Source: Candidatus Marinacidobacterales bacterium (GTDB taxonomy: Bacteria; Acidobacteriota; Vicinamibacteria; Marinacidobacterales; DATDRI01). Taken from it: a DNA stretch of 64,000 bases. Shown one piece after another: positions 1 to 64,000 of this stretch. A program made the translations under genes and the position numbers. The number at the start of each line of letters is the position of its first letter. The stretch's first letter is position 1. The stretch spans positions 5,184,001 to 5,248,000 of the forward strand of contig OZ245365.1 in the NCBI GenBank assembly GCA_965226495.1. The letters run 5' to 3'. Under the pieces are notes generated by a model, which made no database searches, was not told where the DNA came from, and saw only the letters and a program-made list of their open reading frames with translations.

Positions 1-1
1 G

Positions 2-1192
2 GTGCAGCGCCGCATCGCGATGGGGGCAGCTACGAGCCTCAAAAAGGAACTAACCGGCGAGGAAGAGATCGCATTAGCCACGCCCGAGTCCCGGAGCGTC
101 GACGCGTACGACTTCTACATGCAAGGCGCTCACATCCTTCAAGAGGGTGGTGAAGAGGCGACGAGCATCGCTTTCGAGTATTTCACTCGCGCCGTCGAGC
201 TCGATGCGAATTTGACAGAGGCCCATGTGGGTCTCGGTGCGGCGCACTTCGGGCGCTTCTTCTACGGTTGGGGAGGTCTGAATAGTCTAGATAATGCGGA
301 AGCGAGTTACGAGAAAGCTCTAGAGTTGAACGCTGAGTCCATGAGGGCTCGGAGAGGGCTCATTCAGGTCCGTTTTTCTAGAGGGCTCAGCGAGGGTTGC
401 CTGATTCAAGGTCAACTGGCGGCGCGGTCTGATCGGCCGAATGGCGTGGAAGCCCTCCTGGCCCGGGCCGACGCGTACGCCTACGGCGGCTTGCCGGATC
501 GGGCGCAGCCGCTCTATCGGCGGGTCATCGAAATGGACCCCCTCAACCAAGCCGCCCACTGGCAGCTTTTTCTGGCCTTCTTGGTAACCGGAGAGTTCGA
601 AGAGAGCATCGAAGCCGGCAATACCTACCTTCGCCGATTCGGTGATGACGCGATGGTTCACACTCATGTTGCCGTCTCCCATCAGATCTTGGCCAGCGGC
701 AACCGTGCCCTCGAGCACTACGAGAAGGCACTGGAATTCACATCGACTCATTTTCTTACCCTTTACTATGGCGGGCTCTTCTTCGAGAAGGTGGGAGAGC
801 ACGACCGTGCGGAGGAAGTTTGGCAGCGGGGCGTGAAGCTTTTCGAGGCCGACCTTGAGCTCCACCCAGATCATGCTCTGTTGCGCTTTGTACTGGCGAG
901 TCTCTACGGTCTCCTCGGCGAGCACGAGTCGGCCTTGACCGAGGAAGAACAAGCCTTAACAGGGAATGTGAGTGGCATCGGCCTCCCCATGCTCGCGGCA
1001 GTGCGAGCGAAACAAGGGGAAGCGGATCGGGCGGCCGAGCTGCTTCGGCACGCGTTGCGGCAGGGTGGATTGCCATATTTGTGGAAGTTATTTTTTCAGG
1101 CCGCCTCTGTGCCTCCTCCGCAGTCCGCCGCTTTTGATCAATTCCTTCAGGAATACGAAGCGGAAGAACAGCGGCTTCGGGAGCTCTACTAG
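2..1192 (+). CDS. C-terminal part of a TPR-repeat protein, probably a Ser/Thr kinase-TPR paralogue (5' end outside window)
   Basis: Colinear with the C-terminal half of 1195..3681 (QRRIAxGAA, AYDFYxQGAHILQEGG, FDQFxxEYEAExQRLRExY); TPR-like helical repeats. Confidence 0.85.
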   Translation: MQRRIAMGAATSLKKELTGEEEIALATPESRSVDAYDFYMQGAHILQEGGEEATSIAFEYFTRAVELDANLTEAHVGLGAAHFGRFFYGWGGLNSLDNAEASYEKALELNAESMRARRGLIQVRFSRGLSEGCLIQGQLAARSDRPNGVEALLARADAYAYGGLPDRAQPLYRRVIEMDPLNQAAHWQLFLAFLVTGEFEESIEAGNTYLRRFGDDAMVHTHVAVSHQILASGNRALEHYEKALEFTSTHFLTLYYGGLFFEKVGEHDRAEEVWQRGVKLFEADLELHPDHALLRFVLASLYGLLGEHESALTEEEQALTGNVSGIGLPMLAAVRAKQGEADRAAELLRHALRQGGLPYLWKLFFQAASVPPPQSAAFDQFLQEYEAEEQRLRELY

Positions 1193-1194
1193 GA

Positions 1195-3681
1195 ATGCCG
1201 GGCGAAACTTTCTCCCACTACCAGGTCCGGGAGAAGATCGGCCACGGCGGCATGGGAGAGGTGCACCTCGCCCACGACACGTCCTTAGATCGTCGGGTCG
1301 CCCTCAAGTTCCTGCCCGAAAGCCTTCAGCATAACGAAACCGCGAAGAGACGCTTCCTGAGAGAGGCGAAATCCGCCGCCGCGTTAGACCATCCCTACAT
1401 TTGCAAGATCTATGAGATCGGAGAGGCCGAGGGAAAGTCCTTCATTGCCATGGAGTATGTCCGTGGCCAGACCTTGGAGCAGAAGCTTGCCAAGGGAACC
1501 TTGCCGCTCGACCAAACGATCCGCATCACCTCCGAGATTGCCGAAGCACTCGAGACGGCGCATCAAGAAGGCATCGTCCATCGGGATCTCAAACCCTCCA
1601 ACATCATGCTCACGGAGGGCGGTCATGCGAAGGTCATGGATTTCGGACTCGCTAAGCGAGTGGCTTCCGCAGAGGGCGTGGATAGTCAATTTGAAACCAC
1701 ACCCCAGCTGACGGACAAGGGCTCGACGCTGGGGACGCTGGCTTACATGTCACCCGAGCAGCTGCGAGGCGAATCCGTCGATACTCGCTCAGACATCTTT
1801 TCCTTTGGCCTGGTGTTTTACGAGATGCTGGCGGGAACTCATCCCTTTAGTAAGGCCACGACGATGGACACTACGGCCGGGATCTTGAATCAGGAACCGG
1901 AGCCGATCTCCCGATACCGGCAGGACGTTCCGGAGCACCTGGTGCTTATTGTGCAGAAGATGCTGGCCAAAGGCTCCGGCGAGAGATACCAGCTCGTTCA
2001 CGACGTGCGGACGGACCTCGGGCGCGTTCGACAGAAAGCCGTTCCAGAGCGCGCTCGGCGACTGCAGCTCGGGTTGGGGGGCGTCGCAGCTCTTGCTCTT
2101 TTGGTGGCGACGGTCTGGTGGAGCGCTTCAACGTGGGCACCCACTTCGGATCCGCAGGTCACGTCGGTGGCAGTCCTGCCATTAGAGAATCTCAGCGAGG
2201 ATGCGCTCGAGACCGACTACCTAGCCGAAGGCATCAGCCGCGCCGTCATCACGAAGTTGGTTCAGGCCGGACTCCGGGTCACCCCCTGGGAGACGGTCCG
2301 GCGGTTTGCACACAGCGGCGACCCTCCGGAGAAGATTGCCAAGGAATTGAACGTCAACAACGTACTCGTCGGGACCTTCGAGCTCGTCGATGACCGCATT
2401 GTGACGACCCTTTCTTTGATGGAATCGGACGGCCTCCTCTCTTGGGCGGATGAGTTCGAGGAGCCTTATGAGGACATCTTCCGAGTCCAGAGACGCATCG
2501 CTGTGGGAGCAGCCAGGAGCCTGAAGAAGAAGCTAACCGGTGAGGAAGAAAAAGCGCTCGATGAGCCGGAGTCCCATAGCGTCGAGGCCTACGACTTCTA
2601 CTTGCAAGGTGCCCATATCCTGCAGGAAGGAGGCCAAGAAGCCACGAACATCGCGTTCGAGTATTTCACTCGCGCCGCTGAGCTGGACCCGAACCTGGCA
2701 GATGCCTTTGTGGGCCTCGGTGCGGTGCATACCGATCGCTACCTCTACGGGTGGGGAGGTCTGAGTAGCCTGACTCAGGCGGAGGCGAGCTACAAACGGG
2801 CCATCCAGTTGAACCAAGCGTCCATGCGGGCCCACAGGGGTCTAACTTATGTGAATTTTCTTTCGGGACGCACCGAGGCTCAACTCATTCAAGCTCGCGA
2901 GGCGGCTCGGCTCGGTCGACCGGATGACGTGGAAACACTTTTGACCCGAGCCCGGGGCTACTTACTCGGCCCAATGGGTGAACGAGCGTCGTCTCTTTAT
3001 CGCCGGGCCATCGAGCTCGATCCAGTCAATGCAGAAGCGCACGCCTATCTCACTATCAACACATGGGCAACCGAGCCCGAGCGGACAGTTGAAGCTGGCA
3101 AAGAGTTTTTCCGGCTGTTTGGTGACTACCATGAAGTTCATAACTATGTCGCCTATTCCTATCAATTGCTAGGCAACCATGAGCGCGCTCGCGAGCACTA
3201 CGAGAAAGCAATCAAGAGCTCACCTTCGGGGGACCCGAACCTCGAGTCGCTCCTGTTCAGAGGCATTTTGATGGATCAGCTTGGAGACCGTGCGCAAGCC
3301 GAAAAAGCTTGGTGGGCGGGAGTCGAGTCGGTGACGGCCAAACTGGAAGCGTACCCCGACAATGCCGGCATGCGCCTGTTGCTAGCGTGTTTCTATGGCC
3401 TGCTGGGTGAGCAGGCTTCCTCCCTAGCCGAGGAAGAACGAGCACTGGCCTCCAACGTCAGCGGCTATGCGTGGTACTACCTCGCGGCGGTCCGGGCAAG
3501 GCTGGGGGACACCGAGCGTGCCATTGAGCTGCTGCGGCGCGTCGTGCGACGAGGTCGCATCGAGCCGTTGTGGGAACCCTTTCTTCGACGAGCTTTCGCG
3601 CCTCCTATGAGATCGGAAGCGTTCGACCAATTTGTCAAGGAATACGAGGCAGAAGCGCAGCGGCTTCGGGAGAAATATTGA
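1195..3681 (+). CDS. Hanks-type Ser/Thr protein kinase with TM helix, TolB-N-like domain and TPR repeats
   Basis: GHGGMGEV, VALKFL, HRDLKPSN, DFG, YMSPE; hydrophobic segment; SVAVLPLENLS; TPRs. Confidence 0.95.
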   Translation: MPGETFSHYQVREKIGHGGMGEVHLAHDTSLDRRVALKFLPESLQHNETAKRRFLREAKSAAALDHPYICKIYEIGEAEGKSFIAMEYVRGQTLEQKLAKGTLPLDQTIRITSEIAEALETAHQEGIVHRDLKPSNIMLTEGGHAKVMDFGLAKRVASAEGVDSQFETTPQLTDKGSTLGTLAYMSPEQLRGESVDTRSDIFSFGLVFYEMLAGTHPFSKATTMDTTAGILNQEPEPISRYRQDVPEHLVLIVQKMLAKGSGERYQLVHDVRTDLGRVRQKAVPERARRLQLGLGGVAALALLVATVWWSASTWAPTSDPQVTSVAVLPLENLSEDALETDYLAEGISRAVITKLVQAGLRVTPWETVRRFAHSGDPPEKIAKELNVNNVLVGTFELVDDRIVTTLSLMESDGLLSWADEFEEPYEDIFRVQRRIAVGAARSLKKKLTGEEEKALDEPESHSVEAYDFYLQGAHILQEGGQEATNIAFEYFTRAAELDPNLADAFVGLGAVHTDRYLYGWGGLSSLTQAEASYKRAIQLNQASMRAHRGLTYVNFLSGRTEAQLIQAREAARLGRPDDVETLLTRARGYLLGPMGERASSLYRRAIELDPVNAEAHAYLTINTWATEPERTVEAGKEFFRLFGDYHEVHNYVAYSYQLLGNHERAREHYEKAIKSSPSGDPNLESLLFRGILMDQLGDRAQAEKAWWAGVESVTAKLEAYPDNAGMRLLLACFYGLLGEQASSLAEEERALASNVSGYAWYYLAAVRARLGDTERAIELLRRVVRRGRIEPLWEPFLRRAFAPPMRSEAFDQFVKEYEAEAQRLREKY

Positions 3682-3903
3682 CGGGTGGATCCCGTCGGCC
3701 ACTCGTCATTATTCACCACGCCTGGCGGCATATACCACCATCTTCTGGTGGATTATGACAGTTCCTCCAATGACCGCGTGCTCGGCGACCTGATGCTTCT
3801 CGTGACAGGGGCGTTAGTTAGAGGTATCCTGGAAGTCTAGAGCCTGCAAGCGATCGCGCGTCTACCGCGAAGCGGGCATACGGTTCCCAAGGATTGCAGC
3901 AAG

Positions 3904-4380
3904 ATGGATTTCGATGAAGTCATGAAAGTCCTGGCACTTCGAGAAGGAGAAGCTTGATTATGTCCTCGTCGGTGGAGTGGCGCTCAATTTCCATGGGATT
4001 GCTAGAGCAACCGAAGACATTGATCTCTTCGTCCGGCCGGATTCGGACAACATAGAACGGCTGCGAAGAGCTCTGAAGCAACTCTATGACGACCCGAGCA
4101 TCGACGAAATCAGCGTCGACGATCTAACTGGCGATTACCCCACCATTCGTTATGTTCCTCCCCACGGAGAACTCTTCCTGGACATCATCGTCCGGCCCGG
4201 GGAGTTCGCGGACTATGCCGATCTAGAAATTGAACACATCGACGTTCAGGGAGTGAAGGTCAGGGTTGCGTCTCCCCAGACTCTATACTGGCTCAAGAAG
4301 GAAACGCTCCGGGCGATCGAGCAGACGCCGAGGCACTGAGTGAGAAATTCGATCTTAGCGGGAAGCGCAAGAAAGAATGA
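3904..4380 (+). pseudogene. Minimal nucleotidyltransferase-family protein with two apparent frameshifts
   Basis: MDFDEVMKVLA shifts near 3936 to FEKEKLDYVLVGGVALNFHGIARATEDIDL (GG...RxTxDxD motif); second shift near 4320 to ADAEALSEKFDL...TGA. Confidence 0.75.
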
Positions 4381-4392
4381 TGAGGAAACCGA

Positions 4393-4656
4393 ATGCCGGT
4401 GACGAAATTTCGGACGTTTGAAGAAGCCCGTCGGGCCTTGTGGTGCGATCGCCTCGATGAGAGCTACTTCGCTAGGGTGGCTGGGCTATGGGCGTTTTCA
4501 CACCGCTTACACCCTAGAGCGTTTCCCCCTGGGGTCTTCAAGTATAGACAGCTTGGAGACGCCCAGAGGGAGAGGGAACGATGGATCACGGAAAACGTTC
4601 GGCGACTTCGCCAGCAACGCATCGCGAACGGAGAGTGTAAGCCGGTAACGAAGTGA
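4393..4656 (+). CDS. Small hypothetical protein, putative partner of the nucleotidyltransferase
   Basis: 87 aa, GAGG RBS, MPVTKFRTFEEARRALW...FPPGVFKYR; 12 nt after the upstream stop. Confidence 0.7.
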   Translation: MPVTKFRTFEEARRALWCDRLDESYFARVAGLWAFSHRLHPRAFPPGVFKYRQLGDAQRERERWITENVRRLRQQRIANGECKPVTK

Positions 4657-4671
4657 GGATGGGCCCTGAGA

Positions 4672-5961
4672 TCAGAGCCCGTTGAGGATCTCCGCGGTCA
4701 GCTTCTCGAACTGCGCGATCGCTTCTTGATGAGCGTCCCCGGTTGCGGGGCCGGAGAAGCCGCCGTAGATGGCGTGGACGGTGCCGTCTCGATTCAGAAA
4801 GACTGTAACCGGAACGCCTTCAATAGGCCCGAGCTCAGAGAGTCCGTCAACCGCCAGATTCTCGAGCGTCCCATCGGCGAGGACGATATCCCATTCGATG
4901 CCGTGCCGGTCCTTGAACTCCTGAACGCGACGCTCCTTGTATTCCTGATTGTCGCTGTATTCGAAGGCCAGACCCAGAATCTCGAGGCCCGATGCCCGAT
5001 GCTTTTCATAGAGCTCCACGAGCAGCGGCGCGTGATCGTTGCAATTTGGGCACCACGTTCCGAAGATCTCCAAGATGACGGGCTTCCCTGTATATTTCTC
5101 ATTCTGTAAGGCTGCGGTGTCGAGTCGCGTTTCGCCGGGCTTGAACGCGATGCGGCCGAGGGGATCGGGCAGCTCGAAATCGTCGTCACGCTCGGCGACG
5201 AATTCCTCCCATGAATAGGAAGTGACCCACTCCCCTTCCATCGTCCCATCGGGCTTTATCTCCCCGGCAAGCCGGAACGCGTGCTGGCCATCGAACGTCG
5301 ACAGGTACAAGCGAGTCCCTCGCAAGTTGCCGGCGAGGAAACGGACGTCGCCATACTGAGATGGCACCTCGAGCGTTCCCGTGACCACCCCGGACGCGTC
5401 TTGCTCGAAGAGACCCTTGGCCACTCCGTACTTGTCGAATTCCGCCCGCCAGGTGCCCGTGACATCGACCGACGCTTGGCCGGCCTCCGGCTCATCCGGC
5501 TCCATCGGGAAACGTTCCAGGGGATTCGGCTCGGAGATGGGACGCGCTTTTAGCCCCATGACAGGCTCCATCCCGGCGCTAGGCAGCTCTCGGCACCAGT
5601 GCCCGGTCAGTGTGCCGTCCGGCCTGAACCAGGCCTCGATCTGGGTCCCGTAGACAGGAAAGTCAACGACGAAGCCGATGGGACTGCGGCGGCAATCGGC
5701 CCGGAGGCGCTCCTCCCCATTGACGATAGTGGCGTCTTCGTTCTCGCAATCATTGGGAACCTCGAGGAAAAAGGGAAACTGGTCGCCTTCCTCGGTTGCC
5801 AGGTGCGCGTGATACCACTGCGCGCCGTTCGCCTTGGGGTCAGTCGTCTTGCCGCAGCCCCCGATTGCAAGGAGGAGTCCCGCACTCACGAGCGCACGCG
5901 TCAGGTGTCTTGGATAGACGTTGACTTGCGTGTCGAGCACCGTTACCTCCTGCGAGAACAC
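4672..5961 (-). CDS. TlpA-family disulfide reductase, probable lipoprotein
   Basis: C-terminal thioredoxin fold GTWCPNC; lipobox-like LAIGGC. Confidence 0.85.
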   Translation of the reverse strand: MFSQEVTVLDTQVNVYPRHLTRALVSAGLLLAIGGCGKTTDPKANGAQWYHAHLATEEGDQFPFFLEVPNDCENEDATIVNGEERLRADCRRSPIGFVVDFPVYGTQIEAWFRPDGTLTGHWCRELPSAGMEPVMGLKARPISEPNPLERFPMEPDEPEAGQASVDVTGTWRAEFDKYGVAKGLFEQDASGVVTGTLEVPSQYGDVRFLAGNLRGTRLYLSTFDGQHAFRLAGEIKPDGTMEGEWVTSYSWEEFVAERDDDFELPDPLGRIAFKPGETRLDTAALQNEKYTGKPVILEIFGTWCPNCNDHAPLLVELYEKHRASGLEILGLAFEYSDNQEYKERRVQEFKDRHGIEWDIVLADGTLENLAVDGLSELGPIEGVPVTVFLNRDGTVHAIYGGFSGPATGDAHQEAIAQFEKLTAEILNGL

Positions 5962-5964
5962 TTC

Positions 5965-6477
5965 TTAGGGCCGAACGGACTTTCGGGCCTTCTCGATGGC
6001 GGCGAGAATCTTCGGAGACGTCGTCGGAAGCTTCAGCACAATTCCCCACTCTTTTCTCGCCGCGGAATATACGCTGCGGGTCGGAAACTTGAGAATGGGC
6101 AGCACCGCGGCGTCCGGCGCTAGAGATGCCATGTCGCTTTGGAGGTTTCCGGCTTGCTCGATCCACACCAAGAGCACATCGTAGTCGCCGTTCTTCGCGG
6201 CGGCTAGAAACGTGTCCGCATCGAAAGCTACCTCAAGGGTATGACCCACTTGTTCGAAAAAATTCGCGCCATCCGGATCCCACCGCTCATCCTCTGGTGT
6301 ATTCTCATCTTGTTGGTAGTACCAGAGTATGTTGGTCGGCTTGATGCTCGCCAGGATGCGCTGATAGCGAGCACCCTTGCCGCTGACCAGGAACTTGGAG
6401 CCGCAGGCTTTAACCAGAACGTCGCTCAGACCTATTGTGACTCCCGAGACAACCAAAAATAGAAGTAGCTTTTTCAT
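5965..6477 (-). CDS. Hypothetical exported protein
   Basis: AGGAGG RBS, MKKLLLFLVV signal peptide, 3 nt from next gene. Confidence 0.75.
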   Translation of the reverse strand: MKKLLLFLVVSGVTIGLSDVLVKACGSKFLVSGKGARYQRILASIKPTNILWYYQQDENTPEDERWDPDGANFFEQVGHTLEVAFDADTFLAAAKNGDYDVLLVWIEQAGNLQSDMASLAPDAAVLPILKFPTRSVYSAARKEWGIVLKLPTTSPKILAAIEKARKSVRP

Positions 6478-6506
6478 ACTATCCTCCTAGGACGACTCCT
6501 CATCCA

Positions 6507-6524
6507 CCTACTCTGCCTCCGGTT
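6507..6524 (+). repeat. 18-bp inverted repeat, left copy (cctactctgcctccggtt)
   Basis: Exact reverse complement of 7361..7378. Confidence 0.9.
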
Positions 6525-6744
6525 CATCTGATCTTTCCGCGGGGAGGAAGTCTTCTGGCGGTGCCCTTCGATGTCGAGCGGCTCGAGATCACGGGCGAAC
6601 CGGTTCCAGTGCTGGAAGGGTTGATAGGCCTGTTGCCGGATTTCGCGATCTCCGACAACGGAACCCTCGTCTACGTCCCGGGAAGCGGCGAGCCGGGTAA
6701 CAGACTCGTCTGGGTGGATAGGACAGGAGAAACTCAGCCGGTCA
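6525..6744 (+). pseudogene. Inverted internal fragment of the kinase/PD40 gene starting at 8960
   Basis: HLIFPRGGSLLAVPFDVERLEITGEPVPVLEG...LVWVDRTGETQPV aligns to HLVFAQGGRLLAAPFNTKRLEVTGPSVPVLEG of the intact paralogue 11789..14671. Confidence 0.85.
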
Positions 6745-6814
6745 GGGCCTCGGGGCTGCCGTTCTTCCAAGCCACGAGAAGCCCGGTGACCTCGCCCGGT
6801 TTCGAATCGACCAT
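6734..6814 (-). pseudogene. N-terminal remnant of an ECF sigma factor (kinase-associated type)
   Basis: MVDSKPGEVTGLLVAWKNGSPEAL matches the typical evTxLLxaWxxGdxxAL start. Confidence 0.65.
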
Positions 6815-6941
6815 TGACCGCCCCCGAAAACTCCCTTGTTTTCTACCACGTGGGGGATCGGTCGGCAAATCCAGGAAAAGCGAAGTGTTGGTGAGCCGAT
6901 TTCTGGCTATTCTCGCCCATCGGCCCATCCGGAGGTGCAAG

Positions 6942-7022
6942 ATGGATTCTCGACGGGTTCTACCCCTTCTTTTTGTCGCCCTAGTCCTTTTGATTCCCGC
7001 CAACGCACAGGCTCAAGCCTAG
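6942..7022 (+). pseudogene. Signal-peptide remnant of an exported protein
   Basis: GGAGG RBS then MDSRRVLPLLFVALVLLIPANAQAQA-stop; plausible continuation lies inverted at 7276..7361. Confidence 0.6.
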
Positions 7023-7038
7023 CCGGACGCGACGATAC

Positions 7039-7275
7039 TTAAAAGAAAACCCGGGCCTCGCCTTTCTCCGCGATGAGCTTCTCGACGTGGGACAGGAGGA
7101 AGTCCCGGCGCTCCAGGATCGCCTTGATCTGGCCTCCCATGAGGGTCCCCTTGAAGTTTGCGTCCAGCGTCTCGCGATCGAAGGTCTTGAGCTTCTCCAC
7201 GAGCTCGCGATCGTACTGATTGGGCAGCTTCTTCTCGTTCTTGAGCATCTTCTTGCTCGAGGCGAACGCGCGGGA
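7039..7275 (-). pseudogene. C-terminal remnant of an unidentified protein
   Basis: SRAFASSKKMLKNEKKLP...QIKAILERRDFLLSHVEKLIAEKGEARVFF-stop; protein-like composition, no proper start. Confidence 0.55.
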
Positions 7276-7361
7276 AGGACGCTGTCCGAGAACAGATGGT
7301 CACCTGCGTCGAGATACTGGTAACTGAGCGAGAGGAAGGCCTCTCCTTTGGGAGTCGCCCA
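7276..7361 (-). pseudogene. Fragment resembling the mature N-terminus of an outer-membrane protein
   Basis: WATPKGEAFLSLSYQYLDAGDHLFSD fused in frame to the broken kinase; not kinase-like. Confidence 0.5.
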
Positions 7362-7378
7362 ACCGGAGGCAGAGTAGG
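7361..7378 (-). repeat. 18-bp inverted repeat, right copy
   Basis: aaccggaggcagagtagg, reverse complement of 6507..6524; coincides with the kinase breakpoint (YSASG). Confidence 0.9.
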
Positions 7379-8960
7379 CCGCACTATTTGTTCGCTCGAT
7401 GAGAGGTCGAAACTTGCCGGTGTCCAAGGCGACCACTCCGATCGTGAGGTCCTCGCCGAGAAGAGAAGACGCGTGAGGAGGCCGCATTACGATGAGAAGG
7501 GCCTTGCCGCCCGGGAGGAGTGCGCGCGGAAAGTGGGAGCCCTCTTCTGGCGTCGTAACGGTCTGAGGTTGGCCCCCGGCCGCAGAGACGGACAAGATCC
7601 CGGGCCCGGCCCGAAAGGATCGGAAGTAGATCCGACCATCGCTACCCCAGGTGGCGCCGGGCGTCCGGGGCGCGTCGCACAGCGTCACCGGTGCGCCACC
7701 CGCTACCGATACCTTCTTGAGCTTGTCATCGGCAATGAATCCGATCCACTGCCCATCCGGCGAGAAGAAGGGACGGACGCCACCGTCCGTCCCCTCTAGC
7801 GGTTTGGTGTCGAGCCGATCCATGGAGCGCAGGAAAATTTGTGAGGTGCCATCCACCTGACCGGCTAGGGCGAGGCGCGAGCCGTCTGGCGAGACGGCCA
7901 CTCGCCCGAACGCCCCCGGAAGAGGTGGGGTCGCGAGACGCAGTCTCGTCACCGTTCCCGAAGGGGGCGGGCCGGCCCGCATCCAGCCCCACATACCGAC
8001 GCTTGTGGCGAGGATGGCCAAGGCTCCAGCCGCGATCCACGGGGCGGTTCGACGCCAGCCAGGACTGGTGCTCGCGGCGCGAGCCGCGCTCGGCGCGACC
8101 GCCGGCTCACCGAGAGCCTCTTCGAGCTCCACCCGCACATCCCACGCATCGCGAAAGCGTCGACGAGGATCTTTTTGGAGACAGCGTTCGAGAAGCCGGC
8201 GGATGCTTCTTGGTGTTTCCTTGGGGAGCGCAAGCCAATCGGGGTCCTGTCTCAGGACAGAGGCTAATGTGTCAGAGAGCGTATTCCCCTGGAAGGTCAC
8301 GTGGCCAGTGAGGGTTTCATAGAGACAGCATCCGAAGGCCCAGATGTCGGTCCTTTTGTCGACCGTCTTGCCTCGGGCTTGCTCGGGGCTCATGTAGCCG
8401 GCCGTCCCCAAGATCACACCTGCTTCCGTTGCGGCTCCGGTGACCGTCGGTGACTCGGACGAATCTCCCGAGGGTGTGCCCTCAGTCGCCTTCGCCAGAC
8501 CGAAATCCAACACCTTGACCTTCTCGTCTGGAGTCAGCTTAATGTTGGCAGGCTTCAAGTCCCGATGAATGACGTCTTTCTCATGTGCGGCTTCGAGCGC
8601 CTCGGCAATCTGCATGAATAGAGGTAGCGCCTCCTCGACAGGGATGGCTGATTGCTTGATGCGTTCGGCCAGAGTCTCACCGGGAACGAGCTCCATCACC
8701 AGGAAACGCAAGTTGCCCGATTGCTCGAGTCCATGGAGGGTCGCGATGTTGGGGTGATTCAGGGAAGCCAGGAGACGCGCTTCCCGCTCGAAGCGAGCGA
8801 GACGTTCGGCGTCTTCGGAGAAGGCTTCGGGAAGGACTTTGATCGCGACTTCGCGCCCGAGCTTGGTGTCCTGCGCGCGATAGACCTCGCCCATTCCACC
8901 CGCCCCGAGTGGAGACAGGATCTCGTAGGATTCCAGGTGGTCTCCGGGACTGATGGACAT
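7362..8960 (-). pseudogene. Ser/Thr kinase with PD40/TolB-like beta-propeller, broken mid-propeller
   Basis: GAGGMGEV, HRDLKPAN, DFG, YMSPE, TM, SPDG repeats; similarity to 11789..14671 stops at YSASG; frame runs on through foreign sequence to 6981. Confidence 0.85.
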
Positions 8961-8980
8961 GAGCTGGCCCTTCGGAGACG

Positions 8981-9010
8981 AAACTACTCCTCGTCAGTCC
9001 GAAAAGTCAA
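8981..9010 (-). promoter_or_regulatory. Putative sigma70-type promoter of kinase gene
   Basis: TTGACT-N18-TAGTTT; same arrangement upstream of the paralogue at 14682..14711. Confidence 0.55.
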
Positions 9011-9350
9011 AGGCTTGTTAGAAGGTGAAGCGGGGTGCAGGGGAAACAGAAAAAATCCCAAATCGAGGGAGGGACCGGCCGAAAAACTTCGTCTTATATG
9101 AGTAGGACCTCAGAACCTGTCCCGATGCCGTGAACGGGTGGTTGGTGGATCTGGGAGGTCTTCGCGTCTCGGGCAACCAAGCCTTGCGAGAGCCAAGCAA
9201 GCTAGAGGGTTGCGCTGCCGCGGGAGAGTCGTCGGTTTACGGAACGTTTTGAGTGAAACCGACCTCGTTGAAGCGGGAACCCGACGTGATCAGATTTGAT
9301 CAGGTTGTGGAGAGCGGGGCGCAAGCCATCACGTGCCAGTATAGTCCACA

Positions 9351-9905
9351 GTGCCTGCGATGCCGAAGAAAAAGACCTCACCCAGTGGCGCCCTCACAAT
9401 TCCGCCGCAGCTCATAGAACGCCGCATCTACCTCATCCGGGGCGAGAAAGTGATGCTTGATGAGGACCTAGCGCGAATGTACCGCGTGCCCACGAAACGG
9501 CTCAACGAGCAAGTCACCAGGAACATCAAACGTTTTCCTGAGGACTTCATGTTCCAACTGAGCGGCGGTGAAGCGGCGGTTTTGAGGTCGCAAATTGCGA
9601 CCTCAAAGGGCCGTGGCGGACGACGCTATCTGCCCCGCGCCTTCACCGAACAGGGCGTTGCCATGCTGTCGAGCGTTCTCCGAAGCGAGCGCGCGGTCCA
9701 GGTGAATATCGCTATCGTGCGAGCCTTCGTGCGGTTACGCCAGCTGCTGGCGACCCACAAGAACCTTGCAAGGAAAATCGAAACCCTCGAGCGAAAGGAC
9801 GCGGAGCATGACGCCAAGTTCCGCGTCGTCTTTGATGCCATCCGCGAGCTCATGAAGCCGCCGCCACCGGCGCCGCGCATCGGTTTCAAGGGTCGCAAAA
9901 GGTAA
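9351..9905 (+). CDS. ORF6N-domain DNA-binding protein
   Basis: IYLIRGEKVMLDEDLARMY, RNIKRFPEDFMFQL, AFTEQGVAMLSSVLRS, terminal RIGF. Confidence 0.92.
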   Translation: MPAMPKKKTSPSGALTIPPQLIERRIYLIRGEKVMLDEDLARMYRVPTKRLNEQVTRNIKRFPEDFMFQLSGGEAAVLRSQIATSKGRGGRRYLPRAFTEQGVAMLSSVLRSERAVQVNIAIVRAFVRLRQLLATHKNLARKIETLERKDAEHDAKFRVVFDAIRELMKPPPPAPRIGFKGRKR

Positions 9906-9971
9906 TCTCGCCCGCCACGACCTGCGTTCGAAGCTAATTTCGGTTCGGTTGAAGAGTCAAAGGCCCGTCGA

Positions 9972-11267
9972 TCAGTCGAGTAGGACAGCCATCGCCCAAT
10001 CCAAATCCAGAGGCTCTCCGTCCCACGCGGGAAGGCTGGTCCTGGCGTCGATCTCGAGGCCGAGGTCGCGATTACGTTCCATGAGCACCCCGACAGGATC
10101 GTTGACTACTTTGGGCGATGGCGGCACGGGTGGCAGCAATCTCCCATTCGGCCGATAGAACATAGGCTCGCTGTTGGGTGGGAACTCCACCCGAAATCCT
10201 TCTTCGTGAACGGATCGGTGATGCCTTCGGCACAACAGAACGAGGTTATCGAGCTTGGTCTCCCCGCCATTGGCCCAATGCTCTATGTGGTGGGCATCGC
10301 AGTACTTGAGGCCACAGCCCGGAAAGCGGCAGGTCCGGTCTCGATGGGTCAGAGCTCGACGGATCGCGGGCGGGACGGTGCGGGTCTTTCGCCCTACATC
10401 TAATACTGTCCCATCTTCGTCGTGGGTCATCACGACCTTGCTGGCATCGCAGGCGATGCGCCGGGACGTTTCCGCGGAAACGTAGGTGCCATCCTCGACA
10501 ACTGACTGGCCCAGCTGGTTGGGGTCTTCCAAAACCACTTTGTCTACGTGGACGACGACTTGGTAGCGATCGCTACCATCATTCTTGGCCTCGAGTGCCC
10601 TCTCTGCAACCAAGCCGATCGCGTCGGCTCGGCGTTGCTCGTGGGTAGGCGTTTCCGCGGGAACGTCTTTGGGTACTTCGGTAACAGATTCCAGGGCGCG
10701 GAGAACCGCTGCTCCTACTTCCGGGGTCAGCCTTCCCCGGATGACGAGCATCCCATCCTCATCAGTGTAGGTCTGCAGATAGCGTTTCCGGTGCAGTCGA
10801 TTGGCCTCGTCACGCTCTTTAGAACCCACCGCCCGGCGCCAGGCTCGGACGATTCGCTCCACATGAGAGGCCGTACCACCGCGCGCCACGCCCAAGAGCT
10901 TCTCCTCGTTTTCCGGCCTTGCGACCCGGGTGATGGCCCGCACTTTAGAGTAAGAGACCTCCCCCTTATCCATGGACTCACTGATGAGCGGCAGATGCTT
11001 GAGGGCTCGCGAGACTCGCACATGCTCACGGGCGGCGCCTAGGTTGAGACCTGCCCGCCAGCTCAGCCAATGGGCACACGAGCGAAAGTCCTCCCAACCA
11101 GCGCCTTCGTCAAACTCGCGAATCAGCACCAACATCCGGTAGGTTGCTGCCGCGAGGTGCGCGGAGAGCTCCGCGCTCTCGTCGCCGATGCGTCGCATCC
11201 TCCTCACGTTCTCGCTGTGATGGGAATCGTCCAAGTAAACCGGTCCTTCCAAGATCTCTGCCGACAT
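9972..11267 (-). CDS. DUF222-domain HNH endonuclease
   Basis: SCAHWLSWR, RRADA, RRIACDA, RDRTCRFPGC...DAHHIEHWANGGETKLDNLVLLCRRHH. Confidence 0.92.
   Translation of the reverse strand: MSAEILEGPVYLDDSHHSENVRRMRRIGDESAELSAHLAAATYRMLVLIREFDEGAGWEDFRSCAHWLSWRAGLNLGAAREHVRVSRALKHLPLISESMDKGEVSYSKVRAITRVARPENEEKLLGVARGGTASHVERIVRAWRRAVGSKERDEANRLHRKRYLQTYTDEDGMLVIRGRLTPEVGAAVLRALESVTEVPKDVPAETPTHEQRRADAIGLVAERALEAKNDGSDRYQVVVHVDKVVLEDPNQLGQSVVEDGTYVSAETSRRIACDASKVVMTHDEDGTVLDVGRKTRTVPPAIRRALTHRDRTCRFPGCGLKYCDAHHIEHWANGGETKLDNLVLLCRRHHRSVHEEGFRVEFPPNSEPMFYRPNGRLLPPVPPSPKVVNDPVGVLMERNRDLGLEIDARTSLPAWDGEPLDLDWAMAVLLD
10466..10483. repeat. Perfect 18-bp intragenic palindrome acgtttccgcggaaacgt
   Basis: Self-complementary; a one-mismatch 16-bp copy lies at 10650..10665. 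Confidence 0.85.
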
Positions 11268-11522
11268 TTTCGATCTCCTTAGACCTATTATAGGAACGCT
11301 CTTTTTCTCGCCTTAGGGAGCTTCATGTGGACGGATAGATCCTTGTCCTAACTTTTTTGTCTCGAGACTTAAATAGCGTTCTTAGAGAACGTGTGCGATG
11401 CGGTAGGGAGGACTCTGGAGACGATCTGCAACGAAGCAAGCCTGTGTTGTGAAATTCTGTCAAGGAAAAGGTAGATTTTTTTTCAGTGAACGGGAACCCG
11501 TCGCTTCAGGTCCTCGAATCAA

Positions 11523-11636
11523 AGTGACGTCGTAGCTCGGAGCATTAGGTCCTCCGGATTCGAACTTGTCCTGGAAGAGCATTTCGGGCCTGCCGACACT
11601 GAGCTCCGGTCCCAACTTCATGGGCACAACCATCAG
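11523..11636 (-). pseudogene. Remnant of the C-terminal propeller blade of another kinase/PD40 gene
   Basis: LMVVPMKLGPELSVGRPEMLFQDKFESGGPNAPSYDV resembles LWSVSVQTSPRFTAGNPTVVFEDKY...DYDI of the adjacent kinase. Confidence 0.6.
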
Positions 11637-11788
11637 AAGAAACCTTCGCTCGAATGGGCTTAGTAGTCGCCGAATCTAGCTCCGCAGCCCGTTCCATAGA
11701 ACAGCAGCTCATGCCTCCAGGGACGCAATCTGTTCCATAGAAGGGCATGCTGTGCCGAAGCCAAGGGGAAGAGGGGAACTGTAACGAC

Positions 11789-14671
11789 TTAGTTGGTGGG
11801 AACCAATCGATTCAACTCTTGAAACCAATTGAGGACGACGACGATTTCCCTCAACCCGGCTTGGCGTTCCGGTTGGATCATGACGAAGCGCTGGCCGTCG
11901 GGCGAGATGTCGTAGTCGCGGAGAGACCAGGTGAGGCCCAAGCCGTATTTGTCCTCGAACACCACTGTCGGATTGCCGGCGGTAAATCGCGGTGATGTTT
12001 GGACGCTGACTGACCACAACTTGCCGTCGGCGCGGTAGAAGAGCTCCTTCCCGTCCCTCGACCAGAGGGGCTCGACGCCGCCTTCGGTTGAGATCGGGTA
12101 CCGGCCGCCGGGGCCGGGGTAGGCGCGGACGTAGACTTCGTAGCGTCCGGATTCATCGGACGTGTATGCAATCCATTTTCCATCCGGGGAGAATTGCGCC
12201 GCCTCTTCGCGGAAGGGCGTGGCGAGAAAGGGCTCGGACTTCGTCTCTCCCGTAAGCGAAAGCATGTAGATGTCATTGTCGTAGGTCGGCGAGGTTCTCA
12301 TAAACGCCAAGACGGAGCCGTCGGGTGAGAAAGAAAGAGGACGTTGCACGAATCCTGGCTCGCTCTGGGTGAGTCTTTCGGTCGCGCCGCTTCCGTCGGC
12401 GGGCTTCCAGAAAAGACCGGGTGCGTCGTCGCGGTTCGACTGAAACGCCACGCGGCGGCCATCCGGGGTCCATCTAGGCAGGCCTTCTCTAGCCTCGGCC
12501 AGCGTCAGGCGGGTCAAGGTTTCGCGAGGCACATCGTAGACCCAGATGTCGGCGTTACCTTCGAAATCGTAGGAAAGATCGACCGCGATGCGGCGGCCAT
12601 CGGGAGATATCCGAGGGCTCCCGAACGGGCGCTGTTCGTTGGTCACCGGTCGGGCCTCTCCCTCGCGGTTGACCCAGACTAGCTTGTTCTCCGGCGCCGA
12701 GCTTCCTGGTACGTAGACGAGCGTTCCGTCATCGGCGAGCGCGAAGTTCGAGAAGCTCGACATCGAGCTCCGCACGCCTTCGAGCACGGGAACAGAAGGA
12801 CCGGTGACTTCCAGGCGCTTGGTGTTGAAAGGCGCTGCGAGAAGTCGTCCGCCTTGCGCAAAGACAAGATGGCCGGTCGGTGAGTGGTGTGCGGTGACGG
12901 TTTTTTCTATGAGGGTTCGGTACGTGCCCGTGCTGAGGGAGAGCACACCGACCTCGGGATCGTCACTCCATACGCGTCCCGCTCTCGCAACGAGAAGGTT
13001 CTCTCCGCCGGGAAGCGCTTCTAGCGGGTAGTGCTGTTTCCCCTCTTCTGGTTTGGAAACGATCTGAGGTGTGCCGCCCGTAGCCGAGACCTTCGTGACT
13101 CCGGGTCCAGCGGAGCGGGAGCGGAAATAGATCTGATCATCGAACCCCCATACGGCTCCGCGAAGGTGGGGAGCGTTGCACAGGGTTGCGGGCGTTCCGC
13201 CGGCCACCGCCACCTTCTTGAGCTTGTCGTTGGCGACGAACCCGATCGAGTTTCCATCCGGTGAGAAGAAGGGATGCCAAGTTGCCCCTTCCGTTCCGTC
13301 GATGGGCTGGGCATCGAGCTGATCCATGGAGCGAACAAAAAGCTTGGTCACCTTCTCGTCTTCGGCGATGAACGCGAGGCGTGTACCGTCCGGGGAGATC
13401 GCAATGGCTTGCCCGATTTTCGGAAGCGGCGGCGTCGAGAGAGTCAGTCTCGTGACCGGATCGGATGATGTGGGAGTGGCTCCCATCCAGCTCCAAAGGC
13501 CTACGGCGGCTGCGGCGAGACCAAGTACTCCGGCCACGACCCAAGGCAAAACACGCTTCTGGAAAGAAGCGGACTCGGCAGCCGCTTCCTGCGGAGCCCA
13601 AGCCGGCTCGTTCAATGCTTCTTCGAGCTCGATGCGGATGTCCCACACGTCGCGGAAACGCCTCTGGGGATCCTTGTTCAAACACCGACGCAGCACGCGA
13701 CGGATGCTCTCGGGAGTCGTCTCCGGCAACGCTTCCCAGTCCGGCTCGTTAGAGAGAATCTGCGCGATGGTGTCGGAGATCGTCGCTCCGTGGAAGAGTG
13801 GTTCGCCGACAAGAGTTTCGTAAAGACAGCATCCGAAGGCCCAGATGTCAGTTCTTTGGTCGACGCGCTTGCCTCGCGCCTGCTCGGGGCTCATGTAAGT
13901 CGCGGTACCAAGAATGATTCCGCTGCGAGTGCCTTGAATACCCGTGATGGCCGATGTCGGAGTGCCGGGAGCCGCGTCTTCCTCGAACGCCTTCGCCAGA
14001 CCGAAATCCAAGACTTTGACCTTCCCATCGGGCGTGATCTTGATGTTGGCGGGTTTCAAGTCGCGGTGGATGATCTTTCGATCGTGGGCGGCCTCCATGG
14101 CTTCGGCGATTTGCTTGAAGAGAGGAAGAGCCTCTTCTAAGGGCAGGCGGTCCGACTTTGCCAAAGCATCCGCGAGCGTTTCACCTGGAACCAACTCGAG
14201 GACCAGAAAGGGAACTTCGCCCAGGTGCCCAATCTCATGAATGGTGGCGATGTTGGGATGATTCAACGATGCCAGGACCCGGGCCTCCCGTTCGAATCGT
14301 GCGAGCCGGTCTTTATCTTGGGCAAACGCATCGGGGAGTACTTTTAGAGCCACCGGACGATCGAGCTTGGTGTCCATCGCCCGGTAGACGACGCCCATCC
14401 CGCCCCGACCGACCTCCTCGAGGATCCGGTAGTGGGAGACGACGCGGCCTTCGAGCTTGGGGTCTTCGGCGTCCGCTGGGAGGTCCGCGACCGGGGATTT
14501 TTCTAGAAAGCTGTCTGAATCCTCGCTGGCGGCGAGCAGGGACTCCACCTCTTTTCGGAGCTCCGCATCGCCCACACAGGACTTGTCCAGGAACGCGGTC
14601 CTCCCCCCAGCGGGCAGTTCTAGGGCGGCGTCTAGCACCTCTTTGACGCGCTCCCAGCGCTCGGGTTTCAT
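11789..14671 (-). CDS. Ser/Thr protein kinase with TM helix and PD40/TolB-like beta-propeller
   Basis: MKPERWERVKEVL N-terminus, GRGGMGVV, HRDLKPAN, DFG, many SPDG repeats, VVLNWFQELNRLVP end. Confidence 0.95.
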   Translation of the reverse strand: MKPERWERVKEVLDAALELPAGGRTAFLDKSCVGDAELRKEVESLLAASEDSDSFLEKSPVADLPADAEDPKLEGRVVSHYRILEEVGRGGMGVVYRAMDTKLDRPVALKVLPDAFAQDKDRLARFEREARVLASLNHPNIATIHEIGHLGEVPFLVLELVPGETLADALAKSDRLPLEEALPLFKQIAEAMEAAHDRKIIHRDLKPANIKITPDGKVKVLDFGLAKAFEEDAAPGTPTSAITGIQGTRSGIILGTATYMSPEQARGKRVDQRTDIWAFGCCLYETLVGEPLFHGATISDTIAQILSNEPDWEALPETTPESIRRVLRRCLNKDPQRRFRDVWDIRIELEEALNEPAWAPQEAAAESASFQKRVLPWVVAGVLGLAAAAVGLWSWMGATPTSSDPVTRLTLSTPPLPKIGQAIAISPDGTRLAFIAEDEKVTKLFVRSMDQLDAQPIDGTEGATWHPFFSPDGNSIGFVANDKLKKVAVAGGTPATLCNAPHLRGAVWGFDDQIYFRSRSAGPGVTKVSATGGTPQIVSKPEEGKQHYPLEALPGGENLLVARAGRVWSDDPEVGVLSLSTGTYRTLIEKTVTAHHSPTGHLVFAQGGRLLAAPFNTKRLEVTGPSVPVLEGVRSSMSSFSNFALADDGTLVYVPGSSAPENKLVWVNREGEARPVTNEQRPFGSPRISPDGRRIAVDLSYDFEGNADIWVYDVPRETLTRLTLAEAREGLPRWTPDGRRVAFQSNRDDAPGLFWKPADGSGATERLTQSEPGFVQRPLSFSPDGSVLAFMRTSPTYDNDIYMLSLTGETKSEPFLATPFREEAAQFSPDGKWIAYTSDESGRYEVYVRAYPGPGGRYPISTEGGVEPLWSRDGKELFYRADGKLWSVSVQTSPRFTAGNPTVVFEDKYGLGLTWSLRDYDISPDGQRFVMIQPERQAGLREIVVVLNWFQELNRLVPTN

Positions 14672-14681
14672 TGGAGATGCA

Positions 14682-14711
14682 AAAATAGACCCTGCCACGG
14701 TGAAAAGTCAA
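14682..14711 (-). promoter_or_regulatory. Putative sigma70-type promoter of kinase gene
   Basis: TTGACT-N18-TATTTT, 10 nt before the ATG and no obvious RBS. Confidence 0.55.
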
Positions 14712-14914
14712 AAGGGGGAGGCGGGGTTGCCGGACGCCCCCCCATGCCTTGACAGGCTGCCAGGATCTCAAGTATTCTCCCCATCACCCCTGAGGTCGCC
14801 GGCCCGGGAGCCATTTGGGGCCATTTTTCAATTTTTGCAGGGATCTCCCGCTGGCGGCGTATACTCGGTCATAAAAACTTGGCTCGGCGGTCGCCTTTTT
14901 AGAGGGAAGTGTCT

Positions 14915-16426
14915 ATGACGGTACACCTAGTTAATCCGAGCGACTTGTCGTTCGGTATGAGCGTCATTACCCCACGCTGGCTCTTTGTCCTGGCCGCTGC
15001 GACTCCTCGCCAATACGGAGACCCTCGCATCATAGATGAGACCATCGAGCATTTTGATCCAGCCACGGTTGAGCCGGGCGATGTGGTCGGGATTGGCATC
15101 CATACCCTAAACGCACTGCGCGGCTACAAAGTAGGAAAGATGGCGCGCGAGGCGGGTGCCCGCGTCATCTTTGGCGGCGTTCACGCGACGCTCTATCCCC
15201 AGGAATCCATCGAGTTGGGGGGGGCTCACGGTGTCGTGCTGGGTGATGGCGATCAGATGTGGGGAGAGGTGATCGCTGACTGTATGAACGGCGGACCCCG
15301 CGAGCTCTACCAAGCTGGACGCATCGAGGCGGAGCACTTCAAGCCCGCCCGTTGGGACCTCATGCCCACCGACAAATATATGTTGGCTTCGGTGCAGACG
15401 GTGCGAGGGTGCCCGAAGCATTGCTCTTTCTGCTCGGTTTGGCGAACCGATGGACAGCGCCCGCGCCAGCGCGCGTCAGACGCCGTGCTCGAAGAGATCG
15501 TCGAGCTTCGTCGCATGGGGTTTCGCTACATTGCGCTTGCCGACGACAACTTCTATCCAGTCACGCTGGAAGACCTAGAGCTTGCGGCTAAACGCGAGGA
15601 CAAGAGCCGGCTGCACGAATTAGAGGCCATTCGCCAGGAACGGTTCGATTTGATGGCCCGTCTCGCCGAGCTGCCGAGCGATCTAGTGTTCATGACTCAG
15701 ATCACGATGGAAGCCGCCGACGACCTCGAGTTCTTGGAAGCGATGAACAAGGCGCACATCAAGGGCGCCTTGGTCGGCGTCGAATCCGTGACTCCGGAGG
15801 GACTGAAGTCGGTCTTCAAGGACTTCAACAGGGCCGGGGACGATCTGGTAAAGCAGCTGCAGCGATTTCGCGAGCACAAGATCTACATCCTGGGCTCTTT
15901 TATCTTCGGGCTATCCACCGACCGACCCGACACGTTTAATCTCACCGCCGATATCGCGCACAAAGCCGGTGTGGTGTTCGCTCAGTTTCTGCCGCTCATC
16001 CCCCTTCCCGGCACGGTGGATTTCGAGAGCTGGGAAAAAGACGTGAAGAGCAAAGGAGACGAGGTTGCAGGCGTGCCGGTGAGCCGATATTGGCTCATCC
16101 CGCAGCCGCTTCGCCCCAAGATGTACACGCCCCACCCGCTCATGTCGGCCGCCGAAATCACGCAGCGCACGCAGGGAGTCTGGGACCGTTTCTACAGGCT
16201 GCCGTCTATTTGGGAGCGCTCCAACATCACCAAGTCGATTCGCGGACGGCTGTCCTTCTTGTTGGTCTCCAAGCTCTACCGGCAAATGTATGCGAAATCC
16301 GGCTTCGCCACCGACAGTGCCCGAACCAAGAAGGCCAAGAGGTGGACGCAGTGGATCGCTTCCCCTCTCCGGCGCCTGTTCCGGGCGGCCCCGATGCCGG
16401 ACCTGCAGGTGCCACGAAGCACATAG
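14915..16426 (+). CDS. B12-binding-domain radical SAM protein
   Basis: GGVHATLYP cobalamin-domain motif; RGCPKHCSFC (CxxxCxxC); ADDNF. Confidence 0.9.
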   Translation: MTVHLVNPSDLSFGMSVITPRWLFVLAAATPRQYGDPRIIDETIEHFDPATVEPGDVVGIGIHTLNALRGYKVGKMAREAGARVIFGGVHATLYPQESIELGGAHGVVLGDGDQMWGEVIADCMNGGPRELYQAGRIEAEHFKPARWDLMPTDKYMLASVQTVRGCPKHCSFCSVWRTDGQRPRQRASDAVLEEIVELRRMGFRYIALADDNFYPVTLEDLELAAKREDKSRLHELEAIRQERFDLMARLAELPSDLVFMTQITMEAADDLEFLEAMNKAHIKGALVGVESVTPEGLKSVFKDFNRAGDDLVKQLQRFREHKIYILGSFIFGLSTDRPDTFNLTADIAHKAGVVFAQFLPLIPLPGTVDFESWEKDVKSKGDEVAGVPVSRYWLIPQPLRPKMYTPHPLMSAAEITQRTQGVWDRFYRLPSIWERSNITKSIRGRLSFLLVSKLYRQMYAKSGFATDSARTKKAKRWTQWIASPLRRLFRAAPMPDLQVPRST

Positions 16427-16464
16427 CAACGTAGGGCAGCTGTACAAGAGTCTCCCGAATCGAC

Positions 16465-18378
16465 TTGACTGAGACCCTCGACCTGTGGGGTGAGCCCCTT
16501 TTTACGCGAACCGAAGTACGGCTGTACCGAAAGGAACCAGACTACAGCCGCCCACGTCTTACCATTGCCAAGGACAAAGCCCGGCTCATCCAGGAAAAGC
16601 TCGCGATTCTATATGGTGATCGGGCCGAAACTTGTTATTCGGAGGTGGAACGCATCCTACGCGTGCACCACGCCCACAAGACTCCGGAAATGCTCGAAGA
16701 CGAAGAGGTGTTTCGGCCTGAGGATCGGTTCACCGAAAAAGACATCGTCGCCATCACCTATCCCGACCAGCTCGTCAAGCCCGGTGTGCCACCCCTGGCC
16801 TTCCTCGGCCAACTGCTGAACATCTTTCTCACCGGCATCATCAATACCATCCACATTCTCCCCTTCTACCCATACTCCTCGGATCGCGGATTCTCGGTCA
16901 TCGATTATCGACAGGTCGATCCGCGTATGGGTACCTGGAACGACATCGAGCGATTGAGCCTCAGCTTCCACCTCATGTTCGATGGTGTCATCAACCATGT
17001 CTCTTCCAAGAGCGAGTGGTTCGAAGAGTTTTTGAACGGCAATCCGGAATATGAGGATTTCTTCACAGTCTTCGATGCAAAACATGAGGTCACCGAAGAC
17101 CACCGGCGTCTCATCTTGAGACCCCGCACGTCCGATCTATTGACTCCTTTCCAGACCATCAATGGAACGCGGTATGTGTGGACGACGTTTAGCTCCGACC
17201 AGATCGATCTGAACTACAAGAACGAGAAGGTGCTGTTCCGGATTCTGGATATCCTTCTTTATTACGTGCGAAAGGGCGCAGATCTATTGCGGCTAGATGC
17301 CGCCACCTTCCTGTGGGCTGAACTGGGGACGTCTTGTGCACATCTGTTGGAAACGCACGCCCTCATACAGCTTCTTCGTGCCGTCTTCGACGTCGCGGCT
17401 CCCAAGGTCTCGTTGATCACGGAGACCAACGTGCCTCACGCCGATAACATCAGCTACTTCGGAGACGGGACTGACGAAGCGCACATGGTCTATAACTTCT
17501 CTCTGCCTCCGCTGGTGCTTCACTCCCTGCAAACCGGCAACTGCGAAAAGCTAACGCTCTGGGCGGCGCAGCTCGAAAAGCCATCCGAGCTCTGTACCTA
17601 CTTCAATTTCCTCGACTCCCATGACGGCATCGGACTTCTCGGCGCCCGAGACATCTTGACCGATGACGAGATCGAGACCTTGGTCAAGAGGGTCGAATCT
17701 CACGGGGGACTGGTCTCTTATCGGGCGGACGGGCAGGGCTCCATAACTCCCTATGAGCTGAACATCACATGGTTCGATGCCCTCAACTCGCCCAACGGCT
17801 CCGACTCGGACGAGGAGAAGGTGAACCGTTTCATCGCTTCCCGGGCGATTTCACTGGCCCTGGCCGGCGTGCCCGCGGTCTACCTTCCCGGCATCGCCGG
17901 GACCCAGCTGGTCAAACAGGTGACGTTGGGGGAGCTCGACGAGCCACGAAGCATCAGTCGGCAAAGGGGGGACCCGGCCGCGTTCGGCGAGAAGATGACC
18001 GACTCCAATTCGGTGGCTTACCGAATCGTAAAACGCTTCCGGGACATGGCAGAACGACGAAACTCCTGTCCAGCCTTTCATCCGAACGGCGCACAACGTG
18101 TCATTTCCGGCAACCACGCGGTTTTCACGCTCGTTCGTAGATCACCGGACGGGAGTCAAACGGTGTTGGCGCTGACCAACGTCTCCGCATGCCAGCAGCC
18201 AGCTCAGATCGAGAACGAGCAAATCGGAGTGACGGCGCCTTTATGGAAGGACATGCTCGGCGAGCGCAACGTCCCCTCGGTGGACGGACGATTGAAGCTC
18301 GCCGTGAAGCCCTACGAAGTGCTTTGGCTGGAGCCCGCGTCAGGTTTTCACTCTATAGCCGAATGCGCTGACACCTAG
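16465..18378 (+). CDS. GH13 sucrose/glucosylglycerate phosphorylase-family protein
   Basis: IHILPFYPYSSDRGFSVIDY, WTTFSSDQIDLNY, RLDA, ITETNVPH, SHDGIG. Confidence 0.9.
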   Translation: MTETLDLWGEPLFTRTEVRLYRKEPDYSRPRLTIAKDKARLIQEKLAILYGDRAETCYSEVERILRVHHAHKTPEMLEDEEVFRPEDRFTEKDIVAITYPDQLVKPGVPPLAFLGQLLNIFLTGIINTIHILPFYPYSSDRGFSVIDYRQVDPRMGTWNDIERLSLSFHLMFDGVINHVSSKSEWFEEFLNGNPEYEDFFTVFDAKHEVTEDHRRLILRPRTSDLLTPFQTINGTRYVWTTFSSDQIDLNYKNEKVLFRILDILLYYVRKGADLLRLDAATFLWAELGTSCAHLLETHALIQLLRAVFDVAAPKVSLITETNVPHADNISYFGDGTDEAHMVYNFSLPPLVLHSLQTGNCEKLTLWAAQLEKPSELCTYFNFLDSHDGIGLLGARDILTDDEIETLVKRVESHGGLVSYRADGQGSITPYELNITWFDALNSPNGSDSDEEKVNRFIASRAISLALAGVPAVYLPGIAGTQLVKQVTLGELDEPRSISRQRGDPAAFGEKMTDSNSVAYRIVKRFRDMAERRNSCPAFHPNGAQRVISGNHAVFTLVRRSPDGSQTVLALTNVSACQQPAQIENEQIGVTAPLWKDMLGERNVPSVDGRLKLAVKPYEVLWLEPASGFHSIAECADT

Positions 18379-19736
18379 GTCTTGGCCGCCGATTTTCCCC
18401 GGCTCCAAAGTTGCTTGATGATCTCTTTCGCCCCGAGCAGATGGGCGTCGAGGGCGGCGAGGGTATTCTTCAGGATCTTGCCCTTGAGCTGTACGTTACT
18501 CTCCAGAAAAACCTGCAGCTTCTCTCTTGGGATGAGGATGTAGCTTCCGTCGGTCGCCGCCACCACGGTGACCTTGGCTTTTTGAGGGCCGACGACCGTC
18601 ATCTCCGCGAAATGCTCTCCTTTCTCGAAGCGTGCGATGCGGATGTCCTTCCCGTCCATGTTCATGCCGATATCCAGCTGTCCCTTTTGGTTGATAATAA
18701 CTCCCGGTAACGACTCGTTTTCGTTAATGATGCGCTCACCTGCTTTGTAATCGACCCTATCGGCCAGATTGAGAACCGCCCGTATCTCATCGAAGGTCAG
18801 GTCGCGAAACAAAATGTTCTCTTCGAAGAAACTCCTGTCCTCTTCCACGTGAACCAAGTGAGGTACTTCGGCATCGACGGGCGCGGGGCTCGGCGTCGCG
18901 GCAGGAGACACATTCTGTGTCGCCGCACCGCCTTCTTTCAGGGTGCGGTAGCGCTCTTGCACGTCTTTGTAGGTAAGATCCTTTTCGAGGATTTGGGTAT
19001 AGATCCCCTTCGCGGTATCTGCCTGACCGGCAGACTCATATAACTTGGCGAGGCCATAGAAGACGCCCATGTTCTCGGAATCGATGGCGGCATTCTGCGT
19101 AATCTCCTCATACTTCTGAATCGCCAACTCAGAAAAACCCATTTCGTCGAGAATCGGACCGAGAAGTGACACGGACTGAGGGTAGCTAGGATCATCGGTC
19201 GAGACCTTCTGGAGACACTCGAGAGCCGCCGTCTTGTCCCCAGCCCGGACAAACGCCTCGCCAGCAAGGAAGCGCTCTTCGGCCAACTGGTAGTTCCGAC
19301 CGGCATCCGGCCACTGATCCGCCTGCGCGAACAAAGGAGCGGCCCGGCCATAGGAACCACCTCGTTCGAACATTTCGGCACACCTTGCGACGTCGCCCAG
19401 CTGTCCGTAGATGTCGGCGGCCGAGCCGAAGTCACCACCCTTGGCGAAGTTTTCGGCAGCCTCCTTTTTCATTTCCAAGCTCTCGAACACTTGGGCCGCC
19501 TTGTAGTAGTCCTTAGCCTGCAAGAAAACGTCGGCCAGCGGCTTGGCAAGCTGCCCCCTTCCCACTAGATTCATGAGCTCGTATCCAACATCTTCCTTGC
19601 AGCGACGATACAAGTTGGCCGCCTTGTCCGGCTCGTTCCCCTTCAACGAAGCGATGACACCGTTGATGAGATCCTTCTTCGTGACAACGGCCTGTTTTTC
19701 GGGTGAAAGTCCGGGCTCCAGGGGTTGAACCGACAT
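18375..19736 (-). CDS. TPR-like repeat protein with C-terminal cyclic-nucleotide-binding domain
   Basis: Helical AAxxF repeats, YKDVQERY; LFRDLT...GEHFAEM...VTVVA cNMP-like fold; GAGG RBS. Confidence 0.8.
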   Translation of the reverse strand: MSVQPLEPGLSPEKQAVVTKKDLINGVIASLKGNEPDKAANLYRRCKEDVGYELMNLVGRGQLAKPLADVFLQAKDYYKAAQVFESLEMKKEAAENFAKGGDFGSAADIYGQLGDVARCAEMFERGGSYGRAAPLFAQADQWPDAGRNYQLAEERFLAGEAFVRAGDKTAALECLQKVSTDDPSYPQSVSLLGPILDEMGFSELAIQKYEEITQNAAIDSENMGVFYGLAKLYESAGQADTAKGIYTQILEKDLTYKDVQERYRTLKEGGAATQNVSPAATPSPAPVDAEVPHLVHVEEDRSFFEENILFRDLTFDEIRAVLNLADRVDYKAGERIINENESLPGVIINQKGQLDIGMNMDGKDIRIARFEKGEHFAEMTVVGPQKAKVTVVAATDGSYILIPREKLQVFLESNVQLKGKILKNTLAALDAHLLGAKEIIKQLWSRGKSAAKT

Positions 19737-19821
19737 AAAACACCTCGTTAGGTTGTTGGGAAAGGTGATGCTAGTTCGAAGTAGTGGTGGGACGCAAGTG
19801 ACTCGATCGCTGACTATGCCG

Positions 19822-20223
19822 TTACCAGCGGATGAGGGATAGCCCAGGAATGCGAGGGAAACTTCTTTCGTCCCTTGTTACCACTTCCATGCCCCTCGCC
19901 ATCGCAGTGGCAGCGATGATCAGATCATGCGCTCCGATGGTCGTCCCCTTACTGGCTAGACGAGCCGATAGACGAGCGTGCGTCCTCGCAGAAACCAGGT
20001 CGAACGCGATGACTGGAATCCGGGACAAGAGCGTTTCAACGTAGGCCTCGCGGCGCGAGCGGCGGTCTTCGCGTTGAGCCCGGTGAACACCGTGAAGCAG
20101 CTCCGAGGCCGTGATAGAAGAAACGGCGAAACCTGTTTCTTCGTGCTCCTCGAGGAGTGAATCCAGGTCGACGGTGCCTCGCTCGGCCGCCACCAAGATG
20201 CTCGAGTCGATCAACGCTCCCAC
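19822..20223 (-). CDS. vapC: VapC/PIN-domain toxin
   Basis: LIDSSIL, ITASELLHG, GAHDLIIAATA, VVTRDERSF. Confidence 0.92.
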   Translation of the reverse strand: MGALIDSSILVAAERGTVDLDSLLEEHEETGFAVSSITASELLHGVHRAQREDRRSRREAYVETLLSRIPVIAFDLVSARTHARLSARLASKGTTIGAHDLIIAATAMARGMEVVTRDERSFPRIPGLSLIRW

Positions 20224-20546
20224 GGTGACTCCGGCAGAAGCGGCTGCGAACGAGCAACTTTCTCAACGATGTTGAGATATTCCTCATCGATAGGAGGTAG
20301 GGACCTCAACAGCGTGATCAGGTCGGCGCCCGTGAACACTCTTGGGGCCGCGGGCCTAAGCTCACAGACAGGCTCACCGCCGCGCTCAATAATGAAGGTT
20401 TCACCGCGATACCGCACGCGATTGAGCAGCTCGGAGAAACTTCGAGAAGCCTCGGTCGCCGTCAGTCTTCGCGAAACCCGGTATTCGGCAGGGCTTTCGC
20501 GGACCAACCCGGAACCCGTCTTTTTGGCCTTCTTGCCCTTCTTCAC
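20211..20546 (-). CDS. Phd/YefM-family antitoxin
   Basis: TATEASRSFSELLNRV...IIERGGEPV; overlaps the toxin start. Confidence 0.88.
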   Translation of the reverse strand: MKKGKKAKKTGSGLVRESPAEYRVSRRLTATEASRSFSELLNRVRYRGETFIIERGGEPVCELRPAAPRVFTGADLITLLRSLPPIDEEYLNIVEKVARSQPLLPESPWER

Positions 20547-20565
20547 GAGGATCTCCTAAAATATG

Positions 20566-20602
20566 ATAATCTGATTATATGATTTTTTCAATTTATTGTC
20601 AA
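20566..20602 (-). promoter_or_regulatory. Consensus sigma70 promoter with overlapping operator for the Phd-VapC module
   Basis: TTGACA(20602-20597)-N17-TATAAT(20579-20574); inverted repeat ataatc-t-gattat at 20566..20578. Confidence 0.85.
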
Positions 20603-20765
20603 ATGCAGGAGCTGAAACAACAGATAGAAAAGCTTTCCAATGTCGACTTGCGGCGGTCGTATTCACACGGTAAGTTAGCATCCAAGTTGGGCGCGGTCCG
20701 TGGGAGCGAGGCCGTCGTCCGGTCCCTAAACACCATACAAAGTGTACTGTTCCAAGGAGGTCCTG

Positions 20766-21923
20766 ATGACCAAGCTCAAGGTCTTGAGCGGCGTGTTTCT
20801 AGGCGCTCTCGTCCTCGCCGGTGGATTCGTTGCTGCGAAATCCCCCGCCGATTTCACGCAAGGCACGCCGGAAATTCAGTCGATGAGTGCCCTGACCTTC
20901 GCCTCGGATGGCGTTCTCTTCATCGGTGACGGCAAGGGGGGCGCGGTCTTTGCGGTCGACCTGAAAGAAAAACCTCCCGCCACAGCGGTGGAGGAGGCCC
21001 CGGCCATTCAGAATATCGAGGAGAAGATCGCTAGTCTCCTTGGTACAACTGCCGATGAGATCATGATCCATGACCTGGCGGTGAGCCCCGTCTCTCAGAA
21101 CATCTATTTGTCGGTGTCTCGCGGGCGGAGCAAGTGGGACACCCGTTGGCTGCTCCCTAACGACATCGCCGACGCCAGCATCCTCTTGAAGGTTGGCCCC
21201 GAAGGTGAGATCGGCGAGGTGACGCTAAAGGATGTCGCCTACGCGAAGGCAGCTCTCCCCAACCCCGTCGATGCGCGCAAAACACACCAGTGGAAAAAAG
21301 GCATCACCCTGCGTGCTGACACCATCACCGATATGTCCTTTTCCGAAGGTACGCTCTACGTGGCGGGTCTCTCGAACGAAGAGTTCTCATCCACGATGTG
21401 GCGAATCCCTTTTCCTTTCAGTGAGAAGACGACTGCGACAACCCTCGAGATCTTCCATGGTGCTCACGGCGAGTATGAAACACACGCACCCATTCGCGCC
21501 TTCGTACCCTACGCACTGAGTGGCAAGGAGCATCTGTTAGCGGCCTATCTCTGCACACCGCTCGTGACGTTCCCAGTGGCCAACCTGAAGGACGGACAGC
21601 ACGTCAAGGGCCGGACGGTTGCCGAGTTCGGCTCCGGCAACTACCCCATCGACATGGTCCTTTACAAGAAAGACGGGGAAGACCGGCTGTTGATCGCCAA
21701 CAGCAATCTCCCCTTCATGATCGTGAAGACGAAGGATGTCGAGAGCTACAAGGGCGAGATCACGACAGAACCCGAGGAGTACCTCGCGGGTGTTCCTTAC
21801 GAGCCCCGCTCCGGCACGGGCGTGCAGCAACTCGACACCTTCAATGCCGGCTACGTAGTAGCGTTGCAGCGGTTGCCGGGCGGGACCATGGATCTGGTCG
21901 CCCTGTCGCTAAAACGCTTCTAA
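20766..21923 (+). CDS. Hypothetical exported protein, beta-propeller-like
   Basis: AAGGAGG RBS, signal peptide, motifs VAGLSNEEFSS, EIFHGAHGEYETHAPI, YLCTPLV. Confidence 0.8.
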   Translation: MTKLKVLSGVFLGALVLAGGFVAAKSPADFTQGTPEIQSMSALTFASDGVLFIGDGKGGAVFAVDLKEKPPATAVEEAPAIQNIEEKIASLLGTTADEIMIHDLAVSPVSQNIYLSVSRGRSKWDTRWLLPNDIADASILLKVGPEGEIGEVTLKDVAYAKAALPNPVDARKTHQWKKGITLRADTITDMSFSEGTLYVAGLSNEEFSSTMWRIPFPFSEKTTATTLEIFHGAHGEYETHAPIRAFVPYALSGKEHLLAAYLCTPLVTFPVANLKDGQHVKGRTVAEFGSGNYPIDMVLYKKDGEDRLLIANSNLPFMIVKTKDVESYKGEITTEPEEYLAGVPYEPRSGTGVQQLDTFNAGYVVALQRLPGGTMDLVALSLKRF

Positions 21924-21933
21924 TGGCACTCGA

Positions 21934-23127
21934 GTGACCGGACTGCGAATTACCGCTTTCGCTTCCGCGATCATTGCTCTCGGCCTCTCCTCGCCGCGTT
22001 TTCAGGAGGGGCCGAGGGCGACCGTCGCCATCGTTTTCCACGACGCACCCGGGGACGCCTCGTTCGGGACGGTTGCGGTCACCGGACTTTCTGAAAAGGA
22101 ACTATCGAAGCTTGGGACGATGCAACTCGAGCGATCGAGCTGGGTAGAGCTTTTCGCGGTCCACACCAGCAACTCGAAACTTGAGCGGCTCGATCAACCG
22201 TCCGTCCTCGGAAGCTACGTCATCGAGGGCGGTGGCATTCGCTTTCGCCCGCGGTTCCCCTTTGTGGCGGGAATGACCTACCACGGCCAGTTCGATGGCG
22301 ACGCCTTCGACCGGCTCGCCGGTGTCGGAACGACAAAGACCCCGAGCGTCCTCCTCGACTTCACGATGCCAGAACCCGCGGGAAGTGCCTCGACGACGGT
22401 CGAGGCCGTCTACCCGACGGCGACCGAGCTTCCCGAAAACCTCCTCCGGCTCTACGTCTATTTCTCGGCACCCATGCGCGCCAACAGCGTCGAGAAATAC
22501 GTTCATCTCTACGACGGTTCGGGCAATGAGGTCGCACTGCCTTTCGTCGAAATCCGAAATGGTCTTTGGGATCCGAGGCAAACGCGGTTGACGCTCTTCT
22601 TTCATCCGGGTCGCATCAAGCGCGGCGTGGCGCCAAACCTAGAGATGGGGCCAGCACTTCGCCGAGGCGAGTCGTTTCGGCTCGTGATCGAACCGGAGCT
22701 CAAGGATGCCATGGGCTATCCGCTCGCGGAGGGATTCGAAAAGGAGATCACGGTGGGCCCCGCGGATCGCGAGTCACCGAACCAAGCCAACTGGCAGGTC
22801 TCGACTCCCCCTTCGGCGCACACCCCGCTGATACTCCGATTCCCGGAGCCTCTGGATTACGCGTTACTGCAGCGAATGATTACCGTCGAGCGAGTTGGAG
22901 GGGGTCGCGTCGCGGGTAACGTCGAGGTTTCGAAGCACGAGACTCACTGGCAGTTCCGGCCTGATACCCCCTGGGCTCCGGGCGAGTACGTCATCCACGT
23001 CGACCCGGCAGTGGAAGACGTCGCCGGCAATACGTTCTCCTATTTGTTCGACGAGGAAATGTCGGGCCCGAAAGCTGAATCCCCGGACGACCCAGAAAAC
23101 ATCGAGATCAAATTCAGAATTCCCTAG
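21934..23127 (+). CDS. Hypothetical exported protein with Ig-like domains
   Basis: FRPRFPF, LPENLLRLYVYFSAPM, PGRIKRG, FPEPLDYALL, EDVAGN; 10 nt after the previous gene. Confidence 0.78.
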   Translation: MTGLRITAFASAIIALGLSSPRFQEGPRATVAIVFHDAPGDASFGTVAVTGLSEKELSKLGTMQLERSSWVELFAVHTSNSKLERLDQPSVLGSYVIEGGGIRFRPRFPFVAGMTYHGQFDGDAFDRLAGVGTTKTPSVLLDFTMPEPAGSASTTVEAVYPTATELPENLLRLYVYFSAPMRANSVEKYVHLYDGSGNEVALPFVEIRNGLWDPRQTRLTLFFHPGRIKRGVAPNLEMGPALRRGESFRLVIEPELKDAMGYPLAEGFEKEITVGPADRESPNQANWQVSTPPSAHTPLILRFPEPLDYALLQRMITVERVGGGRVAGNVEVSKHETHWQFRPDTPWAPGEYVIHVDPAVEDVAGNTFSYLFDEEMSGPKAESPDDPENIEIKFRIP

Positions 23128-24164
23128 GCCCCCGCTAGTTGCCCGCACGCGGCGAGGATGTCGTCCCCTCGGCTCCGCCGAAGGTTTACGGTATATCCGG
23201 CGCCTGCCAAGATCTCCATGAAACGCTCGGTAGCCTGGGGGTTCGACGCCTGGTGCGGCGACCCCGGCCACGGATTGTAGGAGATCAAATTCACCTTGGC
23301 CTTGATGCCTCGTAAAAGACGAACCAGTCTCCCGGCGTCTTCCACCGTATCGTTCTCGCCTCCCAGAAGGACGTACTCGAACGTTATCTTTCGTCGCCGC
23401 GGAAGGGGCAAGCGTCGTGCGCTGTCGAGGAGCTTCTCCAACGGATGTTTGCGATTGATGGGCATCATGCGGTCGCGGCTCTCGTTCGTCGTTGCGTGGA
23501 GACTGATCGCCAAACCCACCGGAGGACTCGTTGCGACGAATCGTTCGAGCTCTTCGGCCAGTCCCGCAGTCGAAACCGTGATCCGACGAGGAGAGACCGC
23601 GAAGCCATCGGGATCGGTCAGTACATCGAGGGAACCCAGGACCGCGTCGGCATTCAGAAGCGGTTCGCCCATTCCCATGAACACGACGTTCACCCGGGAC
23701 GTGACCGAGAGAAAAGCGTTTCGCACCGCGTTGAACTGGCCGAGAATTTCCCCCACCGTTAGATTTCGTGCAAAGGGCACGGTGCCCGAATAGCAGAAAG
23801 TACATTTCAATGGGCAACCGACCTGCGTGGATAAGCAGATGGTATGCCGGACGCTTTCTTCATGATGATCGGGAATGTAGACCGCCTCGACGTTCTTGCT
23901 TCCCTCGAGGGAGAAAAGGAACTTGACGGTACCGTCCTCGGAACGATGCTGGCTGAGCGTTACGGGAGGACGAACGATGAAGCTCTCGGCGAGTCGGTCG
24001 CGAAGGATGCGCGGCAGATCGGTCATCGCGTCGAGGCCGGTCGCCGACTTCGAGTAGATCCAGCGATAAAGTTGACGCCCCCGAAATGGCGGAAGCCCTA
24101 GCTCAACGGCGCAGGACTCTAACTCCTTCCGGGAAAGCCCAAACAAGTTTCGCTTTTCGTCCAC
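23124..24164 (-). CDS. rlmN: Dual-specificity RNA methyltransferase RlmN
   Basis: CLSTQVGCPLKCTFC, NVVFMGMGEP, ISLHA, RGDDILAACGQL; GTG start inferred. Confidence 0.95.
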   Translation of the reverse strand: MDEKRNLFGLSRKELESCAVELGLPPFRGRQLYRWIYSKSATGLDAMTDLPRILRDRLAESFIVRPPVTLSQHRSEDGTVKFLFSLEGSKNVEAVYIPDHHEESVRHTICLSTQVGCPLKCTFCYSGTVPFARNLTVGEILGQFNAVRNAFLSVTSRVNVVFMGMGEPLLNADAVLGSLDVLTDPDGFAVSPRRITVSTAGLAEELERFVATSPPVGLAISLHATTNESRDRMMPINRKHPLEKLLDSARRLPLPRRRKITFEYVLLGGENDTVEDAGRLVRLLRGIKAKVNLISYNPWPGSPHQASNPQATERFMEILAGAGYTVNLRRSRGDDILAACGQLAGA

Positions 24165-24210
24165 CGCCCTGATGGTAGCACGGCCCAGGTTCAGGAGAAG
24201 GGAGGTAACG

Positions 24211-24599
24211 TTACTCGGAGCGTAGGACGACCGCCGGGTCGACGTTCGCGGCGCGGCGGGCGGGCAGGTAGCTGGCAAGACCGGCGATCAAAACCAGCAT
24301 CATCGTCACACCGATGAAGACCGTCGGATCGCTGGGGCTCACTTCGTACAGCATGCTGCTCAGCAACTGGGTGAGAGGAATGGCACCGGCGAGCCCCGCG
24401 GCCACTCCGACGACACCTAACACCTGACTTCGCCGGCCGAGCTCGCGGTAGGACTCCCCCGTCAAAGACATCCGCAACGTGATAACCCTCTCGGTTTCAT
24501 ACCCGACGTCCACTTTCTGTATGCGAACGATGCTCTTGACCATCAGCAGCGAGCCGACCAAGAGAACGAGTGACATCGCGAACTGGGAGACGACGAGGT
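24211..24599 (-). pseudogene. Remnant of an ADOP/MacB-type ABC transporter permease with a large internal deletion
   Basis: LVVSQFAMSLVLLVGSLLMVKS...DVGY (mid-protein motif) joined to the terminal ASYLPARRAANVDPAVVLRSE. Confidence 0.85.
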
Positions 24600-24716
24600 C
24601 TATCGCGGTGTCCGATTTCGGGAAAGAACCCGTCCGCTATCGATTTGTCTGGGCCATCTATAAGTGGGAAGATAGGTCTAACGAACCCGTTCCCCCCGTG
24701 CGGGTGATGAGAAGAA

Positions 24717-25469
24717 ATGCAAAAAATCCTCGTCGCCCTTGTACTTGTTGGCGTGTCCCTGGTTGGGGTTGAAGTCCGTGCCAATCCACCTGCCACCCAG
24801 GAACCCGATTTTCTCTTTGGCGCACCCCGGTTTACGGCGGGTTTCCGCGCAGGTTGGAGCCTGGCTAGAGCCGAGAGCGAGCTCTTCGACTTTACTCGCG
24901 AGCTGCTGACGGTGGGAGATGGCGATTTCGATGCCCCGACGTTCGGCGCCGATTTCGCACTAGTACTGAACCAACGCCTCGATGCGGTCTTCGGATTCGA
25001 GTACAGCCGCTCTTCGACGACGTCCGAGTTCCGTGATTTTGTGGGAACCGACGATCTTCCCATCGTCCAGGAGACCAACCTCACCCAATTCCCCTTGACT
25101 GCCAGTGCCAAGTTCTATCTGATGCCGCGTGGGCAAGAGGTGAGCCGATACGCGTGGGTGACGAGCAGCGCCGCCCCCTACGTGGGCGCCGGGGTGGGGC
25201 TCCAATGGTACAAGTTCGAACAGTTTGGTGAGTTCGTCGACTTCACGGACCTCTCGATTTTCGAGGCGGAGCTCGTGTCGAGTGGTTGGGCCCCGACCGT
25301 TCACGTTTTTGGTGGGGTCGACGTGAAGGTCGGTCGCAAGATGTTCCTGATGGTCGAAGGCCGCTACACCTGGGCCGACGCGAAGCTGAAGGACGACTTC
25401 ATAGGCTTCGATTCCATCGATCTAACCGGGCTGGGGATCACGGCCGGAATATACTGGATATTCAATTAA
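24717..25469 (+). CDS. Outer-membrane beta-barrel protein
   Basis: Signal peptide, PYVGAGVG, EGRYTWA, amphipathic C-terminal strand. Confidence 0.85.
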   Translation: MQKILVALVLVGVSLVGVEVRANPPATQEPDFLFGAPRFTAGFRAGWSLARAESELFDFTRELLTVGDGDFDAPTFGADFALVLNQRLDAVFGFEYSRSSTTSEFRDFVGTDDLPIVQETNLTQFPLTASAKFYLMPRGQEVSRYAWVTSSAAPYVGAGVGLQWYKFEQFGEFVDFTDLSIFEAELVSSGWAPTVHVFGGVDVKVGRKMFLMVEGRYTWADAKLKDDFIGFDSIDLTGLGITAGIYWIFN

Positions 25470-25485
25470 GCGAGGGAGACGAACC

Positions 25486-26670
25486 ATGCGCTATCGAACG
25501 CTTCTACTGATTACGGCCCTGCTCGTCGGAACGCAATCAACGGCGTTCGCACGACAGGCGAAAGACGCCGCCGATTCTCCATGGTTGCCATGGCTCGGCT
25601 GTTGGCAGTTGGTCGCGGACGTCGTGAAGCTTCCGGCGGTTCTCGAGGGCTCCGGCGAAAAGGAATATCGTATTCCGGATGAGCAGCTCGTCTGCGTCAC
25701 CCCCGGCGCGGAGGGAGAAGCGAAGCTAAGCACGTACGCCGACGGCGAACTCCTTCTCGAAGAGACGCTGTACCCCGATGGGCTTCGGCGCCCTTTCTCG
25801 GTCTCCGACTGCCGAGGTCATCAAGTTACTGAGTGGTCCACGAACCAGGTGCTCTTGTTCCTCCGTTCCGAAATGAGCTGCGAGAATGGGAGACAGCAGA
25901 GTTTCACCGGGGTGAGTTTTTTCAGGCGCTGGAATACGTGGGTCGACATACAGGCGCTTGAAGGTGGAACCGAGCGCGAGGTGGTCATACGCCGCTACCG
26001 ACCCGCTCCATCCGAAGCGATGGGCAAGCTGGGACTCGAGGAACTGCCACCAGAGACGGCGACCGCTGTTACCGCGGCGCGAGCGGCGATATCGAGACCT
26101 CTCACCATCGATGATCTCGCCGAAGCGAGCAACAAGATCGACACCGCGGCGGTCGAAGCGGCATTGATAGAGAGTGGCTCCACCTTCGACTTGAACGGCA
26201 CGACGCTCGTCCAGCTCGCCGATTCCGGCATCTCGCCCGAGACGATCGACTTAATGGTTGCCCTCGCCTATCCCGAACGCTTCGAGGTCTCCCGAGAGAC
26301 CCAAGACCGGAGCTATGGCGGCGGAAACGCTGGTCTCGGTCGTAGCTACAGCTACTGGAGCAGTTTCTTCTTCGCCCCCTTCGGTTACTACTATTGGTAT
26401 ACGCCCTATGACAGCTTCTACGTGCAGAGACCGATCGGGATCTCCGACCAAGGAATCGCCGGCGGGCGACTCGTCAAGGGTCGCGGTTACACACGGGTCG
26501 GTCGAACCGGTGGGGGTGGAGTGTTTGGGAGCTCGGGGTCCCGAGAGGGCTCTTCTTCAGCAAGCTCGAGCAGCTCTAAAGGCTCGTCAGGAGGTAGCGC
26601 GACCTCCAAGGGATACTCTTCTGGGGGTGGGTCTTCCTCCAGAACCGCCAAGCCTCGCGACCCTAATTGA
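25486..26670 (+). CDS. Hypothetical exported protein with Tyr-rich segment and Gly/Ser tail
   Basis: GGGAG RBS, signal peptide, WLPWLGCWQL, C-terminal SSRTAKPR. Confidence 0.8.
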   Translation: MRYRTLLLITALLVGTQSTAFARQAKDAADSPWLPWLGCWQLVADVVKLPAVLEGSGEKEYRIPDEQLVCVTPGAEGEAKLSTYADGELLLEETLYPDGLRRPFSVSDCRGHQVTEWSTNQVLLFLRSEMSCENGRQQSFTGVSFFRRWNTWVDIQALEGGTEREVVIRRYRPAPSEAMGKLGLEELPPETATAVTAARAAISRPLTIDDLAEASNKIDTAAVEAALIESGSTFDLNGTTLVQLADSGISPETIDLMVALAYPERFEVSRETQDRSYGGGNAGLGRSYSYWSSFFFAPFGYYYWYTPYDSFYVQRPIGISDQGIAGGRLVKGRGYTRVGRTGGGGVFGSSGSREGSSSASSSSSKGSSGGSATSKGYSSGGGSSSRTAKPRDPN

Positions 26671-27943
26671 TATCGTCGCGGTAGACCGTGCCGCCCTTCA
26701 TGACGAGTTGAATCTCGCGAAGGGTCGAGATGTCTTTCGTGGGATCGCTCGGTACGGCAAGAATATCCGCGTACTTGCCGACTTCGAGTGACCCGATATC
26801 CTTTTCGGCTCCGAGAAGCTTCGCTGGCTCGATGGTTGCGGCTCGCAACGCCTGAGTCGGTGTCATCCCCGCCGCCACGTAGTATTCCGCTTCCCGCACG
26901 GTGGCAGTCGTTCCGTCGTTGGGCTCATAGGGGAATTGGTCCGTGCCCAACGCGATCTTGACACCCACTTCGATAGCCATTTGAAGCGACTTCCAATGAT
27001 TTTTGCCTACTGAAGCCAAGCGCGCGAGATACCAATCAGGAGAGCCAATCTTCACGTAGAAAGGTGCGGTGGCCGGTTGGCTCACGACGATCGTCGGAAC
27101 GAGCCAGGTTCCGTTCTCTCTCATCTTGACCAAGACTTCACGATCGAGATGGTATCCATGCTCGATGCAATCGACCCCCGCATCGACGGCGGTGCTGGTC
27201 GCTTGAGGTGACCCGGAGTGGGCGGTCACTTTTCGGCCGAAACGATGCGCCGCATCGATCACCGCTTCGATCTCCTGGGGCGTCATGATCGCTTCGGCGA
27301 TGTCTCCGCCTTGGCTCGCGATGCCTCCGGAGATCGCAATCTTGATCCAACTGGCTCCGTCGGTCACCCTTTCTCGAACGGCCTTGGTGAGCTCGTAAGG
27401 CCCATCATAGGTCTCGCTGCGGCCGGAGGCACGGCCGGTGATCACAACGGTGTCGCCGGCACTGAAGATGCGCGGACCTACCGCCTGGCCTTTCTTGACC
27501 GCTTTGTCGAGTGCTATCGCTGCGCCGCGGCGATCCCCGGGCGTACGTATCGTCGTCACCCCGGAAAGGAGTGATTGTCGCGCGTTGTCGGCAACCCGGA
27601 GCGCCAGTTCGGTATCGGTCTCGTTGGCCAGCTCGTTAGCCACCTTGCCAGGCAGTGCCAAACCCAAGTGTACGTGCATATTCGTGAGGCCGGGCATGAG
27701 CCACTTGCCGTCGGCACGGATGACTTCCGCCCCGGTGGGAACTCGCGTGCTCCCGGCGGGTCCAATCGCGGAGATGCGTTCGCCGTCGATCACCACGACG
27801 GCGTCTTGGATGGGGTCTCCACCGTCGAGGGTCACAACGCTCGCCCCCACGATGGCCTTGACTTGAGGATATGCTGTCTGCGGCGCCAAAAAACCGAGCG
27901 CAGCGACCGACCACAAGGTCAGGACATTCTGAAGTTTTCGCAC
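26663..27943 (-). CDS. Secreted amidohydrolase (Xaa-Pro dipeptidase-like), tandem copy 6
   Basis: NMHVH, WIKI, TAHSG, IEHG, GTDQ, GSLEVGKYAD. Confidence 0.92.
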   Translation of the reverse strand: MRKLQNVLTLWSVAALGFLAPQTAYPQVKAIVGASVVTLDGGDPIQDAVVVIDGERISAIGPAGSTRVPTGAEVIRADGKWLMPGLTNMHVHLGLALPGKVANELANETDTELALRVADNARQSLLSGVTTIRTPGDRRGAAIALDKAVKKGQAVGPRIFSAGDTVVITGRASGRSETYDGPYELTKAVRERVTDGASWIKIAISGGIASQGGDIAEAIMTPQEIEAVIDAAHRFGRKVTAHSGSPQATSTAVDAGVDCIEHGYHLDREVLVKMRENGTWLVPTIVVSQPATAPFYVKIGSPDWYLARLASVGKNHWKSLQMAIEVGVKIALGTDQFPYEPNDGTTATVREAEYYVAAGMTPTQALRAATIEPAKLLGAEKDIGSLEVGKYADILAVPSDPTKDISTLREIQLVMKGGTVYRDDIN

Positions 27944-27951
27944 TCCGATGC

Positions 27952-29268
27952 CTACCGTCCGGAAGCCCGGCTGCTACCGGCGATATCGTTTCGGTAGACG
28001 GTTCCCCCCTTCATGACGAGCTGAATCTGTCGAAGGGCAGAGATGTCTTTCGTGGGATCGCTCGGCACCGCCAAGATATCCGCGTACTTGCCGACTTCGA
28101 GAGAGCCGGTGTCCTTGTCGGCATCGAGGAGCTTCGCCGGCGCAATCGTCGCGCTCCGCAAAGCTTGGGTCGGCGTCATCCCCGCCGCCACGTAGTATTC
28201 GATCTCCCGGATCGTGGCCGTTGTGCCGTCAATCGGCTCCGAGGGTAGGAAGTCTGTGCCCAGAGCAATGTCGAGCCCTTCCGCGATCGCCGTCCGGAGA
28301 GACTGCCAATGCGTTTTCCCGACCGTTTCGCGACGAGCCATGTACCAGGGAGGAGACCCTTGTTGTTCGAAGAAGGGTGTGCTCGCAGGCTGAGTCACGG
28401 TGATGGTTGGAACAAGCCAAACTCCGTTCGCCTTCATCTTTAATAGGGTCTCACGATCGACCATATAGGCATGTTCGATGCAGTCGATGCCCGCGTCGAC
28501 CGCCAAGCTCGTCGCGTTCGAAGAGCCCGAATGCGCGGTTACTTTTCGACCGAAGCGATGAGCGGCGTCGATCACCGCTTCGATCTCCTCGGGTGTCATC
28601 AGGGCATCGGCAATGTCACCTCCCGGAGTCGAGATGCCGCCGGACGTGAAGATCTTGATCCAAACCGCCCCATCGGCGACCCGACTGCGGACCGCCTTGA
28701 TGAGCTCATAAGGACCATCATAAGTCTCCGCCCCACTGTCGCTGCCGTGCCCCGCCGTGATCGGCAAGCCCTCGCCCGCGCTGTATATGCGCGGCCCCTC
28801 CGCTTGACCTTTGGCGATCGCCTTCTTGAGGGCCAGAGCCGCCCCTTGCTTGTCACCGGGCGATCGAATCGTCGTCACACCCGACAAGAGAACTGCGCGC
28901 CCATTAGCGGCGACCCGCAATGCCAGCTCCGTCGTCTTTTCATTGGCCAGCTCGGCCCGCTGCGCCGCCATGATGACACCGAGGTGCGTGTGCATATTCA
29001 TGAGGCCAGGAACGAGCCACATGCCGTCGGCGCGAATGACTTCTGCACCCGCCGGAATACGCGTACTGCCTGATGGGCCGATCGCGGAGATTCGCTCTCC
29101 TTCGATCACCACTACGCCATCCCCGACCGCGGAGCCGCCGTCGAGGTCCACGATGCTCGCCCCGACGATCGCCTTCACTTGAGACTGCGCCGTGTGCGGC
29201 GACAAGAAAACAACTGCCGCCACAAATAACCCGATTGAAACGTTCCGAACTCGTCGCATTTCCATCAC
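27952..29268 (-). CDS. Secreted amidohydrolase, tandem copy 5
   Basis: NMHTH, WIKI, TAHSG, IEHA, GTDF. Confidence 0.92.
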   Translation of the reverse strand: MMEMRRVRNVSIGLFVAAVVFLSPHTAQSQVKAIVGASIVDLDGGSAVGDGVVVIEGERISAIGPSGSTRIPAGAEVIRADGMWLVPGLMNMHTHLGVIMAAQRAELANEKTTELALRVAANGRAVLLSGVTTIRSPGDKQGAALALKKAIAKGQAEGPRIYSAGEGLPITAGHGSDSGAETYDGPYELIKAVRSRVADGAVWIKIFTSGGISTPGGDIADALMTPEEIEAVIDAAHRFGRKVTAHSGSSNATSLAVDAGIDCIEHAYMVDRETLLKMKANGVWLVPTITVTQPASTPFFEQQGSPPWYMARRETVGKTHWQSLRTAIAEGLDIALGTDFLPSEPIDGTTATIREIEYYVAAGMTPTQALRSATIAPAKLLDADKDTGSLEVGKYADILAVPSDPTKDISALRQIQLVMKGGTVYRNDIAGSSRASGR

Positions 29269-29283
29269 CCGCCTTGCTTTTCT

Positions 29284-30579
29284 CTATTGGCCGGAAGCTC
29301 GACTTCCGGTAGCCATGTCGTTACGGTAAATCTCGCCGCCCTTCATCACGAACTGAATCTGGCGAAGAGCCCTAATGTCCGCCGTCGGATCACTCGGCAC
29401 CGCCAAGATGTCCGCGTACTTGCCGATTTCGAGTGAGCCGATGTCCTTTTCGGCTTCGAGAAGCCTCGCCGGCTCGATCGTCGCTGCTCGCAACGCCTGA
29501 AGCGGTGTCATCCCCGCCTTCACGTAAAGCTCGGCCTCGACCACGGTGGCGGTCGTCCCGTTAACGGGCTCTGCCGGTAGGAAGTCGGTCCCCAACGCAA
29601 TGTTGACGCCCTCTTCGATGGCCATCTGGATCGCCTTCAAGTGGAGCTTCCCCACCTCTTCCCGGCGAGCCTTGTACCAATTCGGCAAATCGAACGTCTC
29701 GTGGAGCGCGTTCGTCTCTGGCTGCGTCACCACCATCGTCGGCACGAGCCAGACACCGTTCGCCCTCATGTGGACCAGCGTCTCACGATCGAGCATGTAG
29801 CCGTGTTCGATGCAGTCGATACCCAAATCGACCGCCGTCATCGTCGCCTTCGGCGAGCCGGAGTGCGCGGTCACCTTTCGTCCGAATCGATGGGCGGCGT
29901 CGATCACCGCCTCGATCTCATCAGGCGTCATGAGGGCTTCGCCTATCTCGCCGCCGGTAGAATTGATGCCCCCGGAGATCATGATCTTGATCCAGACAGC
30001 GCCAGCGGCAACACGGCTGCGGACCGCCTCGACGAGCTCATCGGGCCCGTCGTAGGTTCTCCTCACGTTTCTGCTGCCGTGGCCAGCCGTGATCGCAATT
30101 CCCTCGCCGGCACTGAAGATGCGCGGACCGATGGCCTCGCCTTTGTCGATGGCTTTCTTGATCGCGATCGCCGCCTCGCGCCGATCTCCCGGAGGCCTTA
30201 CGGTTGTCACTCCCGAGAGGAGCGCTTGGCGCACGTTGTCGGCGGCGCGGAGTGTGAGCTCGGTGTCCTTTTCGTTCCTCAGCTCGGCTTCCATCGGTCC
30301 AGGCATCATGTAACCGAAGTGGTGGTGCATGTTCATCAGACCAGGAATGAGCCACATGCCGTCGGCTCGAATCACTTCCGCACCGGCGGGTACACGCGTA
30401 CCCCCGGACGGACCGATGGCGGAAATCCGTTCGCCCTCGATGACGACCACCGCGTCTCGAACTGGAGCGCCACCGTCGAGACTCACGACGTTCGCGCCGA
30501 CGATCACCTTCACCTGAGATTGTGCCGTCAGCGGGGCCAGCAAGATGAATGTTGCAGCAGACAGAAGAATTTTTAGCAT
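29284..30579 (-). CDS. Secreted amidohydrolase, tandem copy 4
   Basis: NMHHH, WIKI, TAHSG, IEHG, GTDF. Confidence 0.92.
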   Translation of the reverse strand: MLKILLSAATFILLAPLTAQSQVKVIVGANVVSLDGGAPVRDAVVVIEGERISAIGPSGGTRVPAGAEVIRADGMWLIPGLMNMHHHFGYMMPGPMEAELRNEKDTELTLRAADNVRQALLSGVTTVRPPGDRREAAIAIKKAIDKGEAIGPRIFSAGEGIAITAGHGSRNVRRTYDGPDELVEAVRSRVAAGAVWIKIMISGGINSTGGEIGEALMTPDEIEAVIDAAHRFGRKVTAHSGSPKATMTAVDLGIDCIEHGYMLDRETLVHMRANGVWLVPTMVVTQPETNALHETFDLPNWYKARREEVGKLHLKAIQMAIEEGVNIALGTDFLPAEPVNGTTATVVEAELYVKAGMTPLQALRAATIEPARLLEAEKDIGSLEIGKYADILAVPSDPTADIRALRQIQFVMKGGEIYRNDMATGSRASGQ

Positions 30580-30592
30580 TGCGATACCGCCT

Positions 30593-31897
30593 TTATCGGC
30601 CCGAGTCTCGACCGCGGGTAGCCATTTCGTTGCGATACACCTCGCCGCCCTTCATCACGAACTGAATCTGACGAAGGGCCTTGATGTCTTCGGTGGGATC
30701 CATCGGCACCGCTAAGATGTCCGCGTACTTGCCGACTTCGATGGAGCCAATGTCCTTATCGGCACCGAGCAGCTTGGCGGTTTCGATGGTCCCCGCTCGC
30801 AGGGCCTGGGTCGTCGTCATACCGGCTTCGAAGTAGTACTGAATCTCTCGAATCGTCGCCGTCGTCCCATCGTTGGGCTCGTACGGCATTTGGTCGGTGC
30901 CAACCGCGACGTTGACTCCCACTTCAATAGCCGTCTGGAGTGCCTTCCAGTGAACCTTTCCCACCGAGTCCCGGCGTTTCAGATACCAGTCGGGAGAACC
31001 GATCTTCTCGAAGAAAGGCGCGGTGGCCGGCTGACTGACGACGATCGTAGGCACCAGCCACACCCCGTTCGCCTTCATCTTCTCGAGCGTGGGGCGATCC
31101 AAGAAATACCCATGCTCGATGCAGTCGATGCCCAGGTCGACGGCGGTTGACGTGGCCTGCGGCGAGCCGGAGTGCGCCGTTACCTTGCGCCCGAAACGGT
31201 GCGCGACGTCGATCACCGCTTCCATCTCCGCCGGGGTCATCGTGGCTTCGGCAATGTCGCCACCCCGGGTCGAGATGCCACCAGAAATGAGAATCTTGAT
31301 CCAACTGGCCCCTGCGGCAACCCGTTCGCGGACCGCCTTGGTGAGCTCGTCAGGACCATCGTAGGTCCGCCTTACCCCGCGGCTACCGTGCCCCGCGGTG
31401 ATGGGGACCGATTCGCCAGCGCTGAAAATGCGGGGACCCACAGCCTGTCCCTTCTTGATAGCCTTATCGAGAGCGATCGCCGTCTCACGCTTGTCTCCCG
31501 GAGCCCTTATGGTTGTCACACCCGATAGAAGAGCTAGCCGTGCGTTATACGCAACCCGAAGTGCTTTCTCGGTCTCCTTTTCATTGGCCAGCTCGGCCTG
31601 CATCTTCCCGGGCAGCATCAGCGCGAAGTGGGTGTGCATGTTCATGAGGCCCGGAGTGAGCCACATGCCATCGGCGCGAATGACCTCCGCCCCGGTGGGA
31701 ACCGGCGTACTCCCCGCCGGACCGATTGCGGAAATCCGCTCGCCTTCGATCACCACGACGGCATCTCGGATCGCAGGCCCGCCATCGAGATCGACGACGT
31801 TGGCGCCGACGATAGCCTTTGTTTGACACTGCGCTGCCTGTGGCGATAACAGTGCCGCCGCAGTAAGAACTATGAAAGCGTTCTGAATTCGTTGCAT
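30593..31897 (-). CDS. Secreted amidohydrolase, tandem copy 3
   Basis: NMHTH, WIKI, TAHSG, IEHG, GTDQ. Confidence 0.92.
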   Translation of the reverse strand: MQRIQNAFIVLTAAALLSPQAAQCQTKAIVGANVVDLDGGPAIRDAVVVIEGERISAIGPAGSTPVPTGAEVIRADGMWLTPGLMNMHTHFALMLPGKMQAELANEKETEKALRVAYNARLALLSGVTTIRAPGDKRETAIALDKAIKKGQAVGPRIFSAGESVPITAGHGSRGVRRTYDGPDELTKAVRERVAAGASWIKILISGGISTRGGDIAEATMTPAEMEAVIDVAHRFGRKVTAHSGSPQATSTAVDLGIDCIEHGYFLDRPTLEKMKANGVWLVPTIVVSQPATAPFFEKIGSPDWYLKRRDSVGKVHWKALQTAIEVGVNVAVGTDQMPYEPNDGTTATIREIQYYFEAGMTTTQALRAGTIETAKLLGADKDIGSIEVGKYADILAVPMDPTEDIKALRQIQFVMKGGEVYRNEMATRGRDSGR

Positions 31898-31927
31898 GTC
31901 AATTCTTCCTTTACCGGCTTGCCCGGT

Positions 31928-33232
31928 CTACCGGCCCGAAGCCCGAGCTCCCGTAGCCATGTCGTTGCGGTACACTTCGCCGCCCTTCATCACGAACTGA
32001 ATCTGGCGAAGGGCCTTGATGTCTTGGGTCGGATCCATCGGCACCGCGATGATGTCGGCGTACTTGCCGACCTCGATGGAACCGATGTCCTTGTCGGCAT
32101 CGAGAAGTTTGGCGGTCTCGATCGTCCCGGAGCGCAGCGCTTGGAGGGGCGTCATCCCCGCCGCGACGTAGTACTCGGCTTCTCGCACCGTGGCGATCGT
32201 CCCATCGTTGGGCTCCTGAGGAAGCTGATCGGTGCCGAGGGCGATCTTGACTCCTACCTCGATGGCCGTCTGAAGCATTTTCCAGTGCTCCTTGCCCACC
32301 GAGTCACGGCGTTTGAGATACCACTCCGGCGATCCGATCTTCTCGAAGAAAGGCGCGGTGGCCGGCTGGGTGACCACCATCGTCGGCACCAGCCAGGTGC
32401 CATGCTCCTTCATTTTCACCAGGGTCTCGCGATCGAGCGTGTAGCCGTGCTCGATGCAATCGATCCCCAACTCCACCGCCGTCGTCGTCGCTTGCGAAGA
32501 ACCGGAGTGAGCGGTGACCTTTCTGCCAAACCTGTGGGCGGCATCGATCACTGCTTCCATCTCTTCCGGCGTCATGGTGGCTTTCCCGATCGCGCCGCTT
32601 TGGGTCGCGATGCCCCCCGAAATCATGATCTTGATCCACACCGCCCCAGCCGCGACGCGCTGCCGCACCGCTTTCATCAACTCATAGGGACCGTCGTAGG
32701 TGACTTCGCCGGCGCCGTGGCCTGCGGTGATGGGAACGGACTCACCGGCGCTGAAGATGCGCGGACCGATGGCCTGCCCCTTGTCGATAGCCTTTTTGAG
32801 AGCAATCGCCGCGGAACGGCTGTCACCGGGCGGCCGCACCGTGGTCACCCCGGCCAGAAGGGATCCGCGCGCATTGTCCGCAACGCGGAGTGCCAGCTCG
32901 GTGTCTTTTTCATTCGCCAGCTCGGCCTGCATCTTGCCCGGAAGAATGAACCCGAAATGCTGATGCATGTTCATCAGATCCGGAACGAGCCACATGCCGT
33001 CGGCACGGAGCACTTCCGCGCCGTTGGGAACGCGCGTACTCCCGGCTGGGCCTATCGCGGAGATGCGCTCGCCTTCGATGACGACGACGCCGTCTCGAAT
33101 CGGAGCTCCGCCATCGAGATCGACGATGTTCGCCCCGACGATCGCCTTCACTTGAGACTCCGCCGTCTGCGGCGACAAGACAGAGAGTGCCGCCGCAGAC
33201 AGCCCAATCAGAGCGGCCTGAATTTGCTGCAT
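31928..33232 (-). CDS. Secreted amidohydrolase, tandem copy 2
   Basis: NMHQH, WIKI, TAHSG, IEHG, GTDQ. Confidence 0.92.
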   Translation of the reverse strand: MQQIQAALIGLSAAALSVLSPQTAESQVKAIVGANIVDLDGGAPIRDGVVVIEGERISAIGPAGSTRVPNGAEVLRADGMWLVPDLMNMHQHFGFILPGKMQAELANEKDTELALRVADNARGSLLAGVTTVRPPGDSRSAAIALKKAIDKGQAIGPRIFSAGESVPITAGHGAGEVTYDGPYELMKAVRQRVAAGAVWIKIMISGGIATQSGAIGKATMTPEEMEAVIDAAHRFGRKVTAHSGSSQATTTAVELGIDCIEHGYTLDRETLVKMKEHGTWLVPTMVVTQPATAPFFEKIGSPEWYLKRRDSVGKEHWKMLQTAIEVGVKIALGTDQLPQEPNDGTIATVREAEYYVAAGMTPLQALRSGTIETAKLLDADKDIGSIEVGKYADIIAVPMDPTQDIKALRQIQFVMKGGEVYRNDMATGARASGR

Positions 33233-33252
33233 TTTGAACCAGCCTGCTTTCT

Positions 33253-34566
33253 CTATTGGCCGGAAGCCCGGCTCCCGGTAGCCATGTCGTTGCGATACAC
33301 CTCGCCGCCCTTCATCACGAACTGAATCTGGCGAAGAGCCATGATGTCCGCCGTCGGATCCATCGGCACCGCCAAGATGTCCGCGTACTTGCCCACTTCG
33401 ATGGAGCCAATGTCGTTATCGGCATCGAGAAGCTTCGCCGTTTCAATGGTCCCGGATCGCAAAGCTTGAAGTGGCGTCATGCCCGCCTCGACGTAGTACT
33501 GAGCCTCTCGAACGGTGGATGTCGTCCCATCGTTTGGCTCATGAGGCATTTGATCCGTACCGAGGCCGATGTTGACGCCGACTTCAACGGCCGTCTGAAG
33601 CATCTTCCAATGCTCCTTACCGACCGAATCGCGGCGCTTCAGATACCACTCGGGAGATCCGATCTTCTCGAAGAAAGGAGCAGTAGCCGGCTGACTGACG
33701 ACGATGGTCGGCACCAGCCAAACACCATTCGCTTTCATTTTCTCTAGCGTGGGACGATCGAGAAAGTAGCCATGCTCGATGCAGTCGATCCCCAGATCAA
33801 CAGCGGTCGTCGTCGCTTGCGGGGAGCCGGAATGGGCAGTAACCTTTCTTCCGAATCGGTGCGCGGCATCGATCACCGCTTCCATCTCTTCTGGCGTCAT
33901 CGTGGCTTCCGCGATCGCGCCGCCTTGGCTCGCGATGCCTCCGGAGATCATGATCTTGATCCAACTTGCCCCGTCGGTCACGCGTTCTCGTACCGCTTTC
34001 ATAAGCTCGTACGGACCATCGTAGGTTTCGCCATGTCTCGACCCGTGGCCGGCGGTGATTGGAACACTATCGCTGGGGCTGAAGATGCGAGGCCCAATCG
34101 CCTGGCCCTTCTTGATCGCCTTATCGAGGGCAATCGATGCGGCGTGAGTGTCACCGGTGCTCCGTATGGTGGTGACGCCCGATAGAAGCGATAACCGCGC
34201 GTTGTAGGCAACCCGCAGAGCGAGCTCGGTTTGTTTCTCGTCGGCCAATTCGGCCGCCATCTTGCCGGGCAGCTTGAGGCCGAAGTGGACATGCATGTTC
34301 ATGAGGCCAGGAACGAGCCACATGCCGTCGGCGTGAATCACCTCCGCACCGGTTGGAACGCGGGTACTCGAAGCCGGGCCAATGGCGGAAATCCGCTCGT
34401 CCACGATCACCACCACCGCATCACGAATCGGCTCCCCGCCGTCGATATCGACGACGTTAGCCCCCACGATGGCCCTGACAACGGAGTCGTCGGAATCACC
34501 AGATTGGGCCGCCGCACCCACCGCGGTCGACAGCACCAAGATCAGAACGCTTGTTAGCCTTTGCAT
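33253..34566 (-). CDS. Secreted amidohydrolase, tandem copy 1
   Basis: GGGAGG RBS before MQRLTSVL; NMHVH, WIKI, TAHSG, IEHG, GTDQ. Confidence 0.92.
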   Translation of the reverse strand: MQRLTSVLILVLSTAVGAAAQSGDSDDSVVRAIVGANVVDIDGGEPIRDAVVVIVDERISAIGPASSTRVPTGAEVIHADGMWLVPGLMNMHVHFGLKLPGKMAAELADEKQTELALRVAYNARLSLLSGVTTIRSTGDTHAASIALDKAIKKGQAIGPRIFSPSDSVPITAGHGSRHGETYDGPYELMKAVRERVTDGASWIKIMISGGIASQGGAIAEATMTPEEMEAVIDAAHRFGRKVTAHSGSPQATTTAVDLGIDCIEHGYFLDRPTLEKMKANGVWLVPTIVVSQPATAPFFEKIGSPEWYLKRRDSVGKEHWKMLQTAVEVGVNIGLGTDQMPHEPNDGTTSTVREAQYYVEAGMTPLQALRSGTIETAKLLDADNDIGSIEVGKYADILAVPMDPTADIMALRQIQFVMKGGEVYRNDMATGSRASGQ

Positions 34567-34685
34567 ACTGAATACCTCCCTGTCCGAAAGCACTTGTAAA
34601 CCGGCAGCACTCTGCCGTCAAGGGCCGGGGGGGCGTGGCGAGACGCGTCTCAATGTGGTTCTATAATGATGAAGGAGAACTCAGG

Positions 34686-35444
34686 ATGGGCGCGAAACTC
34701 TTTTTGGGGAAATTCCTGCTGGTGAGCGGCTGCTGGATGGTTGCTGGATCTGTCTCTGCGGAAGCTACTGCAAAAGAAGAACGCTTCCAATGGCGGGGAC
34801 AAGTGGACGGCGTGGACGAGATCATGATCCGGGGTAGCTCCATTCGCATCAAGCACCTCGAAGCCAAGCCCATCCAACGCCAGGACCATCGCTTCAGCGC
34901 CCCGCTCCCGAGTCGCGAGGTTCATCTCAAGCTCAACAAGATCAAAGGGCGAGGCGATGTGCGGCTCATCGAGGAACCGAGCTCGTGGAACGACTATACC
35001 GCGGTGGTCCGAGTGGACGACGGCAAGCAGATGGGGGACGACGACTACGAGTTCGAGCTCGTCTGGCGGAGCGACGACTGGGATGACTGGGAGAACGACG
35101 ATTGGGATGACGAAGATGATTGGGACGATTTCGACAATCGCCGAGAAGGTGTCTTTCGGTGGGAAGGACGCGTCGACATCGGCGCCGAGATCGAGATCCG
35201 CGGCGACCAGCATGGCGTGAAAGACATGGGTGGCCAAGGGACCGAGGAGCGTCGCGCCCGCTTCCAGTCTCCCCTGCCCGAACGCGAGGTGCCGGTATCG
35301 CTCCACAAGATCGACGGCCGGGGTGACGTGGAGCTCCTCCAGACCCCGAGCTCCGCGAACGACTACACTGCGGTCGTGAAGATAGAGGATGACAAGATGG
35401 GTGCCGATACCTACGAGTTTGAGTTGACGTGGCCACGCAGATAG
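34686..35444 (+). CDS. Hypothetical exported protein with two homologous domains and an acidic Asp/Trp linker
   Basis: FxWxGxVD...GRGDVxLxxxPSSxNDYTAVVxxxD...YEFELxW occurs twice; GAAGGAG RBS. Confidence 0.82.
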   Translation: MGAKLFLGKFLLVSGCWMVAGSVSAEATAKEERFQWRGQVDGVDEIMIRGSSIRIKHLEAKPIQRQDHRFSAPLPSREVHLKLNKIKGRGDVRLIEEPSSWNDYTAVVRVDDGKQMGDDDYEFELVWRSDDWDDWENDDWDDEDDWDDFDNRREGVFRWEGRVDIGAEIEIRGDQHGVKDMGGQGTEERRARFQSPLPEREVPVSLHKIDGRGDVELLQTPSSANDYTAVVKIEDDKMGADTYEFELTWPRR

Positions 35445-35522
35445 AAGTGTTGGGCGCTTCAGATACTCCGTCTTAGGGAATTTCGGGGATTCCCATTTCA
35501 GAAAATTGCCCGGTGGGACCAA

Positions 35523-36410
35523 ATGAAAATTCAAATCTTGTTGATCCTAGCGTTCCCCGCTAGCCTCGCGCTGGCACAATCAGAAGCGCCCTCGCCGGAG
35601 GAGCTCGCGAACTGCTCCTATCAAGGGATCTATGACGATGCAGTTCAGCTCGAGAACGGCTCGTTCGAGGGCGAGCCCTTCGTCCCTGGGGGTGCGTCTC
35701 GCCCGTCGGTCCGGCTGGTCCGCGATTTCCGGTTGACAGGCGATCTGGACGGAGACGGGCAGGACGAAGCCGTCGTTCTCCTCGCGGAGAGTTCCGGAGG
35801 AACCGGGACAAACTACTATCTGGCCGCGGTCGGCCGACGCGATGGCTCTACCATGAACCTCGGCACTGCCTTGGTGGGGGATCGCGTTCAGGTCATGGAC
35901 GCGCGCGTCATCAAAGAGCGCGTGGTGCTCGACGTCGTTCAAGCAGGCCCCAAGGACCCCATGTGTTGTCCATCTCAAAAAGCCACACGGAGCTGGTCAT
36001 TCACAGCGTCTGGATTCGCCGAGAGCGAGCCGAGGTTCACCGGAACGTTTTCCCTCGAAGACCTCGAAGGTGTGGAGTGGATCCTAACCCACCTCGCGTG
36101 GGACGAGCCAGCGCCGGCGGAGCCGAAGGTGACTCTGAAGGTCGAGGGCAATCGCGTGAGCGGGGTGGGTGGCTGTAATCGCTACTTCGCCGATGTCCAA
36201 AGCGCATCAGCCGGTGAGTTGCAGGTGGGACCCATCGGCGGCACGTGGATGATTTGCTCCGGAGATGCCATGGAGCTCGAATTCCGCTACCACGATGCCC
36301 TCGTCGGAGCGCTGAAGTACGGCTTCGTGGCGGGCAAGCTTTCACTAACGACCAAGGAAGGCGAGGTCTACGGGACGCTTCTCTTCCAGCGTGGAGAAGG
36401 AGCACAGTGA
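35523..36410 (+). CDS. META (HslJ-like) domain exported protein
   Basis: SGVGGCNRYF, GPIGGTWMIC; N-terminal GDLDGDG and DPMCCPS. Confidence 0.85.
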   Translation: MKIQILLILAFPASLALAQSEAPSPEELANCSYQGIYDDAVQLENGSFEGEPFVPGGASRPSVRLVRDFRLTGDLDGDGQDEAVVLLAESSGGTGTNYYLAAVGRRDGSTMNLGTALVGDRVQVMDARVIKERVVLDVVQAGPKDPMCCPSQKATRSWSFTASGFAESEPRFTGTFSLEDLEGVEWILTHLAWDEPAPAEPKVTLKVEGNRVSGVGGCNRYFADVQSASAGELQVGPIGGTWMICSGDAMELEFRYHDALVGALKYGFVAGKLSLTTKEGEVYGTLLFQRGEGAQ

Positions 36411-36476
36411 AGGCAACGCCACTCGTAAGTGTCGTCGCCATCGAGCTCGCGATTACATCGACCTAAAAAATTGGAC

Positions 36477-36872
36477 CTACGCTGCCGACGGGCCTTGATA
36501 CCTGGCATCACCGAACCCCAATATCATGATGAAGATAGGGGCTAACAAGATGAGCCCAATCGCGAAGCCGACCCCCTTGCCGAAGGACTTGGCTAGGTCG
36601 ATATTAATGATGATGGCGAAAATGAAGTTGACGAACGGGATCATGGCCAGGATCAGCCACCACCATGGCCGGCCGACGATCTTGAGCAGCACGATGATGT
36701 TGTAGAAGGGTACCAGGATGGCCCACCCCGGCTCCCCCGCCTTGGTGAAGACTCGCCAGAACGCGGCGAGAATGGCAACCACGAACACCAAATAAACCGC
36801 CCAGAATAGCGGGCCCGGCCCTTCGTATGTTTGCTCTTGCAAGGAAACCATCATCGTCAGCAGGTTCGTCAT
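36477..36872 (-). CDS. Membrane protein, DUF5684-like
   Basis: WRVFTKAGEPGWAILVPFYN, LAKSFGKGVGFAIGL, ARYQGP. Confidence 0.85.
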   Translation of the reverse strand: MTNLLTMMVSLQEQTYEGPGPLFWAVYLVFVVAILAAFWRVFTKAGEPGWAILVPFYNIIVLLKIVGRPWWWLILAMIPFVNFIFAIIINIDLAKSFGKGVGFAIGLILLAPIFIMILGFGDARYQGPSAA

Positions 36873-37137
36873 GGTTTTTTCCCCTTAGATCTCACTTTCT
36901 TGAACTTGGAAACTAGAATCGGAGTTCGCTCACGGGTGAATGCCGCATAGTACTACTTGACCGCCCGAGAAAACCTCCCGAGCACTCCATCTGTTGCGTA
37001 ATTCTTCTCATCAACCCCAATAGATAGTGTCCGTTTTGTGATTTGACGGGGCCCGGAACCCGTTTTGACCGGCCTCCGGACTCATGCTAGTCTCGGTAAT
37101 CCCCGACAGTTCACGTAAGGTTGATTTAGGTAAATAT

Positions 37138-38394
37138 ATGATAAAAAAAGACTTACTGGATAATGGACTCACCGTGGTGACGGAGGCCATGCCCCACGTC
37201 CGCTCCGTAGCGATCGGGATCTGGCTCCGCCGGGGAAGCCGCCACGAGCAGCGGGTCAAGGGGGGTATCTCCCATTTCATCGAGCATATGGTGTTCAAAG
37301 GAACCACCCGCCGCACCCAGGTCGAGATCGCCCAGGAGATGGACGCGATCGGGGGTCAGACCGACGCCTTCACATCCAAGGAATACGCCAGTTTCAATGC
37401 CAAGGTGCTCGACGAGCACGTCCCGCAAGTAGTTGACCTCTTGGCGGATATCGTGCTCAATCCGAGCTTCGATCCACAGGAGCTCGAGCGGGAGCGAAAA
37501 GTCATCTTCGAAGAGATCAAAATGGTGGAGGACACTCCCGATGACCTCGTCCACGAGATCTTTATCGAGTCGTTCTGGCCTGATCACCCACTTGGACTCC
37601 CCATTCTTGGCACGGAGGAGACGGTCGCGGCGCTCGATCGCGACCAGCTCCTGAGGTTCTTCCGGGAAACCTACACCCCCGCCAACCTCATCGTGTCGGC
37701 GGCCGGGAATTTGGACCACGAGAAAGTGGTCGACCTCGTCGATAGCCATTTTCGACCCCTACAGCCGAGCCCCAACGGAGTTTATGAGTCTCCGCCGTTG
37801 GTTGACGCGGCGATGCGCTTCCGGGAAAAGGACCTGGAGCAGGTCCATCTGGTCCTGGGCACCGTCGCGCCCCATCAGAGCCATATCGACCGGTATACCT
37901 GTTACGTGTTGAACACGATCCTGGGTGGGACGATGAGCTCGCGACTCTTCCAGGTGATTCGGGAGAAACGAGGCCTGGCCTATAGCGTCTATTCCGGTCT
38001 CAGCTGCTATCGGGATGCCGGCAATCTCACCATCTACGCGGCCACCAGTCCTCAGACCAGTGCCCAGGTCGTTGACCTGGTGCTCGAGGAGCTGCGCCGG
38101 ATCCGCCGTGAGCCGGTCGGGGACAAGGAGCTACGCCGTGCCAAGGACCACCTCAAGGGAAGCATCATGCTGGGATTGGAAGGTACCGGTTCTCGCATGT
38201 CCCAGCTGGCGCAGCACGAGATGTATTTCGGGCGGCAGATCTCGCTAGACGAGACGCTCGCCGCTATCGAGAACGTGAACCGCGAGGAGATCATGCGGTT
38301 GGCAGGGGAATTGTTCGATGAAAGGCCGCTCGGTTTGACGGCGGTCGGCAATTTGGCCAAACTAAAACCGCTGCCGGAGCAATTGGTTGCCTAA
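37138..38394 (+). CDS. M16 (pitrilysin) family zinc peptidase
   Basis: GISHFIEHMVFKGT (HxxEH), MSSRLFQVIREKRGLAYSV. Confidence 0.95.
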   Translation: MIKKDLLDNGLTVVTEAMPHVRSVAIGIWLRRGSRHEQRVKGGISHFIEHMVFKGTTRRTQVEIAQEMDAIGGQTDAFTSKEYASFNAKVLDEHVPQVVDLLADIVLNPSFDPQELERERKVIFEEIKMVEDTPDDLVHEIFIESFWPDHPLGLPILGTEETVAALDRDQLLRFFRETYTPANLIVSAAGNLDHEKVVDLVDSHFRPLQPSPNGVYESPPLVDAAMRFREKDLEQVHLVLGTVAPHQSHIDRYTCYVLNTILGGTMSSRLFQVIREKRGLAYSVYSGLSCYRDAGNLTIYAATSPQTSAQVVDLVLEELRRIRREPVGDKELRRAKDHLKGSIMLGLEGTGSRMSQLAQHEMYFGRQISLDETLAAIENVNREEIMRLAGELFDERPLGLTAVGNLAKLKPLPEQLVA

Positions 38395-38445
38395 AACTCT
38401 ACCGTTCGGGGACCTCGATCAGTATACTGTTCCCGGAGGTTTCCC

Positions 38446-39285
38446 ATAGCCCTACAGATATCCGTTCTGGGCAGCGGCAGTAGCGGTAACGTCACGTTTG
38501 TCTCCAACGGCTCGGAGAACATCCTCATTGATGCCGGTTTAGCCTGCCGGGAAATAGAAAAACGGCTGGCGACCCTCGGAGTTCAGCCAAACGCCATCAC
38601 CGCTCTCTTGCTCTCTCACGAGCACCACGACCATGCCCGGGCCGCATTGCCCTTCGCCCGAAAGCATCGAACGCCGATCTTCGCCACCGAGGGCACCTTC
38701 CACCGACTCAAGGACCGGTCCGCTGAGAAGTACAAGAAGGTGGAATGGCTTCGCCTGAAAGCTAATCGCAGCTTGAAGCTGGCGAAGATGGTGGTAGACA
38801 TCTTCCCAACGCCGCACGATGCAGTGGAGCCGGTAGGATTCGCGGTCCGGCAAGGACAACTACGGTTTTCTCATGTCACGGATATTGGCCATATCTCGCA
38901 AGCGGTGGAAGAAGCGCTCCGAGGATCTCAGGCGATCCTCGTCGAGTCCAATCATGACGTGGATATGCTTCGACAGGGGCCCTACCCTGATTCCTTGAAA
39001 CAGAGGGTGGGAAGCCGTTTGGGTCACCTCTCGAACGAGGCGTTGGCCGTCTATCTGGAGCAGAGACTCCCGATGTCGGTCCGACATCTTTTCCTCGCTC
39101 ATATTTCCCGCACCAACAACCACGAGAGCCTTGCTATAGGGGCGTGCCGGGAAGCGCTTCAAAGAAGGGGCGACCCCGTACCGATGATCCACTTGACGTA
39201 TCCCGATCGACCCACGCACCTCCTTCGGCTCAGGGATCCTCGCCGGGCCGAAGTCAATAATCGACAACGGGTCCTCGCCTTTTAA
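38446..39285 (+). CDS. MBL-fold metallo-hydrolase (YycJ/WalJ-like), apparent ATA start
   Basis: SVLGSGSSGN, LIDAG, SHEHHDH, ESNHD, GHLSN; frame open back to ATA after GGAGGT. Confidence 0.85.
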   Translation: MALQISVLGSGSSGNVTFVSNGSENILIDAGLACREIEKRLATLGVQPNAITALLLSHEHHDHARAALPFARKHRTPIFATEGTFHRLKDRSAEKYKKVEWLRLKANRSLKLAKMVVDIFPTPHDAVEPVGFAVRQGQLRFSHVTDIGHISQAVEEALRGSQAILVESNHDVDMLRQGPYPDSLKQRVGSRLGHLSNEALAVYLEQRLPMSVRHLFLAHISRTNNHESLAIGACREALQRRGDPVPMIHLTYPDRPTHLLRLRDPRRAEVNNRQRVLAF

Positions 39286-39299
39286 CGGGAGGAGCGGGG

Positions 39300-40607
39300 A
39301 TGCTGACCGACCGCTACACACACCCCCAAATGGGGGATCTTTGGAGCGAACAGAAGAAGTTCGAGACGTGGTTGGCGGTCGAGATAGCGGCCGCCGAAGC
39401 GATGGCCGCCGAAGGCATCGTTCCCACTGAAGCCGTAGGAGAGATCAAGAAAAAGGCCAGTTTCTCCATCGAGCGCATCGACGAGATCGAGCGTGACGTC
39501 AAGCACGATGTGGTCGCTTTTACGACCGCCGTCGCGGAGACGGTAGGCGACGCCAGCCGCTGGATCCACTTCGGTCTCACCAGCTCCGATGTCGTCGATA
39601 CCGCCTTGGGGCTGAGACTTCGAGACGCCGCCGACCTCATCTTGGACGACGTCGACGCTCTCCTCAGTGTCCTCCGCAATCGAGCCTTGGATCACAAGCG
39701 CACGCTGATGGTCGGGCGGACGCACGGCGTCCATGCGGAGCCCATGACCTTCGGTTTAAAGCTAGCGCTTTGGTACGCCGAGGTCGCTCGGAGCCGCGAG
39801 CGCGTGGCCCGGGCCCGCGATGGGGTTGCCGTCGGAAAGCTCTCCGGAGCCGTAGGCACCTTTGCGCACCTATCTCCCAGCATCGAAGAGAAGACCTGTA
39901 GAAGCCTCGGGTTGAAACCAGCCCCGATTTCTTCACAGATACTCGGCCGCGATCGTCACGCGGAGATGCTCGGCGCTCTTGCGATCCTCGCCAGCACTCT
40001 CGACCGGATCGCCACCGAGATCCGAGGCCTGCAGCGAACCGAGATCCGGGAGGTGGAGGAGTTCTTCGACAAGAAACAAAAGGGCTCGTCCTCCATGCCC
40101 CACAAGCGAAACCCGGTGTCTTGCGAACAGGTCTCGGGACTGGCCCGCGTCATTCGCGCCAACCTGCAAACGGCGCTCGAAAACATACCGCTCTGGCACG
40201 AGAGAGACATCTCTCACTCTTCGGCGGAGCGGATGATCCTCCCCTCGAGCTTCATCTTGACCGACCACATACTTCGGAAGATGACGAGTGTCGTGGATAA
40301 TCTCATCGTTTACCCGGAGCGCATGCGGCAGAATCTCGAGTCCATGGGTGGGCTCGTCTTCAGCGGGCAAGTGTTATTGGAGCTAGCGAAACGTGGGCTC
40401 TCGAGAGAAGAGGCTTACAAGATCGTCCAGCGCAATGCGATGGCGGTCTGGAGCGACAAAAGTAACCGGGAAGACTTCAAATCTCTCCTCGCCAAGGACC
40501 CCGAGATTCAGGAACGACTCTCGCCGGAGGAGCTCGAAGCAACCTTCGATTACGACAACCAAATACGACAAGTCGATTCCATTTTGGAAAGAGTGTTCGA
40601 GTCTTGA
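39300..40607 (+). CDS. purB: Adenylosuccinate lyase
   Basis: GRTHGVHAEP, GSSSMPHKRNP, WHERDISHSS. Confidence 0.97.
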   Translation: MLTDRYTHPQMGDLWSEQKKFETWLAVEIAAAEAMAAEGIVPTEAVGEIKKKASFSIERIDEIERDVKHDVVAFTTAVAETVGDASRWIHFGLTSSDVVDTALGLRLRDAADLILDDVDALLSVLRNRALDHKRTLMVGRTHGVHAEPMTFGLKLALWYAEVARSRERVARARDGVAVGKLSGAVGTFAHLSPSIEEKTCRSLGLKPAPISSQILGRDRHAEMLGALAILASTLDRIATEIRGLQRTEIREVEEFFDKKQKGSSSMPHKRNPVSCEQVSGLARVIRANLQTALENIPLWHERDISHSSAERMILPSSFILTDHILRKMTSVVDNLIVYPERMRQNLESMGGLVFSGQVLLELAKRGLSREEAYKIVQRNAMAVWSDKSNREDFKSLLAKDPEIQERLSPEELEATFDYDNQIRQVDSILERVFES

Positions 40608-40846
40608 GAGCTAAAGTCTTCGTACGGCTGAAGCCCTCCGTCCATGACCCGCAGGGCGAAACCATCCGGGGTGCCCTCGAGACCATGGGTTACCAAGGTG
40701 TCTCCGACGTACGCCAAGGCAAGTACTTCGAGATGTCTCTGGTTGCCTCTTCGCGGGAAGAGGCAGAGAGCCAGGTTCGCGAGATCGCGAACCGCGTTCT
40801 GTCGAACCCGGTCATCGAGACGTTCGAAGTGGAGATCCTAGACTGA
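40604..40846 (+). CDS. purS: FGAM synthase subunit PurS
   Basis: DPQG, VRQGKYF, LSNPVIE. Confidence 0.96.
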   Translation: MRAKVFVRLKPSVHDPQGETIRGALETMGYQGVSDVRQGKYFEMSLVASSREEAESQVREIANRVLSNPVIETFEVEILD

Positions 40847-41538
40847 TGCCGCGCTTCGCGGTGCTCGTCTTCCCCGGTTCCAATTGTGAAGGGGACGTTC
40901 TCTACGCGCTACGGGATGTGCTCGGTCAAGAAGCGGAGCTGGTTTGGCACAAGGAAACTTCCCTCGATGGTTTCGACGCCGCCTTCCTGCCGGGAGGCTT
41001 CGCTCACGGTGATTATCTCCGGCCCGGTGCCATCGCGCGCTTTTCTCCGATCATGAAGTCGGTTGTCTCGATGGCTGAGGCGGGGAAACCCGTCATCGGA
41101 ATCTGTAACGGCTTTCAGGTCTTGATGGAGGCGGGGCTTCTTCCCGGCGCCATGCTGCGCAACCGGAGCCTTCACTACGTCTGCCGCTATGTGAATCTTC
41201 GCGTGGAAACCACGAAGTCCCCTCTCACCAATACCTGCACCGCAGGGGACGTGCTGCAAGTGCCGATCGGGCACGCCGACGGTAACTTCTTCGCCGACGA
41301 CTCCGAGCTCGAAGAGCTCGAGAAGCGAGGCCGTGTGATGTTCCGGTACTCGACGCCGAGCGGCGAGTTGACCGACGAGGCGAATCCCAACGGCTCGCTT
41401 AACCACATCGCCGGCATCGTGAGCACCGAAGGCAACGTGGTCGGGCTCATGCCACATCTCGATCGTTGCTACGAGCCTGAATTGGGCACCGATCATGGTC
41501 GTCGCCTCTTCCAGAGTCTCATCGCATCGGTCTCATGA
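40846..41538 (+). CDS. purQ: FGAM synthase glutaminase subunit PurQ
   Basis: [32 protein letters not shown]. Confidence 0.96.
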
Positions 41539-43754
41539 ACGTCTCTCAAAAGGATCTCCTCGAAACTCACAACCTGACCGAGGGCGAGTATCGGCAGATC
41601 GTCGAGAAGCTCGGGCGCGAACCCAACCTGACGGAGCTCGGCCTCTTCTCGGTCATGTGGTCCGAGCACTGCAGCTACAAGAGCTCCCGCATGCATCTGA
41701 AGCGACTCCCCACGAAAGGGCCGCGTGTGCTTCAAGGCCCCGGCGAGAACGCGGGCGTCGTGGATCTGGGACACGGACTCGCCGCGGTCTTTAAGGTCGA
41801 GTCCCACAACCACCCTTCTTTTATCGAGCCCTTCCAGGGCGCGGCGACCGGCGTGGGCGGCATTATTCGTGACATCTTTACGATGGGCGCACGTCCCGTC
41901 GCTTTGATGAACTCGCTCCGTTTCGGCCCCCTGTCGGTTCCCAAGAACCGCTCTCTGCTAGAAGGAGTTGTCGCGGGCATCGCGTCCTATGGGAACTGCA
42001 CCGGCATCCCGACCGTCGGTGGCGAAGTGGCTTTCGAAGACTGCTACAACCTCAACCCCTTGGTGAATGCGTTTTGTCTCGGGATCGCCCCCAAAGATCG
42101 GATCTTCCGCGCGCGCGCGGAAGGGCAGGGCAATCCAGTCTTTTATGTCGGCGCCAAGACTGGTAAGGATGGCATCCATGGCGCGACCATGGCGTCTGCC
42201 GAGTTCGATGAGGCGGCCGAAGAGAAGCGACCGACTGTTCAGGTCGGAGATCCCTTCATGGAAAAACTCCTCTTCGAGGCTTGCCTCGAGTTGATGAGCA
42301 CCGATGCGTTGGTCGCGATTCAGGATATGGGCGCCGCCGGACTGACCTGCTCGACCTCCGAGCTTGCGGCCCGCGGAGGCACCGGCATTGCGATCGATAT
42401 CGCCGACGTGCCCCAGCGGGAAAAGGGCATGACCCCCTACGAGATCATGCTGTCCGAGTCCCAGGAGCGGATGCTTCTCGTTGCCAAAGCGGGACGGGAA
42501 TCGGAAGTCGAGGCCATCTTCGACAAGTGGGACTTACATGCCGTCAAGATTGGAAGGGTCACCAGCGACGAAATGCTCCGCGTGCGCAATGGTGAAAAGG
42601 AAGTCGCCGTCGTGCCGTGCCGTGCCCTGGTCGAAGACGGTCCGATCTATGAGCGCCCCATGGAACGGCCTTCCTATCTCGACGAGGCGACGAAATTGGA
42701 TCTGAGCAGCGTTCCTGAACCAGAAGACACAGGCGCTGTGCTAGAACGGCTCCTCGCATCTCATGGTTTAGCCAATAAACATTGGATCTTCCAGCAGTAC
42801 GATCACATGGTGCAGAGCAACACCATCGTGATGCCAGGCTCCGACGCCGGTGTCATTCGTCTCAAGGGAACTCCGCTTGCCCTCGCGATGAGCCTCGACG
42901 GCAATGGTCGCTACGCCTATCTCGATCCCTATCTCGGTGGAGCGCTCGCGGTTGCCGAGTCCTGCCGCAACGTATCCGCCGCCGGAGCGACCCCCATTGG
43001 GGCCACCAACTGCCTCAACTTCGGAAGCCCGGAGAAACCCGCGGTCATGTGGCAGTTCGCTCGCGTCATAGACGGCATCACTGATGCCTGCACCGCACTC
43101 GGTATTCCCATCACCGGCGGCAACGTCAGCTTCTACAACGAGACCGAGGGCGAAAGTATCTACCCCACTCCGGTAGTAGGAACGGTGGGAATACTCGAAG
43201 ACAAGACGTGCCGGGTGAGTCATCATTTCAAAGGCCCCGGAGATTGGATCTACCTCGCGGGCGTAACCACCGACGAGCTAGGGGGCAGCGAGTACCTCAA
43301 GACCATCCACGGCCGGATCCAAGGGCTTCCGCCACGGCTCGATCTCGTTCAGGAAAAGGCGGTGCAAGCCTTTACTCGAGACGCGGCGGCCCGAAAGTGG
43401 CTTCGTTCCGCCCACGATTTGAGTGAAGGCGGGTTGGCCGTCGCGCTCGCGGAGAGTCTCTTTGGTCCCCTCGGTGAAACGGTCGGGGCCACCGTCTCTT
43501 TGGAATGCCCTGGTCGCACGGACGCATTGCTCTTCAGCGAAGGGACCAGCCGGATTCTCGTCAGCGTGGCTGCGAAGCATGCGGAAGAGCTCGAATCACT
43601 GGCGGAAGAACACGGTGTGGCTTTATCTCGCCTGGGAATCACCGGGGGGGAGCGACTCCGCGTGCAGATAAACGGCGTCGATGCCATGTCGCTCGAGATT
43701 TCCGAACTGCGGGAGGGATGGTGGTCATCCATAGAAAGGGACATGCAGCCATGA
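41535..43754 (+). CDS. purL: FGAM synthase subunit PurL
   Basis: [33 protein letters not shown]. Confidence 0.97.
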
Positions 43755-45154
43755 AGGATGGCTTCCACGACGAGTGCGGTGTCTTTGGGATCTTCTCCCA
43801 TCCTGACGCGGCACGACTCACCTATCTTGGTCTCTACGCACTCCAGCACCGCGGCCAGGAGGCAGCGGGGATGGTCACCTCCGCACCGGATGGGCTTCGC
43901 ATCAAGAAATCCAAGGGCTATGTCGCCGATGTTTTCAACGAGCAGGCCTTGCAAGAGCTCGAAGGCTCCGCCGCCATGGGACACGTTCGCTACTCGACCG
44001 CCGGGGAAAACTCCGCCGTCAATGCGCAGCCGCTACTCATCGATTGCAAGTTCGGCGAGATCGCGGTGTGCCACAACGGAAACCTGGTCAATGACCAGGC
44101 CCTCAGAAAGGACCTGGTGGACCGCGGATCCATCTTCCGCACCAACAGTGACACCGAAGTTATCTTGCACCTTTTCGCGAGATCGGATCAGAAGGGAGTA
44201 GAGGACGCTCTCCTAGACGCGCTACGTCCGTTGGAGGGAGCCTTCACCCTGCTCTTCATCACCAAGGAGGCTCTCTACGGCGTTCGCGATCCGCGAGGGT
44301 TCCGCCCGCTCATTATCGGAAAGCTGGGCGATAGCTACGTTCTGTGCTCCGAGACCTGTGCCCTGGACCTCATCGACGCGACCTACGTCAGGGAGGTGGA
44401 GCCTGGGGAGCTGGTGGTCATCGACAAGAACGGACTCCGATCGATCCGTCCATTCGCGACTGAACAACCCCGCCAATGCGTCTTCGAGCACGTCTACTTC
44501 TCCCGGCCGGACAGCGTTGTCTTCGGCCGAAGCGTCCACGTTTCTCGTATCGAGATGGGAAAGCTCTTGGCACAGGAGACAGCGGTCGATGCCGATGTCG
44601 TGGTGCCGGTGCCGGACTCCGGTGTGGTCGCGGCGGTGGGCTACTCGATGGCGTCCGGCCTACCCCTCGAGTTCGGGCTCATCCGCAACCACTATGTGGG
44701 TCGCACGTTCATCGAACCGCATCAATCCATTCGGCATTTCGGCGTCAAAGTGAAGCTCAACCCCGTCCGCTCTGTGCTCGAAGGACGGAGGGTGGTACTG
44801 ATCGACGACTCCATCGTGCGGGGAACCACCAGTCAGAAGATCGTGGGGATGGTGCGAAACGCCGGAGCTCGCGAAGTCCATCTTCGTGTTTCCTCCCCGC
44901 CCATCACCGGTCCCTGTTACTACGGCATCGACACCCCGGAGAAGAAGGACCTTATTGCCGCCACTCATTCCGTCGAGGAGATCCAAGAGTTCCTAGCCGC
45001 CGACAGCCTTGCCTACCTTTCCCACGGCGCGCTCATGGCCTCGGTCCAAAACGGTTCCGATCAATTCTGCTCCGCCTGCTTCAACGGCAACTATCCGGTT
45101 CCGCTTACCGACGAAGCCCTCGGACAAAGAAAGCTTTTCGAGAAGACTCGTTAG
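43751..45154 (+). CDS. purF: Amidophosphoribosyltransferase (intact copy)
   Basis: [41 protein letters not shown]. Confidence 0.97.
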
Positions 45155-45409
45155 TCGAGGCCCCACCGTCGGCGCATTCAAAACCTGCCTAGGGGGGGCT
45201 GGAAACGAAACTCGTTCCCATGCCACATCTGTGGCAGCGTCAACGAAGGAAAATCCGCAGGGATGATTGAGCATCACGATGTCGCGGTCCCGCAGATCTC
45301 GCTCATCGATGGGGAAAGAACTTCCCGATTGCGAGAATCCAGCGCTCGCAAAAACTCAAGTCTCGTCGCCGCATGATATCTTTCTGCGATTCGGTCGGAG
45401 TTCAAGAAC

Positions 45410-46075
45410 GTGCGCAAGTGGATCCCTAACCTGGTGACGGTGACCGGTATGGGGTGCGGTTTTGTTGCGATTCTGGTGGCCCATCGTGGTGCCGTCGATG
45501 CTTCTCTCTTCCTCATCCTGTGCGCAGTGATCTGCGACATCCTCGATGGCAAGCTCGCTCGGTTTCTGGGAGTCTCCTCGAGCTTCGGAGCCCAGCTCGA
45601 TTCGTTCTCCGACGTCATCGCCTTCGGCGTCGCGCCCGCGGTGATTCTATTCGAAGCATCGTTACACCGCCTAGGCTGGCTCGGCGCGGCCGCCGCCTTC
45701 CTCTTTCTCGCTATGTCGGCGGTCCGGCTCATCCGGTTCAATCTGGACGCATCCCTGCAAGAGCGACGGGATTTCTTCCGCGGTTTTTCCACGCCCACGG
45801 CGGCCCTGTATCTCATAAGCTTCATCGTAATGCGAGACCTGCTGCCGGCGTGGATAGGCGTTCTCTATGCCGCCGGTCTGGCGTTTCTCATGGTCTCCTC
45901 GCTCCCCGTCCCATCGTTCGAGGGAACCCGGCTCTCGCCCGCCTATCTCGTCGTCGCTCTGCTGAACACGCTGATACTTCTGCTCAGCCCCACCGTTTGG
46001 ACTTTCGCCTGGTGGAATTTATACGCGCTCTTCGTCCTATCTCTCGGCTACAAAAGGCGGCCGGCGGAAGGATGA
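45410..46075 (+). CDS. CDP-alcohol phosphatidyltransferase (PssA-like)
   Basis: IPNLVT, DILDGKLAR...FGAQLDSFSD, RLIRFN, FRGFSTP. Confidence 0.92.
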   Translation: MRKWIPNLVTVTGMGCGFVAILVAHRGAVDASLFLILCAVICDILDGKLARFLGVSSSFGAQLDSFSDVIAFGVAPAVILFEASLHRLGWLGAAAAFLFLAMSAVRLIRFNLDASLQERRDFFRGFSTPTAALYLISFIVMRDLLPAWIGVLYAAGLAFLMVSSLPVPSFEGTRLSPAYLVVALLNTLILLLSPTVWTFAWWNLYALFVLSLGYKRRPAEG

Positions 46076-49000
46076 TCCTTCGGTGGCCCGTCAAAGACTC
46101 TAGACGCGTCATCCAGATGCTGGCTCAACTCAAACAAGCGGAGCCATGTGGGTATAACCCTCTCGAGAAATCGTTTCCTCTGGAACCGGTACAAGAGCGT
46201 GTACATGGGAAGCCGGCTCACCAGTAAATGCTGCAGCGAGAGCGTGAAGCCGCGCCGCCAGTCGCGCGCGTCGATCGAAGCTTCGACCTCTTCATCGAGC
46301 AACTGGCGATGAAGTGCTACGTAGTGCCCGAGCTCATCTTTCGTAGCAGCAGGTGAGAGCACGAAACAGAGGAGCTCGGCCAGATCGTGCTGCGGCGCTC
46401 CGAGCGTCGCGAGCTCCCAGTCATAGGCGCAGAGCTCGAGCCCGGCCCCGTTTCCGTGGCGAAAGGCGACGTTTCGGGAATTGAAGTCGTTGTGAATGAG
46501 GGTGCGTGGCATGCTCGTCAACTCCTCGGACCAGATGTCGACGTCGTCCACGGCTCGCTCTTGCGCCGCCACGAGCCCGTCTCCGGCCCAGTCTCGAAAC
46601 CAGGGACGCGCGTGCTCGGAAAGCGCTTGCCAGAGATCGCCCATCTCGTTCAAAGATGCGGAAGTTACGACGGGTCCCAGCCATTCTTGCCTTTCGAGCT
46701 CGGACTCGCGTCCATACCAGACCGAGTGGATCTTCGCGAGTCCCCGAATGGCGGCTTCCGTAGCAGCGCGTGACCAGCCATCTGCTTGGTCAGCGCTATC
46801 CAATAGCCAAAGCCCTTCCAGATCCTCAAGAGCGAGCGCCCAGAGCCCCTCGTCATCGTCGCGAACCGTGCCGTACAAGGCAGGCATGAAGTTTCGAAGC
46901 CGCGCGTCATCCTGCTCGTAAAGAGCCAGCTCTCGTCGATGACATAGCGTGAAGCTGAGCTTCCTCCCGAAACGATCGAAGAGCTCACCGAGACGGGTCG
47001 AGCACAGATCCGCCACGACCTGCGCCACGGCCAATACGTCGTCATCGGAGGGCTTCACCTTCAAGAACAAACGCAGTGTTCGCTCCTGCGCGTCGGACGT
47101 ACGGAATCGCGTCGTGGCGCGATAGAGGCCGGTCTCGCGCGTGCTGTACCAGGATGTTAGCTCGGTGAGAATGCTCTGCTCGACGCCCACTGGCTCGAGC
47201 TCGAGCTCGAGAATATCGAGGGAATCGTCGCCGAAATGCCGGCTGAGAACACTCTGGAGCCACTCGTCCACCGGGGCATCACGACCGTCACGGTCGCGGC
47301 GTCGAGCCGGCGCCACCAGAACACCACGATCGATGAACGACGTGTAAGCGCGATCGAGATAGCCGGGCCCGGAATCCGGGCAAGAGACGCGAAGACGTGC
47401 CAGCCGTCGATCGGTATTCTCCGTCAGGACCCGCGTCTTTCGGCAGTCCTCGAAGAGCTCGAGTGAAAAAACCTCTTGCCCGTCTTTCGCCGTCACTCGC
47501 TTGGACAAGAACGGCTGCAGATGATGGAGAGCGTGGTTCCGCGCGCTGGCACTTTCCTGAAGGCGGGACAACCACTCGCGATAGCCCGCGAGCTTCATCG
47601 GGTAGCCGAAAAGATTCATCCACAAGACCAGCTCGCGCCAGTGCCGCGGCTTCGGACTTCGAATGTGGTGGACGGCGAGAGCTCTCTCCTCCGGTTCTTG
47701 TGACAAGGCCACGACTGCCCGGCTCGCGTAGTCGACGGGACAGCCGTCGAGTTGCAGGTCGAGATCCGGGGCCATTTCCATCTCGATGCATCCTCTGACA
47801 AAACGCGAGAGGAAGTCGCTCTCGTTGCCGCGACCTCTGACATCGGAGCCCGTAAGCAGGGCGAGCCGATAAACGGATGCGCCGAGCCCGCGTTCGGAAG
47901 CTTCGCGAACCAGTGCTTCGGCCACGCACTTGCTCTCTGCGTAACCGAGCTGAAGATCTGGAAGGAAGGGCAGCACGTCGTCGACTTCGGCAAGCTCGCT
48001 CGCCCGCGTTGTGTAACAGACGCCGAGGGTCGAGACGAAGTGGAATCGCTTCGCCTTTCCGAGACAGGCCAATCTCAGGAGCTCCCGCGTGCCCAGAACG
48101 TTGACCTCACGCAAGTCGCGATACGGATAGACGAAATTGACCGCGGCGGCGTTGTGATAGATGGCGTCCGTTGTTTGCGCCAGCTCTTCGAACGCGTCGA
48201 GTCCTTCGCTCAAGTCTCCCTTCATGGGCACGATACGTCGCTCGAACGATGGACTCCACAGATCATGGGACTCGAGATTTCTTCGGAGGCGCTCCGAGCC
48301 GCCTTCCCCACGCACCAGGCAAACGATTTGCGCTCGAGTTTGCTCGAGAAGCTCTTTCAACAGATACGCTCCAAAGAATCCAGTGGCGCCGGTGAGAAGA
48401 ATCGAGCGCGGCTCGTCTCCCGAAATGACCCGCGGGGCGGGGCGAATGTCCTTCGGCAGACAGGTGTCCGCGAGCATCAGGGCGAGCTCAGAGCCCCTGG
48501 GCCTCGTCGAGCGACGCGCTCGCTGGCTGCCGGCGTTGCGGAGCTGGCCCTGCAATCGTTGCAGTGCTCCGGGCTCGAGAAGCTCCGCAATAGAAACATT
48601 CCGACCGACCCACCGCCCGATCGCCGTTTGAACCTCGACCACGCCGAGTGAATCCACGTAACGGGAGAGGGACGATCGAAGGTCGACCGATGCCAAGGGA
48701 GCACCGGAGAGCTGCGCGACCAGACTGCGGATCTTCGGTTCGATAGCATCGCTCTGGATCGCGTCGTCACCGTTCACGGAACGCGCGAGCATCTTCATTT
48801 TCCCGGCTGCGAAGGCGTCCCGGCAGGCCCAGCGCCTGAGCTTTCCGCTCGACGTCTTCAGTAGAGCCCGAGGCGGCACGAGGGCGATCGTGCCGAGCCG
48901 GAGCCCGTGACGCTCGAGGACCGCCGCTCGCAGAGATTGCATGATTTCAGAAGCGTATCGAGCTCGCTCCTCTTCGCTGGCGCTCATCATCGCCCGGTCC

Positions 49001-50499
49001 ACTTTGACCTCGGCGAGCACAGAGGCTTCCTCGCCATCGTCTCGAGACGTTCCAAATACGGCAACCCCGCCGCCTCGAACTCCGGGATGAGCCTCTTCGG
49101 CCGTCCACTCGATGTCACTCGGGGAGTAATTGACGCCGCGAACGATCAGAACGTCTTTCATTCGCCCCACGACGAAGAGCTCTCCGTCCAGGACGAAGCC
49201 AAGATCACCGGTGCGGAGAAAGGGACCTTCTTGCGTATCTTCCAGGACGGCACGAAACGTTCTCGTGCTCTCCTCGGGATCGTTCCAATAGCCTGCACAC
49301 ACACTTGGGCTTGCGAGCCATATCTCACCCACCTCGCCCGAGGCACAACGAGTGCGGTGCTCAGGGTCCGCGATCACAAGCTGGGTATCGCGATGAGGCT
49401 GCCCGCTTCCCACTCGAAGCACACCTTTCGCTGCATCGTTCGAAGGCGTGGCCTGGCCTTTTTCGAGGAGCTCCCGGTCCAGCTGGATCAGAACAGGCGA
49501 GTCCTCGTGCCTGCGGCTGGTGACGAGAACGGTGGACTCCGCGAGCCCGTAGACCGGATAAAAAGCCCGCCAATCGAAGCCACAGGGCCGGAACGCGTCC
49601 AGGAACGAGCAAAGCGTTTCCGCGCGCACCGGTTCTGCACCGTTATACGCTACGCGCCACGAGCGCAAATCCAGCGAGGCGCGCTCCGCTTTCGACGTCT
49701 TGCGGACGCAAAGCTCATAGGCGAAGTTCGGAGCGCCGCTGTTCGTCGCGCGATAACGTGAGATGGCGCTCAGCCACCGCAGAGGTTTCGTCAGAAACGC
49801 CCCCGGCGAAAATACATAAGCGGGAAAGCCGCTATAAAGAGGTTGCAAGATTCCGTCGATGAGCCCCATGTCGTGGTGCATCGGAAGCCACGAAACGGAA
49901 ACGCTACCGCGCTCGTTGCCTTCGGCCTCGGCGCCGTGAGCCAGGTTGTGCATCAGGTTTCCATGACTCACCATGACGCCGCGCGGGGCGGCGGTGGAGC
50001 CGGACGTGTATTGGAGAAACGCCAGTTGCCGCGCGTCGAGCGGTGTCTCCGTCCAAGCGCCCGCGAGCTCCGTCGGCACTGCATTGGACTCGACGAAGCG
50101 GACTGAAGAGCCCATTTCCGCACGAACGCTCTCGGGAAGCTCGTCGTCGCTGAGGATGACCTCGACCGCGGCGTCGCGGGCGATACCGCGTAAGCGCGGC
50201 AAGCTCTCTTGGCGGAGCACGGGGCTCGGTCGGTAGGCGGGCACCGCCACCGCACCCGCGTAGAGGCATCCGAGGAAGGCGCCGATGAACTCCAAGCCGC
50301 TATCGAGCGTCAAGAGAACGCGCTGTCCTTCGGCGCCAGCCTCCTGGAGCTTGGCCGCAATCGCGCGGGATCTTCTGTCGAGCTGGGCATAGGTGAAGCT
50401 CGCGCCCTCGACCTCGCCGTCGTCGAGAAAGGTGTAGGCAGGCTTGTCGGGAGAAGACAGCGACCGGCGCCGCAATACATCGACGATGGTGACTGTCAC
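46048..50499 (-). CDS. Multidomain FAAL - ACP - thioester reductase - APH/choline-kinase-like phosphotransferase
   Basis: AFLQYTSGST, SWLPMHHDMGLI, YGLAE, RTGDLG; VDSL carrier Ser; LLTGATGFFG and YAESK; LIHNDFNSRN and YDWE. Confidence 0.9.
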   Translation of the reverse strand: MTVTIVDVLRRRSLSSPDKPAYTFLDDGEVEGASFTYAQLDRRSRAIAAKLQEAGAEGQRVLLTLDSGLEFIGAFLGCLYAGAVAVPAYRPSPVLRQESLPRLRGIARDAAVEVILSDDELPESVRAEMGSSVRFVESNAVPTELAGAWTETPLDARQLAFLQYTSGSTAAPRGVMVSHGNLMHNLAHGAEAEGNERGSVSVSWLPMHHDMGLIDGILQPLYSGFPAYVFSPGAFLTKPLRWLSAISRYRATNSGAPNFAYELCVRKTSKAERASLDLRSWRVAYNGAEPVRAETLCSFLDAFRPCGFDWRAFYPVYGLAESTVLVTSRRHEDSPVLIQLDRELLEKGQATPSNDAAKGVLRVGSGQPHRDTQLVIADPEHRTRCASGEVGEIWLASPSVCAGYWNDPEESTRTFRAVLEDTQEGPFLRTGDLGFVLDGELFVVGRMKDVLIVRGVNYSPSDIEWTAEEAHPGVRGGGVAVFGTSRDDGEEASVLAEVKVDRAMMSASEEERARYASEIMQSLRAAVLERHGLRLGTIALVPPRALLKTSSGKLRRWACRDAFAAGKMKMLARSVNGDDAIQSDAIEPKIRSLVAQLSGAPLASVDLRSSLSRYVDSLGVVEVQTAIGRWVGRNVSIAELLEPGALQRLQGQLRNAGSQRARRSTRPRGSELALMLADTCLPKDIRPAPRVISGDEPRSILLTGATGFFGAYLLKELLEQTRAQIVCLVRGEGGSERLRRNLESHDLWSPSFERRIVPMKGDLSEGLDAFEELAQTTDAIYHNAAAVNFVYPYRDLREVNVLGTRELLRLACLGKAKRFHFVSTLGVCYTTRASELAEVDDVLPFLPDLQLGYAESKCVAEALVREASERGLGASVYRLALLTGSDVRGRGNESDFLSRFVRGCIEMEMAPDLDLQLDGCPVDYASRAVVALSQEPEERALAVHHIRSPKPRHWRELVLWMNLFGYPMKLAGYREWLSRLQESASARNHALHHLQPFLSKRVTAKDGQEVFSLELFEDCRKTRVLTENTDRRLARLRVSCPDSGPGYLDRAYTSFIDRGVLVAPARRRDRDGRDAPVDEWLQSVLSRHFGDDSLDILELELEPVGVEQSILTELTSWYSTRETGLYRATTRFRTSDAQERTLRLFLKVKPSDDDVLAVAQVVADLCSTRLGELFDRFGRKLSFTLCHRRELALYEQDDARLRNFMPALYGTVRDDDEGLWALALEDLEGLWLLDSADQADGWSRAATEAAIRGLAKIHSVWYGRESELERQEWLGPVVTSASLNEMGDLWQALSEHARPWFRDWAGDGLVAAQERAVDDVDIWSEELTSMPRTLIHNDFNSRNVAFRHGNGAGLELCAYDWELATLGAPQHDLAELLCFVLSPAATKDELGHYVALHRQLLDEEVEASIDARDWRRGFTLSLQHLLVSRLPMYTLLYRFQRKRFLERVIPTWLRLFELSQHLDDASRVFDGPPKDHPSAGRLL

Positions 50500-51260
50500 A
50501 GCGCCGCCTCCTTCCCCGCCTGCTCAATCCGGGCTGCGTCCAGATAGCCGACGAAGCGCTCTCGAATCGCCGCTTTGTTCTCCTCGAGCTCCTCCAGCCG
50601 CCAGCTCTCTGTGTGGATAGGTGCATGGACGTGCACGTGCACCGTCCCCGGAAACACGCCGAATCCCTTTCCCGGATTGATCTCGGCCGGGATTTCGATG
50701 AACAGAGGAACGATAGGGGCTTTGAGATTGGTCGCTAAGTGAAACGTTCCCTTGTTGAACGGCCCGATCTGGCCCGTCGTAACGCGCGTTCCTTCTGGGC
50801 TCAGGAAGACGGACTCCCCGGTTCGGCGAAGAGTGCGCTCGGCCGCCTGGAAGCAGCGAATGCGCTTGTCAGGCATCGATTGAGGCGGCGTAAAGAAAGT
50901 GCCGATGAGCCACGCCATGAGCCCAAGAGGTGGGAGAAGCAAGAATCTGCGCTTCATAAAAAAGCGGGTGTTGGGAAGCCCGAGCGCAATGAGTATGAAC
51001 AGATCGATGGTCGAAGTGTGGTTCGCAACGTAAACCTTCTGCGATGTCGGAAAGGGATGTTCCTGGTGCACGACGAGACGGATGCCCCCGAGCCACAACA
51101 TCGTGTGGCCAACCACTTTCGCAATCACTTCCTGGCAAAAGCGGCGAGTGCGAAATAGCGTTGCGATCGAGATCGCGAGCATGAGAGCTCCCGCAAGTGT
51201 CATCAGGAGCATCGATGCGGCGAAGAGGAGCACCGAGCGCAGAAAATTAGGTTTCGCCAT
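50496..51260 (-). CDS. PlsC-like lysophospholipid acyltransferase
   Basis: NHTSTID (HxxxxD), PEGTR, FNKGTF. Confidence 0.92.
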   Translation of the reverse strand: MAKPNFLRSVLLFAASMLLMTLAGALMLAISIATLFRTRRFCQEVIAKVVGHTMLWLGGIRLVVHQEHPFPTSQKVYVANHTSTIDLFILIALGLPNTRFFMKRRFLLLPPLGLMAWLIGTFFTPPQSMPDKRIRCFQAAERTLRRTGESVFLSPEGTRVTTGQIGPFNKGTFHLATNLKAPIVPLFIEIPAEINPGKGFGVFPGTVHVHVHAPIHTESWRLEELEENKAAIRERFVGYLDAARIEQAGKEAAL

Positions 51261-52218
51261 TCGACTTCCTCTTTCTGCAGACAACGGTCTGCATCGCGAG
51301 ATTCAATTGCTTTTCGAACGCTAGAACGGGCAACGTCAAGATCTGCCCCAGGACATAGACATAGCCCCACTTCTGCAAGTCCAGTCCTCTGCCTTTCAAG
51401 AGCTTGAAGGCCGCTCCCGCGAACAAATAGAAGTAGGCGGGGAAAGCTCCGTAGGGCATGTAGTCCACGATGTCGAACCCCGCCCGCTCCATGAGCTTGA
51501 AGAGGTGTTCCTTGTCGTAGAGCGCCGTGTGTTGGGGCGCCTGGAGACCGGGCCACCGCTCGCGGAACAAGCCAAAAGTGATGCTATCGAGACGAGGCAC
51601 TTCGACAATGAAGTGGCCGTCATCCTTCATCACAGAGCGCGCCGTCTCGAGCGTGCGCAGCGGGTCGTAGTCGTGCTCGAGGAAATGCCACATCGTGATG
51701 AGATCGAAACTCCCCCCGCGAAACTCCTGTTCGTAGAAGAGGCCGCAGTGAAAATCGATGTGCTCGAATCCTTCGGCGCCCTCGAAATCCTTGAAGTCGA
51801 CGCCCGTCACACGAGCATCGTGTACGACTCGCATCTTGTTCAGGAAGGTTCCAGCACCACAGCCCACGTCGAGAATCTCGTTCGGATTACCCGGCTTCAG
51901 GTATGGCCGGACGATCTGCTCTTTCTTCCGATCGAGCTGGTCCATGACGTAGTTGTAGACGGGTGTCAGAGAGCCCCAGTCTCTCTTCTTCCGGTGCGCG
52001 ATGTACTCATCGTCGTAATAATCCTTGATGTGTTCGACGTCGATCCGCGGATGCTGATACGCGAGGCCGCATTCGGCGCAGCGGACGAAATGGAACCACC
52101 CAGGCTTTCCCGTGAGATCCTCCTGGGCGCTCACGAACGGTTCGCGCGCAGCGCTCGAGCAGTAATAGCAGCTCACCGGCTCGAAGATGGATGCGTCCGG
52201 AACGATCGTTGCGTTCAC
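51247..52218 (-). CDS. Class I SAM methyltransferase with N-terminal CxxC...CxxC
   Basis: CYYC...CAEC, LDVGCGAG, FDLITMWHFLEH; GTG start after GGAGGT. Confidence 0.9.
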   Translation of the reverse strand: MNATIVPDASIFEPVSCYYCSSAAREPFVSAQEDLTGKPGWFHFVRCAECGLAYQHPRIDVEHIKDYYDDEYIAHRKKRDWGSLTPVYNYVMDQLDRKKEQIVRPYLKPGNPNEILDVGCGAGTFLNKMRVVHDARVTGVDFKDFEGAEGFEHIDFHCGLFYEQEFRGGSFDLITMWHFLEHDYDPLRTLETARSVMKDDGHFIVEVPRLDSITFGLFRERWPGLQAPQHTALYDKEHLFKLMERAGFDIVDYMPYGAFPAYFYLFAGAAFKLLKGRGLDLQKWGYVYVLGQILTLPVLAFEKQLNLAMQTVVCRKRKSNGET

Positions 52219-53012
52219 GCACGACCTCCGTAAGCACTCAACAGAACCAAGAAAGACAGCATGAAAGCCCCGCGACCCAGGCGAGCACAATCGTTCCTCC
52301 GCCGAAATTGCAGAAAGCTCGTGGCCGCGAGCGCGAGGGCGAGGCCACTGAGAGAGAACAGGACGACGCTAGAGACTTCGTTCGTGAGGGACACCCAGGC
52401 CGCGAGAACCCAGATAGTCAGATCGGCAGCTACGACGACCTTGATCCCCTTGAACTGATGTGTCCTTTTGTCGTGCAGCGGTTCGTAGAGGGCGAACGTG
52501 AAGAACACGAGGGCCAGCGTCCCGAGCAGGAGCTGGTCGACCGGCGCCGACGCGAGTCGCGCACCGACGTACGCAAAGAACGGGTACTTGAGAAGCACGA
52601 TGTGGTACGCCACGGCGCGCGGCGCACGGTCGGCCAGCCAGCGGTACCAGAGGAAAAAGAACAGAAGCGCGACGAGATAAAGGAGCTGCAAATCCCGCTG
52701 TCCCAGTAGAAGGAGCAGAACGACTCCCACCCCAGCAACCCACAACCTGTGAAACGAAGTGAGGGAGCTGACGCGGGAAAGCACGCGCTCGGGAAACGCG
52801 ACACGATCGGTCTTCACGTCACTCAGATCGTCCCAGAGGCGGAACTGAAAGAGGAGAACCACGACCGTAACCAAAGCTCTTGGACGAGCCGCGGCATCGC
52901 CGGCCAAAAGGCTCGGAATCGCGAGAAACAGAGTGACCGGTACGAACAGCGTCAACGGGAACCGCTCGCGGCGGTATCTCAGAATCGACGAATCACTCGA
53001 CCAGATGGACAC
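52215..53012 (-). CDS. UbiA prenyltransferase-family membrane protein
   Basis: FRLWDDLSDVKTDRVAFPERVL (DxxDxxxD...PxR); multiple TM segments. Confidence 0.78.
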   Translation of the reverse strand: MSIWSSDSSILRYRRERFPLTLFVPVTLFLAIPSLLAGDAAARPRALVTVVVLLFQFRLWDDLSDVKTDRVAFPERVLSRVSSLTSFHRLWVAGVGVVLLLLLGQRDLQLLYLVALLFFFLWYRWLADRAPRAVAYHIVLLKYPFFAYVGARLASAPVDQLLLGTLALVFFTFALYEPLHDKRTHQFKGIKVVVAADLTIWVLAAWVSLTNEVSSVVLFSLSGLALALAATSFLQFRRRNDCARLGRGAFMLSFLVLLSAYGGRA

Positions 53013-55539
53013 GACCCAAATCTCCGTCGACCTCGAGCGCGCGACCGTCCGTGATCAGACGCATGGCGTCCTTGACGCCTACGACCGAGGGAATACCGAA
53101 CTCGCGCGCCAGAATCGCTCCGTGGGAGAGGAGCCCACCTCGCTCCAGGACGAGCCCTTTGATGAGAGGAAACGCAGGACCCCAGCCTGGATCCGTTTGC
53201 CGCGTCACGAGGACGTCACCGCCTCGCAAACGCTGGCACTCCGTCACGTCGTGGAGGATCGCAGCCGGTCCTCGCACCTTGCCGGTGCCTGCACCGATAC
53301 CCACGAGAGTCTGCGGGTCTGCGGCGCCCGCGGCCCGAGCCTCCTCATCGAGCCCGTTCTCATCAAGGTGCTCGCCGACGGGCAACACGAAATGCTCCGG
53401 CGGCTCGATGCCGCCGAGCCGCTGGTGCTCGCTCTTGCGCTTAGCGATCTCGGGAAACCTCTCGCCTCCGGAGAGGAAACGATCAAGCTCCTGCCACGTC
53501 AGAAAGAACGCGTCGTCCGGGTGCTTTAACGTGCCCTGTGCGACGAGCTTCTCTCCGATGGCGAGCACAATCCGGCGGCAGCGACTGTACAGAAGTGCCT
53601 GCTTGAGACGGGCCCGTTCGCGTAGCGAGATCGCCCGGTGTGTCCACGAGAGGAGTCGAGGGAAAACCAGGGACTTCTTCAGGCTGAGCTGCGCGCGCAC
53701 GCGCTCGGTCGCCGCGACGCGACGCGACGCCTGGTCAGCTAGCGTCTCGCGCGGTGCGCGCGCCTCCGAGGCGACGTAAGGCTTCAAGAGGTCGAGCAAG
53801 CGCTCGGGGTTTTCCTGAAAGCTGGGCACCGTCATCATCAACTCTCCCGAGCAGCGGAATCCCCAGCGTTCCAGATATGCGTCGACGGTACGGTGAAATG
53901 GAGCGAAACGCTCTTCGTTTTCCAAAGCGCGAAGGATCTCGCCGCTGTCTTTGTTCCGAAACAGCGCCGCGAGCTCCGAATCCTGGCGAACGAGCCGCGA
54001 TAGCTCCCAGAGGTCCAACGCCGGTTGAGCACTGACGACATCGGGAAGCCCCTTCAACAGATCCCCAAGTTGGCGGTCGTCTCCGCCAAGAAGTGATTTG
54101 AGCGCGCCGCTCGTTACCATCGCGGCCGCATCGGCGAGAGATGCCCCGAGCCACCGGAAGCGACGAATTTCGAGAAACGCTCGTAGAGCGCGATGCTGGT
54201 CTCTAAGGGAGCGATCTCCCAGACGATCCGGGTGCCATTCGCTCGCGAAGCGATCAACCGTCATTTCGAACTCGTGGACGCGTCGGTCGAAGCCGACATA
54301 GAGCCAGCTCGTCTTGAGGCAGATCCACGCAAGCTCCATGGCCTGCCGCAATCTCGAATCTTTCTCGACCGAAGTCTCGCCTTCGGCACCATCCCGCCGC
54401 GTACCCACGAACTCGTCGAAAGAGCGGGTCAACCACTCACCGAAAGGAACCGCGCGGAGCACTCGGTGAACGTTTGTGACGTTGTAGTAGATCCGAGCTG
54501 CGTGGACGCCGATGATGTTTCGGAAAGCGCCGTCCGCGGCGTCGAGGCGTCGCTGGGTAATCCCGAATGCACGGCCGAGGTTTCGAAAATAGTGCTCGTA
54601 GCCGACGGCAGCGACGGAGTATAGAAACGGCGTCACTGGTCCGGGGAAATTCTCGTTGATGTTCGCGTTCGACCAGACGACACGCTCTGCTACCCGAGCG
54701 TTTCGAGTTGGAACCGTGATCGGCCTCGACTGCACGAGGTAGACGCGTCCTTCGGGATCGATCGTCCATTCGATGTCCTGAGGTCCACCGAATCGTAGCT
54801 CGAGCTCGAGTCCGAACCTTCCGAGCTCTTCGAGCTGTTTCTCACTAAGGAGTGCGTCACGGTCTTTGCCCGGAGGTTTGGTCATCCGAAGGCAGCTCAG
54901 GTCCTGCCGCCTCAACGAGAAACGACCCGGGTCGGCGCGGCCCGACACCAGAGCCTCACCGGCACCGTAAACGTATTCACCGAGGAGCTCTTCCGATGCC
55001 GAGGGCGCTCTCGTGAACAAGACGCCGGAGATCGACGCGTCAATTTGTTGCTGGACAATGACGCCCACGCCTCGCAGTCGCGCGCCGCGCGCGAGCTGGT
55101 AGGAAAGCGAGCGCTCCGACCAGGCGGACGCCCAACATGCTTTGAGCGCTTGCTCGAGTCCGTCCGCGCTCACGACGTCGGGAAACGAGTCAAGGAGGCC
55201 GGCGTAGGACGACTCGCTCCCGTCCTCGCCGACCCCGGAGCTTCGTACGATGACTCTCTGCCCCTCGAGATGCTCTTCCCAGAACCGGACGAGCTCCTCG
55301 CGCAGCGCGAGCGGCAGCCTCGAGCCGAGAAGGACCTCTCGAATCTCGGCCCCGTTCGCTACCGAATCGAGCGATCTCTCCAGCATGAATGCCTCGAGCA
55401 CTTCGTGAGGTACGACGAATCCCGGAGGCACTGGCAAGCCTTCGCCCAACATTCGAGAAAGGCGGGCCGCCTTTCCGCCCACGCGCTCGACATCGCATGC
55501 GTCCGAGAGCGGAAGAAGTCCCGCGACGCTCAAGCCCAC
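52993..55539 (-). CDS. PEP-synthase/rifampin-phosphotransferase-like dikinase (ATP-grasp, central domain, phospho-His swivel)
   Basis: VGGKA, VRSSGVGED, PQDIEW, QSRPIT, TDPGW, GGLLSHGAILAREFGIP. Confidence 0.92.
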   Translation of the reverse strand: MGLSVAGLLPLSDACDVERVGGKAARLSRMLGEGLPVPPGFVVPHEVLEAFMLERSLDSVANGAEIREVLLGSRLPLALREELVRFWEEHLEGQRVIVRSSGVGEDGSESSYAGLLDSFPDVVSADGLEQALKACWASAWSERSLSYQLARGARLRGVGVIVQQQIDASISGVLFTRAPSASEELLGEYVYGAGEALVSGRADPGRFSLRRQDLSCLRMTKPPGKDRDALLSEKQLEELGRFGLELELRFGGPQDIEWTIDPEGRVYLVQSRPITVPTRNARVAERVVWSNANINENFPGPVTPFLYSVAAVGYEHYFRNLGRAFGITQRRLDAADGAFRNIIGVHAARIYYNVTNVHRVLRAVPFGEWLTRSFDEFVGTRRDGAEGETSVEKDSRLRQAMELAWICLKTSWLYVGFDRRVHEFEMTVDRFASEWHPDRLGDRSLRDQHRALRAFLEIRRFRWLGASLADAAAMVTSGALKSLLGGDDRQLGDLLKGLPDVVSAQPALDLWELSRLVRQDSELAALFRNKDSGEILRALENEERFAPFHRTVDAYLERWGFRCSGELMMTVPSFQENPERLLDLLKPYVASEARAPRETLADQASRRVAATERVRAQLSLKKSLVFPRLLSWTHRAISLRERARLKQALLYSRCRRIVLAIGEKLVAQGTLKHPDDAFFLTWQELDRFLSGGERFPEIAKRKSEHQRLGGIEPPEHFVLPVGEHLDENGLDEEARAAGAADPQTLVGIGAGTGKVRGPAAILHDVTECQRLRGGDVLVTRQTDPGWGPAFPLIKGLVLERGGLLSHGAILAREFGIPSVVGVKDAMRLITDGRALEVDGDLGRVHLVE

Positions 55540-56114
55540 CGCCGCTTCACACCCATCGAGAACAACGCCGCGCTAAACAAGAGATGAATCCCGGGACCGA
55601 TGAGAAGGACGAACAACCACATCTTCCAGGGCGTGGGAACCACGAAGCTCATCACCACCAGCATTCCCACGATCGAGTCCAACCGGTCGCCAAAAAAGCA
55701 AACGAGTCGGGCCAGACGGCTGCGCGGTGCACAGCCCGGTGGCACGCTGAGCTGTCGTTTCAGGAAGGAGTTGGGCATTTCCCCGAGCATGAAGCCGAAG
55801 CTCGCGAGCCCTCCAAGAGCAAAGAACTGGAAACCGGTGAGCGGCCAAATGCCGTCGGTCCACGTGGGATGCAAGGTAGCGAGCAAGTGATGGAGGCCTG
55901 CGAACGCGAGGGCCGCCGCGGGCACCATGACGATGAAGCCTCGGGGCGTTTTATTGTCGCCGAAGATACGCTTTCCGCGAAAGCTTCGTCCGCCGTCGAG
56001 CGGCGTCGTGAAACGCCGCGACAATGCCGTTCTCAGCCAGATTGTTTGAACAATGCCGGCAAGCGTGAAAGCGACGACGACAAAGAGCGCGCACGAGAGC
56101 GGGTCGAGATGCAT
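55530..56114 (-). CDS. CDP-archaeol synthase (CarS)-like cytidylyltransferase
   Basis: PLDGGRSFRGKRIFGDNKTPRGF and GEMPNSFLKRQLSVPPG...DRLDS; start overlaps the desaturase stop (TGATG). Confidence 0.85.
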   Translation of the reverse strand: MHLDPLSCALFVVVAFTLAGIVQTIWLRTALSRRFTTPLDGGRSFRGKRIFGDNKTPRGFIVMVPAAALAFAGLHHLLATLHPTWTDGIWPLTGFQFFALGGLASFGFMLGEMPNSFLKRQLSVPPGCAPRSRLARLVCFFGDRLDSIVGMLVVMSFVVPTPWKMWLFVLLIGPGIHLLFSAALFSMGVKRRWA

Positions 56115-57076
56115 CACACCTCGGAGCTGGACTGGGTTCGATTCTGGAACATGAAGACTTCTGCGGGTAGCCGTCGGGCGGCGAGAATCCAGCGCCACCA
56201 GACGGCAATATTCTTGGGCTGGTAGTCGACACGGGAAAGGAAGTAGCCTGGAATCTGTGGATGGATGTGGTGAAGCTCGTGCGCGTCTACGTTGGCCAGA
56301 ATCCATTGCGAGAACCAACGCGGGAAGCGAAGTGAGCGCGTGAACACCTCCTGCTCGCGAGCCGAGAAAGGTCGGACCGATTCGTTGCCGCTGACCTTCA
56401 TCGGAACGTGGGTGTGCTGACTCAGAATGAGGGAGTCGATAAAAACCATACTCAGCAGAACTCCGACGCCGAGACTGCGCAGCAAGGTCGAGAACCCAAA
56501 GGCGTAGATGACGCCCACATAAAGGGCGGCAAGTCCCAGAATGTTCACCGCGATGCGCTTTCGAAGGGGAGAAGCGGGAAAGAGTTTTTGCAGCCGCGGC
56601 CAGTTCCAGAAGTTATTGATGCGGTAGACGAGAACGAAGATGGGAATCCAGAATCGCCAGCAAACGTTCATCAACACACGTTCTGCACGAGAGAGCTCTC
56701 GCGGCACGAGCGTCGCCGTCGTGGGATCCAGATCCTGCCAACCAGTCCAGTGGTGATGCTGGTTGTGGATGGCCGTCCAGGCGTGAAAAGGGATGAAGCT
56801 GAAAACGCCCGCGATTTGGCCCGCGAGGTGGTTCCACCGAGGGGTTCGAAAGAGAATTCCATGCCCGCATTCGTGGAGGAGCACAAACCACTGCACGAGC
56901 GCAAGAGCCAGGAGAGCTTGCCCGACGACCCAAGCAATGGGATGGGGGCGCCCTGCGAGGGCGATTCCGGCAACCGTTAACAGGAGGCAACCGAAGAAGT
57001 AGAGTCCTCCGAACGTGTCGCGAGGCCGGAGGTGGATGACCTCGGCAGGTAGCGGGGCGTTCAATTCCAATGACAT
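56114..57076 (-). CDS. Membrane fatty-acid desaturase-family protein
   Basis: His boxes HECGH, HNQHH, HELHH; AAGGAG RBS. Confidence 0.92.
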   Translation of the reverse strand: MSLELNAPLPAEVIHLRPRDTFGGLYFFGCLLLTVAGIALAGRPHPIAWVVGQALLALALVQWFVLLHECGHGILFRTPRWNHLAGQIAGVFSFIPFHAWTAIHNQHHHWTGWQDLDPTTATLVPRELSRAERVLMNVCWRFWIPIFVLVYRINNFWNWPRLQKLFPASPLRKRIAVNILGLAALYVGVIYAFGFSTLLRSLGVGVLLSMVFIDSLILSQHTHVPMKVSGNESVRPFSAREQEVFTRSLRFPRWFSQWILANVDAHELHHIHPQIPGYFLSRVDYQPKNIAVWWRWILAARRLPAEVFMFQNRTQSSSEV

Positions 57077-57123
57077 CAGCGATGCCTCTCCTTCGAAACT
57101 TACTACCTTCCCCTTGGGGAATG

Positions 57124-57153
57124 GGTTTACACTGAGAGGCTTGCGCGTGTCAA
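57124..57153 (-). promoter_or_regulatory. Possible promoter of the lipid operon
   Basis: TTGACA-N18-TAAACC upstream of the desaturase. Confidence 0.4.
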
Positions 57154-57170
57154 CACCGTGAAACGAATGG

Positions 57171-58229
57171 CTAAGGGATCTCGCAGAGCAGGATGTGCTC
57201 TTCGTAAACGGAGCCGATCAAGAGCCACTTCTCATAGACGGCAGCGACGCTCGACGTGGACAAATCGTCGCCCAGGCTCAGGAACTCTTCTCGAAATGCG
57301 CCAGACGTTGGATCGAAAGAGAGGACTTGTGACGGCGAGAAGCTCTTGGCGTCGCGGGCGTTCTTCAAAAACGCAAGCATTTGCGGATGAGCGCCGATCC
57401 AGACCGTGCCGTCGCTTGCGACCTCGAGATTATCCACGCCGGTTCCCGTATCGTAGCTTTCTCGAAAGGACAACGAGCCCGTGTCGGGATCCCGGTCGTA
57501 CCAAAGGACGGCGCGCCCGGTCGTCGATGCGACGTAGACGGAGAGGCCGTCCGGCGAGATCGTGATTCCGTTGGGGTAGGCGACGTTTTCGGCCACGACG
57601 CGGAACGCGTTCCCGTCGTAATAGACGATGTCGGATTCGGCGCGTCTCAGGAACTCCTCGGCTGTTCGTCGAAAGCCGTTTTGATAGCGATGATCGTTCG
57701 TGGCGTAGAACTGTCTCGGACCCACCGCAAGGATATCGTTCGGACTCCGCAGGTGGTCGTCGGTCAGGGTCTCGCGATGCAGGAGCGAACCCTCTCGAAC
57801 GTCGAAGACCTCGATCGCGTGGCTCCCCCTGGGATGGCTGACGGCAAAGAGCGCCTCCTGGCCCTCCGGGCCTCGAAAGAGGCTCAGGCCGTGCGGTTGA
57901 AACTCGATATCGAGCTCGCCGGTCAGCTTCTTTGGTTTGGGCTCCGCGCTTCCGAGCTCGAGCGCGTAAATCGCTCCTCGCACCCGCTGTCCCGTTCGCT
58001 GCGCCCGCCGATCCGTCGACGAGATGAACGCAATCCCAGTCTCCGGATGCACGGTAATGTCTTCCGGTCCCGGCATGCCGCCGACGGGCCGGCAGCTGCC
58101 CTCGAAGTGAGGCTCGATCGTCTTGAAATGCCCGGCTGCCTGGAGAGCGTCGAACGCGAACCACGCGAGAATCCCGAGCAACACGAACGCGACGAGCGCT
58201 AGCTTCCTCATCGATTCAGCGGATAACAT
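57171..58229 (-). CDS. Paraoxonase/arylesterase-like beta-propeller hydrolase (SMP-30 superfamily)
   Basis: GPEDI, FQPHGLS, SPNDI, FYATNDH, YPNGI, GVDNL, GAHP; N-terminal anchor. Confidence 0.88.
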   Translation of the reverse strand: MLSAESMRKLALVAFVLLGILAWFAFDALQAAGHFKTIEPHFEGSCRPVGGMPGPEDITVHPETGIAFISSTDRRAQRTGQRVRGAIYALELGSAEPKPKKLTGELDIEFQPHGLSLFRGPEGQEALFAVSHPRGSHAIEVFDVREGSLLHRETLTDDHLRSPNDILAVGPRQFYATNDHRYQNGFRRTAEEFLRRAESDIVYYDGNAFRVVAENVAYPNGITISPDGLSVYVASTTGRAVLWYDRDPDTGSLSFRESYDTGTGVDNLEVASDGTVWIGAHPQMLAFLKNARDAKSFSPSQVLSFDPTSGAFREEFLSLGDDLSTSSVAAVYEKWLLIGSVYEEHILLCEIP

Positions 58230-58296
58230 ACTACAAGTGCGCCGATGGACCAGCCTACCTAGCTCAGTCTCCTGCCGCCTTCAACCATCGCACACT

Positions 58297-59100
58297 CGCC
58301 ATGGGACACGTCCGCTACTCGACCGCCGGGGAGAACTCGGGCGTCAATGTTCAGCCGTTACTCATCGATTGCAAGTTCGGCGAGATCGCCGTCTGCCACA
58401 ATGGGAATCTGGTCAATGATCAGGTCCTCAGAAAAGACCTGGTGGATCGTGGATCCATCTTTCGCACCAACAGCGATCCGCGCGGATTCCGCCCGCTCGT
58501 TATCGGAAAGCTCGGCGATAGCTACGTTTTTTGCTCCGAGACCTGTGCCTTGGATCTGATCGACGCGACCTATGTTAGGGAGGTCGAACCGGGGGAGCTA
58601 GTGGTCATCGACAAAAACGGACTCCGATCGATAACCACTACGTGGGTCGCACATTCATCGAACCACATCAATCGATTCGGCATTTCGGCGTGAAAGTGAA
58701 GCTCAACCCCGTGCGCTCTGTGCTCGAAGGACGGAGGGTGGTGTTGATCGACGACTCCATCGTGCGCGGAACCACCAGCCAGAAGATCGTCGGCATGGTA
58801 CGGAACGCCGGCGCCCGAGAAATCCACCTTCGCGTATCCTCCCCGCCCACCACCGGTCCCTGCTACTACGGCATCGACACCCCAGAGAAGAAGGACCTTA
58901 TTGCCGCCACTCATTCCGTCGAGGAGATCCAAGAGTTCCTAAGCGCCGACAGCCTCGCCTACCTCTCCCACGGCGCGCTCATGGCTTCGGTCCAAAACGG
59001 AGCGGATCAATTCTGCTCGGCGTGTTTCAACGGCAACTATCCAGTCCCGCTTACTGACGAAGCCCTCGGGCAACGAAAGCTCTTCGAGAAGACTCGCTAG
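58297..59100 (+). pseudogene. purF: purF copy 2, 5'-truncated with two internal deletions
   Basis: Matches 43972..45154; lacks 138 nt (junction near 58473) and 241 nt (junction 58632/58633). Confidence 0.93.
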
Positions 59101-59164
59101 GCGTCTATGCTCGTCCCACTCATCGGGGCGCGTTTGCGTCACCGCGACATCATCGGCAGACTCG
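59101..59164 (+). repeat. 64-bp tail shared by purF copies 2 and 3
   Basis: Near-identical to 61553..61616 (2 mismatches seen); absent after the intact purF. Confidence 0.9.
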
Positions 59165-59282
59165 CGCAGCACAGCTTTCGTCATCCCTGGAGCAGGCACC
59201 AGAATCGGGCCTGAACGAGCCTAGAGGGCTTGCTCCGGTGAGGCTTTGCCGGCCCGATCTCGTCACCAGCTTGTATGGAGCC

Positions 59283-59313
59283 AGCCTTCGCCGAAGGCTA
59301 CGGCTCGGCAGGC
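59283..59313. repeat. REP-like palindromic element
   Basis: Hairpin agccttcg-c-cgaaggct followed by acggctcggcaggc. Confidence 0.45.
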
Positions 59314-59480
59314 CTGGTGGGGGCCGGAACAGGTGCAGGCATACCCGCTGTCTATCGACCACGCGAGCCGAAGTGTCCTTCATACTGCACCTTCCCTCGA
59401 TTCCGCTGGTAATTCGGTCAAACCGAAGCTGAGCCGTCCTCCAAACCCGTTGAATCCACACAGATTCTCCAGCCTTTGCG

Positions 59481-59567
59481 GCGTCCGCGGGCGGCGACTT
59501 CGAGGCCCTCAATGAGCTCGACTTGACCGCTAACGAATTCAACTTCGGCATCGTCTTCCGCTTCTGA
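59481..59567 (+). pseudogene. C-terminal remnant of an outer-membrane beta-barrel gene
   Basis: ASAGGDFEALNELDLTANEFNFGIVFRF-stop; resembles the end of 24717..25469, terminal Phe. Confidence 0.55.
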
Positions 59568-59625
59568 GCGGGCGGCACACAACTATCGCCACCGCACGGC
59601 AGCCGTCGTCATCACCGGCTTGATC

Positions 59626-60141
59626 TCATTCAAACAATTGTTCGATCTTCTTCATCGGCATGAATAGCCTCGACGGCTGCTGGGGAAACGCCTGAAATTC
59701 GTAAGATTGATAAAAGCCAGCGGCGCCTCCTTTGGCGTCAACGACGACCGCATACGAAGCGATTTCCTTTGAGAGCTCCAAGCTTCGCCGAAGGGCATCC
59801 ATTAGAAGATGTTCGCCCAAACGTTGGCCGCGGTAGTTCTGATCGGTGGCCAGTCGACCTAGAAGGGTTGCTGGAACAAAAGGGTATTTGGGAAGCTTCC
59901 GAGCAATGTTATCGGGCAGATCGCTGAGTGCGATGGAAAACGATGAGAGCGTATAGTAGCCGACGACGCGGTGATCGACACCGGCGAGCACGAACGGCGC
60001 CGCGATGCGGTTTCTAGCATCCTGGCTAGCGCGCTGTTTGAGATAGAGGTCAAGCGCTGCGACGCCGCAAGCAAAAGACGCTCTCTCATGGTGTTTTGCA
60101 AGTGGCTCTATGGCGAATTCGTGCTCATCTGATGGCGACAA
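59626..60141 (-). CDS. GNAT acetyltransferase toxin (AtaT/TacT-like)
   Basis: FACGVAALDLYL, VVGYYTLS, PATLLGRLA, RGQRLG, VVDAK. Confidence 0.92.
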   Translation of the reverse strand: MSPSDEHEFAIEPLAKHHERASFACGVAALDLYLKQRASQDARNRIAAPFVLAGVDHRVVGYYTLSSFSIALSDLPDNIARKLPKYPFVPATLLGRLATDQNYRGQRLGEHLLMDALRRSLELSKEIASYAVVVDAKGGAAGFYQSYEFQAFPQQPSRLFMPMKKIEQLFE

Positions 60142-60429
60142 TTACGCACTCGTGCGTTCCTTGTAACGCCGTGCGGCCGCCTTCAGCTTTGTCCCAGGTG
60201 TAGCATTGGACAATAACGCTGTCACGAAAACCTCACTGTCCCGTACGCCCAAGCGGAAAGCCTCATGCTCTTGAATGACTCCCATGGCAGCATTTCGCAC
60301 GCTCGCGATCACGAAATCCGTTAGCGAACGACCTTCTAAGGCAGCGGCTTTTTCAAACAGTTCCTTTTGAGCACGCGTGGTCCTCGCCTCTAGTCGTGCG
60401 CTCTTCGTTTCTGAGCTCGTCGTCGGCAT
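60142..60429 (-). CDS. DUF1778 ribbon-helix-helix antitoxin
   Basis: ARLEAR...KELFEKAAALEGRSLTDFV; abuts the toxin. Confidence 0.92.
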   Translation of the reverse strand: MPTTSSETKSARLEARTTRAQKELFEKAAALEGRSLTDFVIASVRNAAMGVIQEHEAFRLGVRDSEVFVTALLSNATPGTKLKAAARRYKERTSA

Positions 60430-60457
60430 CTCTCTACCCCCCTGACTTCATTTGTTC

Positions 60458-60486
60458 ATTGTACGGCATATTGCCGTACATGTCAA
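60458..60486 (-). promoter_or_regulatory. Promoter with palindromic operator of the GNAT toxin-antitoxin module
   Basis: TTGACA-N17-TACAAT; perfect inverted repeat tgtacggca-tat-tgccgtaca at 60460..60480. Confidence 0.88.
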
Positions 60487-60652
60487 GGGTGGGTTCACGC
60501 AAGCGCCTTGGGTGCTATGAGGCGTCACAACTCTGTTAAAATTCAAGGTGGTAGAGCGTTTACTTCCTTCACCATTGGGCGTTTTTGGCGAGCTGTCTCG
60601 GACCGCCTATGACGGTAAAAGAGCTGATATGGCGGCCGCGTTCGAGGACGAC

Positions 60653-61552
60653 TCCATTAGAAGGAGCCTTCAGCCTGCTCTTCCTCACCAAGGACGCTCT
60701 CTACGGCGTTCGCGACCCGCGAGGATTCCGCCCCCTCGTTATCGGAAAGCTCGGCGATAGCTACGTTCTGTGCTCCGAGACCTGTGCCTTGGATCTGATC
60801 GACGCGACCTACGTCAGGGAGGTGGAGCCTGGGGAGATCGTGGTCATCGACAAGAACGGACTCCGATCGATCCGCCCATTCGCCACCGAACAACCCCGCC
60901 AGTGCGTCTTCGAGCACGTCTATTTCTCCCGGCCCGATAGCGTCGTCTTCGGCCGAAGTGTCCACGTCTCCCGTATCGAGATGGGAAAACGCTTGGCACA
61001 AGAAACTGCGGTGGATGCCGATGTCGTGGTGCCGGTGCCGGACTCCGGTATGTTCGCGGCGGTGGGCTACTCGATGGCCTCGGGCATTCCTCTCGAGTTC
61101 GGACTCATCCGCAACCACTACGTGGGTCGCACATTCATCGAACCACATCAATCGATTCGGCATTTCGGCGTGAAAGTGAAGCTCAACCCCGTCCGCTCGG
61201 TGCTCGAGGGACGGAGGGTGGTGCTGATCGACGACTCCATCGTGCGGGGAACCACCAGCCAGAAGATCGTCGGCATGGTACGAAACGCCGGCGCTCGAGA
61301 AGTCCATCTCCGTGCTACTACGGAATCGACACCCCGGAGAAGAAAGACCTCATTGCCTCCTCTCATTCCGTCGAGGAGATCCAAAAATTCCTCGGCGCCG
61401 ACAGCCTCAGCTATCTCTCCCACCGCTCGCTCATGGCCTCGGTCCAAAACGGAGCGGATCAATTCTGCTCCGCCTGTTTCAACGGCAACTACCCGGTTCC
61501 GCTTACCGACGAAGCCCTCGGGCAAAGAAAGCTCTTCGAGAAGACTCGCTAG
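60653..61552 (+). pseudogene. purF: purF copy 3, 5'-truncated with a 28-nt deletion
   Basis: Matches 44227..45154; deletion junction 61314/61315 at a shared TG. Confidence 0.93.
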
Positions 61553-61616
61553 GCGTCTATGCTCGTCCCACTCGTCGGGGCGCGTTGGCGTCACCGCGAC
61601 ATCATCGGCAGACTCG
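61553..61616 (+). repeat. 64-bp tail, second copy
   Basis: Near-identical to 59101..59164. Confidence 0.9.
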
Positions 61617-61698
61617 ATTCTCCAATGATTTGCGCAATTGAACTACTATTTCGCCACCCACACGTCCCCTGTGGTTAGGCGCAGGGGACGGGGGTGCG

Positions 61699-62139
61699 TT
61701 GCAACAAGAACAGATCCTCGGGTCACGAAACATCGTGAGGCCGGGTCAGTCTCTAGTCAAGCCAACGGTAATTACTTTTGAGAAGGCGAGCGTTCACATA
61801 CCCGCTCAGAGTTGGCTCGTGGTTCCTCGTTTTGTCACCCCCATGTTTGTATGGGAAGTGTCGTTTGGTGTTCATAATGACACCGCCTTCGGTTTCGCAT
61901 ATTTCATCATTTATTCCTACATAAACATCCTTCCGTTCTTTCTGCTCGAGACCATGGGGATGATTGGGACAAGTGGCTGGTTTAGTCAGGGAGGAATTCT
62001 CCACAATGCGACGACTATCCAAGGGCAGGTCGTTGTTGCGATCGCGTGCCTCGTTTGGTGGATGACGGTGGCAGGTGCGATTGGTTTTGCCATAGACCTG
62101 GTAAGCGGCTCGAAGGCTAGGCGCCAAGGTTTAGGCTAA
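61699..62139 (+). CDS. Hypothetical membrane protein (start uncertain, possibly a remnant)
   Basis: Hydrophobic segments; visibly more AT-rich than its flanks. Confidence 0.45.
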   Translation: MQQEQILGSRNIVRPGQSLVKPTVITFEKASVHIPAQSWLVVPRFVTPMFVWEVSFGVHNDTAFGFAYFIIYSYINILPFFLLETMGMIGTSGWFSQGGILHNATTIQGQVVVAIACLVWWMTVAGAIGFAIDLVSGSKARRQGLG

Positions 62140-62208
62140 CCGGGAATCGACACCCTGCAGAAGAATTCGGCCATACAACTCTCAGGTCGCCTCTCAAGGA
62201 GGTTTTTC

Positions 62209-63407
62209 GTGAAAACACGTCACGTTTCGATCCTGGCCGTCGCGGCCTTCGGCTTTGTCCTCATCCTTGTCGGCACCGGAACCGTCGCTGCCGAGGTCGG
62301 CATCGAGTACATCGCCCACGCCTGTTTCGTCATCGAATCGCCCGAGGGGACGCGCGTCGTCATCGATCCGTACAACACGCAGCGCTGGCTCGGTTACGGC
62401 TTCCCCCAAGACATAGAGGCGAACGCGGTTCTGGTGACCCATCCTCACTATGATCACGACGCGTCCTACTACTGGGGAGATGCCGTTCCGGTGTTTCGCG
62501 AGGCGGGGAGCTTCTCGATAGGCGACGTCGGGCTGCAAGGCGTCTTGGGTGTCATGCCGATCCTTATGGGAAGGACTTCGAACAGAAAAACACCATCTGG
62601 ATCGTGGAGACCGGAGGCCTCCGCATCGTGCACCTCGGTGACAACGGTCCACTTACCGAAGAGAACCTGAAGGAAATGGGCCGGATTGACGTTCTGATGC
62701 TTCCCGTCGACGGGCTCGATCACATCCTCAAAACGGCTGAGGTCGAGGCTATCCGCGACGCCTTGAACCCGGCCGTGACGATACCGATGCACTATCGGCT
62801 CGAAGGTTTCTTGGGCCTTCCGCGCTCGCTCGGCCCGCTCGGTCCCTGGGAGGAAAAGCAATCGGACGTGGAACGGCTGCCGTCCAACCAGACGCGCCTA
62901 ACGGCCGGAAAGCTTGGTTCTTCCCGCATCCTCGTCTTCGAGCCCACGCCATCGCTTCGGGTCTGGCCGAAGGGACTGGCGGAAGGATGGCAAAAGCTGG
63001 ATGAAGCGAGAAGGCTGATGGGCGAGAATCGAGAAGCGGCGGCCAAGCTCCTGGCGGAGGCGGCCGAACTCGGTGACTCGATCGTCTTCGCCGTTCAATG
63101 GGCGCGCGCGCTCAAGCAAACGGAGCGGGCAGATGAGGCCATGGCCTTCTTAGAAGCGGCGCTTGCGCGCGCCGAGCAAGACGATTGGGAGTATCGCATG
63201 AGGGCCCATGCCCTGCTCGGCGAGCTCTATCGCGATAAGGGCTGGACGGAACGCGCCGCCGGACAATACCGCATCGTGCTCGACAACAGCTACCGGACGG
63301 AGCTTCGCGAGCAAGCGCAGGCTTTTTTCGCCGCGACAGGATCCAAGCGACCAGCTCCATCGTGGATCCTTAGCTCGACGAAGATTGGCTCCGCCAACAC
63401 TCGATAG
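62209..63407 (+). pseudogene. Exported MBL-fold metallo-hydrolase with C-terminal TPR-like region, frameshift near 62551
   Basis: AHACFVI, VIDPY, THPHYDH; then HADPYG...IVHLGD, IPMHY in the shifted frame. Confidence 0.8.
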
Positions 63408-63457
63408 GCCTACAAACGAGTGCATGAACGAGGCGCGGACGATAAACGGCAGGAGGC

Positions 63458-64000
63458 ATGACCTTTCGTGCCGGAGTGCTAATCGCGTTATGCGCTAGGG
63501 AGCGCCGTCGCAACGCCCACCTCGCTGCGGCGCAGGACTCATCGAGTGACGAAGTCCAACCGCTGCGGTTCGTCATCACAGCAGAGCCGTCATCGTATGA
63601 CGTAAACGAAATCCCGACCACGCAGTATCCGACCAGCAAAGAAGCCGTGTTCTCCGTCACAGTAGAAATACAAAATGTCAGCGAGCAGGACCGCCTGTTC
63701 TATGACTTCGAAGTCTCCGGGACGCCAACCTGCCACTTGACGGGCCCCGACGGAGAGCCGATTGAGATTGCCTATCGCATCTCAGACCCAGCGCCTCCTA
63801 CGAAAAAAAGCTTTGTCCTGATCAAGGCCGGGGAGTCGCGGCCAAAACACTTCGACGTCTCGTTTTGGACCGGTGATGCTGTCGCTCCAGGGACCTACAC
63901 ATTGTCGATGGACTATAAGGTCTGGATGAACTCGTACTTCGATCCTGAAAAGAGTGCGCGTGTGGATGTGGATGCATGGACCGGCACGTTGCACTCCAAC
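63458..64000 (+). CDS. Hypothetical protein, runs off the window end
   Basis: AGGAGG RBS, ATG at 63458, 181 codons open; VEIQNVS, PGTYTL, AWTGTLHSN suggest an Ig-like fold. Confidence 0.65.
   Translation, partial: MTFRAGVLIALCARERRRNAHLAAAQDSSSDEVQPLRFVITAEPSSYDVNEIPTTQYPTSKEAVFSVTVEIQNVSEQDRLFYDFEVSGTPTCHLTGPDGEPIEIAYRISDPAPPTKKSFVLIKAGESRPKHFDVSFWTGDAVAPGTYTLSMDYKVWMNSYFDPEKSARVDVDAWTGTLHSN

Follow-up and report, generated by a model that had tools for sequence, protein, structure and literature searches.

We identified an open reading frame that encodes a FAAL domain, a carrier, a thioester reductase (R) and an APH/choline-kinase-fold (K) domain in one polypeptide, here called FAAL-ACP-R-kinase, in the 64,000-nucleotide stretch of DNA analysed (the window). 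The gene is the last of a tight, co-oriented operon of seven genes, in the order desaturase, CarS-like, dikinase, UbiA/DGGGPS-like, methyltransferase, PlsC and FAAL-ACP-R-kinase (Table 1). All of the domains belong to known families. The domain scores are far beyond chance, and the fusion is found again in independent assemblies. What the analysis shows directly is which domains are present, that their catalytic residues are conserved, the predicted fold, and that both the fusion and the operon recur. On this basis we favour, with moderate confidence, the interpretation that the protein is a self-contained alkyl-phosphate synthase that feeds a membrane-lipid pathway encoded by the six genes upstream.

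Our searches of the open literature found no description of this architecture or operon, or of a thioester reductase joined to a small-molecule kinase. Nor did they find a fatty-alcohol kinase reported from biology, or fatty alkyl (di)phosphates reported as metabolites. The original prediction, made from the sequence alone, had likewise recognised no characterised enzyme with such an architecture.

Table 1. Features of the FAAL-ACP-R-kinase gene and its operon (positions in the window)
Feature	Position	Strand	Residues or length	Basis
FAAL-ACP-R-kinase (P0001), whole ORF	46048..50499	(-)	1483 aa	ORF calls, Pfam, NCBIfam
FAAL domain	48790..50493	(-)	about 3-570	NCBIfam PRK05850, PDB matches
Carrier (ACP/PP-binding) domain	48574..48735	(-)	589-642	weak Pfam PP-binding match, DSL Ser
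Thioester reductase (R) domain	47374..48402	(-)	700-1042	TIGR01746, PDB relatives, motifs
APH/choline-kinase-fold (K) domain	46105..47262	(-)	about 1080-1465	Pfam, alignments, AF2, Foldseek
Catalytic loop HNDFNSRN	46471-46494	(-)	1336-1343	
DWE motif	within 46414-46425	(-)	1360-1362	
PlsC-type acyltransferase	50496..51284	(-)		Pfam Acyltransferase 1.2e-21; HX4D motif NHTSTID
SAM-dependent methyltransferase	51247..52290	(-)		Pfam Methyltransf_23 1.4e-23
UbiA-superfamily DGGGPS-like membrane protein	52215..53012	(-)	265 aa	motifs FRLWDDLSDVKTDR and YEPLHD
PEP-synthase/rifampicin-phosphotransferase-like dikinase	52993..55539	(-)	848 aa	Pfam PPDK_N 5.3e-49, PEP-utilizers 4.5e-22
CarS-like cytidylyltransferase	55530..56114	(-)		Pfam CarS-like 1.4e-12
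Membrane fatty-acid desaturase or hydroxylase	56114..57076	(-)		Pfam FA_desaturase 1.5e-24; three His boxes

Domain architecture

The start codon of the frame is GTG, and there is a 4-nt overlap with the end of the preceding gene, stop codon included. Its coordinates are exactly those originally given, and the motifs named in that prediction were all located (DSL at residues 616-618, YAESK at 853-857, and the HNDFNSRN and DWE motifs of the kinase). About 440 residues lie beyond the reductase, where more than 400 had been claimed.

The FAAL domain contains an AMP-binding match (Pfam; residues 11-405, E 6.4e-62) and a DIP2-like AMP C-terminal domain (residues 449-571). PRK05850, a FAAL family, is the second-best NCBIfam match (5.3e-129, 431 bits). 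It scores below its own cut-off, as does every FAAL model of NCBIfam; for the best ones (PRK05850, FadD21, FadD32) the cut-offs lie between 775 and 1100. In the PDB, each of the 15 matches at E<=2.3e-72 is an entry of the FAAL type or a related adenylating one, among them FadD32, FadD23, FadD28, E. coli FAAL 3pbk, and 3kxw. A FAAL-specific insertion blocks CoA ligation in enzymes of this type. The match of the following carrier to Pfam PP-binding is weak (PF00550; 14.3 bits against a cut-off of 20.8). The phosphopantetheine serine, S617, is within the DSL motif (48649-48651), and this Ser is retained in 137 of 139 reductase-containing relatives. A PF00550 match is precomputed for most relatives.

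The R domain was identified by NAD_binding_4 (Pfam; residues 702-929, E 2.5e-54) and by the thioester-reductase model TIGR01746 (288.4 bits against a cut-off of 213.35). Present are the NADPH motif (GxxGxxG type), as GATGF (residues 704-708), and the YxxxK catalytic pair, as YAESK. The best PDB relative is MxaA-R (4u7w, E 1.6e-72); Mtb Nrp-R scores 5.8e-30 and carboxylic acid reductase (CAR) 1.9e-28, so that by E value MxaA-R is 44 orders of magnitude nearer than CAR. Judged by sequence similarity, the domain is far nearer to alcohol-forming reductases than to the aldehyde-forming CAR. Mtb-R is described as a four-electron reductase in the available text of PMC8024701, in which a cited title gives MxaA the same property.

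At the C-terminus, Pfam places APH (PF01636; residues 1206-1377, 37.8 bits against a cut-off of 23.2) and EcKL (residues 1196-1403, 29.9 bits against a cut-off of 22). The AF2 model of the K domain (pLDDT 94.6, pTM 0.92) shows a bilobal kinase fold and has 270 PDB matches at E<=1e-3 in Foldseek. The top matches are all APH, choline-kinase or other small-molecule kinases (putative APH 3dxp, PsiK, YtaA, Rv3168, choline/ethanolamine kinases and 25-hydroxysteroid kinase), with a Foldseek probability of 1.00 and TM of 0.45-0.61 for 3dxp, PsiK, YtaA, Rv3168 and the choline kinases. The above-cut-off APH score, the model and Foldseek thus agree on the kinase fold that had been proposed for this region. 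Invariant across 97 relatives (alignment A2) are E1190, H1336, D1338, R1342, N1343, D1360 and E1362, which include the H, D and N of the catalytic loop pattern H-x-D-x4-N and the metal-binding Asp equivalent to that of DFG. The alpha-C Glu (E1190) is also invariant in alignment A1, as is the beta-3 Lys (K1147), which is at least 90% conserved in A2. The invariance of all catalytic residues argues against a pseudokinase, and the K domain is predicted to be catalytically intact.

Distribution of the reductase-kinase pair

The kinase family comprises 242 clusters at E<=1e-30 and 561 genomic loci. Among 120 listed protein matches, 97 are (ACP)-R-K, 12 are FAAL-(ACP)-R-K and 11 have an HMG-CoA-reductase-family domain before the kinase (HMGR-K). 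The 150 cluster representatives divide into 77 (ACP)-R-K, four FAAL-containing, 24 HMGR-K and 45 kinase-only sequences. Those with only a kinase are read as mostly fragments, because they are singletons scattered in the kinase tree beside R-K or HMGR-K sequences. Overall, an R or HMGR domain is tied to the kinase in 232 of 270 listed relatives.

In full-length proteins the kinase follows either the carrier-reductase pair or the unrelated HMG-CoA-reductase-family thioester reductase. Members of the latter family reduce thioesters by four electrons to the alcohol, and the feature common to both reductase types would be a primary alcohol product. It is very doubtful that the R domain stops at the aldehyde in the manner of CAR, leaving the kinase to act in regulation or in something unrelated. 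CAR has the same A-T-R layout, and its reductase domains are detectable relatives (1.9e-28), but the CAR family model scores only 153 bits against a cut-off of 1300, and MxaA-R, linked with primary-alcohol production, is much the closer relative. The invariant kinase residues, and the presence of the same kinase behind a reductase family that is alcohol-forming by textbook knowledge, also count against an aldehyde product.

The four-domain form is found in a minority of the family (12 of 120 listed proteins). In a locus survey of the best 80 of the 561 loci, 32 have FAAL as a gene of its own immediately upstream and three have it fused (L001, L002 and L063). FAAL-fused forms fall into three separate clades of the kinase tree, and the four-domain form arose at least three times by fusion of the adjacent FAAL gene. 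Such repeated fusion indicates a functional link.

That most relatives encode FAAL apart from ACP-R-K could also suggest that the four-domain frame is an assembly or gene-calling error, for which we see practically no chance. The frame is uninterrupted in the window, and the fusion is present in the three loci named above and as proteins of 1443-1517 aa in six other clusters on different contigs (P0003-P0008), with 54-86% identity in the kinase region. Its presence in homologues from independent assemblies means that it is not a chimera. The original proposal of an A-T-R-kinase unit held in that the fusion recurs, but the unusual unit is the widespread reductase-kinase pair; the four-domain form is specific to certain lineages, in which two genes lying side by side have fused.

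The operon and its conservation

The PlsC-type protein matches TIGR00530 at 4.2e-21, below the cut-off. The methyltransferase is given as its longest ORF, and its true start may be later. The dikinase has a PPDK_N ATP-grasp domain and a C-terminal swivel-His domain (His in GGLLSHGAILAREFG); matches to PRK06241 (2.2e-142), RedH (1e-98) and Rph (2.7e-85) are all below the NCBIfam cut-offs. The CarS-like protein probably starts at M69 of an ORF reaching 56318, a start deduced from homologues of about 195 aa, and matches PRK04032 (9.6e-18), again below cut-off.

The 265-aa membrane protein has no Pfam match, the UbiA model included, and has an NCBIfam match to the prenyltransferase model PRK13592 at 7.6e-4. 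D62, D69 and D181 are invariant (alignment A3), and the motifs are DDLSDVKTD and YEPLHD. The top ten Foldseek matches of the AF2 model (pLDDT 93.2) are all UbiA-superfamily proteins, at TM 0.55-0.64 and E values of only 6e-3 to 0.2. Comparison with the HdN1 prenyltransferase (PRK05951) by hhalign gave 84% probability and E 7.4e-6. With a multi-helix membrane fold, an Asp-rich [ND]DxxDxxxD motif and a second acidic motif, it is a member of the UbiA superfamily.

Among 35 complete R-K loci, defined by a full upstream flank, all encode the dikinase, methyltransferase and PlsC, and 34 encode the CarS-like protein. The UbiA-like gene is present in 31, FAAL in 30 (no adjacent FAAL in five) and the desaturase in 29, its detection being limited by the 10 kb flank. 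CarS, dikinase, methyltransferase, PlsC, R and K are colinear in 32 of the 35. The operon spans at least seven phyla; loci among the best 80 of 561 are from Acidobacteriota, Planctomycetota, Gemmatimonadota, Nitrospinaceae, Beta- and Gammaproteobacteria, Myxococcota and Akkermansiaceae. The reductase-kinase unit is more than an oddity of a single genome: it marks an operon whose host phyla, at least seven in number, abound in soil, freshwater and the sea.

A sister operon, with HMGR-K, occurs in Gammaproteobacteria and Myxococcota (gamma proteobacterium HdN1, Atopomonas and a Marinobacter MAG). Its kinase is of the same family, in one clade with support 0.999, and a dikinase, a CarS-like gene, a UbiA-type prenyltransferase and an enzyme for acyl activation are likewise encoded there. 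Unlike the R domain, its reductase belongs to the HMG-CoA reductase family. Its acyl-CoA ligase is fused to a CDP-alcohol phosphatidyltransferase (tblastn matches to this fusion in 24 of 32 loci), and it carries export genes of the MMPL and LolA-like kinds. In the HMGR-like partner the hallmark HMGR motifs are retained and the alignment with an archaeal HMGR runs over the full length, so its product may be mevalonate rather than a fatty alcohol. Thus, the HMGR-K case supports the rule that the kinase acts on a newly formed primary alcohol, but does not show that this substrate is a lipid.

Proposed pathway

We infer a fatty-acid substrate, a four-electron reduction, the alcohol as the kinase substrate and every step downstream of it as follows. 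The FAAL domain would adenylate a long-chain fatty acid and load it onto its own phosphopantetheinyl carrier (Ser617). The R domain would then use two NADPH to convert the thioester via the aldehyde to the primary fatty alcohol, the new hydroxyl of which would be phosphorylated by the K domain with ATP (Asp1338 as the predicted catalytic base, with Asn1343 and Asp1360 holding Mg). The six genes upstream, which have the same orientation, would encode the membrane-lipid pathway that the alkyl phosphate enters. The alkyl phosphate is probably not the end product, and is more likely an intermediate for the dikinase, UbiA-like, CarS-like and PlsC enzymes. The order of activation, reduction and phosphorylation, as originally proposed, gains indirect support from the closeness of the R domain to MxaA-R and from the occurrence of the same kinase family behind an HMGR-family reductase.

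A different possibility, to which we give a minor but real weight, is that the kinase acts on a later lipid alcohol and not on the free fatty alcohol. Candidates are 1-O-alkylglycerol formed by the UbiA-like transferase, or a hydroxyl introduced by the desaturase-like enzyme; the PEP-synthase-like dikinase would then activate the fatty alcohol, a role open to it as the second phosphotransferase of the operon (35 of 35 complete loci). The ACAD11 kinase region, which has the same DWE motif, is the best PDB sequence match of the K domain, and this motif is also shared with the 1-O-alkylglycerol kinase of ACAD10, as described in the available text of PMC13596139. However, the ACAD11 similarity is marginal (E 0.007 over 68 residues), and the lysine of HYDxK in ACAD10 is replaced by Asn in HNDFN. 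Moreover, the kinase is fused to two unrelated reductase folds in 232 of the 270 listed relatives, a covalent tie that makes little sense if the kinase does not use what the reductase itself makes.

We consider it unlikely that the kinase makes an alkyl phosphate that is no alkyl donor. One option is conversion by the CarS-like enzyme with CTP to a CDP-alkanol and on to a glycerol-free phospholipid, consistent with the CarS-like gene in 34 of 35 complete loci and with the phosphatidyltransferase fusion of the HMGR-K operon. In another, the UbiA-like enzyme would use the alkyl phosphate as its acceptor, much as the membrane phosphoribosyltransferase uses decaprenyl phosphate; a membrane PRTase (8j8j) ranks fourth when the UbiA-like protein is compared by structure. 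With either option there is no obvious substrate for PlsC or the dikinase, both universally conserved, and an alkyl phosphate lacks a free hydroxyl for PlsC unless the desaturase-like enzyme hydroxylates it.

The operon may, although we would not bet on it, be a fatty-acid-based counterpart of the archaeal ether-lipid route, with an alkyl diphosphate as donor. FAAL-ACP-R-kinase would make the alkyl phosphate and the dikinase would raise it to the diphosphate, which the DGGGPS-like UbiA transferase would use to form an ether bond to a glycerol phosphate backbone. PlsC would attach an ester chain, the CarS-like enzyme would make a CDP-activated lipid, and the desaturase and methyltransferase would tailor the product.

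If so, this would be a new route to ether bonds in aerobic bacteria, with hosts among the Acidobacteriota (Vicinamibacterales and others), Gemmatimonadota and Pirellula-type Planctomycetota. The pathway might then be relevant to how the non-isoprenoid ether lipids of soils and sponges arise, and the HMGR-kinase operon would contain a route, independent of GHMP kinases, by which a thioester becomes an alcohol diphosphate. The operon combines the fatty-acid chemistry of bacteria with proteins resembling two enzymes of archaeal ether-lipid synthesis, and is thus a testable candidate for the production of unusual (possibly ether) lipids in aerobic non-myxobacteria.

Comparison with known systems

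CAR ends at its reductase domain and releases the aldehyde. It shares with FAAL-ACP-R-kinase an adenylation domain, a phosphopantetheinyl carrier and an SDR-type thioester reductase in one chain, and a likeness in that it acts on free carboxylic acids. In FAAL-ACP-R-kinase, unlike CAR, the adenylation domain is FAAL-type, the R domain is nearer to MxaA-R and a kinase follows. Identity with CAR was rejected on the family model (NF041592, 153 bits against 1300).

ElbD ends in an acyltransferase domain. In the myxobacterial elb ether-lipid cluster it combines adenylation, carrier and reductase domains with acyltransferase chemistry, and homologues are reported in Acidobacteriota, according to the available text of 10.64898/2026.06.23.733905. 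FAAL-ACP-R-kinase is not ElbD: its C-terminus is a kinase, and the PlsC acyltransferase is a separate gene upstream. The dikinase, UbiA-like and CarS-like partner genes also set the operon apart from the elb cluster. A tBLASTn survey with ElbD as the query would probably report FAAL-ACP-R-kinase as a standalone elbD hit, and counts of ElbD homologues as ether-lipid markers will probably include this different enzyme.

Kinase domains of the ACAD10/11 type phosphorylate lipid alcohols and are fused to another lipid-metabolising domain (available text of PMC13596139, also for the next two statements). They have the same APH fold as the K domain, and in both DWE replaces DFG as the Mg-binding motif. 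Their substrates are 1-O-alkylglycerol and (4-)hydroxyacyl-CoA, and not plain fatty alcohols. The beta-3 residue is Lys in the K domain and Arg in the C. thermarum ACAD10 homologue, and the fusion partner is a thioester reductase for the K domain versus an ACAD or HAD domain for ACAD10/11. Although ACAD10/11 are the nearest characterised kinase relatives, assignment of the K domain to this type was rejected, given the marginal homology and a loop without the stabilising Lys.

The model of the UbiA-like protein resembles the archaeal DGGGPS structures 6m31 and 7bpu (TM about 0.64) and the protein has a DDxxDxxxD motif, although it lacks a Pfam UbiA match and the Foldseek E values are weak. The CarS-like protein resembles the archaeal CDP-archaeol synthase CarS, but is below the NCBIfam cut-off. 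A Pfam scan of window ORFs of at least 150 aa identified no GGGPS, G1P dehydrogenase or isoprenoid genes; unlike in the archaeal route, the lipid tail in the proposed pathway would come from a fatty acid. Finally, the operon dikinase has the same PPDK_N and swivel-His layout as the rifampicin phosphotransferase/PEP-synthase-like dikinases (RedH/PigC also among them). It differs in being below every NCBIfam cut-off and in its proposed acceptor, an alkyl phosphate.

Architecture of the four-domain protein

The focal open reading frame is a single unbroken frame of 1483 codons in the window. It begins with GTG, in a 4-nt overlap with the stop of the gene upstream. Pfam and NCBIfam matches confirm the original prediction of a fatty acyl-AMP ligase (FAAL), carrier (ACP), thioester reductase (R) and C-terminal kinase (K) in one protein, and all of the motifs quoted for it were located (DSL at residues 616-618, YxxxK at 853-857, HNDFNSRN at 1336-1343 and DWE at 1360-1362).

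Locations of genes (window positions) and of domains (residues of the focal protein)
Feature	Location	Strand	Evidence or remarks
FAAL-ACP-R-K gene	46048-50499	-
AMP-binding	residues 11-405		Pfam, E 6.4e-62
DIP2-like C-terminal lobe of adenylation domain	residues 449-571		Pfam
PP-binding	residues 589-642		Pfam, weak (14.3 bits vs cut-off 20.8)
NAD_binding_4	residues 702-929		Pfam, E 2.5e-54
APH	residues 1206-1377		Pfam, 37.8 bits vs cut-off 23.2
EcKL	residues 1196-1403		Pfam
PlsC-type acyltransferase gene	50496-51284	-	HX4D motif
SAM methyltransferase gene		-
265-aa membrane protein gene	52215-53012	-
PEP-synthase/rifampicin-phosphotransferase-like dikinase gene (848 aa)		-	ATP-grasp and swivel-His domains, His motif found
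CarS-like cytidylyltransferase gene		-
Three-His-box desaturase gene		-
183-aa ORF	45274-45825	-	just downstream of kinase gene
Arylesterase/SMP-30-like beta-propeller gene	57171-58229	-	94 bp upstream of desaturase gene
purB-, purQ-, purL-, purF-like purine biosynthesis block	39300-45154	+	converges on lipid operon
Six paralogous amidohydrolase genes	26663-34593	-	Amidohydro_1, each about 430 aa, tandem, head to tail
Three Ser/Thr protein kinase genes	1195-3681; 6981-8960; 11789-14698	+; -; -	TPR or PD40/beta-propeller tails
B12-binding radical SAM protein gene	14909-16426	+
ORF6N-domain gene adjoining DUF222/HNH endonuclease gene	9351-11267

At E<=2.3e-72 the adenylation domain has 15 PDB sequence matches, every one a FAAL-type or related entry; among them are FadD32, FadD23, FadD28, E. 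coli FAAL 3pbk, 3kxw and a PKS loading domain. For residues 3-570, fatty-acyl-AMP ligase families rank high in NCBIfam, right after a large NRPS/PKS model. We call the domain FAAL-like because its score for every NCBIfam FAAL model lies below that model's own cut-off. The carrier serine is kept in 137/139 reductase-containing relatives, and the Asp before it in 136/139. Residues 700-1042 score above the cut-off of the NCBIfam thioester-reductase domain family. By PDB sequence search, the nearest solved structure to the R domain is by far the myxalamid terminal reductase MxaA-R (E 1.6e-72), followed by a PKS reductase (8.1e-46), the M. tuberculosis Nrp reductase (5.8e-30) and carboxylic acid reductases (1.9e-28).

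The kinase region (residues 1080-1483) was aligned with 97 relatives and, separately, in a 17-sequence set. In the larger alignment E1190, H1336, D1338, R1342, N1343, D1360 and E1362 are invariant and K1147 is conserved in at least 90%; the same catalytic residues are all invariant in the smaller one. A pseudokinase was considered and is rejected, given this conservation across the 97 relatives. The AlphaFold2 model built on the 17-sequence alignment (mean pLDDT 94.6, pTM 0.92) has 270 Foldseek matches in the PDB at E<=1e-3. The putative aminoglycoside phosphotransferase 3dxp is first, and PsiK, YtaA, Rv3168, choline and ethanolamine kinases, homoserine kinase and 25-hydroxysteroid kinase come after it. 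The kinase fold proposed for the C-terminus is thus borne out by the model and its matches to small-molecule kinases. Among PDB sequence matches, the kinase region of ACAD11 ranks first (E 0.007), aligned over the HxDxxxxN...DWE stretch. In a preprint, the ACAD10 kinase domain is shown to be an APH-fold kinase for 1-O-alkylglycerol that carries a DWE motif, and 3dxp and 3ats are named as its nearest structures (PMC13596139). By its invariant catalytic residues and predicted fold, the domain is an intact small-molecule kinase, with lipid-alcohol kinases among its nearest relatives.

Recurrence of the fusion among relatives

A word-indexed search with the kinase region (proteins of 815-2596 aa) gave 461 matches. 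The best 120 of these were assigned to domain types from BLAST comparisons with the domains of the window's protein and with an HMG-CoA reductase (HMGR) exemplar. Among these 120, 97 combine (ACP)-R with the kinase in a protein of about 900 aa, 12 have a FAAL as well (the window's own protein included) and 11 have the kinase behind an HMGR-family domain. Public records name the fused relatives 'thioester reductase domain-containing protein' or 'thioester reductase-like protein'. Six others of the 12 FAAL-fused proteins, from different contigs, are 54-86% identical to the focal protein in the kinase region. An exhaustive HMMER search of cluster representatives sized the kinase family at 1241 clusters for E<=1e-3, 534 for E<=1e-10 and 242 for E<=1e-30; the best 150 representatives comprise 77 (ACP)-R-K, 4 FAAL-containing, 24 HMGR-K and 45 kinase-only sequences.

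Genomes were also scanned with a kinase profile, one per species. Of 582 pattern-matching stretches, 561 encode a relative, and the best 80 of these loci were analysed: 48 of R-K type (thioester reductase plus kinase) and 32 of HMGR-K type (kinase of the same family behind an HMGR-family domain). Of these 80, 32 have FAAL as a gene of its own immediately upstream and three have it fused: L001 and L002, both Acidobacteriota, and L063 (Archangiaceae). A quick FastTree run on 249 kinase domains (midpoint root, local supports, BLAST-derived labels) places the 15 FAAL-fused proteins in three separate clades, ten including the window's protein (support 0.999), two and three. In the same tree the HMGR-K kinases form a single clade (support 0.999, n=44), and kinase-only sequences, probably mostly fragments, are dispersed singletons beside R-K or HMGR-K sequences.

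An assembly chimera, named in the original prediction as the way in which the fusion might prove spurious, is rejected, since FAAL fusions recur in relatives from different contigs and in the three fused loci. Given this recurrence and the three tree clades, the four-domain protein is real: a recurrent fusion inside a large family whose constant is reductase plus kinase.

Some R-K operons (L015, L016, L027, L035 and L037, also L028) have no FAAL gene between PlsC and ACP-R-K, so the gene for the enzyme that loads the carrier must lie elsewhere.

The lipid operon and its conservation

Six genes lie upstream of the focal gene on the same strand, neighbours overlapping by 4 to 76 nt at the ORF boundaries taken here. 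Counted on the 35 R-K loci whose upstream flank is complete, genes for the dikinase, methyltransferase and PlsC were identified in 35/35, the CarS-like protein in 34/35, the UbiA-like protein in 31/35, FAAL in 30/35 and the desaturase in 29/35. In 32 of the 35, CarS, dikinase, methyltransferase, PlsC, R and K occur colinearly in this order. By their record titles, carriers belong to Acidobacteriota (many Vicinamibacterales), Planctomycetota (Pirellula and relatives), Gemmatimonadota, Nitrospinaceae, Beta- and Gammaproteobacteria, Myxococcota and Akkermansiaceae. Closest among the best 80 of 561 loci is L001, a 'Candidatus Marinacidobacterales' MAG that has the whole operon in common with the window at 50-76% identity. 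All-against-all clustering of locus ORFs was dominated by shadow ORFs of GC-rich DNA, and among its candidates Pfam identified no further conserved partner other than glutamine cyclotransferase (5 loci).

The 265-aa membrane protein has no match in Pfam. It contains FRLWDDLSDVKTDR, consistent with the UbiA signature [ND]DxxDxxxD, as well as YEPLHD, a further acidic motif; each has Asp residues that are invariant in 22 homologues. The ten top Foldseek matches of its model (pLDDT 93.2) are all UbiA-superfamily structures, at TM 0.55-0.64 and weak E values (6e-3 to 0.2, none <=1e-3). They include A. pernix UbiA, the archaeal DGGGP synthases 6m31 and 7bpu, A. fulgidus UbiA and the membrane phosphoribosyltransferase 8j8j.

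The 183-aa ORF downstream has no family match and homologues in only three of the best 80 of 561 loci (L001, L002, L027), and is rejected as a member of the system. The arylesterase-like gene was found in 0/80 related loci, whose 10 kb flanks mostly stop short of its position. Other genes of the window are listed in the table. B12-binding radical SAM enzymes, one of which is encoded there, have been discussed for membrane-spanning lipid synthesis. The ORF6N and DUF222/HNH pair resembles a small insert of mobile or phage origin.

A sister operon with an HMGR-like domain

In the gamma proteobacterium HdN1 (L068:2646-18925) the kinase lies behind an HMGR-family domain (Pfam, 1.5e-116); 31 more loci, e.g., L033, L045 and L052, are of this type. 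Cultured bacteria with this operon include Atopomonas hussainii JCM 19513 and A. sediminilitoris A3.4, besides strain HdN1. Directly downstream in HdN1 is a dikinase, and further neighbours encode a UbiA-type prenyltransferase (PRK05951, 5.8e-122), an acyl-CoA ligase fused to a CDP-alcohol phosphatidyltransferase, a small CarS-like protein (PRK04032, 1.5e-8), and MMPL and LolA-like proteins. By tblastn with the HdN1 proteins against the 32 HMGR-K loci, many of them on short contigs, the UbiA-type protein was identified in 26, the dikinase in 25, the ligase-transferase fusion in 24 and the CarS-like protein in 18. The UbiA-like families of the two operon types align through the Asp-rich motif (84% probability, E 7.4e-6). 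From these neighbours and this alignment, R-K and HMGR-K operons share five functions: acyl activation, thioester reduction, kinase, dikinase, and UbiA-like plus CarS-like enzymes.

The alignment of the HMGR-like domain with an archaeal HMGR covers the full length (E 5.9e-75). The domain retains motifs that are catalytic in HMGR, and so may truly make mevalonate. If the domain is genuine, the kinase behind it would be a non-GHMP mevalonate kinase.

Proposed mechanism and fate of the lipid

The identities of the domains, their intact catalytic sets, the fold, the pattern of fusion and the synteny are established by sequence and model, and from them we infer the catalytic steps. The FAAL domain would load a long-chain acid on Ser617, the R domain would reduce the loaded acyl group to the aldehyde and on to the alcohol, and the K domain would phosphorylate the new hydroxyl. 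The main argument for these steps is that the kinase is fused to two unrelated types of thioester reductase, which have in common that they yield a new primary alcohol. A second argument is that R lies close to an alcohol-forming reductase. PMC8024701 describes the M. tuberculosis Nrp R domain as a two-step, four-electron, alcohol-forming reductase, cites work on MxaA by its title on production of primary alcohols, and names AusA-R as an aldehyde-forming example.

Three fates of the alkyl phosphate were considered. The dikinase could make an alkyl diphosphate, the alkyl donor of the UbiA-like enzyme, with PlsC acylation and CarS-type CDP activation to follow. UbiA enzymes normally ionise allylic diphosphates, so this fate would need an SN2-like course with a saturated chain, or an allylic donor, e.g., a 2-alkenyl chain. 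Also considered were formation of a CDP-alkanol leading to glycerol-free phospholipids, and use of the alkyl phosphate as the acceptor for the UbiA-like enzyme.

Comparison with known systems

For a biological fatty-alcohol kinase or phosphate, the open literature gave only synthetic lysophosphatidate analogues and similar compounds, and for biological alkyl diphosphates only synthetic prenyltransferase substrates and unrelated chemistry. In the same open literature, we found no paper joining CarS, thioester reductase, FAAL, prenyltransferase and PEP synthase, and none joining ether lipid, UbiA, fatty alcohol, diphosphate and Planctomycetes; a broader combination gave unrelated papers only. 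The figures and supplements of 10.64898/2026.06.23.733905 (Fig. 2, Tables S2-S4) and of PMC13596139 (Fig. S2) may already depict the gene cluster or the kinase clade. Excerpts of the elb and FCB-group literature (ElbD; CarS/DGGGPS in bacteria) do not mention a kinase fused to a reductase, and the HMGR and APH mentions in excerpts of the Lipocone paper (PMC12419801) concern other gene neighbourhoods.

Membership of the focal protein among carboxylic acid reductases is rejected (NF041592, 153 bits vs a cut-off of 1300), as is membership in ElbD, since its C-terminus is a kinase and the acyltransferase is a separate gene. The ACAD10 group shares the DWE motif with the focal kinase; however, its catalytic loop is HYDxK, whereas that of the focal kinase is HNDFN, and this difference, with the marginal similarity, places the focal kinase outside that group.
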